Source: Mycoplasmatales bacterium
GTDB lineage: Bacteria; Bacillota_I; Bacilli_A; Mycoplasmatales; G965222545
Direction: 5' to 3'
Assembly (NCBI GenBank): GCA_965222545.1
Contig: OZ244954.1
Span: 160,639-224,638 of the forward strand
DNA length: 64,000 nucleotides
Shown: in pieces, positions 1 to 64,000 of the stretch
Numbering within the stretch: the stretch's first letter is position 1
Layout of the letters: each line of letters begins with the position of its first letter
Position numbers and translations under genes: made by a program
Notes under the pieces: model-generated
What the model saw: the letters and a program-made list of their open reading frames with translations, nothing else
Told to the model about the DNA's origin: nothing
Databases searched by the model: none

Positions 1-699
1 CAAAATACAATTGCTAATTATTTTGTTGATTGTGGATTAAAAAATGATAAAGATGCAAGTAAACACCAAATAAGAATTGGAACAATGGTAGGATTTAAGT
101 CAATTTTCTTAAAAGCCGCAAATAATCGTATTATTTGTAAATCTGCAGATAACCGGGTAAATGCAGGTATCATATTATCAAATATTGATAAAATTAAACA
201 AATTGCTAAAGCCAATGATGTTAAGATTACTATTTGTTTTAGTGTTCAAGAAGAAATTGGTCTAAGGGGGTCAAAAGTTATAAATGAAAATACTGATCCA
301 GATGCTGTAATAGTTACTGATATCACACCTTCATTTGAAACTATAGATTCTACAACAAATACTAATTATGCAAAAATGGGTCAAGGTCCAGATATTAGAG
401 TTAAAGATGCTCAATTTATTACTCCACAAAACGTTATTGAATATATTGAATCTTGTGTTAAAGAAATTGGTATAAAAGCACAATACACAATATCTGCTGG
501 AGCAATGGATTCTGCTTCTGTTTCACAAGGAAAAAATGGTGTAATAACAATTCCTTTAACTTTTTGTTATCGTTATAATCACGGACCTAGTCAACTATTT
601 GATTTAGATGATGCACAAAATTTTGAAAGACTATTACTTCAAGTACTTAAAAAACTAGATACAAAAAAAATTAATTCACTAGGTAATAGGAATTATTAA
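1..699 (+). CDS. M42 family metallo-aminopeptidase (FrvX/PepA-like), 5' end outside window
   Basis: Frame is open from base 1 into track ORF 85..699. The ICFSVQEEIGLRGSKV motif is typical of M42 peptidases. Confidence 0.7.
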   Translation, partial: QNTIANYFVDCGLKNDKDASKHQIRIGTMVGFKSIFLKAANNRIICKSADNRVNAGIILSNIDKIKQIAKANDVKITICFSVQEEIGLRGSKVINENTDPDAVIVTDITPSFETIDSTTNTNYAKMGQGPDIRVKDAQFITPQNVIEYIESCVKEIGIKAQYTISAGAMDSASVSQGKNGVITIPLTFCYRYNHGPSQLFDLDDAQNFERLLLQVLKKLDTKKINSLGNRNY

Positions 700-708
700 A
701 GGAAACAT

Positions 709-1914
709 ATGGATGATCTAAAAAAAGAACAAGCAAAAAGATTAAAAAAACAATCAAAAACAAATATTATTTTAAATAAATTTCAGCAACGAGCAAAAAA
801 TACAAAAAACTCGTCTTTTTGAGATGAAATGAAAACCACAGAATCATCTTCTGGACATAGAAAGATAGATAATAGTAAATATAGATTAAGTACAATTATT
901 AGTCCTTTTCGTGGGAAGAAAAAAGAAATAAAAGAAAATAATACTGAAATAGAACGTGTAAAAATAGATATTGAAACAGACAATAACCAATATAATGAAC
1001 TAGAAACAAAACTGATAGATAATAATAAACCTGAACCTGGAATAACTAATTATATTAACAATGAAGACAACTCCAATGTCGAAAATAATATTAACGAAGA
1101 TCTTATAAGTAATAATGAATCTGAAGCTATTAATGATATAGATAAAGATGTTGAAACAAATAATGAAGATAATGTTTTTAAAACGGATAATGAAATTAAT
1201 GATTTTATAGATAATAATAAATTTGAATCTATTAACAATATAGACAAAGATATTGAAAGAAATAACGAAGATAATGTTTCTAAAACAGATAATGAAATTA
1301 ATGATCCTATAGATAATAATGAATATAAAACTACTGATTATGTTGATGAAGAAAGCAATTTTAAAACTGAAAACAATATTAATGCTAATCTTGTAAGTAG
1401 TAATGAACCCGAATCTATTAATGATGTAGATAAGGAAACGGAAATAGATAACAGAAGTAATTATTTTATAGATAATAATAAATCTGAACCTGAAACACCT
1501 AATTATATTAATAATGAAAATAATTATGAAGTTGAAAATAACAGCAATGAAGATCTTATAAGTAATAACAAATCTGAATTTATTGATGAACCAGAAACAG
1601 ATGACAACATAGATAATATTTCTGAATTTGATAATAAAAGTGATACTTGTGTAGATAATAATCCATTTGAAGATACTAATTATAATATTAAAAAAAATAC
1701 TTCTGAAATTAATAATAATGTAAGCAGAGACACTTTTGATAATAGTGAACTTGAAATTACAAATTATGTAGATGAGGATAATAGAATAAGTGATGAAGAA
1801 AACAGTTCTGAAATTAATAACAAAACTAATGATTTTGGAAATGAAATCGAAGAAAAAGAAGAAGAAGAAAACAATGATGAATCAAAAGATTCTGATTCAG
1901 TTCTTTTTGATTAA
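709..1914 (+). CDS. Highly acidic Asn/Asp/Glu-rich internal-repeat protein, unknown function
   Basis: ATG 709 follows AAAGGAAAC and joins track ORF 829..1914 in frame through one TGA. Basic N-terminus, then degenerate ~34-aa and longer repeats (NEDNV.KTDNEIND.IDNN). No TM or signal sequence seen. Confidence 0.6.
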
Positions 1915-1916
1915 TC

Positions 1917-2918
1917 ATGACCCTTACTAAATATTCAGCTTACTACTTCCATAAAACTAAGCATATTATGAGTAATTATTGTAAAAATGATGAAATGGTT
2001 GCTCAGTTTTATCAAATGAATAATGAGTTTTGTTATTTATCAGGTATTAAATATGTTTTAAAAATTTTAGAACCTTTTAAAAATGAAATAATAATAAAAT
2101 ATTTAGATGACGGAACAAAAATTATTAGGAATCAACCCGTTCTTGAAATAAGGGGAAAATTTTGAGTGATAATTGAATTAGAAGGAATAATATCTGGTAT
2201 ATTAAGCCGTTGTTCTAAAATTACAACAAATGCTAAAAAACTTACTAAATTAGCCTTTCCTTCAAAAATTATTTTTATGTTAGATCGTCAAGATCTTTAC
2301 TTAAATCAAGAATATGATGGATATGCTGCATATGTTGGGGGAGTTAGAAAGTTTGTTACACCAGCCCACCTTCAATTTATTGATCAAAAATCTAACCCAA
2401 TTGGAACCACTCCCCACTCTTTTTTAGCGATGACTCAAGGAGATCCTATAAAGGCTACCAAACTAATGTTTAAATATTTTCCTTTAGAAAAAAATTATGT
2501 ATTTCTTGCTGACTTTAATAATGACGTAATTAATGATTCACTAAAGGTATGTAATAAATTTAAAGAGAAAATTTTTGGAATTAGAGTTGATACATCTAAA
2601 AATTTAATTGATAAATCATTAGTTAATTCAAAAGAAAAAAATATTAATGGAGCATGTCCTGCTTTATTTAAATTGTTAAGAAATAAGTTAGATGAAAGAG
2701 AATTTCAAAATGTCAAAATAATTATTTCTTCATCAATTGAAGAAAAAGAATTAATACAATATAATGAAATGAATGCTCATCCGGATTACTTTGGTATTGG
2801 TACAGCCTTTTTAAGAGGTCAAATTAATTTTACATGTGATCTTTTAATGATTAATGAAAAACACTCTGGAAAAACAGGAAGAATGTATAATAATATTAAA
2901 ATGAAATTTTATAAATAA
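1917..2918 (+). CDS. Nicotinate phosphoribosyltransferase family protein
   Basis: Track ORFs 1917..2165 and 2166..2918 share a frame and are joined by TGA (..GKFW VIIELEG..). GTTPHSF and GIRVDTS segments resemble short NAPRTase/QPRTase-fold enzymes. Confidence 0.55.
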
Positions 2919-3280
2919 TGAAAAATGTTGAAACAATTGGTTTAATAGTTTTAATAATAGTAGGTATTTTAGTACTTTTATATTTATTATTTCTACTGTT
3001 CAAAATTAATAAAACTTTAAAAAAAGTCGACTATGCAGTTGACGATGTTATTTATAAACTAGATTTATTGAATCACCCGTTAGAAACTGTAAAAAAATTA
3101 TTTAATTATATTGATATCTTTGATATAGTAAGTAAAAAAAATCTTCATTCCTTGTTGAAATGATTAAAAAGAAATAACTTTGTACTTTATAAATTTATTG
3201 ATGTTGCTAAAAAAACCGTTAATAAGAATAAAAAAACTGTTTTTAAAACAACAGCTAAGAAAAAGGATATTAATAAATAA
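2918..3280 (+). CDS. Small membrane-anchored protein (DUF948/YtxG-like)
   Basis: ORF 2918..3163 continues through a TGA to TAA at 3278. One N-terminal TM helix followed by a helical tail. Start overlaps the upstream stop (TAATG). Confidence 0.45.
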
Positions 3281-3756
3281 TGAAAATATTTAAATTTATG
3301 TTTTACTCTGGACTAATTTTTAGTGGTCTTGGTGTAATGAGCGAAGATGAAGAAATGCGTAAGTATTTTAGGAGTGTTATAAAAAAACTAGAACCTCAAG
3401 CCCTTGATCTTTTGAAAAAGGTTGACTACATATTAAGTGATATTGAAAATATTAATACTGAAAAACTTGAAGTTGTAAGTAAAAATAAATATAAAGAACT
3501 TAAAAAACTTTTCGATAATATTGATGAGGAAAAAATAAAAGAACTTGGATTAATAACTATTAATAATTTTAAAAATAAACTAAATAATGCAGAAAATGAA
3601 CTTAAAACTGATAAAAGTGAAAAACCAAAAGAAGATAAAGAAGAAAAAGTTAAAAAACAAAAAAAAGAAAAAGTTAAAAAACAAAAAAAAGAAAAAGTTA
3701 AAAAACAAAAAAAAGAAAAAGTTAAAAAACAAAAAAAGAAAAAGTTAAAAAAATAA
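3280..3756 (+). CDS. YtxH-like membrane-anchored protein with Lys-rich C-terminal tandem repeat
   Basis: N-terminal hydrophobic helix, charged helical body, and EKVKKQKK repeated 4 times at the C-terminus. Confidence 0.45.
   Translation: MKIFKFMFYSGLIFSGLGVMSEDEEMRKYFRSVIKKLEPQALDLLKKVDYILSDIENINTEKLEVVSKNKYKELKKLFDNIDEEKIKELGLITINNFKNKLNNAENELKTDKSEKPKEDKEEKVKKQKKEKVKKQKKEKVKKQKKEKVKKQKKKKLKK
3643..3756 (+). repeat. 24-bp tandem repeat GAAAAAGTTAAAAAACAAAAAAAA, about 4.8 copies, inside a coding region
   Basis: Units lie at 3643-3666, 3667-3690 and 3691-3714. The fourth unit (3715-3737) has A7 instead of A8, which shifts the frame to KKKLKK-stop. Confidence 0.9.
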
Positions 3757-3803
3757 ATAGAATGAATTCTAAATATTTTTTTTAAATAATTATTTTTTAA
3801 TAA

Positions 3804-4202
3804 CTAAAATGGAAAGTCAGGATTTTGATCGTTAGATCTACTATATTTTGCTTTATTATTTGCTGAATAAGTATATTTAATTTTTGCCATATGATAAACA
3901 TAACAAAGTATTTGAAATCCAGAGATTATAAATAAAATAACTCCCCCAACAGATACGCTAATTAATACACGTGCTACTGTATCTAAGTTTTTAATAGAAA
4001 ACATTCTTATAAATTGTATACAAATATTAACGTGACAATAACTAATTGGGTATCCCTTTATATATTTTATTCCAGCATCTATATTTTTTTCAGTGAAATC
4101 CTTATCTACTGGATATAGCATACCAACTGATAGTGCTGCAGTTGCTAATATTAATGTTATTAATATTACTCAAAATCAAACACTATTTAATTTTACAGAC
4201 AT
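3804..4202 (-). CDS. Hypothetical membrane protein
   Basis: Track ORF 3804..4121 extends upstream in frame through two TGA codons to ATG at 4202 (MSVKLNSVWFWVILITLILATAALSVG...). At least two TM helices. Confidence 0.45.
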
Positions 4203-4336
4203 TTTAATTCCTTTCTTTTTCATTTTAAAACTATTATCTTAGAATATACTTATATTATAATACTTTTTTTAGTATTTAATAATTATTTTAAATCTAAAAT
4301 TTAATATAATATATAAATATATATTATAATTATTTT

Positions 4337-4561
4337 ATGTTACTTGCAAATTTAAAAAAAGGACAAATTGCAAAGATTATAGCTATTAAAATTAGTTCTG
4401 AAAATAAAGAATTAATGAATTCATATGGAGTGAGAATTGGTAAGGATATTTATATTATGTACAGATCTCTTTTTTCAAAAACAATTGCTTTCGTAGTTGG
4501 AACACAACTTATATGCATTCCATATAAATATCAAAAATTAATTGATGTAAAGATTAGTTAA
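4337..4561 (+). CDS. feoA: FeoA-like small protein
   Basis: 74-aa SH3-like FeoA pattern (KGQIAKI..., GVRIGKDI) sitting directly upstream of feoB. Confidence 0.65.
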   Translation: MLLANLKKGQIAKIIAIKISSENKELMNSYGVRIGKDIYIMYRSLFSKTIAFVVGTQLICIPYKYQKLIDVKIS

Positions 4562-4562
4562 A

Positions 4563-6755
4563 ATGAAAAATAAAATTTATGATATATGTTTTATTGGTAA
4601 TCCTAACGTTGGTAAATCAACAATTTTCAATACTTTATTTTCAAAACAAATATCTAAAACAGGAAATTGAAGTGGTGTTACTTGTGAAAATAAGTATACT
4701 AGTTTAATATCTAAAAATATTACTTTAAATATTATTGATTCACCAGGAATTGATTCTATTTATGAAAATAGTAATGAACAAAAAATTGCTCTAAAAAATA
4801 TTTTAAATAAAAAGACTGATCTTTTTGTTCATATAATTGATGGTACCAATCTAGAACATGATCTATATTACTCATTATTATTAAAAGAATATGGAGTTAA
4901 TTTTGTAATGGTTATAAATTTTGCAGATAAAATGGAAAAAATGAAGTTTTCAATAAATTATCAAAAACTTGAAAAAATATTTGGTACTAAAATTTTAGAA
5001 GTAACGGGATTTAATAAAAAACAAATTGGTATCTTGCCTAATTGAATAATTAGTAATATTAAAAGTAATATCAAAAAATCAAAACACTTTTTTTATTCAA
5101 ATGAATTAAATAATTATTTTTATAATGTTAAACGGAAAATAGTTAAATGTAGTAAGTTTCAAAAATTTATTTCTGAAAAATATACCAACATTAATAAGGA
5201 AGTAATAAATAATTATTACACTCTTGGTATTATTGAAAATAAATATTCACTTATGTCTAATTTATTGTTATCAAATATTGAATTTCAAGATTATTTAAAA
5301 AAAGAAAATACTAAATTAGATAGCGATGAAGTTAATATTAAAAGAGATATTTTTATCAAAAATACAATTAGTTCAGTTGTAAAAAATTATGGTTGTACTA
5401 GAAAACGATTTGCTATAAGTGCAAGAATAGATAAAATTATTTTGAATAGATATTTCGGAATGCCAATAATGCTTGGGATATTATTGTTTTTATTTATTTT
5501 AATTTTTAACTTTACCACTCCTTATAAAAATTTTATTAGTGATTTATTCACCTTATATATTCCTCAGCTTTTACACTTAAATATAAATACATGATACGGA
5601 AACTTGTTAAGTGAAGGAATTCTTAATTCCCTTGGTATTTTATTATCATTTTTACCAGTTATTTATATATTATTTATTTTAATATCAAGTTTTGAACAAA
5701 GTGGTTTAATGGACCGGGTTCGTTTTAAATTAGAAGGATTATTTAATAAAATTGGTTTAAATGGTAAATCAATTGTTCCGTTTGTGTTAGGTTTAGGATG
5801 TAATGTTGCAAGTATTTATGCAACAAAAACAATTAAGGATAAAAAAATAAGGAAAAGAACAGCACTACTATCTCCTTTTATGAGTTGTAGCGCTAGAATT
5901 GTTGTATTTTCATTATTTGCAAATTTATTTTTTGGAACAAATGCTGGACTAATTGTTTTTTCACTATATCTCTTAGGAATATTTGCTGTAATTATATTTG
6001 GATTTATTTGAACATTATTTAATAAAAAAGAAGCTAAACAAATTGCTTATAATGCTTCAATAATTGCTCCTTATAATTTGCCAAACTGAAAAGTTGTATA
6101 TCGATCAGCAAATATTAATGCAAGTGGATATGTAAAAAGAGCAGCAAGTGTTATTTTATTATTTTCTATTTTTATATGAACACTAAATTATTTCCCTATT
6201 CACAATGCAATAAAAAATCCTGATAAATCATTACTTGCGCAATTAAGATATGTTTTACAACCAATATTTACACCATTAGGATTCGGGTTAATATGGCCGT
6301 TAGCAGTTGCTATTATACCATCAATCATTGCTAAAGAAACAACAGTATCAGCGTTAGCATTATTAATTATTCCCACTGTTTCATTACATAAACAAGCACA
6401 TCCTTCTTTTTCGCATGATTTTCTTAATACATTTATTCAAAGCTTTTCAAATTTATTACCAAATCATTGATTTGGTGGTAGTGGTGTCTTTGATATTTCT
6501 CATGATAATGCACTCGGGAACGGAATAATTAGTTTTTTTAAAAATCAAAATATTAATCCTAAATTATATGGTCTTATTGGGTATTCATATATGAGTTTTA
6601 TGTTACTAACTATTCCGTGTGTCACAACCCTTGGAGCTATTAAACATGAATTTGGTTGAAAAACAATGCTTCAATCAATTTTTATTGGAATTGCTACACC
6701 TTATATCGTATCATTATTAATATTTCAAATTGGTAAACTAATTATTCTTCATTAA
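4563..6755 (+). CDS. feoB: Ferrous iron transport protein B
   Basis: N-terminal G domain GNPNVGKSTIFN followed by a polytopic gate domain. Fragments 5253.. and 5604.. share the frame with ATG 4563 and are joined only by TGA. TAA at 6753. Confidence 0.9.
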
Positions 6756-6817
6756 TAGAGAATATTTTTTAAGATATATTAGTTAAAATTTATACTTCTA
6801 TTTGTTATAATTTAATT

Positions 6818-8059
6818 ATGAATAAACCACTTCAAGATTTATATGATTTAAAAATTATTAATAATATAACTAATCTAGAAAAACTTAACAATATAATAAT
6901 TAAAAAAAACAGAGCTGTCTATTGTGGATTTGACCCTTCTGCAAGTTCGTTACATCTTGGTAATTATATTCAATTAAATATTCTTAAAAGACTACATAAG
7001 TTATTTAATTTTACTCCTATTGTAATAATTGGGAAGGCAACCGCTTTAATTGGTGATCCAAGTGGTAAAAAATCAGAACGAATTTTAAAATCTGAAAAAG
7101 AAATATTTGATAACTCAGTTTATATTACAAAACAAATTAAAAAAATAATACCTAATGCAATTATTTTAAATAATTATGACTGACTAAAAAATATTTCACT
7201 AGTCGATTTATTACGTGATTACGGAAAAGATTTTAATGTTAATAATATGATTAGCAAAGAAACAATTAAAAATAGACTAGATGCTGGTATTTCCTTTACA
7301 GAATTTACATATAGTATTCTCCAATCAATTGATTTTTTATACTTATATAAAAATTATGACTGCTACTTACAAATCGGAGGAAGTGACCAATGAGGAAACA
7401 TTACATCGGGAATTAATTATATTAAGAAAAAAGTTAGGAATAGTTTAGCAACAGGATTAACATTTAATTTATTAACAAAAAATAATGGTGAAAAGTTTGG
7501 TAAAACTGAAGAAGGAACGGTTTGGTTGGATAGTTTAAAAACTTCAAACTATCAATTATATCAATTTTTATATAATCAACCAGATGATCAACTAAAATTA
7601 CTATTTGCATATTTAACAACATTTGATAATAAAAAAATTGATGAAATTATTAAATTACATGTTAAAAAACCTTGAAAAAGGTATGGACAAATAACATTAG
7701 CCAAAGAAGTAATTACTCAATTACACACTGAAAATGATTTTGTTTCAAGCGAACAAATTTCTGATGCATTTTTTAATAATAAAATAAAAAGTTTATCTGA
7801 AAAGCAAAGTTATGATCTTTTTGGGTCATTTAATAAAATTACTATTAGTGAAAAAGATCTTCTTTTAGATATCTTGAAAAAAAATAAAGTAACAAATGGT
7901 AACACTGAAACAAGACGTTTTATTGATAATAAAAATATTCGCTTAAATGATGATATTGTTACTGATTACAATTATACATTTCTTTTAAAAAATGCTATTT
8001 GTAATAAGTATTTTTTATTAAAAATAGGTAAAAAGAAATTTTTCTTGTTAAGTATATAA
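6818..8059 (+). CDS. tyrS: Tyrosine--tRNA ligase
   Basis: [15 protein letters not shown] (HIGH region), KFGKTE (KMSKS-like) and a C-terminal S4-like domain. Fragments 6818.. and 7874.. are in the same frame. Confidence 0.9.
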
Positions 8060-8060
8060 A

Positions 8061-8684
8061 ATGAATATTTTTAATAAAAAAAATCTTCCAAATTTTATAA
8101 CAGCAATAAGAATTATTATTGTTCTTATCATGGCTATATTAGGATCAATAATTGTAATGAGTAATAGTAAATATCCTATAAAACATAATTTATCAAATGA
8201 AACTAGTTATTTGTTTTTAATAATCATTATTTTATTAGTTATTGGCTATTTATCTGATTTTTTAGATGGTTATCTTGCAAGAAAATGAAAATGTGTTTCT
8301 CTATTTGGTAAAATAATGGACCCTATTGCAGATAAGTTATTAGCATTTGTAATGCTTATAATATTAGTTTCATTTGGATCAATAAATATGATAGTTCTTT
8401 GCCTTTTCTTGTTACGGAATTGAATTTTGGCAGGTTTTAGAATAAAAGCTGCAAGAGAAAAAAAAGTAATTGCTGCTAATATATATGGAAAAATAACAAC
8501 TATATTAATTGCTTTAACATTAATAATTAGTTCGCTTGTTATTTTATTTATTCCAAGCATTAGTTCATTATCATTATTAAATTCAGATTATTATTTAATT
8601 ATCAATTTAATATTTGTAATACCCTTATTTTTTTCATATTTTAGTTTATTTATTTACTTACGAAGCTTTTTATTGAAAAAATAA
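8061..8684 (+). CDS. pgsA: CDP-diacylglycerol--glycerol-3-phosphate 3-phosphatidyltransferase
   Basis: CDP-alcohol phosphatidyltransferase motif DFLDGYLARKW..GKIMDPIADK. Fragments 8061.. and 8427.. are in the same frame. Confidence 0.85.
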
Positions 8685-9304
8685 AATCTTTTTTTAATTG
8701 TAAGTGGTTTATTGCTAATTAAATAACTGTATATTTTTTTATCAGCAATTCAAGGTTTCATAATTGAAATTTTTATAAATAAAGGATATAAAGTTGCTAT
8801 TACTAAAAAAGTACATATTCCTTCAATTAAGTTAATAGGAAGAGCACTTGCAATTAATGATAATGAATAAATTAATGCATTCTTGTTTGCTCCATAAACT
8901 ATAAAATTAATTGGAAAATTAAATATAAAAATTGTAAATCCAACCACAAACCCAAGTATAGAACTATAAAAAACATTATTAACTAAATATTTTTTAAGTA
9001 TATTAATAATAAATATATAGACACTATATCAAATAAAATATAATATTGCCAATTCTCAATAATATAAGATACCACATATGATTGAATATAGAAGTGTTAA
9101 CAAAAACATTTGTTTTCATTCTGTTACTAAACAAATTAAAAATCAAATTCCCGTTACAAATTCTCACCCATCAAATGATGCATATAGACCAAATTTATAT
9201 TTTGATAATAATAAAAGTGATAAAAAAAGTGATAATTTAACTATTTGCAAAATAGCAATATGTTTATCATAAAAAATTAATTTTCAATTATTTTTTGATA
9301 ACAT
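8654..9304 (-). CDS. Polytopic membrane protein (possibly an ECF-transporter S component)
   Basis: Track ORF 8750..8947 extends both ways through TGA codons, from ATG at 9304 to TAA at 8654. About 6 hydrophobic helices. Both ends overlap neighbouring genes, so the boundaries are uncertain. Confidence 0.4.
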
Positions 9305-9918
9305 TATTTTCCTAAAGATGTTTTTCTAAGTTTAACTGCAAAATGATTTATCTTATTACTTTGTAACTGTTTTTCTGAAAATGAAGTAGAAAGCGGCTTT
9401 ATATTTGAAGGGATTAAATGATTTTTTATTTTTATATTGTCAGATCAAAAATATGTTTCTCATCAATAAACAAATGCTTTTTTATTAGATCAATTTGCAA
9501 TCACACTTTCATTAGTTTTTTCAGCATTTGCAATAATAAAATAATCATTAGCTTGTTTTGATGAATAATTTTTGACATCACTTAAAAATAATCCACTTAT
9601 ATCTTGTCGATATGTAAATAATATATTTTTAACAATTGGTTTATTATCAATATGATTATTTGTATTTTCATAACTTATTATTTTAAAAGTAGTATTAAAA
9701 TTAGAATTATAAGCAATAAAATCTAGATCATAATTATCTGTAATGTTATTATCATTTACCTCTGTATTACTATCAACAGTTAATTCAACCTTATAATTAT
9801 CAACATGATTACCTTGTTTACGTAAAATTATAATAATCGCAGATGATAACGCTACTAGTCCAATTGCAATAGTTCCTAAATATAAAAACTGTTTTTTATA
9901 TTTTATAAATATTTTCAT
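9277..9918 (-). CDS. Hypothetical signal-anchored protein
   Basis: Track ORF 9490..9918 reads through five TGA codons to TAA at 9277. N-terminal TM helix (LYLGTIAIGLVALSSAIIIIL). RBS AAAGGAAAC upstream. Confidence 0.45.
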
Positions 9919-9945
9919 ATGTTTCCTTTTTAAAGGATATTTACT

Positions 9946-9968
9946 AAAAAAACCCTTTTCAGGGTTTT
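9946..9968 (-). terminator. Rho-independent terminator (minus-strand sense)
   Basis: On the minus strand: AAAACCC-TGAAAA-GGGTTTT followed by TTT. It lies downstream of the Cys-rich small ORF. Confidence 0.6.
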
Positions 9969-10146
9969 AAATATTAAATTTGTAAATCAACCCAAAAATT
10001 TTACAAACAACAAGTGTCTGGCTTTACAGTTCTTTGGAGAGCAAACCTAATGGTTTTTCCTTGTATAAAAATATTATAAATTAATAACTAAAAAAAAATT
10101 AATAAATAATAAAATATTGAATTTTTTAAAAATTTAATAAAATATA

Positions 10147-10293
10147 TTATCTACATTTACAATTTGGTGAATCACCGGTTTTACAGCATCCACTATCATC
10201 TTTATTACAATTACATCTACAAGGTTCACATTTAGCGCATCCTTCTTTACAGCAGATTTCTTTGTTTTCACATCCACAATTACAATTTCCCAC
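10147..10293 (-). CDS. 48-aa cysteine-rich, metallothionein-like peptide
   Basis: Absent from the track because it is under 60 aa. GTG start lies 5 nt after AAAAGGAGG (10299-10307). Product is MGNCNCGCENKEICCKEGCAKCEPCRCNCNKDDSGCCKTGDSPNCKCR, with 14 Cys in CxC, CC and CxxC spacing and no aromatic or His residues. Third-position and AAA/GAA codon usage fit this frame better than the overlapping Val-rich frame. Confidence 0.6.
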   Translation of the reverse strand: MGNCNCGCENKEICCKEGCAKCEPCRCNCNKDDSGCCKTGDSPNCKCR

Positions 10294-10308
10294 AACAGCC
10301 TCCTTTTA

Positions 10309-10338
10309 ATATATTATATAATATATTTATTGATTCAA
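10309..10338 (-). promoter_or_regulatory. Candidate promoter of the Cys-rich ORF
   Basis: Minus strand reads TTGAAT (10333-10338), about 16 nt of spacer, then TAATAT/TATAAT. The -10 region sits inside an 18-bp perfect AT palindrome (10309-10326) that abuts the SD. Confidence 0.3.
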
Positions 10339-10412
10339 AATAAATTTAAATTAATAACTATAATAATAATATGTTTTATATAAAAAGAATAAAAAAGTGA
10401 ACACAAAGAAAT

Positions 10413-10967
10413 ATGAAAAACCAAATAATATTATATTTAGTTGGTTTTTTATCTATTTTTATTTTCTTTGCTTCATTAATCAGTACCATTAATAATGTTA
10501 AAACTAAAAAACTTGTTAATTCATTAGTGTTAACAAAGATTAATTATGATTTATATAACGGAACGGCATTAATTGACGATTGAGGTGATTCCTTTTCTTA
10601 TTTCTTTAACGGAAACTATAATATTTCAATAAAAGAGACTACTAATATAAATGATTATGGACTTGGATTTAAACAAACTATAGTAAAAGTACCATTTTAT
10701 CATGAAATGTCACCATCAATATACAACTATTCTATGTTAACGAAATTAATTAACACTCAAGTATGTGGTTATACTGATAAAAATAATTCTTTAATTCCTA
10801 AAACTGATTCATATATTAGATTTTGAATAATTGAAGTTAAAAATCATTATTTTTTATATGTAGAAGCGTATAGAAAAAATAAAGATAATACTAAAAAAGA
10901 AAGCGATTGTGATTTTAGATGACCTATTAGTTTAAAAATTACAGGTTCTCTTAATACTAAACAATAA
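10413..10967 (+). CDS. Hypothetical signal-anchored protein
   Basis: ATG 10413 followed by a TM helix (IILYLVGFLSIFIFFASLI). Three in-frame TGA codons, TAA at 10965. Not in the track because all fragments are short. Confidence 0.5.
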
Positions 10968-11072
10968 TAAAAAATTTTATTTTGATAATGTTATGTAATA
11001 ATTAATTAGAAGGTTATTAATAATATTTTAGGAAAATAATATATTAATACCTAATAAGCATTTGAGGAATAA

Positions 11073-12053
11073 GTGAATAAAAATACAAAATTATTAAAAG
11101 CGTTAGCTAAAATGCAAAAGGATCTTGGGAAAGAAACATTAAAAATATTAGATGATAGTGATGATTCATTTAAACTTAATTCAATTTCTACTGGTTTAGC
11201 TGGTTTAGATCATATATTAGGGAACATGGGAATAGTTTGTGGAAGAATATATGAATTATATGGGCCAGAATCTAGTGGTAAAACTAGTTTAGCGTTATAT
11301 ATTATTGAATCATTTCAAAAACATAATAAAATATGTGCTTTCATTGATGCTGAACACTCATTAGATCCAAATTATTGCAAGAAAATTGGAATAAAAATTG
11401 ATGAATTATTAATTAGTCAACCAGATAGTGGTGAACATGCGTTTGATGTAATAGAAGCATTAATAAATTCAAAAGAAGTTAGCTTAATAGTTGTTGATAG
11501 TGTGGCAGCATTAACTCCACAAGGTGAAATTGACGGATCAATAAGTGATAAAAAAATTGGATTACAAGCTAGATTAATGGCCAAAGGATTAAGGAGAATA
11601 ACTGCTAATTTAGCAAAATCAAAATGTACAATTATTTTTATTAATCAGTTAAGAAGCAATATTGTTACTTTTATGGCAAATAGTGAAATAACACCCGGCG
11701 GAAGAGCCTTAAAGTTTTACAGTTCTGTTAGAATTGAAGTTAGAAGAGCAGAAAGAATATATCAAGGAACAAGTATAATTGGTCATAATATGAAAATAAA
11801 AATTGTAAAAAATAAAATTGCAGTTCCCTTTAAAATGACAAAAATGAAGATGATTTATGATAAAGGAATTGATAAACAAAATGATTTTATAGCTACAGCT
11901 ATTCTTAAAAAAAGAATTGTTCAAAAAGGACCCTTTTATTACTATGATGAAAAAAGATTAGCACAAGGTAAAGAAAATTTAATTAAATATTTAGATCAAA
12001 ATCCCAAAATTACAAACAAAATAATTGAAGATTTGTTAAATAAAAAAGCATAG
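11073..12053 (+). CDS. recA: Recombinase A
   Basis: GPESSGKTSLAL Walker A motif, IFINQLR and GGRALKFYSSVRIEVRR. GTG start. Confidence 0.95.
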   Translation: MNKNTKLLKALAKMQKDLGKETLKILDDSDDSFKLNSISTGLAGLDHILGNMGIVCGRIYELYGPESSGKTSLALYIIESFQKHNKICAFIDAEHSLDPNYCKKIGIKIDELLISQPDSGEHAFDVIEALINSKEVSLIVVDSVAALTPQGEIDGSISDKKIGLQARLMAKGLRRITANLAKSKCTIIFINQLRSNIVTFMANSEITPGGRALKFYSSVRIEVRRAERIYQGTSIIGHNMKIKIVKNKIAVPFKMTKMKMIYDKGIDKQNDFIATAILKKRIVQKGPFYYYDEKRLAQGKENLIKYLDQNPKITNKIIEDLLNKKA

Positions 12054-12076
12054 TATATTGTATAATAAATTTCGTT

Positions 12077-13654
12077 ATGCTAATTTCAAAGCAAAGCAGT
12101 GCTAATATAAAACATAAAAAACAAAAATTTACTAAGAAACAAATGATTTTTTGAGGCTTTAATATTATTGTTGGTTATACTTTTTTAATTGCTTTAAGTG
12201 GTACATTTAAAGCGTTTGGCAGTTTTGTTCCAATTATGATTTTAGTAGCTTCTTTAATTGCTTTTGGCGCGGGAAGAGCGTTTGGTAAACTATCACAAAA
12301 ATATGATGCTAACGGCGGTACTTTATTATATACAAGAAAAGCTTTTGGATATCGCGTTGGTGGAGTTATTGGGTTTTTTCAATTATTACAATTACCAATA
12401 AATTCTAGTACAGTAGCAATTGCTTTTGTGTGAGCTTTTAACGGAATACATGCAGGTGGTGTAAACCTAGGAGATCAATGATATATTTATATTTTAGCTT
12501 TTATACTTTATTTATTATTTAGTATTGTTCCTTATTTTGGATTTACCAATAGTAAAATTAGCTTATTTATTTTTTGATTTTTAAAATGATCTATTATTGT
12601 TGGTTCAATTATTGCTTCACTTTTTTTAATTAAAAGTTATGGCCATAATATTGGTCAATATATTGCCCCTGGTAAAAATATGTTTACTGGTAAAAACTCA
12701 ATTAATTTTTTTGGAATGATAGCTGCCTTTACCACCTTCTTTTTCGCATTTGGTGGCTTTGAAGTAGTAGCCTCTATGAGTAATGATTTAAAAGATGCTA
12801 AAAAAAATATTGCTTCAACAATTGCTTGAATTGTAATATTAGTTGCATTATTTTATATTTTTTATTATTTTATTATTTTGGGATGTGTTGGTCCAAAGGG
12901 AATTTCTAGTAATTCACGGAATGATTTAAATCCTTTTATTTCTGTTTTTAGCAAGGTATTTAATAAATCTAAGGGAATAGGAGATAATATTATTAAAGTA
13001 ACTGCAGGTGTAGTTGCAGCACTTTTAGCATTATTTTTGATAATTACTCAAATTTTTAATAAAGGAACAAGTAGAACTCAAAGTGCATGAGGTAATACAA
13101 GAATTATTAATGCATATAGTTCAGCTGGATATTTAAGTCCTAAGTTACAACGAAAAAATAAATATGGTCAATTTTATAAAGCTTTTTGATTAGATTTTAT
13201 AATTGCATCTGTATTCACAGTATTTTATTTAATTGTTCAATTAATAATTGTTTTAACTAAGAAACAAAATCTTGGCTTTATAGGCTCTGGAGCATTACAA
13301 ACCGTTGCATATATTTCATTTATTCAATATTTAGGTTCAATAGCGGCATGTTTATGATTAGCTCATAAAAAAAAGAAAATAAAAATATCTTTATTTGATA
13401 CGATTTATTTTTCAATAACTGCAGTGCTTATTTTATTTTTTATGATCATGTTTTTAGTTGGTGGATTTGTTCAAATAAGCGAATATATTCATGGTGATGA
13501 AAATGGAAGTTTAACGAGTATATTAACAACTAGTTTTATTATTATCTTTTTTATTATTGCAGTTATTATTGTTTGGAATGGTGAACGAAAAGGGTGAAAT
13601 AAAAATAATTTATTAGATGTTAAGGACCAGATAATTAATAAAATTGTTAATTAA
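12077..13654 (+). CDS. APC-superfamily amino acid permease
   Basis: ATG 12077 and fragments 12236.. and 12878.. share a frame, joined by TGA. About 12 TM helices with an FGGFE motif. Confidence 0.75.
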
Positions 13655-13670
13655 TAATAAGGAGTAATAA

Positions 13671-14465
13671 ATGATAAATATTTTATTTTTCGGAGATGTA
13701 TCTGGTGATGTTGGTGTTAAAGGATTAATAGACTATATTCCTTTTTTAAAGAAAAAATTTGCAGTTGATTTAGTTATTGCTAATTGTGAAAACGCAACAA
13801 GACATTTTGGTTTAAGTAAAAAAGATTTTAAAAATTTAACTGAAAATGGAGTTGATATTATTACAATGGGAAACCACACCTTTGATAATAGGGGAATTTA
13901 TGAAATTTTAGGTGAAAAAAAATTAGTAATCCCCGCTAACTGATCAAATAATACAAATGGTAAAGGGTTTGTAATTGTTGAGTGTAAAGGTATAAAAATT
14001 GGAATTGCTAATTTACTAGGAAGAATATTTATGCCACAACTAGTAGAAAACCCCTATATTACATTTGAAAATATATACCAAAATAATAAACCTGATATTT
14101 GATTTGTTGATTATCATGCTGAATCAAATGCTGAAAAATATGCATTTGCACATGAATATGATGGAAAAATATCGGCATTAGTTGGCACACATACACATAT
14201 TCAAAGTGTTGATAATAGAATTTTACCAAATGGAACAGGATATATTTCTGATGTTGGAATGAATGGACCTTATTATAGTATTATTGGTGTTGAATATCCT
14301 GAAAGTATCTATGTTAATAAAACTAGTATGAGAACTAAATTTATTCCAGCTGGTGGCCCTCCACAAGTATGTGCTGTAGTCCTATCAATTAATCCTGAAA
14401 CAAAAAAATGTGAGTGAATTAAAAGAATTTATATTTGTCCAGATGAAAATCATAATGGCAAATAA
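13671..14465 (+). CDS. ymdB: YmdB-family metallophosphoesterase (2',3'-cyclic-nucleotide phosphodiesterase)
   Basis: ILFFGDVSGDVG, ANCENATRHFG, MGNHTFD and GTHTHIQS motifs. Lies close to recA, as in Firmicutes. Confidence 0.8.
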
Positions 14466-15828
14466 TAAATTAGTTATTCCAGAAAATGTTAAAAATATTG
14501 GAATTGGTAAAAAGTATTTTATTAGAACATATGGGTGTCAAAGTAACGTAAGAGATACTGAGGCTATTGCTGGCGTAATGGAACAGATGAAATATACTAA
14601 AGCTGATAGTTTATATGAAGCTGATTTTATAATTTTAAATACCTGTACTATTAGAGATAATGCTGATCAAAAAGTTTTTGGAGAAATTGGTTTTATTCAA
14701 AAATCTAGACGTGAAAATCCAAATCTTATTTTAGCAGTATGTGGGTGTATGGTTCAAAACCCTGAAGTTGTTAAAAAACTTAAAAATTCAAAATGAAACG
14801 TTAATATTGTTTTTGGTACAAATAATATTCATGAATTACCATTACTAATTGAAAATTCATTATTTGAACTATATCCAAGTGTTAATACTAATTTAAATGA
14901 TGATATGATCGTCGAAAACTTACCTTCGGTTAGACATAATCAATATAAAGCGTTTGTTAATGTTATGTTTGGATGTAGTAATTTTTGTACATTTTGTATA
15001 GTTCCTTTTACAAGAGGAAAAGAAAGAAGTAGATCGGTAGACAAAATTTTAGAAGAAATTTTAAAACTTAAAAGTGAAGGTTATAAAGAGGTAACCTTAT
15101 TAGGGCAAAATGTTAATAATTATGGTTTAGATTTAAGACCTAAAATTAATTTTGCGTTTTTATTAAAACAAGTTGCAAAAACAAAAATAGAAAGAGTAAG
15201 GTTTACCACTTCAAATCCTTGAAATTTTGACTATGAATTAATTATTATAATGAGTAAATATAAAAACATTATGCCATATATTCATTTACCAATTCAATCT
15301 GGTGATAATGACATATTAGAAAAAATGAATCGTTCAATGATTATTGAAGAATATAAAGCAATTATTGATGATATAAAATTAAAAATAGAAAATGTATCAA
15401 TATCTACAGACCTTATCGTTGGATTTCCAAATGAATCTAAAGAAGCATTTCAAAAAACTTTAGATTTATATGATTATGTTCAATATGATAATGCATACAC
15501 TTTTATATATTCAAAAAGACAAGGGACATTGGCAGCAAGTTGAAAAGATTCAATTTCTGATAATGAAAAAAAAGCACGACTTGCTATTTTAAATAAAAAA
15601 GTTACCAAATATTCTAAACAGCAAAATAAAAAATTTGAAGGAAAAGTTGTTAAAGTTTTAGTTGAATCTATAAGTAAAAATAATAATAAAGTTTATTCTG
15701 GATATACTCCTCAAATGAAATTAGTAAATATTTTAAATGCTACAAAAAAAGATCTTGGAAACATTATTAATGTAAGAATTATTGCGGCTAAGAATTTTAG
15801 TTTAGATGGAATAAAAATAATACAATAA
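14443..15828 (+). CDS. miaB: tRNA-2-methylthio-N6-dimethylallyladenosine synthase
   Basis: YFIRTYGCQSN at the N-terminus, radical-SAM CSNFCTFCIVP motif and a TRAM tail. Fragments 14410.., 14905.. and 15250.. are in the same frame. The start could be 14443 or 14455. Confidence 0.9.
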
Positions 15829-15847
15829 TTATCTAAGGGAAAATAAA

Positions 15848-17743
15848 ATGATAAAAAAACGTAAGATTTGATTAATTGTAGGAGTAGTAGCAACACTTTC
15901 GTTAGGTGCAACACTTGGAATAATATTTGGTATTGTATTAAGAAAAAAATCTCAGCAAAATTTAATAGGGATTTCTTTTCCACATGGTTCTGGAATTGCT
16001 TTTAAAGACTCTCATAGTAAAGTTCCAAACGGAAAAAAAGATAAAGAAACAATACTTAATACAACACAATTTCCTGATTATACTAGTCAATATCAACATG
16101 AAAAAAAGCAACCCATAAATGATAACTGACATGGTTCAGTATTTACTGGATATTGAGGTTGAGATAATTATGATCAACCCTTTGATGGGCCAGATATTTT
16201 AAGACAAACTAATTTTACTAACTTTACATTTGGGTTTTTAAATGAACTTGGCAATGACGGAGATACATCAGATATGGATAGAGTAAATACAACATCAGGT
16301 GCAGGTTTTTTAGATCAAATTCAAGAAATCAAAGCACTTGGTGGAGCTGTAACACTTTCTTTTGGGGGATATACTGAACATGAAGGTTCATTTTTTAATT
16401 ATGCACCATCTATATATGTAATGTATGAAAAATTATTGGCACTTGTATTAGGTTATCAAATTTATTCACTAGATTTTGATTTTGAATTTCCACATGAATT
16501 AGCAGATGATAATAGAGCAAATTTAGCTATTGCTTTACAATTATTAAGAGCTGAAGTTAAAAATTTAACTGGTAGAAAAATGCAATATAGATTTACTGAA
16601 TCATATTGAGATGAAGATGAAATTTCAATGTTTAATAAATATATTGGAACTGATTTTATTTATAATGATATGTCATTAACAGCAATATCAGCAGATGGTG
16701 GTTCAAATGCAATTGAAAATGCAACAAATGACCTAAAAATGTTTAGAAAATATACACCTGCCTACAAAGATATGACAGATAAACAAATATATGAACATAT
16801 CGGAATTACAGCCAAAGTTGAAGATGATAAATATAATGAACCAGATAAATTTATACAATGAGCACTTACAAATCATCTTGCTTTAATAGGGTTATGAACA
16901 GTAACACATGATCATAAAAAGAATTCACCAAACGATTCAAATCCTGACCACCAAACTACAAAAAAAGGTAGTGATTATTATTATGTAAATAAATTTACTA
17001 ATGGGTTTCAAAATGTTCTTGAACAAACTAAACCCATCGCTATGCCTGGAGATGTTACAAATCAATATTGCTATTCACATAACAAAAGTAATACAGTTCT
17101 TAAATGAAATCTAGTAAAAGGAGCTACAACTTATGTTATAAAAGAAGGGGATAAAGTAATCACTACAGTTAATAGGACAACCGCTGGTATTAATTATTTA
17201 GATGGCACTGGTGGTACTGCTATTGGAAATCATGTATATTCTATTTATGCACAAAATTCTTTAGGTTTATCATCTAAACCAGCAAACGTTACAGTTAATA
17301 TAACAAAAAATGATCTTTCAACAAATATTGAATACTATGATAAAAACATCCCTTATCATAATAATAATTGAGTAGATAATTCAAAATATGTTCCTACTGT
17401 TCCTTATATTTATTATAAAGGTAATTTTTATCAAAACATAAATAGCGGAAAAGCTAACGGAATTAAAAGAAATGGTCTAAGCCCAGATAAAGATTTTACT
17501 AATTGAAAAGTAATGAAAAATATAAATTCTAATTTTGGATTATCAAATCAAAGAATTACCGATCTAAATAACTTTACATATGATAATTATGTTAAAGATA
17601 CAGATGGTATTCAAACAATTGCTTATAAAACAGGTGATAATACATTAGATCATCATCCTGATAATAATAAATTTATTAATCAATTTAACGGTTTAGGATT
17701 TAAAACAAATCCGGCAATTATTCTTAATAAAAACTTTCTTTAA
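15848..17743 (+). CDS. Membrane-anchored GH18 glycosidase (chitinase / endo-beta-N-acetylglucosaminidase family) with FN3-like, CBM5/12-like and unknown C-terminal modules, copy 1
   Basis: N-terminal TM helix. GH18 catalytic motif SLDFDFE at 16472-16486. FN3-like stretch (LKWNLVKGATTYVI..YSIYAQNSLG). CBM5/12-like stretch W..Y.P..PYIYYKGNFYQN. All fragments are in the same frame. Confidence 0.75.
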
Positions 17744-17860
17744 TAATGATAAATTGAAAATAAGCTTAATAAATATTTTAAATACTACAAAAAATAATTA
17801 TTATTAAATTTATTTATTTCATGTAAAAAATGTTAAAATAATATTTTAAGGAAAAATAAA

Positions 17861-19753
17861 ATGACAAAAAAACGAAAAATTTGAATAATTGCTGGAGTTG
17901 CTGGAGCACTTACATTAGCGGCAACAGTTGGAATAATATTTGGTGTTGTATTAAGAAAAAAAATTCATGAAAATGCAAGTCCTGTTTTTAAACCTGCTGA
18001 TTGAACTGCTTTTAGAAATTCTAAAAGTGTAGTTCCAAATGGAACAGATGGTCAAGAAACAACACTTCCTACAACACAATTTCCTGATTATACTAGCCAA
18101 TATCAACATGAAAAAAAACAACCTTTAAATGATAATTGACATGGTCCAGTATTTACTGGATATTGAGGTTGAGATAATTATGATCAACCCTTTGATGCAG
18201 CAGATATTTTAAGACAAAGTAATTTTACTAATTTTACATTTGGGTTTTTAAATGAACTTGGTAATGACGGTGATACTGCTGATATGAAAAGAGTAAATAC
18301 TACATCAGGTGCAGGTTATTTAGATCAAATCCAAGAAATAAAAGCACTTGGTGGATCTGTAACATTTTCTTTTGGTGGAGCCACTCCTCACGAAGGTTCG
18401 TTTTATAATTACGCACCATCGACATATATAATGTATGAAAAATTATTAGCACTTGTATTAGGTTATAAAGTTTATTCATTAGATTTTGATTTTGAATATC
18501 CACATAATATAACAGATGGAGAAATACGTCATTTAGCTGCTGCTTTACAATTATTAAGAACTCAAGTTAAAAATTTAACTGGTAAAAATATGCAATATAG
18601 ATTTACTCAATCATATTTTGAAGGAAGTGAAATGGATATACTTAATCAATATATAGGTACAGATTTTATTTATAATGATATGTCATTAACAAGTATCTCA
18701 AGTAATAATGATTCGTCTGCAATTTCCCATGCAATTCAAGATCTAGCAGCTTTTAGAAATGTAAATGCTTACAGCAAGATGTCCGACCTCCAAATATATG
18801 AACATTTAGGAATTACAGCTAAAGTTGAAAATGATAGTTATAATAAACCTGATGAATTTGCTGCATGAGCAATTGAAAACCGCCTTGGGTTAATAGGATT
18901 ATGAACAGTTACACATGATCATAAAGAGAACTCACCAAATGATTTAAATCCAGGACATGAAACTACTGGAAAAGATAGTGATTTTTATTATGTAAATAAA
19001 TTTACTAATGGTTTTCAAAATCATATTGAACAAGCTAAACCCACCGCTAAACCAGATGATGTTGCTGGATTGTATTGTTATTCACATAACAAAAGTAATA
19101 CAGTTCTTAAGTGAAATCCAGTAAAAGGAGCAACAACTTATGTAATAAAAGAAGGCGAAAAAGTTATTACTACAGTTAATAGGACAACCGCTGGTATTAA
19201 TTATTTAGATGGAACGGGTGGTGTTGCTATTGGAAATCATGTATATTCTGTCTATGCACAAAATTCTTTAGGTTTATCTTCGAAACCAATAGATATTAAA
19301 GTTAATATAACAAAAGATGATCTATCAACAAATGTTGAATATTATGATAAAAATATTCCTTATCATAATAACAATTGAGTAGATGATTCAAAATATGTTC
19401 CTACTATTCCTTATATTTATTATAAAGGTAATTTTTATCAAAACATAAATAGTGGAAAAGCTGATGGAATTAAAAGAAATGGTCCAAGTCCAGATAAGGA
19501 TTCTGCTAATTGAAAAGTTATGGAAGATCCAAATAATTCTAATTTTGGATTATCAAAACAAAGAATTAATGATCTAAAAAACTTTACATATGATAATTAT
19601 GTTAAAGATACAGATGGCATTCAAACAATTGCTTATGAAAAAGATAAAAACACTCTAATTAATCATCCTGATAATAATAAATTTATCAATCAACTTAATG
19701 GTTTAGGATTTAAAACAAATCCGGCAATTATTCTTAATAAAAACTTTCTTTAA
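17861..19753 (+). CDS. Membrane-anchored GH18 glycosidase, tandem paralog, copy 2
   Basis: Same architecture as copy 1, with SLDFDFE at 18482-18496. Fragments 18284.. and 19520.. share the frame with ATG 17861. Confidence 0.75.
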
Positions 19754-19771
19754 TTATTAATATTAATAATT

Positions 19772-20686
19772 ATGAAAGAAAAAATAATAATCTTAATTGG
19801 TTGTACTTGTTCTGGTAAAACTGGATTAAGTGTTAAATTAGCTAAACAATTTAATTGTGAAATTGTTAATTGTGATGCAACACAATTTTATAAAGAATTA
19901 AACATTGGTACTGATAAAATATCTAAATCAGAAATGGAAGGTATACCACATCATTTAATTTCGTTTCTAGATGTTGAAAAAAATTATAGTATTTCAGAAT
20001 TTAATATAACTGCAAAAAAAATTATTACTGAAATAACTACAAGAAAAAAAGTTCCATTATTAGTTGGTGCAAGCGGACTATATATTTTATCTTTATTATA
20101 TCCATATGTTTTTACAGAAGAAAGAGATGAAGATTTTAGATCTCTTTATGAATTTACCTCAAATGAAGAATTATTAGAATCTTTAAGAAAAATTGATCCA
20201 GATGAAGCAATAAAACTCCATGCTAACAATAGAAGAAGAATATTGAGAGCACTTGAAATTTTCTATAAAACAGGAAAAACAAAAACCCAATTGCTATCTA
20301 CGAAAGATAATAAACCAAACTATAATTTTTTAATATTAGAAATTTGTCTAAAAAAAGAAATTATTGATAAAAAAATAATTGATAGAGCAAATAAACAATT
20401 TGAAAACGGTTTTGTAAATGAGGTTTTTAAAATAATTAGTAAACACCCTAAAGCACCAATATATAATTCATTTCAATCAATTGGATATAAAGAAGTATAT
20501 GACCACATTATTAATAAAAAAAATCTTGAAGAAACAAAACAACTTATTATAAATAGAACTATTAAATTATCTAAAAGACAAAAACAATTTTTTAAAAATA
20601 AATTTGTTAATAAATTTGTTTTTAACAATTTAGGAAAAAATAACATCTTAAAAATAAATAATTTGATTAAAAAGTTTTTGTTATAA
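19772..20686 (+). CDS. miaA: tRNA dimethylallyltransferase
   Basis: GCTCSGKTGLS P-loop, DATQFYKELNIGTDK and IPHHLI motifs. Confidence 0.9.
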   Translation: MKEKIIILIGCTCSGKTGLSVKLAKQFNCEIVNCDATQFYKELNIGTDKISKSEMEGIPHHLISFLDVEKNYSISEFNITAKKIITEITTRKKVPLLVGASGLYILSLLYPYVFTEERDEDFRSLYEFTSNEELLESLRKIDPDEAIKLHANNRRRILRALEIFYKTGKTKTQLLSTKDNKPNYNFLILEICLKKEIIDKKIIDRANKQFENGFVNEVFKIISKHPKAPIYNSFQSIGYKEVYDHIINKKNLEETKQLIINRTIKLSKRQKQFFKNKFVNKFVFNNLGKNNILKINNLIKKFLL

Positions 20687-20695
20687 TTAAAAATA

Positions 20696-23600
20696 ATGAG
20701 TATATTGGTTAAAAATATTTTCTTTAATGTAGAAGTTAAAAATAAAGATGAATTATTTTCATTTATTAGTTCAAAGGCGAAAAATGCAAATGTTGTAGAG
20801 TTTGCTAAAGATGCAAAAAAACTACTTTTAGAAAGAGAAGCGCAAATATCAACAGGATTAGAAAAAAGAATTGCTATACCACATGCTATTGGTAAAAAAA
20901 TAAAAGTTCCAACAGCATATATTTTAAGATTAAAAAAACCTATTGAATGAGAAACACTAGATAATGATAAAAATGTTGATACTATTATTTGTTTATTAGT
21001 TTCAAAAGATGCATCTTCAAACCATTTACAAGCCTTAGCCAATATATCATCTAAATTAATAGATCCTAAAATTATTGAAATTATTAAAACAGGTACTAAA
21101 CAAAATATTTGTAACGCTTTAAATGATCATGGTAAAAAAGAGCCTGTTCAAAAAGTTATAAAAAATAAAAACAACAATAGAAGATTTTTAGTGGGAATAT
21201 CAGCATGTGCAGCGGGAATTGCTCATACATATATGGCTAAAGATAAACTATTTAATGCTGCAAACGAACTTGGTTATGATATTAAAATTGAAACAAGAGG
21301 AGCGTTAACATCTAATACATTATCTGCTGAAGATATTAAAGAAGCTGAAGCTATTGTAATTGCAGCTGATATTGATATTGATAAAAGTCAGTTTAATAAT
21401 AAAAGAATTTATTATAGTAATACAAATGATGCAATAAAGGATCCTCACCAATTTATACAAAATGCTTTAACTGCTAAAGTATATCGAGATAAAGAATTTA
21501 TTAAAAAATCAAAATTACAAATTGCTATGGAAAAAAACTATATTAGTAATTCAATATTTGATACATTTCGTAAATTATTACCATTTTTGGGAATAATAAT
21601 TTTATTTCAAGCGATTCCTTATATTATCTTATATTTAACTCAAAATCAAGTTATTGATACAAGCAACAAAGGAATGGCTAATGCTATATATATCTTTGGA
21701 GTCGACACTAGTACTATTTTTGTAGCATTTGCAGGAATGCTAATTGCTTTAAAAATTGGTGGAAAACCAGCTATGCCAGGTGCATTATTAGGATCATTCT
21801 TTTTAAATAACCCAAGTTATTTAGGGTCTGCATGAAATCATCCTGATAGTGCACTAAGTGTTCAAGGTAATTTATTTACAGGATTAATTTGAGCAGTAAT
21901 TATTGGTATTATTGTTGGTCATCTTTGTCGTTTAATGCGTTATATTAAATGACACAAAGCTATTCAGACAATTGAAGGTTTTTTAATTATTCCAATTGTT
22001 ACTACTTTTTTATCATTTTTAATTTGTACGTTTTTATTTGGTGAAGTATCATTTATATTATGTCAGGTATGAACAGAATTAATGAATTCTAAGATAGCAA
22101 ATCTAGGTATTATTATGTTTATAACTTTTGTTTCACTTATCTTTTATATTTGATTTATTTTCAAAAATAAAATAGAGATGATGAAAAATAATTTAAAGGG
22201 AGTAAGTGTTCCAGCAGTTAAGGAAGTATTTTTTGGAGACTTATCTACAACCTGATTATTTTTAAGTAACTTTGCAATTAAATTTTTCTATTTTGTAACA
22301 CTACAATGATTAATTAAACCATTTATTAAATTATTAAATCATTTTTCTGTAAAAAATAAAAAAGTTGTTGATAAAAAGAAAAATTTATTAAAAATGAAAG
22401 AAGATGGTTTTGTTGCAATTTATTTAGATACAGCAAATAAAAAAAGTTTCCCATTAATTAAAAATGAAATTACAAAAGTAGTTAGATCTACACACAATAT
22501 AGTTAAATTTTTCGAATATAGTAAAAATATTAATATTAAAAATATTAAAAAAGCCAGTCATGTACTTATAGTAAGTGATGACTGCCAATTAATAAATAAA
22601 AATATTTTTTCTGGATATAATGTTGGAATTATTTCAAGTGATATAGCAATTGGTGCTTCAAAAAAAATATTTCAAGATCTAGATAGCTTTACAAATTTTG
22701 AAGGTAAAAGTAAAAAAGTTGGTGTCATAAGAATTGGTAATATTTCTGATAAAAAAAGTATTTTAAAATCATTACTATTTGGTATTAGTTATATGATACC
22801 GGTTGTTGTAGCTTCAGGAATATTAGTTGCTATTCCAAATGCTTTAACAGCGGGAGGAAATGCAAGTGGTGGAACCTGACGATTCCAAAATGCTTTTATA
22901 AAAGACTTATTTAATTTTTCAATTGAAGGATTAAAAATTATGATCCCAGTATTTGGTGGATTTTTAGCCCTAAGTATTGCGGGTGAAGGAGCATTTGTTG
23001 CCGGACTAATTGGTAGTTTTGTTTTGACTGATTCTACATATTTAATTAATCAAACAAATGTTCATTTTTCAATTGACCAAACAACAAATCTTGCTAATAA
23101 TATTAGTGCTGGGTTTTTAGGAGCAATTGTTTTTGGTCTTTTAGCTGGATATATTTATAAACTTTTAGTTCATATAAATCATAAATATATTTATCGTAAA
23201 AATTATATTCCTAAATATGTTAATGATTTTGTTATTCCTGTTATTTTAATATTTATTGTCTTTATTTTTTCAACTTATATAATTGGCGGCGCCTTAGCTT
23301 GAATTATGGGTCAATTATTTAGTGGTTTATCTAGTTTAGGAACTGCAGGTCCTTCCGCTTTCATACCGATTGGAATATTATTTGGTGCCTTAATTGGTAC
23401 TGATTTAGGGGGACCTATTAATAAAACTGCATTAGTGGTAGGAACGTTAATCTTTACAAATGGTATAACAAAAGCAGCTGGCGATCCAAGTGTTTTAGCT
23501 AATGATATTATATTTATTCCCCAAACATCAACACAAGCGGCCATATCAGTTCCACCGTTAGCAATGTTTATATCATCAATAATACTATCACCAAGAAAAT

Positions 23601-24109
23601 TTAATGCAGGTGAACGAATATCTGGAATAAGTGCGTTACCAATGGGATTAGTGGGAATAAGTGAAGGCGCTCTTCCGTTTGCGTTTAGAACTCCAGGAAA
23701 ATGTGCACTTGCAAATATTTTAGGTTGTGGTGTAGCTGGAGGATTAGTTGCTATCTTTAAAATTCATTTCTTTGGAGGTTTAGGTTCACCATTAGCTGTT
23801 ATTGTCGGATATATTGCTAATAATCATAATGTTCTAAGTATATTAACGGCATTTGAATGGATCTTTTCGGTTTTAGCTGGAGTTATGATTTCTGCTACAA
23901 TTTATACACTACTTCGTAAAAAAGATTTAAATAATATTAAAAATTATAATTTAATGAAACAAAATGAAATAAAACGTTTAGTAAGACTTGGTGTTAATGG
24001 TAAAATAAATATTTTTATTTTTAAACAAAAAAGAGGATGTAGAAAATTTGTTAAAAATATTCCTTATTTTATAAATCCAAGAAATTGATTTCACATTCCT
24101 GAGTTCTAA
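20696..24109 (+). CDS. Fructose-family PTS polyprotein IIA-IIB-(N-terminal half IIC)-IIB'-IIC
   Basis: Five track fragments (20696, 21191, 22394, 22940, 23306) all start at 2 mod 3. I checked every junction and the only interruptions are TGA. IIA has AIPHA, IIB has GISACAAGIAHTYMA, and the final IIC has DLGGPINKTA and GISEGALPFAF. TAA at 24107. Confidence 0.8.
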
Positions 24110-24117
24110 GAAGACAT

Positions 24118-26574
24118 ATGAAAAAAAAGATTCATCTAATCCCGCATACACATTGAGACAAGGAATGATATTTTCCGGACCTAATTTCTGATAATCTTTT
24201 TTCTCATAATTTTAATTTAATAACAAGACTTTATAAAAATAATAAGTTAAAGTTAAAAAATTATTTATTTGATGGTCAACTTTCTTTAATTGATGATTTA
24301 CTATCAAATCAACCTGAACTGAGAAATTTAGTTCAAGAATTAGTAGATAAAAAATATATTTATTTAGGTGCTTGATATTCACAACCTGATTTTTATAATT
24401 CAAGTGCTGAGACAACATTTAGAAATATTCTTTATGGTAAACAACTTATAAGTCAATTTAATTTTAAAACTAAAACTATATATTGTCCTGACTCTTTTGG
24501 TTTTAATAATAATTTACCACAAATTTTTAGATCTTTAGGATTTGAAAATTTTATTTTTTGAAGAGGTATGAAAAAAGAAGATGCATTAGATAATGCCTTT
24601 TTTAATTGAGTAGGAATTGATGATACTAAAATAATGTCTTATTGTTACTCAAAAGGTTATTATCCATTTGGTGCAATTTATCCATATAATAATATAAATA
24701 ATCACAATCTAGATACAAGTGCAAAAAAATTTACAAAAGATGCAAAACCATTAGTAGATGAAATATTTACAAGATTAAAAAATAATAATAATGAATGTAT
24801 TATTCCTTTAGGAGGAGATCAAGCACCATATGTTTATAAAGCATATGATTTAATAAATAAAGTAAATAAATTTGATAAAAATTATAACTGACAATGAAGT
24901 ACTCTTGATAATTTTTTTAATAATAAATCGCCCAATAAAATAATCACAGGTGATTTAAATTACCCATATGATTCTAGAATACACAGAACAATTGGCTCTA
25001 GTAGGGTAGACATTAAAAAGTTATTTAGAAAATGTGAAAATAAATTATATTATCATTTAGAACCATTACAAATTTATTATATGCAAATAGATGCTAATTA
25101 TAATCCTAACGTTACAAGGAGAAGAATATTAAGAATAATTTTAAAATCACAAGCTCATGATTCGTTAGGGGGGTGTAATTCTGATATTGTTAATAGACAA
25201 ATATTTGATCGACTTCAAAATGCATTCATTATGTTACAAGGAGAAATAGATTATATTATGAAAAAATTATCTAATTTTTATAAAATCCAAAATAACGAAA
25301 TTCTACTTATTAATACAGCTCCATTTGTTAACAATGTTAGTACTAGGTTTTTTATAAGCAATAAAAGTAAAAAACCATTTAATAAAAAACTTAATGGTAT
25401 AGAAATTATACAAATTGCACCTTCTGTACAAGAGCAAACGGGAACAAGTAAATACTGAAAACATTATTTAGAGCTTATCTCTAGAAAAGTTCCACCATTT
25501 ACCCATAAAATTGTTAAATTTAGTGATTTTAAAGATATACCTATTAGTAATGTTGATGTTGAACATTCAATTAAATTAAAAACCACTGATAATAAAATAA
25601 CATTATTGTTTAAAAATAAGATAATTATTGATAACATACTAGAATTTATAGTAAATAATGATTATGGAGATTTATATGATTATTCACCAAAAAGAATTGG
25701 TGAAAAGGGTAAATGTCTTAATGCAGATTTTGTATTAAAAGAAAAATTAAATACTCAAACTTATTCACAATTTATTTTTAAATTTGTAATTTTAAAAGAT
25801 AAGGTAAAGGGAAAATTGAGAATTAAAATTCGTCACATTGATGAAAAAGTATACGTAAGACTATCGATAAATAATAGGTCAAAACTTATAAAATTAAGTA
25901 CAAATTGATCTATTAATGATTTTGAAAATATTTCCTTTCACCAACATCTTGCAATAAAACCTTATGTTGAAAATCCAATAAAAGATTCATTAAAAAGTAA
26001 TTATCAAGAATATTTATCATCATATACAATGTTTAATGAATTATTATCAATAAAAACTACCGATAATTATTTTAATATTATCACTAATTCAGCTAACGAA
26101 TTTAAAATTAACCATAATCGTCTTAATATTACATTATTTAGATCTGTCAATTACTTAGGTAAAAATGATTTAGCGTGAAGACCAGGAAGAGCAAGTGGTA
26201 TTACTGGACAAATGATAAAAACACCAGATGGACTTTTAAGAAAAAAACTTACATATAATTTTGACATAAGTTTTAATAAATCACCTGAAAAAGTTTATAA
26301 CGATTATCATTTTGCTGGTTCTGCTTATGTAAATAACGAATTTTTAAATCCATTAAATTCAATGTTTGATAATTTTATATTAAATGATATAGTTTATAAA
26401 AATAACATTAATTATAAATGTCCAAATTTAAAGGAAAATTATATAATTTCTGCATTTTATTATAATGAAGGTAAAGTATATTTTAGATATGCAAATCAAA
26501 GTAAACCACAAAATAATTTAAGAAAATATGAAATTGTAACAAAGGTTAAAAAAGTTAAAACTAGTTATGAATAA
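24118..26574 (+). CDS. GH38 alpha-mannosidase (MngB-like)
   Basis: N-terminal IHLIPHTHWDKEWYF, GAWYSQPD and CPDSFGF motifs. Five fragments in one frame. Confidence 0.85.
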
Positions 26575-27922
26575 ATATCATGAAAATTTTTATTGAGGAT
26601 CAGCTTTTAGTGGACCACAAACTGAAAATAAATTTTCAAATGATGGTAGTGGATATTCAATATGAGACTATTGATTTAAAAATAAACCTGAAAAATTTTA
26701 CAAACAAACATTTGTTAAAAATGATTTTTATAAAAATTTTAAAGGTGATATAAAAATTGCAAAGGATTTAAATTTTAATTCATTAAGAACATCAATTCAA
26801 TGATCTAGACTAATTCCAGATGGTAAAAATGTTAACCTAAAAGCAGTTGATTTTTATAATAAATTAATTGATGAAATGCTTAAACATAATATTGAACCAT
26901 TTATAAATTTACATCATTTTGATTTACCGTGATTTGCACAAGAAAAAGGAGGATGAGAAAACCGGGAAGTTATTGATAATTTTGCTTTTTTTGCTAAAAC
27001 ATGTTTTAAATTATTTGGCAAAAAGGTTAAAAAATGATTCACTTTTAATGAACCTGTTGTAACTCAAGAAGCCGGTTATTTATATGGATTACATTTTCCG
27101 CTAGTTCAAGATTTACAAAGATCTTTAAATGTTATGTGAAATCAAATTTTAGCACATAAAAAAGCAGTTAAGGAGTTTAGGAATCAAAAAATACAAGGTG
27201 ATATAGGAATTATTTTAAATATTACACCAATAATTTCAAGAAGTGATAGTAAAGAAGATATGTTAGCTCAAAAATGAGCAGAAATATTTAACTATAGTTG
27301 TTATTTAGATCCAATAGTTAAAGGAAGTTTTCCGCAAGCATTAATTGATGAAGCTAAAGTAAAAAAATATCTTTGAGATATTAAAGATGAGGATTGAGAT
27401 CTTATTAAAGATAATCCTATTAGTTTTTTAGGTATTAATTATTATAATCCACGAAGAGTAAAAGCGGGAAATAAGAAGATAAACAAGCAATTATTACCTA
27501 ATCCATATTACTATACTACATATAAAAAAAAGGATGCTGTTTATAATAAATCTAGAGGATGAGAAATATATCCTAAAGCATTGTATTTAGCAATGAAAAA
27601 TATTCAAAATAATTACGATAATATTAAATTTTACATTGCTGAAAACGGAATTGGTATTCATAACGAAGAACAATTTAAAGATGAAAGTGGAGTAATTCAA
27701 GATAATTATCGTATTAATTTTATAAAAGATCATCTTTTTTGAGTTAGAAAAGCCATTGATGAAGGAGCAAATTGTATTGGATATCATATGTGAACATATA
27801 TCGATAATTGATCGTGAACAAATGCATATAAAAATCGTTACGGTTTTTATGAATTAGATTTAAAAACTAAAAAAAGACACAAAAAACTTTCTGCTGATCT
27901 TTGAATATCGATAATAAAATAA
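26567..27922 (+). CDS. GH1 (6-phospho-)beta-glycosidase
   Basis: FYWGSAFSGPQTE, acid/base motif TFNEP and nucleophile motif YIAENGIG. The start overlaps the GH38 stop by 8 nt. Confidence 0.85.
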
Positions 27923-27948
27923 ACATTAAAAGTTATTATTATTTTGTA

Positions 27949-27968
27949 ATATATATATATATATATAT
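27949..27968. repeat. (AT)10 dinucleotide microsatellite in the intergenic region upstream of the ROK kinase gene
   Basis: The sequence reads gta-ATATATATATATATATATAT-tg. It is flanked by TTGTAA (27944-27949) and by TAAATA (27971-27976), 7 nt before ATG 27983. Confidence 0.9.
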
Positions 27969-27982
27969 TGTAAATATTAAAA

Positions 27983-29002
27983 ATGAATAAAAATGATTTA
28001 ACATTAAATAATTTATATGACATTGATATGATTCAATTAAAAAAAGTATATTTAGAGACAAGAAAAAAAAGAATTGGTCAAAAACCAGACCTAACACCAA
28101 CTTATTTGAAAAGTAGAAAACTATATGCTTCATTTGATATTGGAGGTCATGCTGCACAATTTAAAATTCATTCTAAACGTAAACCTTATTATACAGGTCA
28201 ATTTACTTGTTATGATAAAGAAAAAGAAGATATTTTAAAATGTATTGCTTTTATTGCTAATAATTTTTATATTAAAGATATCTTTATTGCCTGCCCTGGA
28301 GTTGTTAATTCTAAAACTGGTGAAGTTTTAGGAAAAACGGGAATTAAAAATTGAAGCAATTCAAACATAATTAAAGAAATAAAAAAATACATAAGTATTA
28401 AAAGTACAAAAGTTTATATAATAAATGATGCATCTGCCGCATTAATGGGATTAATTAATCATAAGACTAAAGGGATAAGTGCTGTTTTAACTATTGGTAC
28501 TGGTATTGGTTTTGCTTTTTCATTTAATAATAAAATAATTATAGGAAGGCATGGTAATTCAGGTGAAATAGGAAATTGAAGGATTTCTAAAAATGAAAAT
28601 TATATTGAATCTGAAATATGTTCAACAAGTTTTTTTATGAAAAAATATTCTTTACTTAAGAAAAATAGTAATAAAGATAATTTTCAAGATATTTTTGATA
28701 AATACACTAATGATAAAGAAGTAATAAACCTAATTAATGAATGATGTGATAATATTGCTTATTTAATATTAAAAATTGATTTGTTTTTAGGTTTTGAACA
28801 AATTTATTTATGTGGAGGTGTAACCAATTCATTACATTTTAAAAAAATTCTTTTAGATAAAATTAAAGATGTTTTTTTAGAAAATAATTGAGCAAATATT
28901 AAAATTGAATTTGCTAAAAAAGGAATTAATTATGCATTAGAAGGAGTATCCAAACTTAAAAAAAATAATCAAGAAAAGATTCATAATAGTGTAAAGATTT
29001 AA
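27983..29002 (+). CDS. ROK family sugar kinase
   Basis: FDIGGH, ACPGVVNS, NDASAALMG, TIGTGIGFA and GNSGEIGNW motifs. TGA-joined fragments. Confidence 0.75.
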
Positions 29003-29003
29003 A

Positions 29004-29927
29004 ATGATATTAATATTAAAACCAATATATATTTATAAAGTTTGAGGTGATTCAAAACAATTAGCAAAAAATGGTTTTAAAAATTTAAAACCTAATACTG
29101 GAGAAGTATATGTAATGAGTTGTTTAAAAAATAATGAAAGCATAATTATTAATGATAAATTTAAGGGTATTAGTTTAAAACAGGTTTATGAAGAAAACTG
29201 AGAATTGTTTTTTGAAAAAAAATATGATACATTCCCTCTTCTTTTAAAAATTTTATCTGCTAAAAGTGACTTAAGTATTCAAGCACACCCAAATAATGAA
29301 TATGCTTATAAACACGAAAATAAAAGTTTGGGAAAACAAGAATCTTGATATATTTTAGATTGTAAAGAAAATTCTACGATTATTTATGGACATAATGCTA
29401 AAAATAGATCAGAATTAAAAAAATATATTAATGAGAATTCGTGAAATAAACTTGTAACACCTCAAAAAATATTTAAAGGATCTGTATTCGATATTTCACC
29501 TGGAACTGTACATGCAATTAGAGCTAATACATTAATTTACGAAATACAACAATCATCAATGATTACATATCGACTTTATGATTATGATCGTTTAGATCAC
29601 GGAAAATTAAGGGAATTACACACAAATCAAGCTAAGAATGTTATTTATTGTCCACAAAAACTAAAAACAAAAAAAGCGGTTAAAATAAATACCATAAATA
29701 ATAAAGTTGAAATTATTAAAAATATTTATTATAAAACTGAAAAACTTATTTTAAATGATAAGTATTTAATTAAAACAATAAAATCATTTAAAGTTGTAAC
29801 ATGTATTGAAGGAGAATGTAAAATTGAAAATTATAAATTTAAAAAGGGTGAATCGTTTTTACTTTTAAAAGACAATAAATCCTATATTAGTGGAAATGCT
29901 GTTTTTCTTATTTCTAGTTTAAAATAA
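29004..29927 (+). CDS. manA: Mannose-6-phosphate isomerase, class I
   Basis: KPIYIYKVWGG, LSIQAHP, QESWYILD, PGTVHAI and EIQQSS motifs. Confidence 0.8.
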
Positions 29928-29963
29928 ATTTATAAATGATTATATTTTGTACAATTAATTTAT

Positions 29964-30383
29964 ATGAAATATAAAATACAAAAACTAAAACCTAAAAATC
30001 AAAAGGATTTATTTATTTCAGGAGTTAATATTGCTTTTGAAAATGAAATTATTTTAAATAATAAGAAAGTCATAAAAGCATTATTAAAAAGAGAAGATGA
30101 ATTCTCAACAAATTTTGGTCAAGGATTTGCAATTCCACATTGTCAATCTGAATATGTAAAAGAACCATTCTTATTATTTACTTCATTTGATAGTGAAATT
30201 AAATACGGAAAAGAGAAACCAATTATCTTTGCTGTATTTATTTTTTTACCAAAGGCTCTTGCTGGAAATCAAATCAAAATATTATCCATGTTAACAAGAA
30301 AATTAATTTATCCAGAATATCAAAATAAAATTAAAAATTTAGATGAAAAAGAAATTTCTAAAATAGTGAAAAAAATTATATAA
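29964..30383 (+). CDS. PTS fructose-family IIA component
   Basis: Stand-alone 139-aa IIA(Fru/Mtl/Ntr) domain with GFAIPH. Confidence 0.8.
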   Translation: MKYKIQKLKPKNQKDLFISGVNIAFENEIILNNKKVIKALLKREDEFSTNFGQGFAIPHCQSEYVKEPFLLFTSFDSEIKYGKEKPIIFAVFIFLPKALAGNQIKILSMLTRKLIYPEYQNKIKNLDEKEISKIVKKII

Positions 30384-30394
30384 TAAAAAAATAT

Positions 30395-32170
30395 ATGGTT
30401 ACAAAAAAACAAACCAATAAATCATCTATAAAAAAAAATAGTAAAAAATCACAAGATATATATATAGTTGCAGCAGTTGCGTGTCCAGTTGGAATTGCAC
30501 ATACTTATATGGCAGGTGAAGCGCTTGAAAAAGCTGCTAAAGAAAAAAAATATAGTATGAGAGTAGAGTATCACGGAGCATCTGGCTTAGAGGGTGAATT
30601 ATCTTCTCTTGAAGTTGAAAAAGCTGATATTGTTATTCTTTCTTTAGGAAAAGGGATAGATGAATCTAAGTTTTTTGGAAAAAAGATTTATTATACAAAA
30701 CCCGGAAAAACAATTAAGAATCCTTGTTTAATAATTGAAACCGCTTTAAAAGAGGCTACTGTTAATAGTAAAATAGCTAATAGTGAACCTTCTAAGTTTA
30801 ACTCTGGTATAAATGATAAAAAGATAATGTCTTCAAATATTATAAAACCATCTTTTAAAAAAGAAATTTCACATAATGGTTTTTTTAAAGGACTTTTTTC
30901 GTATAGAAAGAAAAGGGAAAGGTATCGCCAAAATTCTACTGGCGGTGGATTAATTGTTAATTCATTATTAAATGGTGTTGGTTGAATGATTCCTGTAGTT
31001 GTTGCGGGAGGAATATTGTTTGCGATTGTTGCAGGACTTGGTCCAACTATTTCTCCTAATTCCTTTAAACATACAAAAACTGGAGTTCCAATCCCGGGTT
31101 CACCTAACCCAGGAACCTTTTGATACGCTATACAACAAGTGGGAATAGCAGGTCTTACATTGATGATTGCAGTTCTTGGTGGATTTATAGCTGTAGGAAT
31201 GGCAGATAAGTTAGCATTTGCACCTGCGTTCATATTATCATGAACTTCTAATTTAAGTGACTCTTCACCAAAAGGACTTAATTTTACGTTTTATGATTAT
31301 ACAAAAGGTGATTTTGGATTATCACACGGACAACTAGGTTTCTTAGGTGCTATTTTAATTGGAATTATAGTAGGATCGATATGTAGACAAATTAAGAAAG
31401 TAAAATGACCTTCTGCAATTAAACCAATTATTCCAATAATTATTGTTCCTGTATGTGTAACACTTTTTGTGTGAGTACTATTAGCGTTTATACTTTGTCT
31501 TCCGATCGCATATATTATTAATGGTATTGTTAATGGAATTAATCAATTAAATAATAAGGGCTTATTTGTGTTATTAGGTCCAATTTTAGGATTTTTAATA
31601 GCTTCTGATATGGGCGGTCCTTTAAATAAAATCGCCTTTACCTTTGGAGCATCTTTATTAGCTGGAAATGCAGATCAGTTTAAAGATGGAGCGTTAATAA
31701 TGGGAGCTAACGGAGCAGCAGTTGGTGTGCCTCCAATTGGAATGGCTATTGCTGCTTTTGTTGGTAAAAAATTTGGTATTATGGATCAAACTGACCGTGA
31801 TTTAGCAAAAGGTTCTATTTTATTAGGATGTATGGGAGTTACAGAAGGTGCGATTCCTTTTGCTGTTAAATATCCAAAATCCGCAATTCCTTCAAATATA
31901 ATAGGAGGTGTGATAGCAGCTACTATTGCAGCTGCAGCTTCTATAACTAATGCAGCTGCTCACGGTTCACTTATTGTTTATTTATTTGGAGCAGTTGGAA
32001 GAGTTAAGCAAGGAAGTCCAGCTGGAGATTATGCATACGGACTTATATATGTTGGAGCATTACTTATTGGATCAATAATAACTGCTACATCAATGTTATT
32101 TTTAACTAAAGTAGTTTATAAAAATAGAAGAGTAAATTCAAACATTAATACCTCTAAAATATTTGGATAA
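30395..32170 (+). CDS. PTS fructose-family IIBC component
   Basis: IIB has AAVACPVGIAHTYMA. IIC has DMGGPLNKIA and GVTEGAIPFA. Fragments 30395.. and 31568.. are in the same frame. Confidence 0.85.
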
Positions 32171-32190
32171 GAAAAACTTAATAATATTTT

Positions 32191-32216
32191 AAAAAAAGCC
32201 TATTGGGCTTTTTTTA
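32191..32216 (+). terminator. Rho-independent terminator after the PTS IIBC gene
   Basis: AAAAAAAGCC-TATTG-GGCTTTTTTT. Confidence 0.6.
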
Positions 32217-32245
32217 AAATAAATAAAAAAATAAACAATTTTATG

Positions 32246-32251
32246 TATAAT
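32246..32251 (+). promoter_or_regulatory. Candidate -10 element (TGTATAAT context) for the 16S rRNA transcript
   Basis: TATAAT preceded by TG. It lies upstream of the 5' arm of the processing stem. Confidence 0.3.
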
Positions 32252-32284
32252 ATATTTTATCTCTTTTAAAAAAGAGGATAAGTT

Positions 32285-32298
32285 CTTTGAAAACTAGA
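32285..32298 (+). other. 5' arm of the 16S rRNA processing stem
   Basis: CTTTGAAAACTAGA pairs at 13 of 14 positions with TCTAGTTATCAAAG at 33929-33942. Confidence 0.55.
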
Positions 32299-32350
32299 TA
32301 ATATCATGTACAAATACAGTAATCTGTACAATTTCTTTGCCAGATAAAAT

Positions 32351-33859
<1,509 letters not shown>

Positions 33860-33928
33860 CAAGGAGAAAAAAATAGACTGTGAGTAATCACTAAATTACG
33901 CTATCTATTTAGCGAAGAAAATGGTATG

Positions 33929-33942
33929 TCTAGTTATCAAAG
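33929..33942 (+). other. 3' arm of the 16S rRNA processing stem
   Basis: Complementary to 32285-32298. Confidence 0.55.
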
Positions 33943-33953
33943 ATACTTATAAT

Positions 33954-33983
33954 AAAAAAACCCAGAATTAACTGGGTTTTTTT
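33954..33983. terminator. Bidirectional rho-independent terminator
   Basis: A7-CCCAG-AATTAA-CTGGG-T7. It sits between the 16S 3' flank and the convergent kinase gene. Confidence 0.65.
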
Positions 33984-34017
33984 ATTATTTATTGAGTTTA
34001 TTATATTTAAAAATAGA

Positions 34018-34647
34018 TTATAAAGTTTTTAATAAGTTTAATATTTTACTTACAATTTGATCACTGTCTTTATATGAATCTTTTATTATTCATACTTTTA
34101 CTTTATCATTTATGATTCATTCAAGATGAGTTTTTTCTAATTCAACTAAATATTTAATAGGTATATTTTCACCTGGTCTATTTCTATTAATAATTCTTTT
34201 AGAACATTCTTTTGGTTCAACGTCAACATAAATAATAATATCAGATTTAAGATCTATTGAATCATAAAAATGCTTACAAATTTTATATTCAATAGGTGAA
34301 ATTTTACCTTCTCGATATAACATTTTAGTAAAAACATTAGTATCAGTATCAGGACTTCTTTCTGTAATAACAATTTTCTTATCAGTAGCATGAATAGCTT
34401 CTAATAAAGCATTTTTTCTTGTTTGCATTGCAAACGTTTGAAAAGGGAAGGCTCATCTATGTTGATCTTCATAAAATAGATCAATAATGTTTTTATTATT
34501 TTCATCTTTAATTTCTAATCAATGTTTTATTGGTTCGTTTACAAACGCTACTTTATCAGAAATTTGTTTTTTTAGATGAGCTAATAAAGTACTTTTTCCA
34601 CTTCCGATATTCCCGTCAATTGAAATAACTATTGGTTTTTTTCTCAT
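34018..34647 (-). CDS. Deoxynucleoside kinase (dAK/dGK family), paralog 1
   Basis: ISIDGNIGSGKSTL P-loop and ERS motif (VITERSPDTD). Track ORF 34117..34428 extends both ways through TGA. Confidence 0.8.
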
Positions 34648-34673
34648 AATGTAATTATATCCTTTTTTATAAT

Positions 34674-34937
34674 TTATGATAAATTATTTTTAACAAATGA
34701 ATCTTTAATTCCTGCAATTGCTTCTTTTTCGTCTTCACCTTCAGCAGTAATTATAAGTTCAGAATTACACGGAGCACCAAGAGACATTACATGTAGTACT
34801 GATTTTAAATTTGCTTTTTTATCTTTAAAATAAACATTAATTTCACTTTTATATTTCATAGCTTCCTTAACTACTAATGATGCAGGTCTTGCGTGTAATC
34901 CGACTGGATCTGTTATTTTAATTTCTAATTTTTCCAT
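34674..34937 (-). CDS. ptsH: Phosphocarrier protein HPr
   Basis: VGLHARPAS (His15) and NLKSVLHVMSLG (Ser46). Confidence 0.9.
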   Translation of the reverse strand: MEKLEIKITDPVGLHARPASLVVKEAMKYKSEINVYFKDKKANLKSVLHVMSLGAPCNSELIITAEGEDEKEAIAGIKDSFVKNNLS

Positions 34938-34951
34938 ATTTTTTCCTTAAT

Positions 34952-36673
34952 TTAGTTTAATAAATTATTTTTCTTCAAAAATAAATTTACTAATTTTATT
35001 ATATCTTTATTATTATTAATTTTTAATATTTTATTAACAAGTTCTTCACAATCTTTAAGTTTTAAATTATTTATAATATATCTAGTTCTCGGAATTATTG
35101 ATGATGATACTGAAAAATATTTTAAACCAAGACCTAATAGTATTGGTATACTTTGTTTATCTCCAGCAATTGAACCACATACTGCACATTCAATATTATT
35201 TTTAGTTGAACCTTTTATTACAATCTTTAAAGCATTAATAATTGCACGATCTAACGGTTGATATAAGTAACTAACATTATTATTTAAACGATCAGCTGCC
35301 ATTGTATATTGGATTAGATCATTAGTACCAATTGAAAAAAAATCACTTTCTTGAAAAAATGCATCAAGGTTAAAAACAGCAGCTGGTGTTTCAACCATCA
35401 TTCCTACTCGATAATTTAACTTACCACCTATTTTTTTAGCTTCTTCATTAATTATTTTCTTAGCTTCTAAAAATTCATCTAATATAGAAATCATTGGAAT
35501 CATTATTGATATTTGATAATGTTTACTTACTTTTAATAATGCTATTATTTGAGTTCTAAAAATTTCTTTCTTCAATAAACAAAGACGAATAGCTCTTATT
35601 CCTAAAAAAGGATTTAACTCTTTTCCAAATTCATCAGAATGTGAATAATACTTTAATTTTTTATCTCCCCCAATATCTAATGTTCTTATAACAATTTGTT
35701 TACCATTCATTTCCTTTGCTGCTTTTAAATATTGTTCATATTGTTCTTCTTCGGTTGGCCATTTACTATTTTCCATATATAGAAACTCTGTTCTAAAAAG
35801 ACCAACACCATCGGCACCATTCTTTTGAGCAAATCCAGCATCTATTGCGTTACCAATGTTTGCTTCTACATTAATATCATAATTATCTAATGTTTTTGTT
35901 TTCTTAGTACGATAACTTTTTATCTTGTTCATAAGATCTTGAGTTTTTTTGATTTTTGTACTATATTCATTAATAATTTTTTTCTCTGGATTAATTAGTA
36001 TTGAAGAAATATTACTATCAATTATTGCATTGTTACAATCACTAAATTTTTCAAAAATGTTTTCAATTCCAGAAATCATAGGAATTTTTAAATTTCTAGC
36101 AATCAAAGCCGTATGTGATGTTCGTCCTCCAATTTCTGTAATAAAACCTTTAATATTATTTTTTATAATTTGTGATGTTTGAGCAGGTGTAATATCGTAA
36201 GCAACTATAATAACATCTTTAATGTTTTCTAAGTCAATATTTTTTCTATTTTGATATTCAAGAATAAGTTGTTTTCTAATATCTACAATATCTAACAATC
36301 TTTCCTTAAAATATTCATCTTCCATTTGCTGAAATTGTTTATAGTATTTTTCGTAGACATGAAAAAGTGCATTATCACCACCCACTAAATTTTTATCAAC
36401 ATAATCTTTTACTTCCTTTTTCACAACATCATCATTAATAAGCATAATATGTGCTTCAATTATTTCTTTTTGTGTTTTATCAATATCAGTTTTTAATATC
36501 TGTACATTATTATCCTTAACTTTTTTAAAAGAATCATTAATTTTTTGTTGGATATTTTTTATTTTATCATGCGTAATATTGTTAATACTAACATTAAGCT
36601 GTATATCCTTTAAAATAAAAATCTTTGCTTGTGCAATTCCTGAATTACATACTGTTCCCTTTATTTTTTCCAT
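34952..36673 (-). CDS. ptsI: Phosphoenolpyruvate-protein phosphotransferase (Enzyme I)
   Basis: GGRTSHTALIARNL, GLFRTEFLY and FSIGTNDLIQY motifs. Confidence 0.95.
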   Translation of the reverse strand: MEKIKGTVCNSGIAQAKIFILKDIQLNVSINNITHDKIKNIQQKINDSFKKVKDNNVQILKTDIDKTQKEIIEAHIMLINDDVVKKEVKDYVDKNLVGGDNALFHVYEKYYKQFQQMEDEYFKERLLDIVDIRKQLILEYQNRKNIDLENIKDVIIVAYDITPAQTSQIIKNNIKGFITEIGGRTSHTALIARNLKIPMISGIENIFEKFSDCNNAIIDSNISSILINPEKKIINEYSTKIKKTQDLMNKIKSYRTKKTKTLDNYDINVEANIGNAIDAGFAQKNGADGVGLFRTEFLYMENSKWPTEEEQYEQYLKAAKEMNGKQIVIRTLDIGGDKKLKYYSHSDEFGKELNPFLGIRAIRLCLLKKEIFRTQIIALLKVSKHYQISIMIPMISILDEFLEAKKIINEEAKKIGGKLNYRVGMMVETPAAVFNLDAFFQESDFFSIGTNDLIQYTMAADRLNNNVSYLYQPLDRAIINALKIVIKGSTKNNIECAVCGSIAGDKQSIPILLGLGLKYFSVSSSIIPRTRYIINNLKLKDCEELVNKILKINNNKDIIKLVNLFLKKNNLLN

Positions 36674-36753
36674 TTTTCCCTTTTTAATATTAATAATTAT
36701 ATAATTTTCTTAATAAAATATTTATATCAATATATATAATATATAATATTAAT

Positions 36754-37413
36754 ATGAAGTTAATAATTTCTGTAGATGGTAATATCGGAAGCGGAAAAAC
36801 TACTTTTATTAGACATTTAAAAAAAAAATATTCTGATTTAATTGAATTTGTTGATGAACCAATAAATGAGTGATTAAATACTAAAAATAGTGAAGGAAAA
36901 AGTATTTTATCGTTATATTATAATGATCAAAAAAGATGATCGTTTGCCTTTCAAATTTATGCAATGCACACTAGAACTATAGCACTTCAAGATGTAATAA
37001 AAAATAGTAAAAAACAAATCATAGTTACAGAAAGAAGTACTAATACAGATGCTAAAGTATTTACTGAAATGCTTTATACACAAAATAAAATTACTGATAT
37101 GGAATATATTATTTATAAAAAACTTTTTGACTCATTATTAATAAAAGCTGATGCTATTATTTATATTAAAACAGATGCTAATAAATGTCTTGATAGACTA
37201 ATAAAACGGAATAGAAGTGGAGAAAAAATTGAATTATCATATTTAGAAAAACTTCATGATGTTCATGAAAAATGAATAAAAAATACTAAATGAATATGAA
37301 CAATTAATGGTAATGAAAATTATTTTCGTTCAAAAGCATCTGAAGAGAAAATTTTTGATACCTTTATTCAAAAAACAAAAAAATGAGAAAGTGCTAAAAA
37401 ATTAAAAAAATAA
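36754..37413 (+). CDS. Deoxynucleoside kinase (dAK/dGK family), paralog 2
   Basis: ISVDGNIGSGKTTF and VTERSTNTD motifs. Track ORF 36964..37275 extends through TGA codons. Confidence 0.8.
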
Positions 37414-37457
37414 TGTAACTACACTATTTTTTATTTTATTAAAATTTTAGTTATTGA

Positions 37458-37982
37458 TTAATTATTTAGTAGGTTTTCTCTATAATCACCAACAGCACTT
37501 ACTTCTTTAGCCCCAGCAACTATTGATATTATTCCTTGTACAAAAACAATTATGTTAGATATTATTGATAAAACTATTACTATATCTTTATTTGATATAT
37601 TTATATTATCACCACTATTTGTTAATGTAGAAATAATTCCAAAAAATCCAAAAATAATAAATAGTATTCCGCCTATTATATTAATAACTCCCATAAATGT
37701 TACTCATGAAGTTGCGATATGGTCTGATCTTTCAATTTTTTTTATCCCACTATGTAAACATATAATTATAATAATTGGCACTACAGCAATAATTACCAAT
37801 CCTATTATTCGAAACAAAGATAAAGCAATTATTGTATTTGCTTGAGTTATAGAATTTGGGGTTTTTCCTGTAGCTATTACATATGTTATTATAGATAAGA
37901 TAAAAGCAAAAACTAATAATGATATATTTACTCAGTTTAATTTAATTGCTTGTTTTATTTTGTATATATATTTTGTATTCAT
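37458..37982 (-). CDS. Hypothetical polytopic membrane protein
   Basis: Track ORF 37458..37694 extends upstream through two TGA codons to ATG at 37982. Four hydrophobic helices. Confidence 0.45.
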
Positions 37983-38064
37983 TTTATTCCTTATAAAATT
38001 ATTATAATATATTTATATATAAAATTAACTTTTATTATATATAATATCTTTTATAAGGAATAAA

Positions 38065-38697
38065 ATGGAAAATGAAGTAAATACACAAAATAATAAAAAA
38101 ATGGAAATAAAAAATCCAAATGCAACTAATGAATTACCTGTTGCATCACCGGTTGGTAAAATAGCATGATATGGAAGTTTTATATTACTATTACCTTTAG
38201 TAATTCACGTACTTATTAGAAACTCATTTGTTAAATCACAAGCAAAAATAAATGAACTATCAAGTGATATAGATGTACAACTAAAAAATAGAAGAGATAC
38301 ACTTATAAAACTTGTTGATGCTACAAAAAGTTATATAAAATATGAAAAAACAGTTTTACAAGATGTAACTAAGTTAAGAAAAATGAATCTTTCGGATAAT
38401 TATGGAAAAGCTGATAGTCATATGAATAGTATGTTTGGAAAAATTGTTGCAGTGGGAGAAAATTATCCTAATTTAAAAGCTGATGAATCAGTAAATAAAT
38501 TAATGGAACAAGCTGCATATTTAGAACAAGAAATTGCAGCATCAAGAAGACTTTATAATTCACAAGTTCAATGATTTAATGCTACTATCTTTACATGACC
38601 AAATGTTATAATTGCAGAATCTATGCATCTTTCAAAACAACCATTTTTTGAAGCAACTACACAGGACAAAGAAGACGTAAGTACAAAATTATTTTAA
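38065..38697 (+). CDS. lemA: LemA family protein
   Basis: N-terminal TM helix, then NYPNLKADESV..LEQEIAASRRLYNSQVQWFN. Confidence 0.8.
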
Positions 38698-38717
38698 TTT
38701 TAAAATAGGAATATATT

Positions 38718-39638
38718 ATGCAAAGAGTTCATACTCTAGAAACTCAATCACAAATTAATGATCATATTGAAGAAAATATAAAACCATTAATTAAAACTGA
38801 AATGAGTAAAGCATTAGAAAAAATGCCCAATTCATTTAATATTATGAATAAGTGATATTATTTTATATTTTTATTTATATTTGGAATAACTTTAATACCA
38901 GTAATATGGCATTTTATTCAAAGAAACAAACAACGTAAAACCATTAAAGAAAATGTAGAAATAGATCACATTTATAAATTAGCAATCAACCAAATAGATG
39001 GATTAGAATTTGTAAAATTTGAAAATGATAAGAATTTTAGTCTTTTAAAACAATATCGTGTTCATTCAATTCCAAGTGATGCCACCATTACTAAAGCTAC
39101 AAGAAAAGTATTTATTAGATTATTTGATAAATATAATCTCGAAATAAGATCTGGTAATGCACATTGAGTAAGAGGAGGTGGGAAATATCGTCAAGATTAT
39201 AATCTACCCACAGGATATATAATTTTTAAAGGAAATATTCCAAATTGAAATTCATTTAATTATTCAATTAGCAATAAAAAGAAACTTTTAGGGAATAAAT
39301 CATATATTAAACTTGAAAGTGATGAATTTAATAAACAATTTGGATTTGCTGCAAACGACCCTGTAAAAGCTAGAATGTTATATACACCATTATGTATGGA
39401 AAAAACTATAGCCCAAAATAAGATAGTTAATTTACATTGATGAAAAATTAATAAAACAAAAGACTTCTTTAAGATAATATTTCAACCACGAAATTGAAGT
39501 GAAATTGAACTTACAGTAAATTTTAGATTTAAAAATGATATTGATTCATTAACTACAGATCTAATAAATGGACTTGAAAAAAGTGTATTTTTAATTTATA
39601 AAATACTTGGAATTATAATTATTCCTCCTATGTTATAA
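38718..39638 (+). CDS. Hypothetical membrane protein co-oriented with lemA (DUF3137-like guess)
   Basis: 306-codon code-4 ORF with five TGA codons, one TM helix near residue 50 and one at the extreme C-terminus. Confidence 0.45.
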
Positions 39639-39662
39639 TTGGCGTAAGATTTCTTACATATT

Positions 39663-39748
39663 TGGTACCTGAAACCGGACTTGAACCGGTACAAACTTTC
39701 ATTCGGAAGACTTTGAATCTTCTGCGTCTACCATTCCGCCATTCAGGC
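39663..39748 (-). tRNA. tRNA-Leu (anticodon CAA) with encoded CCA
   Basis: Minus strand reads GCCTGAATGGCGGAATGGTAGACGCAGAAGATTCAAAGTCTTC..long variable arm..GGTTCAAGTCCGGTTTCAGGTACCA. Cloverleaf has 7-bp acceptor, 5-bp anticodon and T stems. Confidence 0.9.
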
Positions 39749-39856
39749 AATTTTTAATTAAGAAAAGCTATTATTACTATCTAATATTTTTTTCTTATGT
39801 TGAATTATATCATATATTATATTTATTTGATTTATACTATATATAGGAAATATATA

Positions 39857-40345
39857 ATGACAAATAAGAAAAAAATTTATTTAAATATAGCAAAAATTTC
39901 TAATTATTATTTATTTTATATAAAGTATGATAAAAATGAATATAGTAAAATAAGAATAAAATTTTGTAATTATTATGCTGGAACTGATGATTGAAAAATA
40001 TTGGCTTCTAAACTTTTCTTTTGCCAGATAAGAATAATTGCAGTGTATAAAGCGATGATTACTAAAATACATAATATTTATAGTGATCAATTATCTGTAA
40101 AAAAATTAAGAAAAATAATTACCGAAAAACAAAAATTATTAAAACAAGAAATTCATAAAAAAGATAGAATAAAACAGAAAATTCTAAGTGATGAAAGTAA
40201 ACTTTTAATTGAAGTAGTTTCAGAAGATGATTCAAATAAATTTATTACTAAAGCTATTACTCAAAAGAGCTTTTTAGAAATGGAAAAAAAATTAACAAAA
40301 GCAATTATTGATACAGTTAATTCAAATTTTATAATTAAAGATTAA
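39857..40345 (+). CDS. Hypothetical Lys-rich helical protein
   Basis: ATG 39857 joins track ORF 40001..40345 through one TGA. No recognisable motif. Confidence 0.35.
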
Positions 40346-41160
40346 TTTTCATCTATTTGTTCTGATATAAATTTTGTAAATTCATTAGCTGAACTAGAAA
40401 TTATATTTTCAAGGCTATTTATTATCGTTAAGTTCATCTATTAATAATCCTGTAAAGTATTTTAATCTTTTTACAATTTTTTTCTTTTTAGTTAAACTTA
40501 TGCTTGAATTATTTACTCATAATTCATGTTCGCTTTTTATTGAATTATTTATTATCCCTATTATTGGAATAAAGAAATCTTTTTCTATAATATAAATTTA
40601 TTTAAACTTAATAACTTCTTTTATTACTTCAAAATCTTCACCAGAAGATATTAAAATAATACATTTTACATTATTTTTTTTGTTATTCATCAAGGTTTTA
40701 AATATAATCATCATTTTTATTAAGTGGTTTAATAATATTTAGCTTTTCCTCTTTAATAATTATAGTGTCTAATATATTTTTATTTTTGTCATCATTTTAT
40801 AAGGATAAATTTTTTCACTATTATCAAATATACTTTTTTTAGATGAAACAGAACTTTCTTTTTTTAAGTCATAAACACTTTTCAAATTTTTTATTAATTC
40901 ATTGTATTGAAATTGTCTTAAATTCTTTTAATTTTTTGGCAAAGTCTAATTGTAATTTTTAAATTTAACCTAAAAATTTCATTAGTTTGTTTAGATATTT
41001 TATTTTGTTTATATTCTATTAATTTATTTATTTTATCACTAGCATTATTTTTTAGTAAATTTTTTTATTTTGTTTATGCATGATATCAAAATATTGGCCC
41101 GCTTTATTATAAACATAAATATTACTTTGTTTTTTGTTTACTTTTTGCTTTTTTCACTTA
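40346..41160 (-). pseudogene. Decayed gene remnant of unknown family
   Basis: 815 bp with no ORF of 60 aa or more on either strand. The minus strand gives protein-like stretches in three frames (..NVKCIILISSGEDFEVIKEVIKFK*, IIEKDFFIPIIGIINNSIKSEHELWVNNSSISLTKKKKIVKRLKYFTGLLIDELNDNK*) broken by TAA/TAG stops and frameshifts. Confidence 0.3.
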
Positions 41161-41211
41161 TATAATTATATAATAATTTCATTATAAATTTATTAAAATA
41201 TTAACATAGAA

Positions 41212-41778
41212 ATGAAAAAATTAATTCTTATATCCGGACCAAGCGCTACTGGAAAAGATACAATTAATGATTTACTTTTTCAAGATAAAAAATTTATTAA
41301 AAAAAATGAAATAAGTTATTCAGTTTCATATACAACAAGAAAAAAAAGAAAGGGAGAAACCAATAGTATTAATTATTATTTTGTTTCAAAAGATGAATTT
41401 GAGAAAATGATAAAAAAAGACTATTTTACCGAGTATGTTAAATATGGTGATAATTATTATGGTACAAGTAAAGAATTAATAAAAAATAATTTAAAAACTG
41501 AAAATATCATTTTAAAAATTGATGTTATTGGAGGAAAAAAAATTATGAAGTTGTTTAAAGATCAAATTATATCTTTTTTTATTTTACCTCCAAGTATTCA
41601 TGAATTAAAAAAAAGAATGTTACAAAGAAACTTTAACACAAAAGGTGAAATAGAAAAACGAATTCAAACTGCTAGAAAAGAAATTAAAGAAAAAAATAAT
41701 TACCAATATATAATTGAGAATAATAATATAAATATTACTGTTTCTAAAATAAAAAAAATTCTTAATACTTGTTTATAA
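41212..41778 (+). CDS. gmk: Guanylate kinase
   Basis: ISGPSATGKDT, YTTRKKRKGE and YYFVSKDEF motifs. Confidence 0.9.
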   Translation: MKKLILISGPSATGKDTINDLLFQDKKFIKKNEISYSVSYTTRKKRKGETNSINYYFVSKDEFEKMIKKDYFTEYVKYGDNYYGTSKELIKNNLKTENIILKIDVIGGKKIMKLFKDQIISFFILPPSIHELKKRMLQRNFNTKGEIEKRIQTARKEIKEKNNYQYIIENNNINITVSKIKKILNTCL

Positions 41779-41801
41779 AATTTTAATATAAAATATAAAA
41801 T

Positions 41802-42545
41802 ATGAACAAATTAGTTTATTGTAAAAAAACGATTAAAGGGAATTATCGAAAAGAAAATCAAGACGCAATAGAAATAGTTAAAAATCCAAAAATTAATGGA
41901 GTTATAGGTATATTATGTGATGGAATGGGCGGACACGATGGTGGTGCTTTTGCAAGTCAAAAAACAGTTAAATTTATAGCAAATAAGTTTATGAATATAA
42001 ATAATCACTTTAAAGATAATACTGAAACAAAAAAATGAATTTATACAACAGTTAGCAACTGTCAAAAAAAATTAAATAAATATGCTAAAAGAAATAATAA
42101 TCTTGCAGATATGGGAACAACAATTGTTATATCAATAATTTACAAAAGGAAACTATTTATTTTTCACGCTGGGGATTCACGATTATATTATATTAACTCA
42201 TCATCAATTATGGATCAAGTTACTTTAGATCATAATGTTCAAAACTATACTTCTATGTCAAACATTTCACATAGTAGAAGTTTAGTTCACGCAATGGGTC
42301 CGCAAAAATTTTCAGATGAAAATGATTTAAGATCAACAGTTCAAACTATTGATTTAAGTAATGAAAAAACTTACTCAATATTTTTATGTAGTGACGGAAT
42401 ATACGAAGTAATTAGTGAAAATGAATTACATGAACTATTAACTACATCTAAATTGCCTTTTGAAAAAATAGAGAACATCATCAATAAAGCTGTTGAATAT
42501 GATAGTAAAGATAATTGTTCAGTTATCTTGTTTGAATACAAATAA
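41802..42545 (+). CDS. prpC: PP2C-family Ser/Thr protein phosphatase
   Basis: NQDA, LCDGMGGHDGG, GTTIV, HAGDSRLY, CSDG and DN.S motifs. Fragments 41802.. and 42111.. are in the same frame. Confidence 0.85.
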
Positions 42546-43573
42546 TGAAAAACACTATTATTAATAATCGTTACAAATTGATTAAAAAAATTGGCAAAGG
42601 TGGATCATCGTTAGTTTATAAAGCCATTGATACAATATCTGAAACAAAAGAAAAAATTATTGCAATTAAAATTTTAAGTCCATCCGATGATAAAGAAAAA
42701 TATAATTTAAATATTAAAAGACTTAAGCGAGAAGTTGAAATTCTAAGTGAATTAAAAGGTAATAATATTGTTAAAATATATGATTATAATTTTTCTGATA
42801 ATAATTATTATATTGTGATGGAATATTTGGAAGGATCCACGCTAAAACAAATAATAAATAAAAGAAAATTTGAAATAAATGAATCTTTAGATATTATTAT
42901 ACAAATTGCTAAATGTATTAGTCAAATTCATAAACAAAATATAATTCATCGCGATATTAAACCTGAAAATATTATTTATTTAGATTCTTCACAAATTAAA
43001 ATTTTGGATCTTGGAATAAGTTTTAAGGAAGATCAAACAGAAAATATAACCGAAGAAGGAAATATAATTGGTAGTATGTCTTATATTGCACCAGAAATTG
43101 TTGACAATAAAAAACCAACGAAAAATAGTGATATATATTCTCTTGGAATTATTTTATATGAACTTTTAGCAGGAAAATTACCATATGGTGGTAAAAGTGG
43201 TGTTGAGATAGCAAGAAAACATTTAGAAGCTAGATTTCCGGAAATTATGAAAATTAATCCAAAAGTGAATAATGAAATAAGTAGCATTATTGCAAATGCA
43301 TGTAACAAGGATCCAAGTAAACGTTATAAAGATATTGATAAATTTATTTTAGAAATAGAAACTGTTAGAAAAACTTATCGCTTACATTCAAAGACTAATC
43401 AAACATTAGTAAATATATCATTTAATAAATATAAAAATAGATTTAATAGTAATGCATTTAAATCAAGTAAAAAACAAAGAATAAAAAATAAAAGACTTTT
43501 ATGATTAAAAATATTGTGTTTATTTGGTATATTTGGATCTATTTTCTTTGTAATAATTATATTTTTAATATAA
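42545..43573 (+). CDS. prkC: Hanks-type Ser/Thr protein kinase with C-terminal TM anchor and no PASTA domains
   Basis: GKGGSSLVYKA, AIK, HRDIKPEN and DLGIS motifs. The ORF continues past TGA at 43502 into a hydrophobic tail and ends at TAA 43571. Confidence 0.9.
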
Positions 43574-43610
43574 AATAATTTTTAATTAGTTGTTTTGTTA
43601 AAATTATTAT

Positions 43611-44339
43611 ATGAAACTAGATATATTTAAAGATAAAAATAATAAAGATGATAAGGACTATACTTTTGTTAAGCATTTTGATAATGAAGTAGCAGTTAGT
43701 ATTCTTAACGCTAATTTCTATAACTTATCAAAAATTATTAAGATTATTAACACAAGCAATGCTGATGCAATTCACTATGATGTAATGGATGGTCATTTTG
43801 TAAGTAATATATCATTTGGACATAAAATATTATGTGATATTAAGCCATATACTAAAAAAGCACTTGAAGTACACTTAATGATATCTGATCCAATTGTTCA
43901 TGTTCAAAAATATATTGATGCTGGAGCTGATATGATAATTGTCCATTTTGAATCTTTTTATTATCGTGAAATTAAACAATTTTTTTTAGATCTAAGGGCA
44001 AAAAAAATTGGATGTGGTATTTCTATTAAACCTGAAACTAATATTGAACAAATATATGAATATTTAGATTTTATTGATGAGGTTATGATAATGACAGTAC
44101 AACCTGGAAAAGGTGGTCAAAAATTTATTCAAAAAATGCTTGAAAAAATAGCAATTCTTTCCAATTATCTATATGAAAAAAAATTATATAAAAATATAAA
44201 AATTAGTGTAGATGGTGGTATTGATGATAAAACAGCATTAATGTGCTCTAAAGTTGGTGTAACAAAATTTGTATCTGGTAATTATTTATTAAAAAATAAT
44301 ATTAGCGCAGGAATAGATAAAATAAAAAATGTTAAATAA
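43611..44339 (+). CDS. rpe: Ribulose-phosphate 3-epimerase
   Basis: HYDVMDGHFVSNISFG, MTVQPGKGGQKF and VDGGI motifs. Confidence 0.9.
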   Translation: MKLDIFKDKNNKDDKDYTFVKHFDNEVAVSILNANFYNLSKIIKIINTSNADAIHYDVMDGHFVSNISFGHKILCDIKPYTKKALEVHLMISDPIVHVQKYIDAGADMIIVHFESFYYREIKQFFLDLRAKKIGCGISIKPETNIEQIYEYLDFIDEVMIMTVQPGKGGQKFIQKMLEKIAILSNYLYEKKLYKNIKISVDGGIDDKTALMCSKVGVTKFVSGNYLLKNNISAGIDKIKNVK

Positions 44340-44922
44340 AATCTGTGTAATAATCGGCCCAAATTATGATTTTAAATATGTTTATAAAATTATTGAAAAA
44401 TATCCAAACACCGATTTCATTGGTGTTGAAACTGGATCTCTTTATTTAAAAAAAAATAAAATTAAAGCAATATTAAATATATCTGATTTTGATACTTGAG
44501 TAGATGGTAAAACCACACCACTTAATAATAAAATCATAAAAACTTCAAACGATATTACTGATTTAGAATTTGCAATTAAAATAGCTAAAGATAAACAGTA
44601 TGAAACAATTGTATGTATTGTTGATGGACCTAGATGAGATCACACATATAATAATTTATTACTTGTAATTAATTACAATATTCACCTTTATAATAGTAAA
44701 TCTTTTTGCTATACAATTAATAATAATAAGTGAGTTAAAATATATAAAAATAATTACAAGTATTTAAGTTTTATAAATATTTATCATGACAGTTTAGTTT
44801 CAACTAAAGGATTAAAGTGAAATGTTAAAAACTATCAAAGTAGTTCAATTTCAAATGAAATTATAAGTTTAAATTGCTATATTATGACTAAAAAAAGTTT
44901 AATTATTATACAAAGTAACTAA
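44329..44922 (+). CDS. Thiamine pyrophosphokinase-like protein
   Basis: SDFDT and DITDLEFAI motifs. It occupies the position after rpe, as in the Firmicute prkC-rpe-thiN block. Five TGA codons. Confidence 0.55.
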
Positions 44923-45104
44923 CCAAGTTGATTTTTTTTCTTAAGTGTTTTATAAGTTTTCATGCTTACTCTAACTTTTTTACCATCTTTTAAAGTACAT
45001 TTAATTAGATTTAAATTTCACTTTCTTTTAGTAATATTAAGCGCATTACTTCTATTATTTCCAGATAGAGCACTTTTTTTTGTTATATCATCTTTTCTTG
45101 CCAT
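44919..45104 (-). CDS. rpmB: 50S ribosomal protein L28
   Basis: 61-aa product [33 protein letters not shown].... Confidence 0.85.
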
Positions 45105-45190
45105 AATTTTCCTTATATTTAGTATATCATAATCAATTAAAATTTTTAATAATAAAGTTAATTTTTTATTCTATAATTATTTTATAAAAA

Positions 45191-46846
45191 ATGAGTCAAG
45201 ATCAAAATGATTTGCTAATTATTAAGAACGCAATAGAAAGCGGCGTTAATAATGTTTCAATTCATAAACAAGAATTAAATGAACTAAATGTTTTTCCTAT
45301 TCCTGATGGTGATACTGGATATAATTTAAATGCTACACTTTTAAGTGGATGAGATGCAATTAAGAATTCAAATTATAAATCTAGAAAAATTATGTTAAAT
45401 GATTTTTCAGAAGGTTTATTGTTTGGAGCTAGAGGAAATTCAGGTGTTGTTTTTACACAAATTATAAGAGGACTTGTTAAACACATTATTAAAATACCAG
45501 TAAAGGATAAAATTAAATTTACTGATTTTTATTCTGCTTTATTAAAGTGTAAAAAGTTTGCTTATAAATCAATAAATAAACCAGTTGAAGGCACTTTATT
45601 AACTATTATTTCGGATTTAGTAAGTAAGTTACCAAAAAAAATGAAAGGTGTAAAAAACTATATTGAAGGTATTAAAATTATTGTTGATATTGCTGATAAA
45701 TCAGTTAAAAATACTCCAAATTTACTTCCTGTTTTGAAAGAAGCTGGAGTTGTTGATAGCGGGGCAAAAGGATTATATTATTTTTTAGAAGGAATCTTGT
45801 TATCAAACGAAGGTAATCCTGTTCAACTTGGTAAAAGAAGAGATGCTGTTGTAGTAGATACAGAATATAATAAAAACAACGAACTTGATTATAAACTTAC
45901 AATGTTGGGTTATTGTACTGAATTTATAATTCAGTTAAAACCAAAAATGAAAATTAATAATGTTCAGAAATTAATAACCAAAGAACTTGAGAAGTCAAAT
46001 TATAATTCATTTGTTATTTTGAATGAAAAAAAACATATTAAAGTACACGTTCATACTTTCAAACCATCTAAGGTTTTACAGTTAGCTCATAAATATGGTG
46101 AATTTATTAAAGTAAAAGTTGATAATATGACTCTTCAAAATCAACACGTACAAGAATTTAAAAATATTCACATGGGTAAATTAGATATTAATAAAACATA
46201 TGTAATTTCCTTTGTAACCGGAAATGGCTGAGGTTATATCTTGAAAAAAACAGGAATATCTAAAGTAGTTATTTATAATGGTAGTTCTATTCCCTCAGTT
46301 AAAAAAATAGTTGAATTAATAAAAAGAGCGTTAACTAAAAACATCATTATATTATCTAATAATTCAAATTTAAATATGGCAATTAATGAAGCTATAAAAA
46401 TATGTAGTAACTATAATATTTATTTAACTTCTTCATCAAATAATGGTGAGATTTATGCTGCCTTAAATTATTATAATTTAGACCTTTCGTTTAAGGATCA
46501 AAAACAGGTTTTTGAAGAAAGTATTAAAAATAGTTTAGTAGTAAATATTTCCCAAGCTTCTAAAAAATATAAAAATAATAGTGTAGAGATAATTGAAAAT
46601 GACTATATTTCTATCATTAATAGTGAAATTAAATATGCAGATAAAAATTTTAATAGATTAATTAAAAAATGTTTTTCAAAAATTAATTTAAATAAGTATG
46701 ATTTAATAACACTTTTTTATGGTACAAAAATTTCTAAAGATAAAGCCCAAAAACTAAGTGAATTTTTAGAAAATAAATATAACCTAGATATAAAAGTAAT
46801 TAAAGGAGATAATAAAATTTATTTGTATACAATAATTTTTGAATAA
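45191..46846 (+). CDS. yloV: DAK2 domain fusion protein (YloV family)
   Basis: PDGDTGYN and GARGNSGVV motifs. Fragments 45392.. and 46241.. share the frame with ATG 45191. Confidence 0.8.
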
Positions 46847-48596
46847 AATAATGAAAAAAATTGGAATAGATATATATGGATTTGATAATGGGTTTATTCA
46901 CCCTATAAAAGCAGTAATTAATTTTGCACAAAAACATTTAGATATAAAAATATTTATCTTTGGGAAAAAAGAAGATGTAAACAAGGTAACTACACAATTA
47001 GGAGTAAATATTATTGTGGTAGAAGGAGACGATAGTATAACTAGTAATGATTCATCCTTAGAATTTAGGAATAAACCGAATTCATCATTAGTTATTGGTT
47101 TAAAGTATTTATCTAAAGGTACAATTGATTTTTTTATTAGTTCAAATAATAGTTCAACTTATTTACTTGCAGCATTAACCTATATTGGTACACTAAAACC
47201 AAAAATGCGAGTTGCTTTTGCTTCATATTTTCCGACAGCTATTGACGATAAGATGGTTTTATTTTTAGATTCTGGAGCAAATTTAACACTTCAACCAGAT
47301 AGTTATTTAGAATTAGCTTTTTTATCAAGAGAAATTTTAAAAAAAATGGGAATAAATAATCCTAGCGTTGGGCTATTAAATAATGGTAATGAAGTTAATA
47401 AAGGTATTCCTGAAGTAAAAGCTGCTTACGGAAAACTTGCTAAATATAAAAATCAAATAAATTTTATTGGTAATATTGAGCCAAGACAAATATTAAAAGG
47501 AGATGCAGATATCATTTTGTGTAATGGATGAAACGGTAATATTGCAGTTAAATCAATCGAAGGAACTGCTGATGTTCTTATGTTTGATATTAAAAGACAA
47601 ATTAAAAAAATAATTAAAAACCCTCTAGTATTATGATATTTAAAGAAAGCACTAAAACCATTAAAAGAAAAATATAATGCAAATAAATATGGATTTGGAC
47701 AATTAGTGGGTCTTAAAAAACCTTGTATTAAAGTACATAGTTTTGGCGGATCTGAAAATTTTAGATATGCCTTAGAAAGTGCTTATCAACAATTACAATT
47801 AAGAAAACAAACCACTTTAACAAAAACTATCGTTGAAGATGAACAAACAATAATTAAAAAAAATTATGAAAAAATTATTCCGCTATTAAAAGAATTTAAA
47901 ATCAAACCTAAAAATATTGAATTATATGTTAAAAGTTTAACTCACTCATCTTGAACTATTGACCATAAATCATTTGAAAGTGATTTTAATTATGAAAGAC
48001 TTGAGCATAGCGGTGATAAAGCAATTAACTATTTTGTTACTAGATATTTAGATAGAACATTTCCTGAAATGGATCAGGGAACTGTTTCTAAAATTAATTC
48101 AAGAATCATCTCTAATAAAAATCTTTCAACAGTAGCAAAATTACTTAATTTTGAAAAATTTGTATTTTACGGAAAAAGTATTACTAACCCATTAAATGAT
48201 TTTTCAGATAAAATTTGAGCAAGTTTTTTTGAAGGATTTATTGGTGCTATAGTTAATGATTATAATAATGATGAAGGAAATAAAATTATTGATTTTATAG
48301 TTGAAGAAATCATAATAAAAAAAGCAAAAGAAGATGAACTTTTAACTAAAGATGATGATTATAAAACACAGTTACAAGAGTATTTAAAGCAAATAAACAA
48401 CAATATTACAATTAATTACAAAACACTAAGTGAAAACTATAAAAATAATAAGAGTTTTTTTGAAGAAGCGATTTTTATTAATGGAAAGAAAGTTATTACA
48501 GGAACAGGTACTAAGAAAATTGATATTCATCAAAAAATAGCTAAAATATATATAAATAAATTACAATCAGAAATTAAAAAAGAAATAGATAAATAA
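46839..48596 (+). CDS. plsX/rnc: In-frame fusion of phosphate acyltransferase PlsX and ribonuclease III
   Basis: One code-4 ORF of 585 codons. The PlsX part runs from IGIDIYGFDNG through CNGWNGNIAVKSIEG to FGGSENFRYALESAYQQ. About 20 linker residues follow. The RNase III part has LTHSSW, ERLEHSGDKAINYF, FEGFIGAI and a dsRBD (DYKTQLQEYL). No stop of any kind and no in-frame ATG/GTG/TTG occurs between the modules. Confidence 0.8.
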
Positions 48597-48617
48597 TTTT
48601 TTACTATAATAATATTA

Positions 48618-49208
48618 ATGGATAATGAAGAATTAGAAATAAAATTAGCATTAAAGACATTACAGCTTTCAATAGAAACTGTTACGTTAAAAAAAATTGA
48701 ATTTCAATATAAGAAATTAGCAAAAATTTATCATCCTGATAAAAATTTACGTAATAATCCAACTTTTTCTAAACTATTCTCTGATCTTAATAATGCTTAT
48801 CGTTTATTAAGGAAAAAATATTCTTTAGTTGAAAATATTAGACAAAATGCATTAATAGTTGTTGATAATAATGAAAATGAAATTATGAAAAGCAATTCTT
48901 GTAAAAGGTGTAATTCAAAATCAAGATATGAACTTTTAGATTATCGTGGTTATAAGATATGTAAAAATTGTTTTCAGTATCTTGCTTTAAGAGATCAGAA
49001 AAAATTTTTAGAAAAACAAAACCAGCTGCAAATAAATTTAAATAATAGACCAATTCCCCCTCCTGTTAATGTAAATGTTCACCAATCAAATAATCAAAAT
49101 CAATCAAATAGGGGACCAAATAAATTTATTAAATTTTTAATAATAGTTGTTATTTTATTAATAATTCTAGGAGCAATTATTACTTTAGTTTCTCATTTTT
49201 CTAAATAA
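48618..49208 (+). CDS. J-domain protein with CxxC..CxxC module and C-terminal TM anchor
   Basis: YKKLAKIYHPDKN (HPD at 48732-48740), CKRCN...CKNC, a Q/N/P-rich linker, then FLIIVVILLIILGAIITLV. Confidence 0.7.
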   Translation: MDNEELEIKLALKTLQLSIETVTLKKIEFQYKKLAKIYHPDKNLRNNPTFSKLFSDLNNAYRLLRKKYSLVENIRQNALIVVDNNENEIMKSNSCKRCNSKSRYELLDYRGYKICKNCFQYLALRDQKKFLEKQNQLQINLNNRPIPPPVNVNVHQSNNQNQSNRGPNKFIKFLIIVVILLIILGAIITLVSHFSK

Positions 49209-49210
49209 CA

Positions 49211-49804
49211 TTAATAAGAATATTTTTTTATAAAAAAACGATCAATAGTTTTTGTTAATGGTTTGTGAAAAAATAATATAATATAATATGCAACAAGCCC
49301 ACTAATTACAATATCAATTCAATAATTTCATACAATTAAACTAATACTAAATTGTTTAAAAAAGTATTTAAGATTATTTACAGGATAAAATCCATATGCT
49401 GATGCTTTAAAAAATACATATATAACTATAATAAGTAATATATTTAAAAATAAAAAAACGGGGCTAATATTTTTTTTTGATAATAAAATTAATAATAACG
49501 AATAAAAACCTAAAGTTGCTAAAGGAAATTGTTCTCATGTAATGAAATATGCACCTCCAAATGCTAGAGCGTTAATTAATGTAAATAATGTTAAAAGAAT
49601 AAATGATCTTTTAAAACCGATTAAAAAGATTGCAATAAGTAGAAAAGTTTTATGTAGTGGATGTAATATACCAATTGTAGCATCAATATATGTAAGTAAA
49701 ACTGCTATTGCTAAAAATATTCCTATAAGAGTGATTTCTCTTGTTGAGAACTTAATAATATTGCTAATTTTCTTATCTACAAAAAAAAATTTTTGTAATT
49801 TCAT
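49211..49804 (-). CDS. Polytopic membrane protein (possibly an ECF S component)
   Basis: Track ORF 49535..49804 reads through three TGA codons to TAA at 49211. I checked it codon by codon. About 5-6 TM helices. Confidence 0.45.
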
Positions 49805-49860
49805 ATATTTATTTTAATTGATTTTTAGGTAAACTGTTAAGTTATTTGCTCCATAATATA

Positions 49861-50824
49861 TATGAATTAAAATAAAAAATTATCTCAGAAGCATTTATAA
49901 AATTAAAAAATAATAAAAAGAAAATAAGAATTAATTTTTCAGAAGGTTCTTCTAATGAGTTTTAAAAGCTGCTTGTATGATAAATATTAAAAATATTGAA
50001 GTAATACTATTATTTAGTAATAAAGAAGAAATACCAAGCAATTTTTTGGAAAATATCAATTTTGAAATTATTAATCCTGAAAAAGTAGAAAGTATAGTAG
50101 CTAGAGTCATAATTTTTTTAAAAAAAGTGATCTTAGCTTAAATGAAATATTAAACTTATTTGCAAATAAATCCTACTTCGGATTATTATTATTATTATTT
50201 TATAATGATAAGGTTGATATTCTTATTTCTGGTGCTGAATATACAGAAGTAGAAATTATGAAACCATTTTTAAAATTTTTAAATCTAAAAAAATATTTTA
50301 TCAAACGCTTATGTATTATATAAACAAAATAAAGTTTATTTATTTGGTAATTGTAGTCCTGAATTTTTTCCTTCAATGTAAAATATGGTTAAAATGGTTA
50401 AACATTATTTAGGTTTTAATTCTAAAACTTAAATTATAAAAAAACTATATGTTTCATTAATAGTTAATAAAAGTGACTATATGTAAAAAAAATGAAAGAT
50501 ATAATGAAATAAAAACTGTTGTACATAATCTTAGTTATTCTATTGAAGCAAATAGTATTTTTGGACCTATACTTTTTTTAATGCATCAAAGATAAATAAT
50601 ATCAGTCAAGAAGAAGAATTTAAGAATATAAAAATTTTTCTATTTTCTGATTAAATGTTGGACATATAGCAGTATCTGCATCATATATGTTTGGTAATTT
50701 ATCAATAATCAGTTCTTTTATGGTTAGCTTTAAAAAATCAGTAATATACTTAAATAATAGTATGAATCGCGCTGATGTTTATAATGCGTGTCTTTTGGGA
50801 ATAAGCTTTTTTTTAAATGATTAA
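49861..50824 (+). pseudogene. pta: Phosphate acetyltransferase (pta) pseudogene
   Basis: No intact ORF exists here. Scattered over three frames are IRINFSEGSSNEF*KAA (cf IVFPEG.DERVLKAA), DKVDILISGAEYTEVEIMKPFLKFL (cf ADGMVSGA.HTT..LRP), YLFGNCSPEFFPSM and VGHIAVSASYMFG...KKSVIYLNNSMNRADVYN (cf AGNIGYK...KPVNDLSRG..EDIVN). The span of about 321 codons matches Pta length. Confidence 0.55.
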
Positions 50825-50861
50825 AATTATATAAAATATTTATTATATTGTCATTGGCTAA

Positions 50862-51968
<1,107 letters not shown>

Positions 51969-52009
51969 AACTAATATAATTATGATTTAATATTAAAATA
52001 ACCATAATA

Positions 52010-56068
<4,059 letters not shown>

Positions 56069-56096
56069 TAAATAAATATACACCTAATATTTAAAA

Positions 56097-57374
56097 GTGG
56101 TATTTTTTTCATATTTTATAATCGCAACACTTTTAAGTTACATATATATAATTATTGGTGTACAACCATATTTAGTATTAATAATTTGTATGTTTGCTTA
56201 TTTTACAATAGTAAAGGTTAGATCATTTAAAAAAATAGCATTTTTGTTTATATATATAATATTCATAACAATTATTTTGTCTCTTTTGGTAAATAAGGTT
56301 TTGTTGGCAAATAATTATAAATTTGAATTAGTAAACGAAACTAGTAAATGTTATGTTTTTAAATACCATGGATGTTTATTTTTAGTTAGAAAAACAGATT
56401 TCAATAAACATTTAGAAATAGGTAATTATTATTATTTACAAGGAAGAGTTAATAAGATAAATACAAATATAATTTTTTATCATAAATATAAGTATTTTCT
56501 TTATATAAAAAGGTGAAAATTCAGTAATCACGGCATGTTTTACTATTTTGAAAAAATAAAAAATATTTTTTCTAAAAGATTACATAATGACCTAACTTTA
56601 TGTTCTTTAACTTTAGGTAAGAAAAATATCAACTATTTAAAAAATTTAAATATCCTAAACGCTAGTTATCTTTTTTGCATAAGCGGAATACATGTAAACT
56701 CATTGAAGAAAATAGTTAAACCATTTAAAGGTATAAGGTTTCTTGGAATTCCGTTTGGAATGTTTTGAATATTTTACCTACTATTATTAAATCTATCAAT
56801 ACCTTTACTCAGAGCTGTAATTTTCCTTTTTATATCAAAACTAAAAAAATATTGAAACTATTTAGACAAGTTTAGTGTCTATGATATTTTAATTTTCACA
56901 GCATTCATAATTTTTGTTTCTAATCCAGATTCAATTTTTTCATTAACATTTATATATTCATTTCTATATACTTTTTTAATAGCGTGATATCATGAACATA
57001 TTTTCATAAAAAGAAAAATTAAAAAAATATTTTATTTTATTATTTACATACAAATAATAAATTTCATATTAAGTATTTGAATAAATAAATATATTAGTAT
57101 TAATTCATTTTTTACTTTAATTTTTTTAGCCCTCATTATTGAATTATTATTCATCGGATCATTTTTTATATTAATTATTCCTTGATTATATATAATATTT
57201 AAACCACTAATAAATATCTTTAATCAAAGCATTATTTATCTAACTCAACATAATATATTAATAAATATTAGCTTTCCAATATTTATAATAATTATATTAT
57301 TATTCATAATAGTAATTTATTTAAAGTATTTATGAAAGGTAAAATTATATTTTAAAAAGATATACTATTTGTAA
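56097..57374 (+). CDS. ComEC/Rec2-like membrane protein (no metallo-beta-lactamase domain)
   Basis: GTG start. Polytopic, with LFCISGIHV resembling the ComEC SG.H motif. Fragments 56097.. and 56535.. are in the same frame. TAA at 57372. Confidence 0.55.
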
Positions 57375-57406
57375 AATATAGTATAATTTTAATAATATAA
57401 GGAGAT

Positions 57407-58396
57407 ATTATCACAAAGAGAGAAAAATTATATTATGATGCTTGTAATTTATTACAAAATATTTTAAATAATAGTATAGTAAAAAATGTTCTTTTTAAAA
57501 ACAAGGATAATGATTTAACTAATCAACTTCTATTAATTACATCCTATTTAAATTTTATAGAAATATCTGATTCATTTATTGATGAAAAAATTAGTTTAAA
57601 GATCGCACAAGTAATAACAAATCTTACAAATAAAAGTGTTGAAATATCTCAATATAAATCAGTATCAGATAATGATGTTGAAATAAATATTAATTATCTT
57701 GCAAATTATACTCACAATCTATATAAAATAGAAAAAAATGAATTAACTAGAAAAAACAACTTAAGCATTCAAGCGATTTTAACTAATACTAAAAAATTTG
57801 TTGATGACAAATCAATAGATTCAACTAGTCCAGACTCACCTCAAAATAGCAATTCACAAAATATTAATTTGAATAAATTACCAGAACTACTAAGTCCTAA
57901 ATTTTATCCTTTTAAAACAAAACCTAAAATAATTCCCGTTCTAAAAATAATTACGGCATCAGTTATGGTTATGTTAGCGTTAGCATTAATTATCCAAACA
58001 TTTTTAAGTAAAGAGGCGAATGTTTTTTCAAATGTAATATGAGTAATAGCTTTTTCAACATTAGTCTATGCATTATTTAATTCAGCAGCTAGTAAGTTTG
58101 ATAAAGTAAAATATATACTAAATAAATCAAATTTTATTATGTATTGTATTATTATATTTATTTTCATTATTAGTCAATTATTTATTTTAACTAATAGTTT
58201 AAAAGGACTTGAATTAGTAAATTATGGAAGTATTAATTCTGTTTTAATATTTATTGAAATCGGATTAGCATTTATTATTGGTGTTATTAAAGTAGTTATA
58301 TGATATTTAAACCCTAAAATAGATAAAAAAAAATTAAAAAAAGCACAAAAAGAATTTGCAAAATATCAAGAAAATATTTTTAATAAATTTAAATAA
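57407..58396 (+). CDS. Hypothetical protein with a soluble N-terminal half and four C-terminal TM helices, and an apparent non-canonical start
   Basis: The frame opens at 57401, right after a TAA, and TAAGGAG lies at 57398-57404. The first in-frame canonical start (TTG) is about 150 codons downstream, so ATT 57407 or ATC 57410 is the likely initiator. TAA at 58394. Confidence 0.45.
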
Positions 58397-58660
58397 TTAT
58401 TTTATTTTATTTACAGCATTTTGCAACATAGACTTTTTAGAGTTTGCTTTGTTTTTCTTATAAATATTTTTCTTAACTGCTTTATCAATAATCTTAAATG
58501 CTTCAGATAATGTTTTTTCAGCATTCTTCTTATCTTTCTTTTCACAATAGTCTAAAATTTTCTTCTCGATTGTTCGACATTTTGAACGAATTTTTTTATT
58601 TGTTACTCTTGCTTTCTCGTTTGTTTTATTTCTTTTAATTTGTTTTTTTATATTGGCCAT
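58397..58660 (-). CDS. rpsT: 30S ribosomal protein S20
   Basis: MANIKKQIKRNKTNEKARVTNK.... Confidence 0.9.
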   Translation of the reverse strand: MANIKKQIKRNKTNEKARVTNKKIRSKCRTIEKKILDYCEKKDKKNAEKTLSEAFKIIDKAVKKNIYKKNKANSKKSMLQNAVNKIK

Positions 58661-58771
58661 TTATTTCCTTCAAATAATATATATTATTATATATTAAATT
58701 TTTTTAATTTATTTAGCATTATTGTTAATGATAACTTATTAATATAATAATATTAAGATTATATAAAAAAT

Positions 58772-58800
58772 ATACTTAAATTTGATAATTTTTTAAGTAT
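58772..58800 (-). terminator. Candidate AT-stem terminator downstream of the 58834..59514 gene
   Basis: ATACTTAAA-N11-TTTAAGTAT, followed on the minus strand by ATTTTTTAT. Confidence 0.3.
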
Positions 58801-58833
58801 TATTAATAAATTAAAAAGAAATTATTATGAATT

Positions 58834-59514
58834 TTATTTATTTTTATCTAATTTATTTGTTATTTTAAATGAAAGATATTTTCTTTTTGCAATTCAATAA
58901 TAAAAGAAAATAATTGGCAACATTATTAAACTTATTAAAAACACTCACCCCATTACGCCTAATAATGAATAATTATTTAAATCAAGAAAAAAATATGGAT
59001 ATTGATGAATTTTTGATCCTAAAAATAATGTAATAAAACAATATATATAGGGATATATAAATCATAATAAAGTCATAAATAAATTTGGTTTTTTTATAAA
59101 TTTGTATGTTACAAAAAAATATATAGTAGATAGATTTGGTATAATGTGTGTTAATATTGCAATTATTTTATTGTATAAAAGCATATCTTTACTAGTGATA
59201 ACAGGTTTAATTAAAACCGTATTAAATATTAAACACGTCAAGGTAATTCAAGTAGTCACTGCACCTAATATGGGAAACGAATGTCAAAATTCAAAAATCT
59301 TTTTTTTATTTAATAAATTAATAATAATACTGATCAAAAAGAAAACCATTATAACTATATTTGATTGTGTAGTAAAGTATCCAATTGTAGGATAACCATT
59401 ATTTGGTGATAATAAACTATATAAAACGAAAAATAATGTAAAAGAGAAAATAAAACTACTTATTTTAAGATATCTAAGGTTAACTATTTTTATTTTAATA
59501 TTTTTATGATTCAT
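58834..59514 (-). CDS. Hypothetical polytopic membrane protein
   Basis: Track ORF 59284..59514 continues through TGA codons to TAA at 58834 (227 codons). About 6 TM helices. Confidence 0.45.
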
Positions 59515-59631
59515 ATTTATTTATTATATAATATTATAAGTAATTAAATATGTGATTTGTAATAGTATGCACAGCCCTTCCAGTAATAATTTCATCAGTT
59601 GTATTTGCTGTACTTGCATTTTTCTCAGATA

Positions 59632-60558
59632 ATGAATAATATAATTTTTGTTGGTGGCAACGAACATTCTCTTGTAGCACTTAAGACAATATTTAAAAAT
59701 AAAAATTATAATTTATTATTTTGTATTTCTACACCTAGTTTAAAAAAAGACCGTAATAATAAAATTATTGAAACTTCAGTTAGTAAGTTTTGTAAAGAAA
59801 ATAATATTAAAGTTTATGAACCAATAAAATATTTTAATGCTCAAAGTTATATAGAAAAACAAAAAGTTGATTTGATATTAGTGTGTGCATATGGTCAAAT
59901 AATTTCAAAAGACCTTATAAACAAACATGTATACTTAAATATTCATTTTTCACTATTACCAAAATATAGAGGTGCATCACCAGCTGTTGCATGTTTAAAA
60001 AATGGTGATCTTGAAACAGGAATTACAATTCAAAAAATGAAATATAAATTAGATACTGGTAATATTTTATTTAAAAATAAAATCATAATCGATAAAGATG
60101 ATGATCTTGAATCATTATTTGTAAAATTTCACACAAAAATTAAGGAAACACTAAATAAAAATTTAGATGATTTTTTTAATAATAATTATGAATCTAAGAT
60201 ACAAGATGAGTTTAAGGCCAGTTATACATCTAAAATTACAAACAGTGACAGATTTATAAATTTTAATGATGATGGTGAAAATGTTTATAATCAAATAAGA
60301 TCATTATCACCAACTAGAAAACCATATTTTAAAATAAATAATAAATTAATAACTATTTTAAAATGTAAATTAATTAATAATAATAAATATACCCCAAATA
60401 AAATTATTGATTTTAATAAAGAAAACTTTTTAATTTCAACTAAAAAGGGAGTTATAAAAATAATAAAATGCCAGTTATCTGGTAAAAAACCATTGTTAAC
60501 GAAAGATTTCACCAATGGAGTAAAATTTATAAAAATTAATGATACAGTTAATCAATAA
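59632..60558 (+). CDS. fmt: Methionyl-tRNA formyltransferase
   Basis: NIHFSLLPKYRGASP motif. ATG 59632 lies within the TTG-started track ORF 59599... Confidence 0.9.
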   Translation: MNNIIFVGGNEHSLVALKTIFKNKNYNLLFCISTPSLKKDRNNKIIETSVSKFCKENNIKVYEPIKYFNAQSYIEKQKVDLILVCAYGQIISKDLINKHVYLNIHFSLLPKYRGASPAVACLKNGDLETGITIQKMKYKLDTGNILFKNKIIIDKDDDLESLFVKFHTKIKETLNKNLDDFFNNNYESKIQDEFKASYTSKITNSDRFINFNDDGENVYNQIRSLSPTRKPYFKINNKLITILKCKLINNNKYTPNKIIDFNKENFLISTKKGVIKIIKCQLSGKKPLLTKDFTNGVKFIKINDTVNQ

Positions 60559-61084
60559 TCGTTATCAAAATTCAGTATTATATATAACAATATCTATTAT
60601 TTCAGTTACTTTAATTATTGGACTTGATCTTATTTTTTCATATGTTAGAAATGGTCAAAGTTATATTGCGTTTGGAGATATTTTATTTTTACTAATTTTA
60701 TGTCAAAGACAATTACCTATTAAATATCTTTTCTTTATTGCGATAGTTGGATTTGGAATAAGTGATGTTATAAGTGGTAGCTATTATTATATATTTTCAA
60801 CAATTGTTATTAGAATATTATATATTTTAATTTTTTATTTAATTAAATCTAAGTGAATGAATAATTTTATATTTAATAAAGATGTTAGGTTATTATTTTA
60901 TATTATCATTACACAAATTATTATGATAACTTTTTATTTATTAACAGACACAACATTGGTATTAATAAAGGAAATTCCGCAATCATTATTAATTTCAAAT
61001 CTAATCTTAAATATAATACAAGGTCTAGTAGTATCTATTATTACATCAATAATGATAATTCTTTATAAATATTTATATAAATAA
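60539..61084 (+). CDS. Hypothetical polytopic membrane protein
   Basis: Track ORFs 60539..60856 and 60857..61084 are joined in frame by TGA. About 5 TM helices. Confidence 0.4.
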
Positions 61085-61124
61085 AATGGTGATATTATTT
61101 TTAAAAAGTTATATAATATAGGTT

Positions 61125-61652
61125 ATGTCATTAAAAATTAAGTGAAGAAAAATTGGACAAATTTTATTAGGTTTATTAATTACCTATATGAGTTTAGTGT
61201 TTATAGTGACAACTATTATGTATATAAAATTAATAGTTAATCCTCAATATTTTCCTTCGCTCGCAAAAGATCCTCATATTTATAATATTATTTGATGAGG
61301 ATTTAATGCATCTCCTACATGATTAACACATTGATATAACAATCCTGTATCATCAAATGCTGATAAATTTAGTTTTGCAACATATTCATTACTTCTATTT
61401 GCGATAGCTGAACTATTTGTAATTATCATAGGCTTGTATATAATAATTAATTCTAAAGGATATTATTATTATTGAATATTAACACCAGTTTTCTTTTTCT
61501 TTATTCCTTATGGATATTTATTTGGTTCTGTTATGTTAGTTTCATCAATTATTTTATATATTCACCCCGCAAACATTAAAGAAAGTTTTGAGAAAAGAAT
61601 CGAATTTAATAAAAAAGTTAGGCACAACCCTTTTGTAAATCCAAAGGAATAA
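61125..61652 (+). CDS. Hypothetical membrane protein
   Basis: ATG 61125, seven in-frame TGA codons, three TM helices, TAA at 61650. Confidence 0.4.
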
Positions 61653-61653
61653 T

Positions 61654-63459
61654 TTGGAAAAATATAGTAAATTAATTCGTAATTTTTCAATAATTGCTCA
61701 TATTGATCATGGTAAAAGTACATTAGCAGATCGCTTTATTGAAAATACAGGTGCAGTTGCAAAAAAAGATCTTCAAGAACAAATGCTAGACACTCTTGAC
61801 TTAGAAAGAAAAAGAGGTATTACTATAAAACTTAATGCAATTAAGTTAAATTATGTTGCAAAAGATGGAAAGACATACATCTTAAATTTAATAGATACAC
61901 CAGGACATGTTGACTTTAGATATGAAGTTTCAAGAAGTCTAGCGTCTTGTGAAGGTGCAATTTTAGTAGTTGATGGAACACAAGGTATTCAAGCTCAAAC
62001 ATTAAGTAATATTGATTTAGCATTAGAAAACGATTTAGATATTTTTCCTGTAATTAATAAGGTTGATTTAGATTCATGTAATGTTGCTAAAACAAAAAAA
62101 GAAATTGAAAAATATATTGGGTTAAATTCTAACAACATACCGTTAATTAGTGCTAAAAATAATATTAATGTTGATAAAGTTTTAGAAAAAATAATAAGCG
62201 ATTTTCCTTCACCTGGAGGTAATGATAAAAAACCTTTAAAGGCATTAATATTTGATAGTTATTATGATCAATATAAAGGAGTAATGTTATCTATTCGTAT
62301 ATTTGAGGGGACAATTTCTGTAAACGACCTAACATTAATGCTTCATACTAAAACAAAATCTAAAATTACTAATATTTTTCAAAAAACACCATTTCTAACT
62401 CCTGTTCAAAAACTTAGAGCTGGCGAAGTGGGAATAATATCTGGCAATATTAAAGATATTTCTAAAATTAGAATTGGTGATACGATAACAAATGCTAATA
62501 ACCCATGTAAATCAATAATTAAAGGTTATAAAGAAATTATGCCAGTTGTTTATTCAAGCTTATATCCTGTTGATAATGATGACTATGAAATTTTAAACAC
62601 AAGTCTTAAAAAAATAAAAATAAATGATGATAGTTTGCAATATGAACAAGAGTTTAATCAAGCACTAGGTTTTGGTTATCGTTGTGGTTTTTTAGGTATG
62701 TTACATCTTGAAGTTATTAAGGAAAGATTAGAAACTGAATATGGTTTAAATTTAATAGTAACATTTCCTTCAGTTAAATATAAAATTGTTTTAGTATCAA
62801 ATAAAACAATTATTATTGATAATCCCGGAAAATTACCAGCACCACAAAAAATCAAAGATATCTATGAACCATATACATATGTAAAAATTATTTTACCAAA
62901 AGAATATTTAGGCAAAATAATGCAATATACAATTGAAGAAAAAAGAGGAAAATTAATAAAAATTGATATTATTGATGACGATACAAGTATATTAGAGTTT
63001 CATTTACCATTAAATGAACTTATTATGAATTACTTTGACACTATAAAATCAATTAGTAAAGGATATGCATCTATTGATTATAAAATCACAGATTATAAAA
63101 AAAATAAACTTGTTAAATTAAATATTTTAATTAATAATAACGTTGTTGACCCCCTATCTGTAATAATTCATAAGGATAAAGCTTACAATAAAGGTAAAGT
63201 AATTTGTAAAAAAATAAAAGAACTTATTCCCCGTCATAATTTTGAAATCCCAATACAAGCAGCTATTAATAAAACGATCATCAGTAGACAAACTATAAAA
63301 GCTAATCGTAAAAATGTCTTAAGTAAATGTTATGGTGGAGATATTAGTAGAAAAAGAAAACTTCTTGAAAAACAAAAAGCTGGTAAGAAAAAATTAAAAA
63401 TGTTAGGTAATGTAAACGTTCCACAAGAGGTTTTTTTAAATATCCTAAAAACAGATTAG
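61654..63459 (+). CDS. lepA: Elongation factor 4
   Basis: IIAHIDHGKSTLADR, DTPGHVDF, NKVD and a LepA C-terminal domain. TTG start. Confidence 0.95.
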   Translation: MEKYSKLIRNFSIIAHIDHGKSTLADRFIENTGAVAKKDLQEQMLDTLDLERKRGITIKLNAIKLNYVAKDGKTYILNLIDTPGHVDFRYEVSRSLASCEGAILVVDGTQGIQAQTLSNIDLALENDLDIFPVINKVDLDSCNVAKTKKEIEKYIGLNSNNIPLISAKNNINVDKVLEKIISDFPSPGGNDKKPLKALIFDSYYDQYKGVMLSIRIFEGTISVNDLTLMLHTKTKSKITNIFQKTPFLTPVQKLRAGEVGIISGNIKDISKIRIGDTITNANNPCKSIIKGYKEIMPVVYSSLYPVDNDDYEILNTSLKKIKINDDSLQYEQEFNQALGFGYRCGFLGMLHLEVIKERLETEYGLNLIVTFPSVKYKIVLVSNKTIIIDNPGKLPAPQKIKDIYEPYTYVKIILPKEYLGKIMQYTIEEKRGKLIKIDIIDDDTSILEFHLPLNELIMNYFDTIKSISKGYASIDYKITDYKKNKLVKLNILINNNVVDPLSVIIHKDKAYNKGKVICKKIKELIPRHNFEIPIQAAINKTIISRQTIKANRKNVLSKCYGGDISRKRKLLEKQKAGKKKLKMLGNVNVPQEVFLNILKTD

Positions 63460-63503
63460 CTTTTTGCTATATTTTTAGTAGAATATTAGTAATAAGGGAT
63501 AAT

Positions 63504-64000
63504 GTGAGTGAAACAACTATAGATAAACATAATTTTTTAGAAATATATAGTGAAGATAATTATTTTTCAAAAAAAGATCTAAAAGTAAAATTTAAAGAAG
63601 AATTTACTGAAGAAATGTGAACAAATATAATTAATTATCGTTATTCTTTTAAAAATCATATATCATTTATTAATTCAAAGAAACATAAATTCTATATTAC
63701 ATTATCTCCCAAAATGATACAAAAAGAAGTGATGCTCCATAAAATATTTTCGAAATTAGAAATAAAATCTTATTTATATAATATTAATTGAGAAAAGTAT
63801 AAGATTAAATCACTTACTTATATTAAAAATAATTTTATTTTATTAGAAACTATAATTATATGTAAAGCTTATAATTTTGAAATTGAAAAAAATATATTAA
63901 TAGATATCATTGATCATAAATATAAAGCTCCAGATTTTGGTCATGAATTTGCATCAATTATATATCACTTCTTTTATTCATTAAAAAGTAGGCCTACCTT
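63504..64000 (+). CDS. Hypothetical protein, 3' end outside window
   Basis: GTG 63504 follows TAAGGGAT. The frame is open to the window end with two TGA codons. No confident motif. Confidence 0.35.

Follow-up and report, generated by a model that had tools for sequence, protein, structure and literature searches.

The window analysed here is a 64-kb stretch of DNA from a Mycoplasmatales bacterium, with a G+C content of ~23%. Under translation table 11 its ORFs are fragmented, whereas under table 4 they are long and contiguous, and the long ORFs hold 154 TGA codons against 9 TGG codons, so TGA is read as Trp in this DNA. On the minus strand, a block from 8654 to 10293, situated between pgsA and the gene upstream of recA, comprises two genes for membrane proteins, a leader and a small ORF. 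The features of this block and of the region immediately upstream of it are as follows.

10313..10318, minus strand: probable -10 box, TATAAT, which aligns with a TATAAT in the related contig L003 (described below) within flanks that are otherwise ~56% identical
10299..10304, minus strand: Shine-Dalgarno sequence AGGAGG, 5 nt upstream of the GTG start codon and kept in L003
10147..10293, minus strand: small Cys-rich ORF, recognised by its codon log-odds, its homologue P0121 (68% identity) and a RecA-like level of constraint
10005..10078, minus strand: aptamer-like part of the downstream operon's leader RNA, which has a TATAAT of its own (10073-10078)
10017-10045, minus strand: invariant 29-nt leader core, TTTGCTCTCCAAAGAACTGTAAAGCCAGA, 97% identical between the window and L003 (flanks ~56%)
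9988-9997, minus strand: conserved leader segment, UUUUGGGUUG, shared by the window and L003
9946..9968, minus strand: terminator hairpin, AAAACCCU-GAAA-AGGGUUUU, with a U-run after it; the conserved L003 counterpart is at 748-775
9304..9918, minus strand: downstream gene 1, encoding a 204-aa protein with an N-terminal transmembrane segment (table 4 translation)
8654..9304, minus strand: downstream gene 2, encoding a 216-aa multi-pass membrane protein (table 4 translation)

The Cys-rich ORF and its expression signals

The small ORF extends over 48 codons from a GTG start to a TAA stop, as the initial annotation had it, contains no TGA codon and encodes the peptide MGNCNCGCENKEICCKEGCAKCEPCRCNCNKDDSGCCKTGDSPNCKCR. 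The product has a mass of ~5 kDa and carries 14 Cys among its 48 residues (29%), spaced as CxCxC-x5-CC-x3-CxxCxxCxCxC-x6-CC-x7-CxC, together with 8 basic and 7 acidic residues. His, Phe, Tyr and Trp are absent, many of the Lys residues adjoin Cys, and the sequence lacks a signal peptide, a double-glycine leader and any hydrophobic stretch. AlphaFold returned no confident fold (pLDDT 60, pTM 0.32) from an alignment of two rows. The exact protein sequence is missing from ~15 billion predicted proteins, which marks the ORF as an unannotated gene.

The number of Cys codons far exceeds chance. The other open 48-codon stretches in the six frames of the window hold at most 6 Cys, stretches of the same length in stop-containing frames hold at most 9, and first-order Markov simulations (n = 30, 64 kb each) gave maximal counts of 6-9. 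Moreover, Cys accounts for 1.02% of the 14,393 codons in the window's long ORFs (table 4), which agrees with the earlier remark that Cys is otherwise rare in this genome. The preference expressed at the outset for the Cys frame over an overlapping Val-rich +1 frame is upheld by codon log-odds of +9.6 bits for the former versus +0.4 bits for the latter, and the synonymous choices made in the Cys frame (AAA, GAA, AAT, GAT, AGA and TGT) are the codons that the genome prefers. The Cys frame scores positive even though Cys is scarce in the codon training set.

The start codon is preceded by AGGAGG, the strong Shine-Dalgarno sequence proposed in the initial annotation, which is complementary to the anti-SD CCUCCU with which the 16S rRNA (32352-33859) ends at its 3' side. 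Nine copies of AGGAGG occur on the two strands of the window (128 kb), and the copy at the small ORF is the only one that precedes a start codon. The counterpart in L003 is an AGGAGG located 7 nt before an ATG. On the best explanation, the small ORF would be an efficiently translated gene.

The promoter put forward for the small ORF, a TTGAAT/TATAAT pair, stands in part. The TATAAT lies 8-9 nt upstream of the Shine-Dalgarno sequence and is kept between the window and L003; the -35-like TTGAAT (10332-10337), in contrast, is separated from it by a spacer of 14 nt and is not conserved in L003. The pair was not called in a promoter scan of the window, and the scan as a whole was not above chance, with 18 promoter-like sites versus 21.2 +/- 4.3 in shuffles of this AT-rich DNA. 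The signals that are kept in flanks otherwise unalignable are the start position (GTG versus ATG), AGGAGG and TATAAT, the ~56% identity of the flanks being near the baseline for aligned AT-rich sequence. The -10 box is spanned by a perfect AT palindrome of 20 bp, which was set aside as a possible operator, since in AT-only DNA it is not distinguishable from chance and it is not kept as such in L003.

A homologue in a distant relative and selection on the Cys frame

Among 1.84 billion cluster representatives scanned in full with HMMER, a single one matched the small-ORF peptide, a 47-aa protein designated P0121 (E 5.3e-9), which is 68% identical over the full length and gives an E-value of 1e-18 in a pairwise BLASTP comparison. 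Its gene lies on contig L003, 857 bp long, in the ENA metagenome assembly ERZ23490334. The closest RecA to that of the window is found in the same assembly, on contig L001, and is 61% identical; with no RecA closer than this, the source organism has no near relative among sequenced genomes, and the divergence covered by the comparison is deep. That L003 and L001 derive from one organism is an assumption, made on the grounds of the shared sample, G+C contents of 0.21 and 0.26, the use of TGA for Trp, and matching pS values.

All 14 Cys of the peptide are conserved in P0121, while 15 of the 33 other aligned positions are changed, a distribution with a chance probability of 0.0014. The spacing of the Cys residues is exact, and 18 of the 33 non-Cys positions (55%) are identical. 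At four Cys codons the window and L003 differ, and these differences are exclusively synonymous (TGT versus TGC). Retention of all 14 Cys by so distant a relative indicates that the small ORF encodes a real protein.

Over the whole ORF, the window and L003 differ with a pS of 0.55 and a pN of 0.22 (pN/pS 0.41), the excess of synonymous over non-synonymous differences being significant (Fisher p=0.004), and the differences are distributed over the three codon positions as 11/10/19. For RecA, compared between the window and L001, the corresponding values are 0.58, 0.26 and 0.45. The small ORF is under purifying selection in the Cys frame, at the same level of constraint as RecA. Since both constraint and divergence time match those of RecA, the comparison favours vertical inheritance over a recent transfer. 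Similarly, native codon usage and a synonymous divergence equal to that of RecA leave unsupported the earlier suggestion that the gene had been acquired from a host.

The initial annotation had looked to orthologous loci for a decision between the frames, and in L003 every Cys codon is conserved and the Val-rich frame is interrupted. The Val-rich +1 frame was rejected as coding because it contains a TAA stop in L003 and has a pN/pS above 1. The antisense frame that shares its wobble positions with the Cys frame has a pN/pS of 0.53, as the overlap predicts, and was rejected for want of a usable start codon, no start codon in the window giving more than ~15 codons.

These data also bear on whether there is a gene here at all. 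A frame that is open by chance, or an element of the DNA itself, such as TGT-rich repeats, without a product, would fit with the promoter and terminator scans, which yielded nothing above chance, and with a source record in which the protein is neither annotated nor called. Such an explanation must contend with a Cys count far past the simulations, with frame-specific substitutions, with the conserved start, Shine-Dalgarno sequence and stop, and with a homologue at the protein level. The homologue and the substitution pattern essentially refute it, and we put its probability close to nil. The small ORF is a genuine, self-standing gene for a small protein in the Cys frame. Gene callers evidently miss functional 48-codon genes, and the absence of this protein from a collection of 15 billion illustrates the annotation gap.

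A word-indexed protein search with the peptide or with the two-member alignment gave no further members, alignment scans of GTDB species genomes, JGI metagenomes and IMG/VR gave no relative, and when the Cys spacing was searched for as a DNA pattern in metagenomes, (TGY)n simple repeats dominated among the matches listed. As judged from these searches, the peptide and P0121 form a previously undescribed family of two members. Both come from uncultured organisms, so the constraint on the Cys pattern is that of one pairwise comparison.

The downstream leader RNA and membrane protein genes

The hairpin at 9946-9968 had been described as the terminator of the small ORF. The hairpin does exist, although a terminator scan did not call it, and it sits ~180 nt after the stop codon of the small ORF; comparison with L003 assigns it to a different unit. 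In L003 the order is the ORF, its own terminator, a TATAAT, the conserved leader segment, a second terminator and the next ORF, which begins at the equivalent place after the leader. The first of these terminators, a hairpin with a U-run (AAAACCC-UAU-GGGUUUU, 585-605), lies 25 nt after the ORF stop and has no counterpart in the window. As a strong terminator and a new TATAAT intervene, the small ORF and the leader are separate transcription units in L003. In the window, the conserved leader segment with its own TATAAT likewise precedes the hairpin, which is therefore assigned, as last part and probable expression platform, to a cis-regulatory leader that belongs to the downstream genes.

The leader core occurs in single copy in the window. 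Comparison of the window with L003 reveals a compensatory change in a helix (ACAAG/CUUGU versus UAUAC/GUAUA), and RNAalifold predicts helices with four compensatory pairs from the two sequences, whereas the single-sequence MFE z-scores are ~0. The segment UUUUGGGUUG (pairing sequence UUUUGGG) has two candidate partners, CUCCAAAG in the core and AAACCC in the terminator, and these two pairings would be mutually exclusive, as is usual in such elements. At the gathering threshold, Rfam gave no match in the leader region. Below threshold, the class-II cobalamin riboswitch model (RF01689, AdoCbl-II; gathering score 36.5) aligned over its full length to both sequences, with 17.6 bits (E 0.11) for the window and 23.2 bits (E 0.002-0.01) for L003. 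The likeness to this class extends to a core, ACUGUAAAGCCAGA, that aligns in part to the consensus ACgGUaAaAGUCcGA, to an enclosing helix with a compensatory change, and to a terminator situated upstream of membrane proteins; the leader differs from it in that the strand carrying the GCCAC 'B12 box' is replaced. By these features the leader would be a riboswitch-like element of uncertain class. It represents a lead separate from the peptide, as a riboswitch candidate in a group with few known.

The two genes that this putative element would control encode proteins of obscure affiliation. Neither the 204-aa nor the 216-aa protein gave a result in Pfam, NCBIfam, PADLOC or PDB, apart from a weak, sub-threshold match of the 216-aa protein to DUF3561. 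The order of small ORF, leader and next gene is conserved between the window and L003, and the surroundings differ. Contig L001 of the relative carries an uninterrupted run of pgsA, a 194-aa gene, recA and a permease gene, and the small-ORF module is found on a separate contig, L003, with a co-oriented upstream gene. The proximity to FeoAB noted in the initial annotation is subject to the same difference, in that FeoA and FeoB are real and the link is not shared by the relative, where the module stands in a different context. Comparison of the window with the relative identified no conserved metal-responsive regulator, efflux pump or other metal gene beside the small ORF.

Because the linkage of small ORF, leader and next gene is conserved, an accessory role in the adjacent operon stays alive as an explanation of the peptide. 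Here, instead of buffering metals in general, the peptide would serve the two membrane proteins, for example by holding cobalt, a corrinoid or another cargo of a putative transporter. Retention of the gene order in two genomes despite different contexts, and the full-length, sub-threshold alignment of both leaders to the class-II cobalamin aptamer, point in this direction. Nevertheless, in L003 a strong terminator and a new TATAAT stand between ORF and leader, the cobalamin assignment falls below the Rfam threshold and lacks the GCCAC 'B12 box' strand, and the downstream proteins have no informative database match. We know of no case in which a Cys-only peptide handles corrinoids, and we consider this explanation unlikely.

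The same arrangement could be read as attenuation, with ribosomes stalling at the 14 Cys codons of a Cys-sensing leader peptide and so controlling the terminator at 9946-9968 and the operon. Amino-acid attenuators and the polycysteine uORFs of mycobacteria provide precedents, the terminator and operon follow the window ORF on the same strand at the distance given above, and there is a weak Phe_leader match (16.3 bits, E 1.7). In L003, however, the ORF is followed by its own strong terminator and then by a new -10 box, and in the window the stop codon is distant from the alternative hairpins. Moreover, a sensor that counts codons needs neither the exact Cys spacing nor the 18 of 33 non-Cys residues that are kept, and the Cys codons form no cluster but are spread over metallothionein-like motifs. 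It is extremely unlikely that the small ORF acts in this way.

The adjoining genes might also be export or immunity functions for an exported disulfide-rich toxin or bacteriocin, or for a RiPP precursor. A small Cys-rich peptide beside two uncharacterised membrane or exported proteins invites such a proposal, which is countered by the absence from the peptide of a signal peptide, double-glycine leader or hydrophobic stretch. The neighbours of the small ORF contain no radical-SAM or other enzyme domains, and no maturase or ABC exporter is adjacent. The peptide gave no SCIFF-type or other NCBIfam match and no PADLOC or PHROG match, and AlphaFold predicts no knotted or compact fold. A secreted toxin or RiPP is very unlikely to be the product of this gene.

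Proposed function and comparison with known metallothioneins

In composition, the peptide has the attributes by which metallothioneins are classed (Kagi/Binz), as had been claimed for it: a mass below 10 kDa, 29% Cys against a range of ~15-30%, CxC, CC and CxxC motifs, and no aromatic residues or His, the same pattern being present in P0121. A full-text literature search for metallothionein together with mollicutes returned host metallothioneins alone and no mollicute metallothionein, in keeping with the earlier statement that none had been described in Mollicutes. On composition, the peptide is the first candidate for a metallothionein-type metal binder in this group.

The model suggested by this composition is of a cytosolic, Cys-only peptide whose 14 invariant thiolates would enclose soft metal ions (Zn2+/Cd2+ or Cu+) in metal-thiolate clusters, and so form a sink that buffers or detoxifies the bound ions. 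By analogy with M3Cys9 and M4Cys11 clusters, the peptide might hold ~4-5 divalent ions or 6-8 Cu(I) ions; the candidate metals, like this stoichiometry, are suggested by composition. The absence of a confident AlphaFold fold is what would be expected of a metal-templated peptide, and weighs little given the two-row alignment. In addition, the retention of a peptide with 29% Cys in a genome of ~641 kb would, on a cost argument, speak for a needed function. We give an even chance to the proposal that the peptide works as a metallothionein through such clusters, with metal binding deduced from its composition.

Part of the Cys pattern lends itself to another interpretation, in which the peptide would be the carrier of an Fe-S cluster or a redox buffer based on thiols. 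The central segment C19-x2-C22-x2-C25-x3-C29 is similar to the ligands of [4Fe-4S] clusters, CxxCxxCxxxC, the sequence GCAKCEPCR resembles the SCGKCxPCR motif of the NuoF type and is kept in P0121 as GCKKCDPCRCNC, and a weak PDB match, which is not significant (E 1.6), falls on the 4Fe-4S motif of a formate dehydrogenase beta subunit. Against this, no Fer4-type Pfam family matches at E<=10, the fourth Cys is followed by Asn rather than Pro, and the hydrophobic or aromatic residues of a core are lacking. Furthermore, one cluster would leave ten invariant Cys, in CC and CxC motifs, unexplained. An Fe-S or redox role is distinctly unlikely.

The metallothionein reading was set against the known families by several routes. 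Neither member matched any Pfam profile at E<=10, including PF00131, PF02069 and PF05522, or any NCBIfam profile; the profile search that the initial annotation had recommended thus came out negative, while the controls human MT2A, SmtA and sea-urchin MTA were detected with 75-81 bits (SmtA 75 bits). Crustacean metallothioneins lie outside Pfam coverage, as a lobster control was unmatched. Neither the sequence nor the two-member profile retrieved a metallothionein from the PDB at E<=10, lobster and crab chains included.

A resemblance of the Cys spacing to crustacean or vertebrate metallothioneins, as first proposed, is not substantiated. Composition-adjusted BLASTP against a crab metallothionein gave an E-value of 0.25, the comparison sequence being one entered by hand. 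In Smith-Waterman alignments to nine metallothioneins, likewise entered by hand, the shuffle z-score did not exceed 3.7 (blue crab), compared with 16.9 for the true homologue P0121, and the crustacean sequences among the nine gave z-scores of 1.9-3.7. The 'animal-like' spacing would thus be no more than a Cys/Lys-rich composition yields and is not significant, which again leaves transfer from a host unsupported. The family is, on this evidence, without sequence relation to the known metallothionein families.

A broader reading brings together all the elements of the locus. It holds that a previously unrecognised, eukaryote-style, Cys-only family of bacterial metallothioneins exists in a deep-branching mollicute lineage with a minimal genome and is tied to a new, possibly cobalamin-derived, riboswitch and to two novel membrane proteins in a module for the acquisition and buffering of metals or corrinoids. 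Taken as a whole, this is improbable. The metallothionein reading of the peptide itself has consequences of its own. If it is right, a metallothionein of the Cys-only type in a minimal genome (~0.64 Mb) would be new, and it would be one held under RecA-level constraint. Even minimal, host-dependent bacteria would then invest in thiolate metal buffering, and the peptide, very small and easy to synthesise for tests, would represent a new metallothionein family of independent evolutionary origin.

Few metallothioneins are known from bacteria; as of 2020, SmtA and MymT were the only ones with a studied function (PMC7387436). The small-ORF peptide is like the SmtA/BmtA group (PF02069; Pseudomonas PflQ2 MT, PmtA) in being a small, Cys-rich bacterial protein with a presumed role as a Zn/Cd buffer. 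SmtA, in contrast, has His as well as Cys ligands, aromatic residues and a zinc-finger-like fold, whereas the peptide has neither His nor aromatics and gives no PF02069 match. MymT, the copper metallothionein of Mycobacterium tuberculosis, offers a different parallel, as it too is a protein of ~5 kDa that is restricted to a lineage and was missed by annotation, and it binds Cu(I) via Cys motifs (PMC7387436 and general background). Its sequence is unrelated, with no NCBIfam, Pfam or HMMER link to the small-ORF peptide. MymT also has fewer Cys and contains His; the use of His is common to SmtA and MymT and sets both apart from the classical Cys-only peptides of animals.

The eukaryote-type Cys-only metallothioneins (vertebrate PF00131, crustacean and echinoderm) have no detectable homology to the peptide, and their Cys residues are divided between two domains, as 9+11 or 9+9, whereas the 14 Cys of the peptide lie in one stretch. 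The small ORF further differs from them in its bacterial Shine-Dalgarno sequence, its native AT-rich codons and its vertical inheritance. In kind, however, the two are alike: both are peptides of ~5-6 kDa with ~30% Cys in CxC, CC and CxxC motifs, with Lys flanking Cys, without His or aromatic residues, and with no stable metal-free fold predicted. The peptide and P0121 may therefore be regarded as a family that is new in sequence but of a functional kind already known, for which a metallothionein function is the best available reading and one that we hold to be evenly poised.

Lineage and rRNA genes of the source organism

The source organism is a deep-branching mollicute in which TGA encodes tryptophan; among the Trp codons of the window's long ORFs, TGA occurs 154 times versus nine for TGG. 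The two closest matches to its RecA, both found on metagenome contigs, are merely 61% and 60% identical, and the best match among named organisms is the RecA of Mycoplasma sp. OR1901 (48% identity). No relative was found in a RecA pattern scan of GTDB species genomes. The genes that follow the 16S rRNA gene lie on the opposite strand, no 23S or 5S gene is present in the 30 kb from there to the end of the window, and the rRNA genes appear to be unlinked.

11073-12053, RecA gene
32352-33859, complete 16S rRNA gene

Putative surface-protein and sugar-utilisation genes

The N-termini of two tandem paralogues are near-identical (M-x-KKRKIW-x-I-x-GV...) and signal or lipoprotein-like, and the pair probably represents a surface-protein family. 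Further along, two proteins resemble sugar-utilisation enzymes, as judged by N-terminal motifs alone: one of 829 aa a GH38-type alpha-mannosidase, the other, of 451 aa, a 6-phospho-beta-glucosidase. What look like PTS components lie on their flanks. Such putative sugar-utilisation genes would be an unusual cargo in a 0.64-Mb genome.

15848-17743 and 17861-19753, tandem paralogous genes, ~630 aa each
24085-27922, putative sugar-utilisation genes, assigned by N-terminal sequence motifs alone

Genomic position of the small-ORF module and probable promoter of the small ORF

The small ORF for the metallothionein-like peptide belongs to a minus-strand module that is bordered by pgsA on one side and, on the other, by the gene upstream of recA. 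The nearest relative has pgsA, a 194-aa gene and recA side by side on one metagenome contig (L001, 529-2058) and carries the module on a different contig; the module has thus moved as one unit. An AT-only palindrome extends over the small ORF's -10 box. At the equivalent site of L003, the 857-bp metagenome contig carrying the sole homologue found for the peptide, there is a differing inverted repeat, TAATTATT-N9-AATAATTt. The palindrome could be an operator, or a chance occurrence in AT-only DNA.

8654-10293, minus strand, module of 216-aa gene, 204-aa gene, leader RNA and small ORF
10308-10327, perfect 20-bp AT-only palindrome, AATATATTAT/ATAATATATT

A conserved leader RNA

Within the module, comparison of the window with L003 revealed a conserved, riboswitch-like leader RNA 5' of two uncharacterised membrane-protein genes, comprising an invariant core of 29 nt, a compensatory helix and a terminator. 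L003 carries two terminator hairpins with nearly identical stems, AAAACCC/GGGUUUU after the small ORF and AAACCCU/AGGGUUU in the leader, and this near-identity suggests that the hairpin was either duplicated in the L003 lineage or lost from that of the window.

9946-10078, minus strand, riboswitch-like leader RNA, conserved in L003 642-775
L003 585-605, terminator hairpin directly after the small ORF
L003 748-775, terminator hairpin in the leader

This mollicute leader RNA may belong to a riboswitch class that is either divergent or new. The Rfam model for the cobalamin class-II aptamer (AdoCbl-II, RF01689) matches it over its full length but below threshold, at 23.2 bits for L003 and 17.6 bits for the window, the gathering score being 36.5.

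Follow-up and report, generated by a model that had tools for sequence, protein, structure and literature searches.

A 16-kb sugar-utilization region of a Mollicute genome as a probable juxtaposition of three separable modules

Does a 16-kb run of genes for glycan hydrolysis, sugar uptake and sugar phosphate metabolism in a wall-less Mollicute encode one route for the salvage of host N-glycans, as originally predicted, or does it combine systems that can exist apart? The genome measures 641 kb, and marker genes put its completeness at 88.85%, so absences reported below should not be taken as absolute. Genetic code 4 (TGA as tryptophan) is needed for intact genes in the analyzed window of 64,000 nucleotides, as translation table 11 gives a fragmented region. 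Under table 4, positions 15848-32170 hold ten tightly packed ORFs on the same strand, amounting to 25.5% of the window, which agrees with the coordinates in the original prediction and with its estimate of about a quarter of the window. All genes in the run are co-directional with gaps of at most 117 nt, no terminator-like sites were seen between block genes on the + strand, and Pfam reports a DNA-binding (regulator) domain in none of the ten block proteins. Such adjacency in a single gene run without terminators would allow co-expression of all modules, a point that counts against the reading we favor, namely that three modules which can exist apart probably lie side by side here, and not a single, proven pathway for host N-glycans.

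Both PTS_EIIC (PF02378) matches of the genome lie within the block, and the genes for the general PTS proteins, ptsH (HPr; PF00381) and ptsI (Enzyme I; PEP-utilizers domains), are found 2.5 kb downstream of it (34674..36673, - strand). Together, the block and ptsH/ptsI hold all the PTS-dependent sugar uptake that could be detected in this Mollicute. The two ABC systems of the genome are Pst-like and Pot-like, and neither EIIC-GAT nor BPD_transp_2 was found in it. The genome has no PfkB/FruK, which makes fructose an unlikely PTS substrate.

The central part of the block is a cassette of PTS, GH38, GH1 and ROK genes. The first of these (20696..24109, + strand) encodes a fructose-family, MngA-like PTS polyprotein of 1137 aa with IIA, IIB, a partial IIC, a Cys-less IIB-like linker and a full IIC; the single normal-length IIABC gene of relatives is matched by both of its halves. 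The second (24085..26574, + strand, with a likely ATG start at 24118) encodes an MngB-like GH38 alpha-mannosidase with PF01074 and PF09261 domains (Pfam 4e-35) and the motifs HTHWD, PDSFG and GGDQ. MngA and MngB are the best NCBIfam models for these two proteins, the latter matching at 1e-96 over its full length, and the mngA-mngB-like pairing that had been proposed is thereby borne out. In E. coli, MngA and MngB are a 2-O-alpha-mannosyl-D-glycerate PTS and a GH38 mannosylglycerate hydrolase, and their substrate serves algae and microbes as a compatible solute. As in the cassette, a fructose-family IIABC permease stands directly upstream of a cytoplasmic GH38. The cassette differs from the E. 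coli system in its added GH1 and ROK, in the extra partial IIC and degenerate IIB of its permease, in the lack of a Pfam regulator domain in the block and of a glycerate kinase (PF02595) in the genome, and in scores of 236 against a cut-off of 763 bits for MngA and 325 against 1138 bits for MngB.

The GH1 protein (26567..27922, + strand; PF00232 at 1.5e-114) contains the motifs TFNEP, IAENG and WSWTNAYKNRYG. Its closest solved relative is SPy1599 of S. pyogenes (PDB 4b3k/5foo, E=1.2e-119), with which it has an identical WSWxNAYKNRYG segment, and its prediction as a 6-phospho-beta-glycosidase is upheld. The entry 5foo was deposited as a 6-phospho-beta-D-glycosidase, and a published list places SPy1599 among the characterised 6-phospho-beta-glucosidases (PMC9075583). 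The ROK-family sugar kinase (27983..29002, + strand; PF00480, 2.9e-20) is weakly BglK-like, BglK being its best NCBIfam model at 61.5 bits, far under the cut-off. With the MngA, MngB and BglK scores all well below their equivalog cut-offs, we infer every specificity from remote homology. Neither GH38 nor GH1 shows a TM helix or a signal-like segment, and both are predicted to be cytoplasmic. GH38 and GH1 also occur in one locus in S. pyogenes (SpGH38, Spy1604, PDB 2wyh, and SPy1599), and this locus has been proposed to complete the breakdown of host N-glycans that a GH18 enzyme has set free (PMC2815779). The GH38 described here is nevertheless much nearer to MngB than to SpGH38 (2.8e-22, N-terminal domain only), and the streptococcal locus has GH84 and GH125 besides (PMC9075583).

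Downstream of the cassette are genes for a class I mannose-6-phosphate isomerase, ManA (29004..29927, + strand; TIGR00218 133.5 bits vs. a cut-off of 116.2), and for the IIA (29964..30383, + strand; PF00359 at 7.7e-25) and IIBC (30395..32170, + strand; TIGR01427 186 bits, above cut-off) of a second fructose-family PTS. Among relatives this module is independent of the GH38 cassette, and 8 of 13 loci have ManA beside a gene for a Fru-family PTS. ManA and IIA/IIBC thus resemble a recurrent module like ManP/ManA of B. subtilis, where manP-manA likewise sets a fructose-family PTS beside ManA. The predicted GH1-ROK-ManA order of B. subtilis gmuD-gmuE-gmuF (GH1, ROK, class I PMI) is present here as well. 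The gmu operon differs, however, in its cellobiose-type PTS, its GH26 mannanase and the position of gmuR between gmuD and gmuE. None of the eight cassette loci inspected has ManA next to GH1-ROK, so the gmu-like arrangement is a local feature of the present genome.

GH38 is present in 25 of 199 genomes. Among eight loci of relatives, the cassette comprises PTS, GH38, GH1 and ROK in five, PTS-GH38-GH1 in a sixth and PTS-GH38 in the other two, and no GH18 homologue occurs within the 20 kb examined near the cassette in these eight other Mollicute genomes.

The first two genes of the block encode GH18-like proteins, a (P0001; 15848..17743, + strand) and b (P0002; 17861..19753, + strand), tandem paralogues of 631 and 630 aa with 76% identity. 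Searches of Pfam and NCBIfam matched neither of them, even with the threshold relaxed to E<=10. Protein a consists of an N-terminal TM anchor, a divergent GH18 barrel (~90-395), an FN3 domain (~396-485) and a C-terminal module (~486-631). The barrel matches the P. furiosus chitinase AD2 (2dsk/3a4w/3a4x) best in both sequence and profile comparison (2dsk, E=4e-8 with the single sequence and 1.6e-18 with the family profile), LDFDFE being aligned with LDFDIE, yet the sequences are only ~20% identical and the Pfam GH18 model gives no score. FN3 is supported by profile matches to 7jgu and to the B. circulans ChiA1 FN3 1k85 (Foldseek TM 0.81 for the latter), and the top whole-length Foldseek match is B. 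thuringiensis ChiA74 (6bt9), for a model of low confidence (mean pLDDT 48). These likenesses to Bacillus GH18-FN3-CBM chitinases do not reach significance for a CBM5/12. The C-terminal module is conserved and lies outside the modelled part of the predicted structure, but it has no Pfam or PDB profile match to CBM5/12 (hhalign P=0.03, probability 1.5%), so that the resemblance is at motif level and the call is not supported. The single N-terminal TM helix of each protein fits surface anchoring. Of two surface-anchored GH18 enzymes with FN3 and CBM5/12-like modules, as they had been described, the GH18, FN3 and TM assignments are therefore retained and the CBM5/12 is not. Homologues have N-termini of lipoprotein or anchor type, and in one family member the FN3 region matches the Pfam GH85_C domain. 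A putative chitinase of like kind, judging from its published description, with a 2DSK-like catalytic domain and a C-terminal chitin-binding domain, has been reported from a 0.62-Mb oyster-gut Mollicutes MAG (PMC8125052); unlike it and the P. furiosus enzyme, the present proteins are encoded by a tandem pair of genes and carry a TM anchor.

Within the family, the DxDxE motif (D209, D211 and E213 in protein a) is invariant, and so are SxGG and the Trp of beta8. In the beta6 motif, the Asp-Tyr kept by bona fide relatives is replaced, and chitinase activity is thus not assured. No GH18 ENGase was among the family-profile matches at E<=0.01, and the first in the fold search ranked 47. By profile and fold neighbours the pair therefore appears to resemble chitinases more closely than EndoH/EndoS-type endo-N-acetylglucosaminidases, these being the two activities that the original prediction offered.

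The family is rare, with 17 matches among 1.84 billion representatives and none in the 198 other genomes of the order. One homologue comes from a MAG whose 16S identity is just 81%, where it adjoins an rRNA operon and housekeeping genes and where GH38 gave no match; the GH18-like family and the GH38 cassette are thus inherited independently of each other. The pair is flanked by a miaB-type methylthiotransferase gene upstream (14410..15828, + strand; UPF0004, Radical_SAM and TRAM) and by miaA downstream (19772..20686, + strand; tRNA dimethylallyltransferase, TIGR00174 255 bits, above cut-off; Pfam/NCBIfam E 2.9e-63), which is outside sugar metabolism. Pfam and NCBIfam confirm the families assigned to GH38, GH1, ROK, ManA and both fructose-family PTS systems, as they do for MiaA. 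The statement that miaA alone interrupts the block holds literally but misleads, because the pair itself sits inside a miaB-miaA unit: two relatives from other families, L028 and L030, have miaB immediately in front of miaA. Part of the 3' coding end of miaB survives as a remnant in the spacer between the GH18 copies (17766..17794, + strand), identical at 27 of 29 positions to 15721-15749 and the sole other match to that segment in the window (0 expected by chance). The miaB-miaA adjacency and this remnant show that a rare, divergent GH18-like gene entered the miaB-miaA unit in this lineage and was then recently copied in tandem at the same site. Comparison of the two copies (dN/dS 0.47 overall, 0.52 for the barrel and 0.26-0.28 for the FN3 and C-terminal modules) indicates purifying selection on both, with the non-catalytic modules most constrained.

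These results bear on the single route, in which GH18 ENGases free host N-glycans, the PTS takes them up, and GH38 and GH1 yield Man-6-P and GlcNAc for ROK, ManA and glycolysis. The mngA-mngB-like pairing, the GH1 type and ManA as the exit to Fru-6-P are supported, the streptococcal GH38 and GH1 locus has been proposed to follow EndoS, itself a GH18 enzyme (PMC2815779; PMC9075583), and the SPy1599-like GH1, the presence of ROK-NagA-NagB for released GlcNAc, the single co-directional run and the GH85_C match are in line with it. EndoS, however, is unrelated to the GH18s of this genome, whose neighbours are chitinases. The genome yielded no further trimming enzymes (GH20, GH3) and neither a mannosidase nor a hexosaminidase that would be extracellular; with GH38 and GH1 unexported, Man5-9GlcNAc would need to pass the PTS, which we consider implausible, as large high-mannose glycans are not expected to enter this way. 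Given also the independent inheritance and the local GH18 insertion, a single route over-integrates three separable modules and seems unlikely.

Use of unrelated dietary sugars, with PTS-1/GH38 for mannosylglycerate, GH1/ROK for beta-glucosides, PTS-2/ManA for free mannose and the GH18s for dietary chitin, is rather improbable too. It would suit the best models of the PTS and GH38, the listed activity of SPy1599 (PMC9075583) and the independence of the ManA-PTS module, but the linkage of GH1 and ROK, or GH1, to PTS-GH38 in six of the eight Mollicute loci argues for one common substrate, the MngA and MngB scores are far under cut-off, and a glycerate kinase to use the aglycone is lacking. A non-nutritional GH18 pair, used in colonisation to breach a chitinous barrier of the host or else acting as a chitin/glycan-binding adhesin with weak or altered catalysis, is very improbable, since the invariant DxDxE, SxGG and beta8 Trp point to retained catalysis and ROK-NagA-NagB could consume GlcNAc, even though the beta6 Asp-Tyr is lost, the non-catalytic modules are most constrained, homologues have lipoprotein- or anchor-type N-termini, and neither a hexosaminidase nor an importer for chito-oligosaccharides turned up.

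The three-module reading would assign these genes as follows. The membrane-anchored, surface-exposed GH18s would most likely be chitinases of the P. furiosus ChiA type acting on dietary or host chitin, their products feeding a separate ROK-NagA-NagB set (nagA, nagB and a second ROK are located elsewhere in the genome); as neither GH20/GH3 nor a recognisable GlcNAc or chitobiose importer was found, this chitin route is incomplete. In the cassette, a small alpha-mannoside would be imported and phosphorylated by the MngA-like PTS and Man-6-P released by GH38; the leftover beta-glycoside, phosphorylated by ROK or already phosphorylated via the PTS, would then be cleaved by GH1 to hexose-6-P and a free sugar. 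ManA and IIA/IIBC would form a ManP/ManA-like mannose module, with ManA converting all Man-6-P into Fru-6-P.

The window has a GC content of ~23%, and its ORFs are fragmented when read with translation table 11 and long and back-to-back with table 4, which identifies the organism as a Mollicute in which TGA encodes tryptophan. Its genome (641,330 bp, 24.3% GC) is in one contig, and it is the sole representative of its family among the 199 scored genomes of the order. Genes were assigned by searches against Pfam and NCBIfam. The first of the series is miaB (14410-15828), followed by two GH18-like paralogues of 630 aa each (15848-17743 and 17861-19753), directly after them miaA, a fructose-family PTS protein of 1137 aa (20696-24109), then GH38, GH1, ROK and class I ManA in that order, and finally a fructose-family IIA and IIBC, with ManA-IIA-IIBC spanning 29004-32170. 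Beyond IIBC lie a lone 16S rRNA gene (32352-33859) and, on the minus strand, a deoxynucleoside kinase gene (34018-34647) followed by ptsH and ptsI. Gaps between genes of the run range from -8 to 117 nt. A promoter and terminator scan gave 164 promoter-like sites vs. 145 expected, and no terminator-like sites between genes on the plus strand; because such a scan is uninformative at 24% GC, operon structure was read from spacing only, and co-transcription of the block genes is possible. The 23S rRNA gene lies ~200 kb from the 16S gene and on the opposite strand (395014-397921 on the single contig, G000:C1), so that the rRNA operon is split. A second deoxynucleoside kinase paralogue (36754-37413, plus strand) is found on the other side of ptsH-ptsI from the first.

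The block was originally predicted to form a single host N-glycan route, from surface GH18 enzymes through the PTS, GH38 and GH1 to ROK and ManA. The observation of gene content behind this was largely right; the interpretation over-integrates. The block is best explained as three separable modules. The PTS-GH38-GH1-ROK cassette and the ManA module are conserved among Mollicutes and of older standing; the GH18-like pair, which has chitinases as its relatives, was added recently and independently.

GH38 is present in 25 of the 199 genomes of the order, and 20 kb was fetched around this gene in eight relatives. All eight have a fructose-family PTS at the GH38 locus, six have GH1 as well, and five of those six also have ROK, with gene order differing among the loci. 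Neither a GH18 homologue nor ManA was found within 20 kb in any of them. ManA is more widespread (112 of 199 genomes) and adjoins a fructose-family PTS gene in 8 of 13 fetched loci of relatives. In some larger Mollicute genomes (G096 and G081, loci L018 and L021) GH38 is present as a tandem pair, with a third copy ~13 kb away beside fructose-family PTS genes, which suggests that the mannoside system has expanded in their genera.

The match to the MngB model extends across the whole of GH38 (1e-96), but similarity to the GH38s solved from S. pyogenes and Enterococcus is confined to the N-terminal domain (~1e-22). The protein carries the motifs HTHWD, PDSFG and GGDQ and has no transmembrane segment. 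The gene has two possible starts, a TTG that overlaps the stop codon of the PTS gene and an ATG 33 nt further on (MKKKIHLIPHTHWD; 24085-24118), and the shorter form seems likelier, as the Pfam match begins just past the ATG. In the 1137-aa PTS protein the full IIC is preceded by an additional, partial IIC of about five transmembrane helices (residues ~290-490) and by a IIB-like segment that lacks Cys (~557-690). Both halves map to one normal-length IIABC gene in the relatives, which suggests a partial duplication within the gene or a fusion.

The closest solved relative of GH1 is the S. pyogenes enzyme 4b3k/5foo (E=1.2e-119), and both catalytic glutamates are present (TFNEP, IAENG). The two proteins share WSWxNAYKNRYG, with Ser in place of the Glu of ordinary beta-glucosidases. 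The serine, lysine and tyrosine that had been proposed as a signature to look for are thus all there; from LacG and BglA structures we take these residues to form the phosphate pocket, the lysine here standing one position earlier than in LacG. The segment that contains them, WSWTNAYKNRYG, differs by a single mismatch from WSWLNAYKNRYG of SPy1599, which is listed as a characterised 6-phospho-beta-glucosidase (PMC9075583). The cassette ROK is weakly BglK-like by NCBIfam. A coherent mechanism can be inferred for these four genes, in which the PTS would phosphorylate an alpha-mannoside on import, GH38 would then free Man-6-P, ROK would phosphorylate the leftover beta-glycoside and GH1 would cleave the product. 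Searches of the literature on GH38 cassettes in Mollicutes and on any characterised route through a 6-phospho-beta-mannosidase returned nothing relevant.

The proposed mngA-mngB pairing holds as adjacency, since a fructose-family IIABC stands beside a GH38 hydrolase here and in the eight relatives, but not as equivalog-level similarity, with scores below the cut-offs (236 vs. 763 and 324.8 vs. 1138 bits). A further difference from MngA/MngB is the glycerate kinase class PF02595, for which no match was found in the genome, so that a mannosylglycerate route would have no outlet for its aglycone. The likeness to gmuD-gmuE-gmuF is similarly partial. The gmu operon of B. subtilis combines GH1, ROK and a phosphomannose isomerase with a cellobiose-type PTS (GmuBAC) and the GH26 mannanase GmuG. 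The GH1-ROK-ManA order is shared, whereas both PTS systems in the block are of the fructose family and the block has no mannanase.

The genome encodes no PfkB/FruK. Fructose was rejected as the PTS substrate on this ground, as Fru-1-P would be unusable, and ManA-IIA-IIBC (29004-32170) is read as a mannose module. In having fructose-family PTS genes beside a class I mannose-6-phosphate isomerase it resembles ManP/ManA of B. subtilis.

The GH18-like pair is of a different nature. Pfam and NCBIfam gave nothing for either paralogue even at E<=10; PF00704 likewise stayed short of its gathering threshold, with no match at E<=10 in the paralogues or their close relatives. The GH18 identity of the pair was nonetheless borne out by comparison with solved structures. 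The best phmmer match among PDB sequences is the catalytic domain of a P. furiosus chitinase (2dsk, E=4e-8; LDFDFE opposite LDFDIE), and a profile of seven family members finds the same domain at 1.6e-18 and a Streptomyces exochitinase (9buf) at 5e-11. The FN3 module was recovered in the same search (7jgu, 6e-4; 1k85 of B. circulans chitinase A1, 1e-3), and the relative P0009 has an fn3 match at 1.9e-5. On sequence and profile similarity the proteins would thus be placed in family GH18. An AlphaFold prediction from a single sequence was useless (pLDDT 34), and a model from five sequences, which left out the C-terminal module, was weak (mean pLDDT 48; barrel core 60-86, FN3 65-87). Foldseek neighbours of this low-confidence model are the GH18 chitinases ChiA74, PF-ChiA AD2 and S. 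venezuelae Chi1, and its FN3 part matches that of ChiA1 (1k85; TM 0.81, rmsd 1.9).

An endo-beta-N-acetylglucosaminidase of the EndoH/EndoS kind, as originally predicted, finds no backing in these comparisons. The profile search returned no GH18 ENGase at E<=0.01, the first in the fold search is 6kpn at rank 47 (E=8e-4), and the pair is nearer to chitinases than to EndoH/EndoF/EndoS-type enzymes. The DxDxE motif of strand beta4 and SxGG of beta3 are kept (D209, D211, E213 and G173-G174 do not vary among 13 sequences), as is the Trp of beta8 across the family. In GH18 enzymes a Tyr of beta6, with Asp or Asn, supports substrate-assisted catalysis. The motif at this position reads N-x-M-x-(M/F)-D-Y in bona fide relatives and N-D-M-x-L-T in the Mollicute family, so by this alignment-dependent comparison the Asp-Tyr pair is lost in the latter. 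The suggested CBM5/12-like modules gave no PF02839 match at E<=10 and no PDB profile match to solved CBM5/12 domains; hhalign against two CBM5/12 segments aligned the landmark Y-x-G-x-x-Y-Q and a Trp (P=0.03, probability 1.5%). The C-terminal 146 residues are the best-conserved part between the paralogues, but their similarity to CBM5/12 is not significant. Each has a single N-terminal transmembrane helix, and the N-termini of homologues are lipoprotein-like or anchor-like, which fits surface display.

The family is rare. When 1.84 billion representatives were searched exhaustively with HMMER, no more than 17 proteins reached E<=0.001, of which about six are full-length relatives, and a metagenome scan gave no match. 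An indexed homologue search, whose word index saturates on this AT-rich protein, yielded the two paralogues of the window itself and, beyond these, just two remote chitinases. [quoted passage not shown] Among species-representative genomes a single homologue turned up, in the Mycoplasmatales MAG OZ253448.1, whose 16S is 81% identical to that of this organism. The gene there adjoins an rRNA operon and housekeeping genes, and that genome gave no GH38 match. This homologue (locus L001, 9836-11641) is separated by ~350 nt from the operon, which is complete (16S-23S-5S), and has a lipoprotein-type N-terminus (…SGC…) in place of the transmembrane anchor.

Two relatives that belong to other families have miaB immediately 5' of miaA, and in this genome the pair is placed exactly between the two. 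The 117-nt spacer between the copies holds a 29-mer that is identical at 27 of 29 positions to the 3' coding end of miaB and has no further match in the window (0 expected by chance). This miaB remnant indicates that the duplication, with a unit of ~2,045 nt, took place in situ, after the gene had landed beside miaB. The dN/dS ratio between the copies is 0.47 overall (barrel 0.52, FN3 0.26, C-terminal module 0.28), from which we conclude that both are maintained by selection.

In the rest of the genome, nagA and nagB, with a ROK gene transcribed divergently from them, lie ~120 kb from the block (G000:C1:36722-39606), and GlcNAc catabolism is therefore possible. They look like a trio for salvage of free GlcNAc, with no recognisable GlcNAc importer close by. 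The two ROK genes were considered as recent paralogues, which was rejected because a local match of 76 residues is all they share. The genome has two BPD_transp_1 ABC systems, Pst-like and Pot-like, so that an ABC importer for glycan fragments was rejected too. No GH20 or GH3 was found in the genome, and a chitin route would thus have no recognisable enzyme to split chitobiose, nor a recognisable importer. A host N-glycan route is possible for small core fragments, and the streptococcal precedent favours the idea (PMC2815779); for the GH18 step and for whole high-mannose glycans such a route finds no support. A fuller version, which we regard as improbable, would have the cassette take apart an alpha-Man-beta-Man-GlcNAc N-glycan core fragment in two phosphorylation-dependent steps, with GH1 as a 6-phospho-beta-mannosidase and the new, divergent GH18 clade, devoid of the beta6 Asp-Tyr, recruited in this lineage as the surface enzyme freeing such fragments from host glycoproteins. 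If true, GH1 would be the beta-mannoside-cleaving step still missing from Gram-positive N-glycan models.

Both PF02378 EIIC matches of the genome are in the block, no EIIC-GAT or BPD_transp_2 was found in the genome, and the two ABC systems examined are not for sugars. The block therefore largely defines the diet of this uncultured host-associated Mollicute, which appears to consist of mannosides, mannose and perhaps chitin-derived sugars. The GH18-like family, rare, invisible to Pfam and caught just after an in-place duplication, makes it practicable to study how a shrinking genome gains a niche-specific gene. As several genera of Mollicutes share the PTS-GH38-GH1-ROK cassette, one solved substrate would annotate many genomes and could supply the missing step in models of N-glycan catabolism.

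Follow-up and report, generated by a model that had tools for sequence, protein, structure and literature searches.

An apparent PlsX–RNase III fusion encoded in one open reading frame by a clade of uncultured Mollicutes

We found that the phospholipid-synthesis enzyme PlsX and RNase III are encoded as one uninterrupted polypeptide in a Mycoplasmatales genome of 24% G+C. We consider it probable, from the sequence comparisons described below, that this represents a genuine, old and selectively maintained fusion produced as one chain of 581 residues. RNase III would then most likely be produced solely as the C-terminal part of a lipid enzyme that associates with the membrane. In the window (the whole 64,000-nucleotide stretch that was analysed), positions 46851–48596 of the + strand hold this plsX::rnc gene as a single open frame of 581 codons plus TAA, including four TGA codons read as Trp (translation table 4). 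The modules follow one another as a complete PlsX (residues 1–322, 46851–47816), a short linker and a complete RNase III with its nuclease domain (residues 331–494, 47841–48332) and double-stranded RNA-binding domain (dsRBD; residues 495–581, 48333–48593), all on the + strand, with residue numbers referring to the 581-aa product (P0002) that starts at ATG 46851. PlsX, some 8 connecting residues, the nuclease domain and the dsRBD would be translated as one chain of about 67 kDa.

The original prediction had placed PlsX and RNase III on one stop-less polypeptide at 46839–48596, and its central claim held on translation with table 4: the stretch yields 585 residues without a TAA or TAG, and the ORF listing contains only one ORF at 46839..48596. 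The 5′ end, however, required correction. The true start is almost certainly ATG 46851 (MKKIGID...), because it matches the N-termini of the orthologues and sits 4 nt after the stop of the upstream operon neighbour, fakA (fatty acid kinase subunit A, 45191–46846, +), which was recognised by the Pfam models Dak2, FakA-like_M and FakA-like_C, all above cut-off. TTG 46839 was rejected as the start, as it would overlap fakA and the orthologue N-termini favour the ATG.

The same fusion was present in six further assemblies (from ENA short and long contigs and from Logan), which came from different samples and assemblers and whose proteins are 37–74% identical. A single clade holds all seven fused proteins, from deeply diverged organisms, and excludes the 11 unfused relatives with 100/100 support. 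Purifying selection acts on both halves: dN/dS between the window and L013 is 0.17 for PlsX and 0.09 for RNase III, against about 0.75 for the linker. Mean identity among the fused proteins is 0.51 for RNase III and 0.36 for PlsX.

A single gene could also be read as an assembly or sequencing artefact, in which a missed stop or a homopolymer indel had joined two ordinary genes. The base composition offers some grounds for this, as the + strand of the window carries 55 A-runs of 8 or more, one of which (A8, 47856–47863) lies in the linker. Yet the same fusion recurs, with different linker sequences, in seven assemblies that were obtained independently from different samples and by different technologies. 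In addition, both other frames at the A8 run are closed by TAA just before or at the run (47851–47853 and 47855–47857), as had been predicted, and a separate rnc would be without a canonical start. We give the artefact virtually no chance, and it is effectively refuted already. The earlier argument that a homopolymer error could not rescue a separate rnc was correct, and is moot given the six other fused assemblies.

Outside the clade, no fusion turned up when 1.84 billion protein representatives were searched exhaustively. Scanning genome contigs with the fused alignment added no further fusions, and the scan of metagenome contigs gave only distant stand-alone rnc genes and unfused plsX, rnc pairs. 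Five matches from high-GC Coriobacteriia and Oscillospiraceae (L017–L021) were considered as fusions and rejected, since their adjacent plsX and rnc lie in different frames. On the sequences searched, the fusion occurs in only one deep clade of uncultured Mollicutes with minimal genomes. Our literature search found no description of a PlsX–RNase III fusion, which agrees, as does the protein search, with the earlier statement that no such covalent fusion had been described; the domain architecture appears to be undescribed so far, although both parts are textbook enzymes. Where annotation pipelines expect two genes, the locus may be split, truncated or called a pseudogene.

The PlsX half was assigned using PF02504 (167.6 bits against a cut-off of 29.1, model positions 2–316 of 324) and the stricter NCBIfam equivalog TIGR00182, which matched model positions 2–318 of 337 with a score under its cut-off (219.6 against 243.4). 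The resulting Pfam/NCBIfam domain spans residues 7–322 in P0001 numbering. In the AF2 model, pLDDT exceeds 88 across nearly the whole module, which contains two long stem helices (226–254 and 258–274) and a last helix at 301–322, and Foldseek aligned it to B. subtilis PlsX 6A1K with a TM of 0.87 over 322 columns. As modelled, the module has the PlsX fold with the two-helix stem that builds the four-helix bundle of the dimer. Compared with the PlsX proteins of B. subtilis (6A1K, 1VI1) and E. faecalis (1U7N), it shares the fold (TM 0.86–0.87, ~30% identity), whereas its N-terminal MGGD-type motif is degenerate (YGFD) and a 250-residue C-terminal RNase III has been added. Both long stem helices of the B. 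subtilis protein are present, and the tip (at about residues 252–260) is hydrophobic and aromatic in the fusion (NPLVLWYL). The fusion is the only PlsX of the genome, which also encodes plsY, plsC, ACP, fakB and fakA. Every part of the FakAB/PlsX/PlsY/PlsC route, by which imported fatty acids are turned into phosphatidic acid, was found, and the PlsX half would serve this route.

For the remainder of the chain, the original prediction had described a normal RNase III with a dsRBD following PlsX in frame, and domain and structure searches recovered both domains. The nuclease domain was identified by PF14622 (59.3 against a cut-off of 35), PF00636 (55.3 against 27) and alignments to 1O0W and 3N3W. 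The dsRBD was identified by structural matches, by its alpha-beta-beta-beta-alpha secondary structure at high pLDDT in the AF2 model and by PF00035 (dsrm), which at 21.4 bits falls marginally under the 23-bit cut-off. TIGR02191 aligned over model positions 2–219 of 219 with a score under its cut-off (129.9 against 166.25), and the Pfam/NCBIfam span of RNase III is residues 350–575 in P0001 numbering. Foldseek gave a TM of 0.82 to RNase III 2EZ6, with full-length RNase III matches at 0.75–0.82. According to both types of search, a single nuclease domain is followed by a single dsRBD, which is the class 1 RNase III architecture. The fusion shares this arrangement with the class 1 enzymes of T. 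maritima (1O0W), A. aeolicus (2EZ6) and E. coli (7R97), along with the fold, covered over the full model length, and the residues E38, E41, D45 and E117 (E. coli numbering throughout). It differs from them in that its N-terminus is joined to an unrelated enzyme, and it lacks the canonical or conserved near-cognate start codon of a stand-alone RNase III of ~220–250 aa. This RNase III domain is the only one in the genome.

The active site is conserved in part. The nuclease domain contains the signature ERLEHSGDK (47994–48020, +), and the equivalents of E38, E41, D45 and E117 (the last a Glu at residue 461, 48231–48233, +) are invariant in 7/7 fused proteins. Four of the six conserved acidic residues (E38, E41, D45, E65, D114 and E117) are therefore kept, and the RNase III half encoded here deviates at three active-site positions: F42 is replaced by H, E65 (Aquifex E64) by Q (48075–48077, +), and D114 (Aquifex D107), a metal-binding position occupied by Asp in the aligned T. 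maritima and C. jejuni enzymes, by S (residue 458, 48222–48224, +). Among the fused proteins, the E65 equivalent is Q in six of the seven, with E kept in P0047; the D114 equivalent is S in six and A in P0048; and the F42 equivalent is H or Y. In contrast, all 11 unfused relatives have E and D at the two acidic positions, and none of them shows any of the three changes.

These substitutions raise the question of whether RNase III is a passenger here, decaying or without catalysis, that binds dsRNA or acts as a scaffold on PlsX and is kept only through the fusion. The loss of the D114 equivalent in all seven proteins and of E65 in six, the H or Y at F42 and the TIGR02191 score below cut-off would all fit such decay, as would the behaviour of the E65A mutant, reported to lack activity in vivo and to show only weak activity in vitro (PMC8708148). 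We nevertheless consider a dead passenger unlikely, as no other part of the fusion is so well conserved as RNase III by mean identity and dN/dS, the other four acidic residues of its active site are invariant, and the genome is without any other RNase III. Moreover, D114 is the sole mutation-tolerant active-site residue of E. coli RNase III, in which E41, D45 and E117 tolerate no change; D114G has a fitness of 0.99 and cleaves 48% of substrate in a gel assay against 69% for the wild type (PMC10037077). The tolerance at D114 seen by deep mutational scanning in E. coli thus appears to have been explored here by natural evolution as well. Because E41, D45 and E117 are kept and the lost D114 is tolerant in E. 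coli, we infer that this half should remain able to cleave dsRNA, though perhaps not with full nuclease activity, given the three active-site deviations and the fact that most changes of E65 are deleterious in E. coli (PMC10037077).

We then considered whether the two halves are likely to remain joined. The AF2 model of the whole fusion has a mean pLDDT of 92.9, and residues 323–327 are its sole segment of three or more residues below 50. Considering also that DSSP assigned no helix over residues 323–330 and that these residues are unalignable in the orthologues, we delimited a disordered connector at residues 323–330 (47817–47840, +), within a variable linker that in the wider sense covers approximately residues 318–340. 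The unstructured part is only ~8 residues in the AF2 model, shorter than the 16-residue string given originally. Orthologue linkers are 19–69 aa in length and mutually unalignable, with a mean identity of 0.13, and all indels among the fused orthologues preserve the frame. Across all seven, the linkers contain no in-frame stop, ATG, GTG or TTG. The chance of a linker staying open, calculated from composition, is 0.005–0.17 per orthologue, and the openness exceeds chance because all seven are open (0 stops in 219 in-frame codons) while the other two frames contain 14 and 28 stops. Programmed slippage at the A8 run, giving a PlsX-only product, was examined and rejected, as long A-runs are ubiquitous and the position of this run is not conserved in the orthologues; a shift either way at the run meets a stop within ~10 codons.

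The same region bears on whether RNase III could be made separately. As had been predicted, no in-frame ATG, GTG or TTG occurs in this genome from the PlsX C-terminus up to the RNase III signature, and the first canonical in-frame start past the linker is the ATG at codon 407 of 581, downstream of ERLEHSGD. A fused frame could still allow free RNase III to be made as well, or for the most part, by initiation at a non-canonical internal codon, leaving the fusion protein a by-product. NCBI table 4 allows starts at ATA, ATT, ATC and TTA, and such codons lie near the module boundary in every orthologue. In the window the candidates are ATA and ATT at codons 334 and 335, a fitting place for an rnc start, or ATT at codons 342 and 343; unfused Rnc proteins begin at the corresponding place, 5–12 residues ahead of a conserved LLK motif. 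However, start-capable codons are not shared by all seven orthologues at any aligned position (the best one reads ATT, ATA, ATT, ATT, ATT, GTT, GTC), and an SD-like tetramer upstream of the candidate starts is absent in 5/7. Furthermore, linker stops would be unselected if RNase III were initiated internally, yet none occurs in the 219 linker codons against 42 in the other frames, and every indel has kept the frame. The comparative data disfavour a non-canonical internal start, and we regard this reading, with the fusion protein as a by-product, as quite unlikely, although a near-cognate start may give a minor free RNase III product.

A fused ORF does not by itself mean that the two mature proteins remain attached, and a cellular protease might cleave the translated polyprotein within the connector to give separate PlsX and RNase III of about 36 and 30 kDa. 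No other segment of the chain is of low confidence, fast-evolving and probably exposed, and linkers that are exposed are typical targets of proteases. On the other hand, the linkers, with their low identity and unalignable lengths, conserve no sequence that could serve as a specific site, and nothing in the data requires cleavage; to our knowledge, there is no precedent for such polyprotein cleavage in Mollicute housekeeping enzymes. We judge this route very unlikely.

If the chain stays intact, as in the fusion that we favour, its two halves have implications for each other. As PlsX and RNase III are both obligate homodimers, the fusion is probably dimeric, although with so short a connector one pair of chains may not satisfy both homodimer interfaces. 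The two enzymes would be present in 1:1 stoichiometry, and RNase III would be kept at the membrane. B. subtilis PlsX forms a dimer whose helical stem contacts the membrane through its tip (PMC6702220). By analogy with this membrane-binding tip, and given the hydrophobic tip sequence here, it is plausible that RNase III is tethered to the membrane through PlsX: the PlsX ‘mushroom’ would touch the membrane by the tip of its stem, and the RNase III dimer that it carries would face the cytoplasm. More tentatively, we raise the possibility that RNase III exists only as an appendage of the PlsX dimer, so that rRNA and mRNA duplexes would be processed only where phospholipids are made, and that its active site has been remodelled in adaptation to tethering. 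In such a regime the local concentration of RNase III would be high, and the changes of D114 to S, E65 to Q and F42 to H might alter metal affinity or damp activity.

RNase E is held at the membrane by an amphipathic membrane-targeting helix and RNase Y by an N-terminal transmembrane helix. The fusion would share their operating principle if its PlsX half binds the membrane as in B. subtilis, but it is a member of neither family, and in place of a short helix its anchor would be an entire lipid enzyme whose catalysis is needed. With the sole RNase III welded onto a membrane-associated lipid enzyme, the fusion represents a natural experiment relevant to the spatial organisation of bacterial RNA processing (compare RNase E and RNase Y), and to the membrane association of RNase III, for which an old and disputed report describes enrichment of the E. 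coli enzyme at the inner membrane (PMC8708148). Tethering, if true, would be a natural and obligatory link of membrane biogenesis with RNA maturation, and would supply a functional reading for the long-conserved plsX...rnc synteny of Bacillota. Were the fusion merely a tolerated accident of genome compaction and not adaptive, it would be a modest curiosity.

The unfused relatives suggest how the fusion could have arisen. None of the 40 order-level relatives carries it, and 24 of them have plsX next to rnc with an intervening stop, in keeping with the original statement that this adjacency is common in Mollicutes. Reading the junctions at the DNA level in 11 unfused relatives, a comparison that had been suggested at the outset, gave seven distinct junctions, all of which retain the plsX TAA and the rnc ATG; the two abut, overlap or lie 6–33 nt apart, and in five relatives from two families plsX and rnc are in the same frame. 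Given this stop-to-start packing, loss of one stop codon explains the origin of the fusion. The ancestor of the clade would have had plsX and rnc packed in the manner still seen in relatives, the plsX stop codon would have been lost, and the rnc start codon would have decayed afterwards.

In B. subtilis, plsX and rnc lie within fapR-plsX-fabD-fabG-acpA-rnc-smc-ftsY, and in Mollicutes without fab genes plsX directly abuts rnc. Compared with the separate plsX and rnc genes of Bacillota and Mollicutes, the fusion locus retains the same enzymes, order and strand, with fakA upstream and smc and/or ftsY downstream in several clade members, whereas the TAA and ATG that stand between the genes in relatives are both missing and one polypeptide is encoded. 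Within the clade, fakA also lies upstream of the fusion in loci L014, L016, L040 and L041. The downstream neighbour in the window is a gene for a J-domain protein (48618–49208, +; PF00226, 38 bits), which is also found after the fusion in L013 and takes the place of the smc and/or ftsY of more distant clade members (smc-ftsY in L014, ftsY in L040 and L041).

Translation under the Mycoplasma/Spiroplasma code (TGA = Trp) confirmed the original prediction that PlsX and RNase III share one stop-less frame: 46839-48596 (+) is a single ORF free of TAA and TAG, in which four TGA codons encode conserved Trp positions. It lies between fakA (45191-46846) and a J-domain protein gene (48618-49208), and holds two complete modules with no independent rnc start. 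A frame begun at TTG 46839, the start of the longest ORF, would share 8 nt with the end of fakA, whereas ATG 46851 is 4 nt past the fakA stop, begins the recorded product (P0002, 581 aa) and agrees with the starts and N-termini of the orthologues; 46851 was therefore taken as the start, and TTG 46839 was rejected. Automated gene callers may choose either start within 46839-46853. As had also been claimed, no in-frame ATG, GTG or TTG lies between the PlsX C-terminal helix and the RNase III signature, the first canonical in-frame start past the linker being codon 407, downstream of ERLEHSGD. The alternative frames around the A8 run at 47856-47863 are closed too, with a TAA directly before or at the run in both. 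The composition of the window is extreme (24% G+C; its 64 kb hold 65 A- or T-runs of at least 8, and A-runs on the + strand account for 55 of these), and homopolymer-based frameshift arguments need caution in this genome.

Both modules belong to well-known families at the Pfam and fold level, yet fall below the NCBIfam equivalog cut-offs. By Pfam, residues 7-318 are FA_synthesis/PlsX and residues ~360-484 the RNase III domain, together with a dsRBD; the NCBIfam alignments cover model positions 2-318 of 337 for PlsX and 2-219 of 219 for RNase III. In an AF2 model of the fusion (mean pLDDT 92.9 overall), the PlsX fold is intact (TM 0.87 to B. subtilis PlsX 6A1K, Foldseek), a connector of ~8 residues (323-330) is disordered, with pLDDT below 50 at 323-327, and a pTM of 0.63 leaves the relative domain orientation undefined. 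The fusion provides the sole PlsX and the sole RNase III domain of the genome, which also encodes FakA (directly upstream), FakB/DegV, PlsY, PlsC and ACP. With PlsX, which converts acyl-phosphate and acyl-ACP into each other, this set makes up a complete route by which imported fatty acid is turned into phosphatidic acid.

We searched 5.8 billion proteins with a word index and, exhaustively with phmmer, 1.84 billion cluster representatives, and found the same two-module architecture in six further proteins: P0003 (74% identity to the window's fused protein), P0004 (44%), P0006 (41%), P0005 (40%), P0048 (39%) and P0047 (37%). The remaining strong matches in both searches were nearly all PlsX of ~330 aa, and the full fusion was absent among the few longer matches inspected. 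Several assemblers produced the contigs that carry the fused genes, and these derive from four or more different samples. Two of the contigs reach 901 kb and 649 kb, and all require TGA = Trp. Since the same fusion occurs in six other assemblies, an assembly or sequencing artefact in the window was ruled out. In a maximum-likelihood tree of PlsX+Rnc, a 100/100 branch splits the seven fused sequences from 11 unfused order-level relatives, and internal branches reach ~1 change per site, which points to a single old fusion event, kept since. No fused protein was found outside this clade among the 1.84 billion representatives or in genome and metagenome contigs, and our literature search found no report of a PlsX-RNase III fusion, in line with the original prediction. 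Judged from sequence, PlsX-RNase III is a new, conserved domain architecture. One candidate, P0052 (475 aa, another lineage), was rejected as a further full fusion. It is a truncated chimera, in which PlsX without its last ~40 residues is joined directly, between ...GVNG and DSIL..., to an RNase III part lacking its N-terminus and the ERLE signature. P0052 retains the normal Asp (SILADVYES). It looks like the outcome either of an independent in-frame deletion that joined the two neighbouring genes or of chimeric assembly.

The linker, taken as the segment from the last PlsX helix to the first RNase III helix, was compared across the seven fused genes. It ranges from 19 to 69 codons, is unalignable (mean identity 0.13) and differs in length by whole codons in every case. 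None of the linkers has an in-frame stop, while the same stretches hold 14 and 28 stops in the +1 and +2 frames; from base composition, the probability of a linker staying open is 0.005-0.17 per gene. Initiation of RNase III at an internal near-cognate codon, for which the window's genome offers ATA and ATT at codons 334 and 335, would leave this absence of stops unexplained, and we consider it improbable given that comparison of the orthologues lends it no support. ATG, GTG and TTG are missing from all seven linkers, no alignment column from the linker to the P-L-L-K motif is start-capable in all seven (the best reads ATT, ATA, ATT, ATT, ATT, GTT, GTC), and no SD-like tetramer was found within 70 nt upstream in 5/7. 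Proteolytic separation of the two halves is possible, but no conserved site was seen. Compared with its closest relative (contig L013), the window's gene has a dN/dS of 0.17 in PlsX, 0.09 in RNase III and ~0.75 in the linker, which we read as the signature of two constrained modules and a translated spacer otherwise free to vary. The chain is probably made and kept as one protein.

The host genome (641,330 bp, one contig) has no other family member among the genomes compared. At the order level, 24 of 40 relatives have plsX and rnc next to each other on one strand, separated by a stop, and none of the 40 has them fused. The junctions read in 11 relatives fall into seven distinct arrangements, including TAA-ATG, overlapping TAATG, TAA-G-ATG and TAA GGA TTT ATG, others having a spacer of at most ~33 nt. 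In five relatives from two families the plsX TAA and rnc ATG are in frame, so that one substitution in the stop would yield a fusion. We propose that such a single substitution created the fused frame, and that the rnc start codon decayed afterwards, having become dispensable. Over its N-terminal helix, the fused RNase III can be aligned residue by residue with the N-terminus of the free form.

RNase III is the most conserved part of the fused protein (mean identity 0.51, versus 0.36 for PlsX), and none of the seven proteins has a change at the equivalents of E. coli E38, E41, D45 and E117. Set against all the unfused relatives examined, the fused clade is altered at three positions: D114 (Aquifex D107; window 48222-48224) is Ser in six and Ala in P0048, E65 (48075-48077) is Gln with Glu kept in P0047, and F42 (within 47994-48020) is His with Tyr in P0048. 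As the Asp is lost in 7/7 fused proteins while D and E are kept in 11/11 unfused ones, the active-site change co-occurs with the fusion. Unlike class 1 RNase III, the fused module has neither a stand-alone gene nor the full acidic sextet. In deep mutational scanning of E. coli rnc, no change was tolerated at E41, D45 or E117, whereas D114 was the one tolerant active-site residue (D114G: fitness 0.99; gel cleavage 48% versus 69% for wild type) (PMC10037077); the majority of E65 changes were harmful (PMC10037077; mutation table also in PMC8708148). With the intolerant residues kept, D114 tolerant and E65 mostly not, the fused RNase III is expected to work as a nuclease, though its activity may be weakened or its metal dependence altered. 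A module that binds dsRNA but has lost its nuclease activity is the less likely alternative, against which stand the strong conservation and the retained catalytic residues.

In B. subtilis PlsX, the tip of the stem helices is a membrane-binding amphipathic peptide (PMC6702220); the AF2 model likewise shows two long PlsX stem helices, with a hydrophobic and aromatic tip. Since PlsX and RNase III each form homodimers, the fusion protein is itself probably dimeric; its stem tip would touch the membrane, and its distal cap would carry the RNase III dimer. Membrane localisation and the activities of the fusion protein are predicted from homologues: the joined chain would fix PlsX and RNase III at 1:1 and have RNase III act at the membrane surface. 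This would be alike in principle to RNase E and RNase Y, as an RNA enzyme at the membrane, but with a different anchor, here a whole enzyme. The arrangement may be an adaptation, or genome compaction may have produced it as a by-product that the cell tolerates.

Downstream synteny has changed within the fused clade. The window (48618-49208) and L013 have a small J-domain protein gene after the fusion, while distant members keep rnc-smc-ftsY or rnc-ftsY (L014:3319-7146, L040:5769-6743, L041:6408-7406). L013 (ENA ERZ26869290 ctg299241) itself looks palindromic, with two 194-aa J-domain genes (3165-3749 (+) and 6092-6676 (-)) and flanking genes in mirror orientation, a pattern suggestive of a genuine inverted repeat or of an artefact in which assembly duplicated and inverted the sequence.
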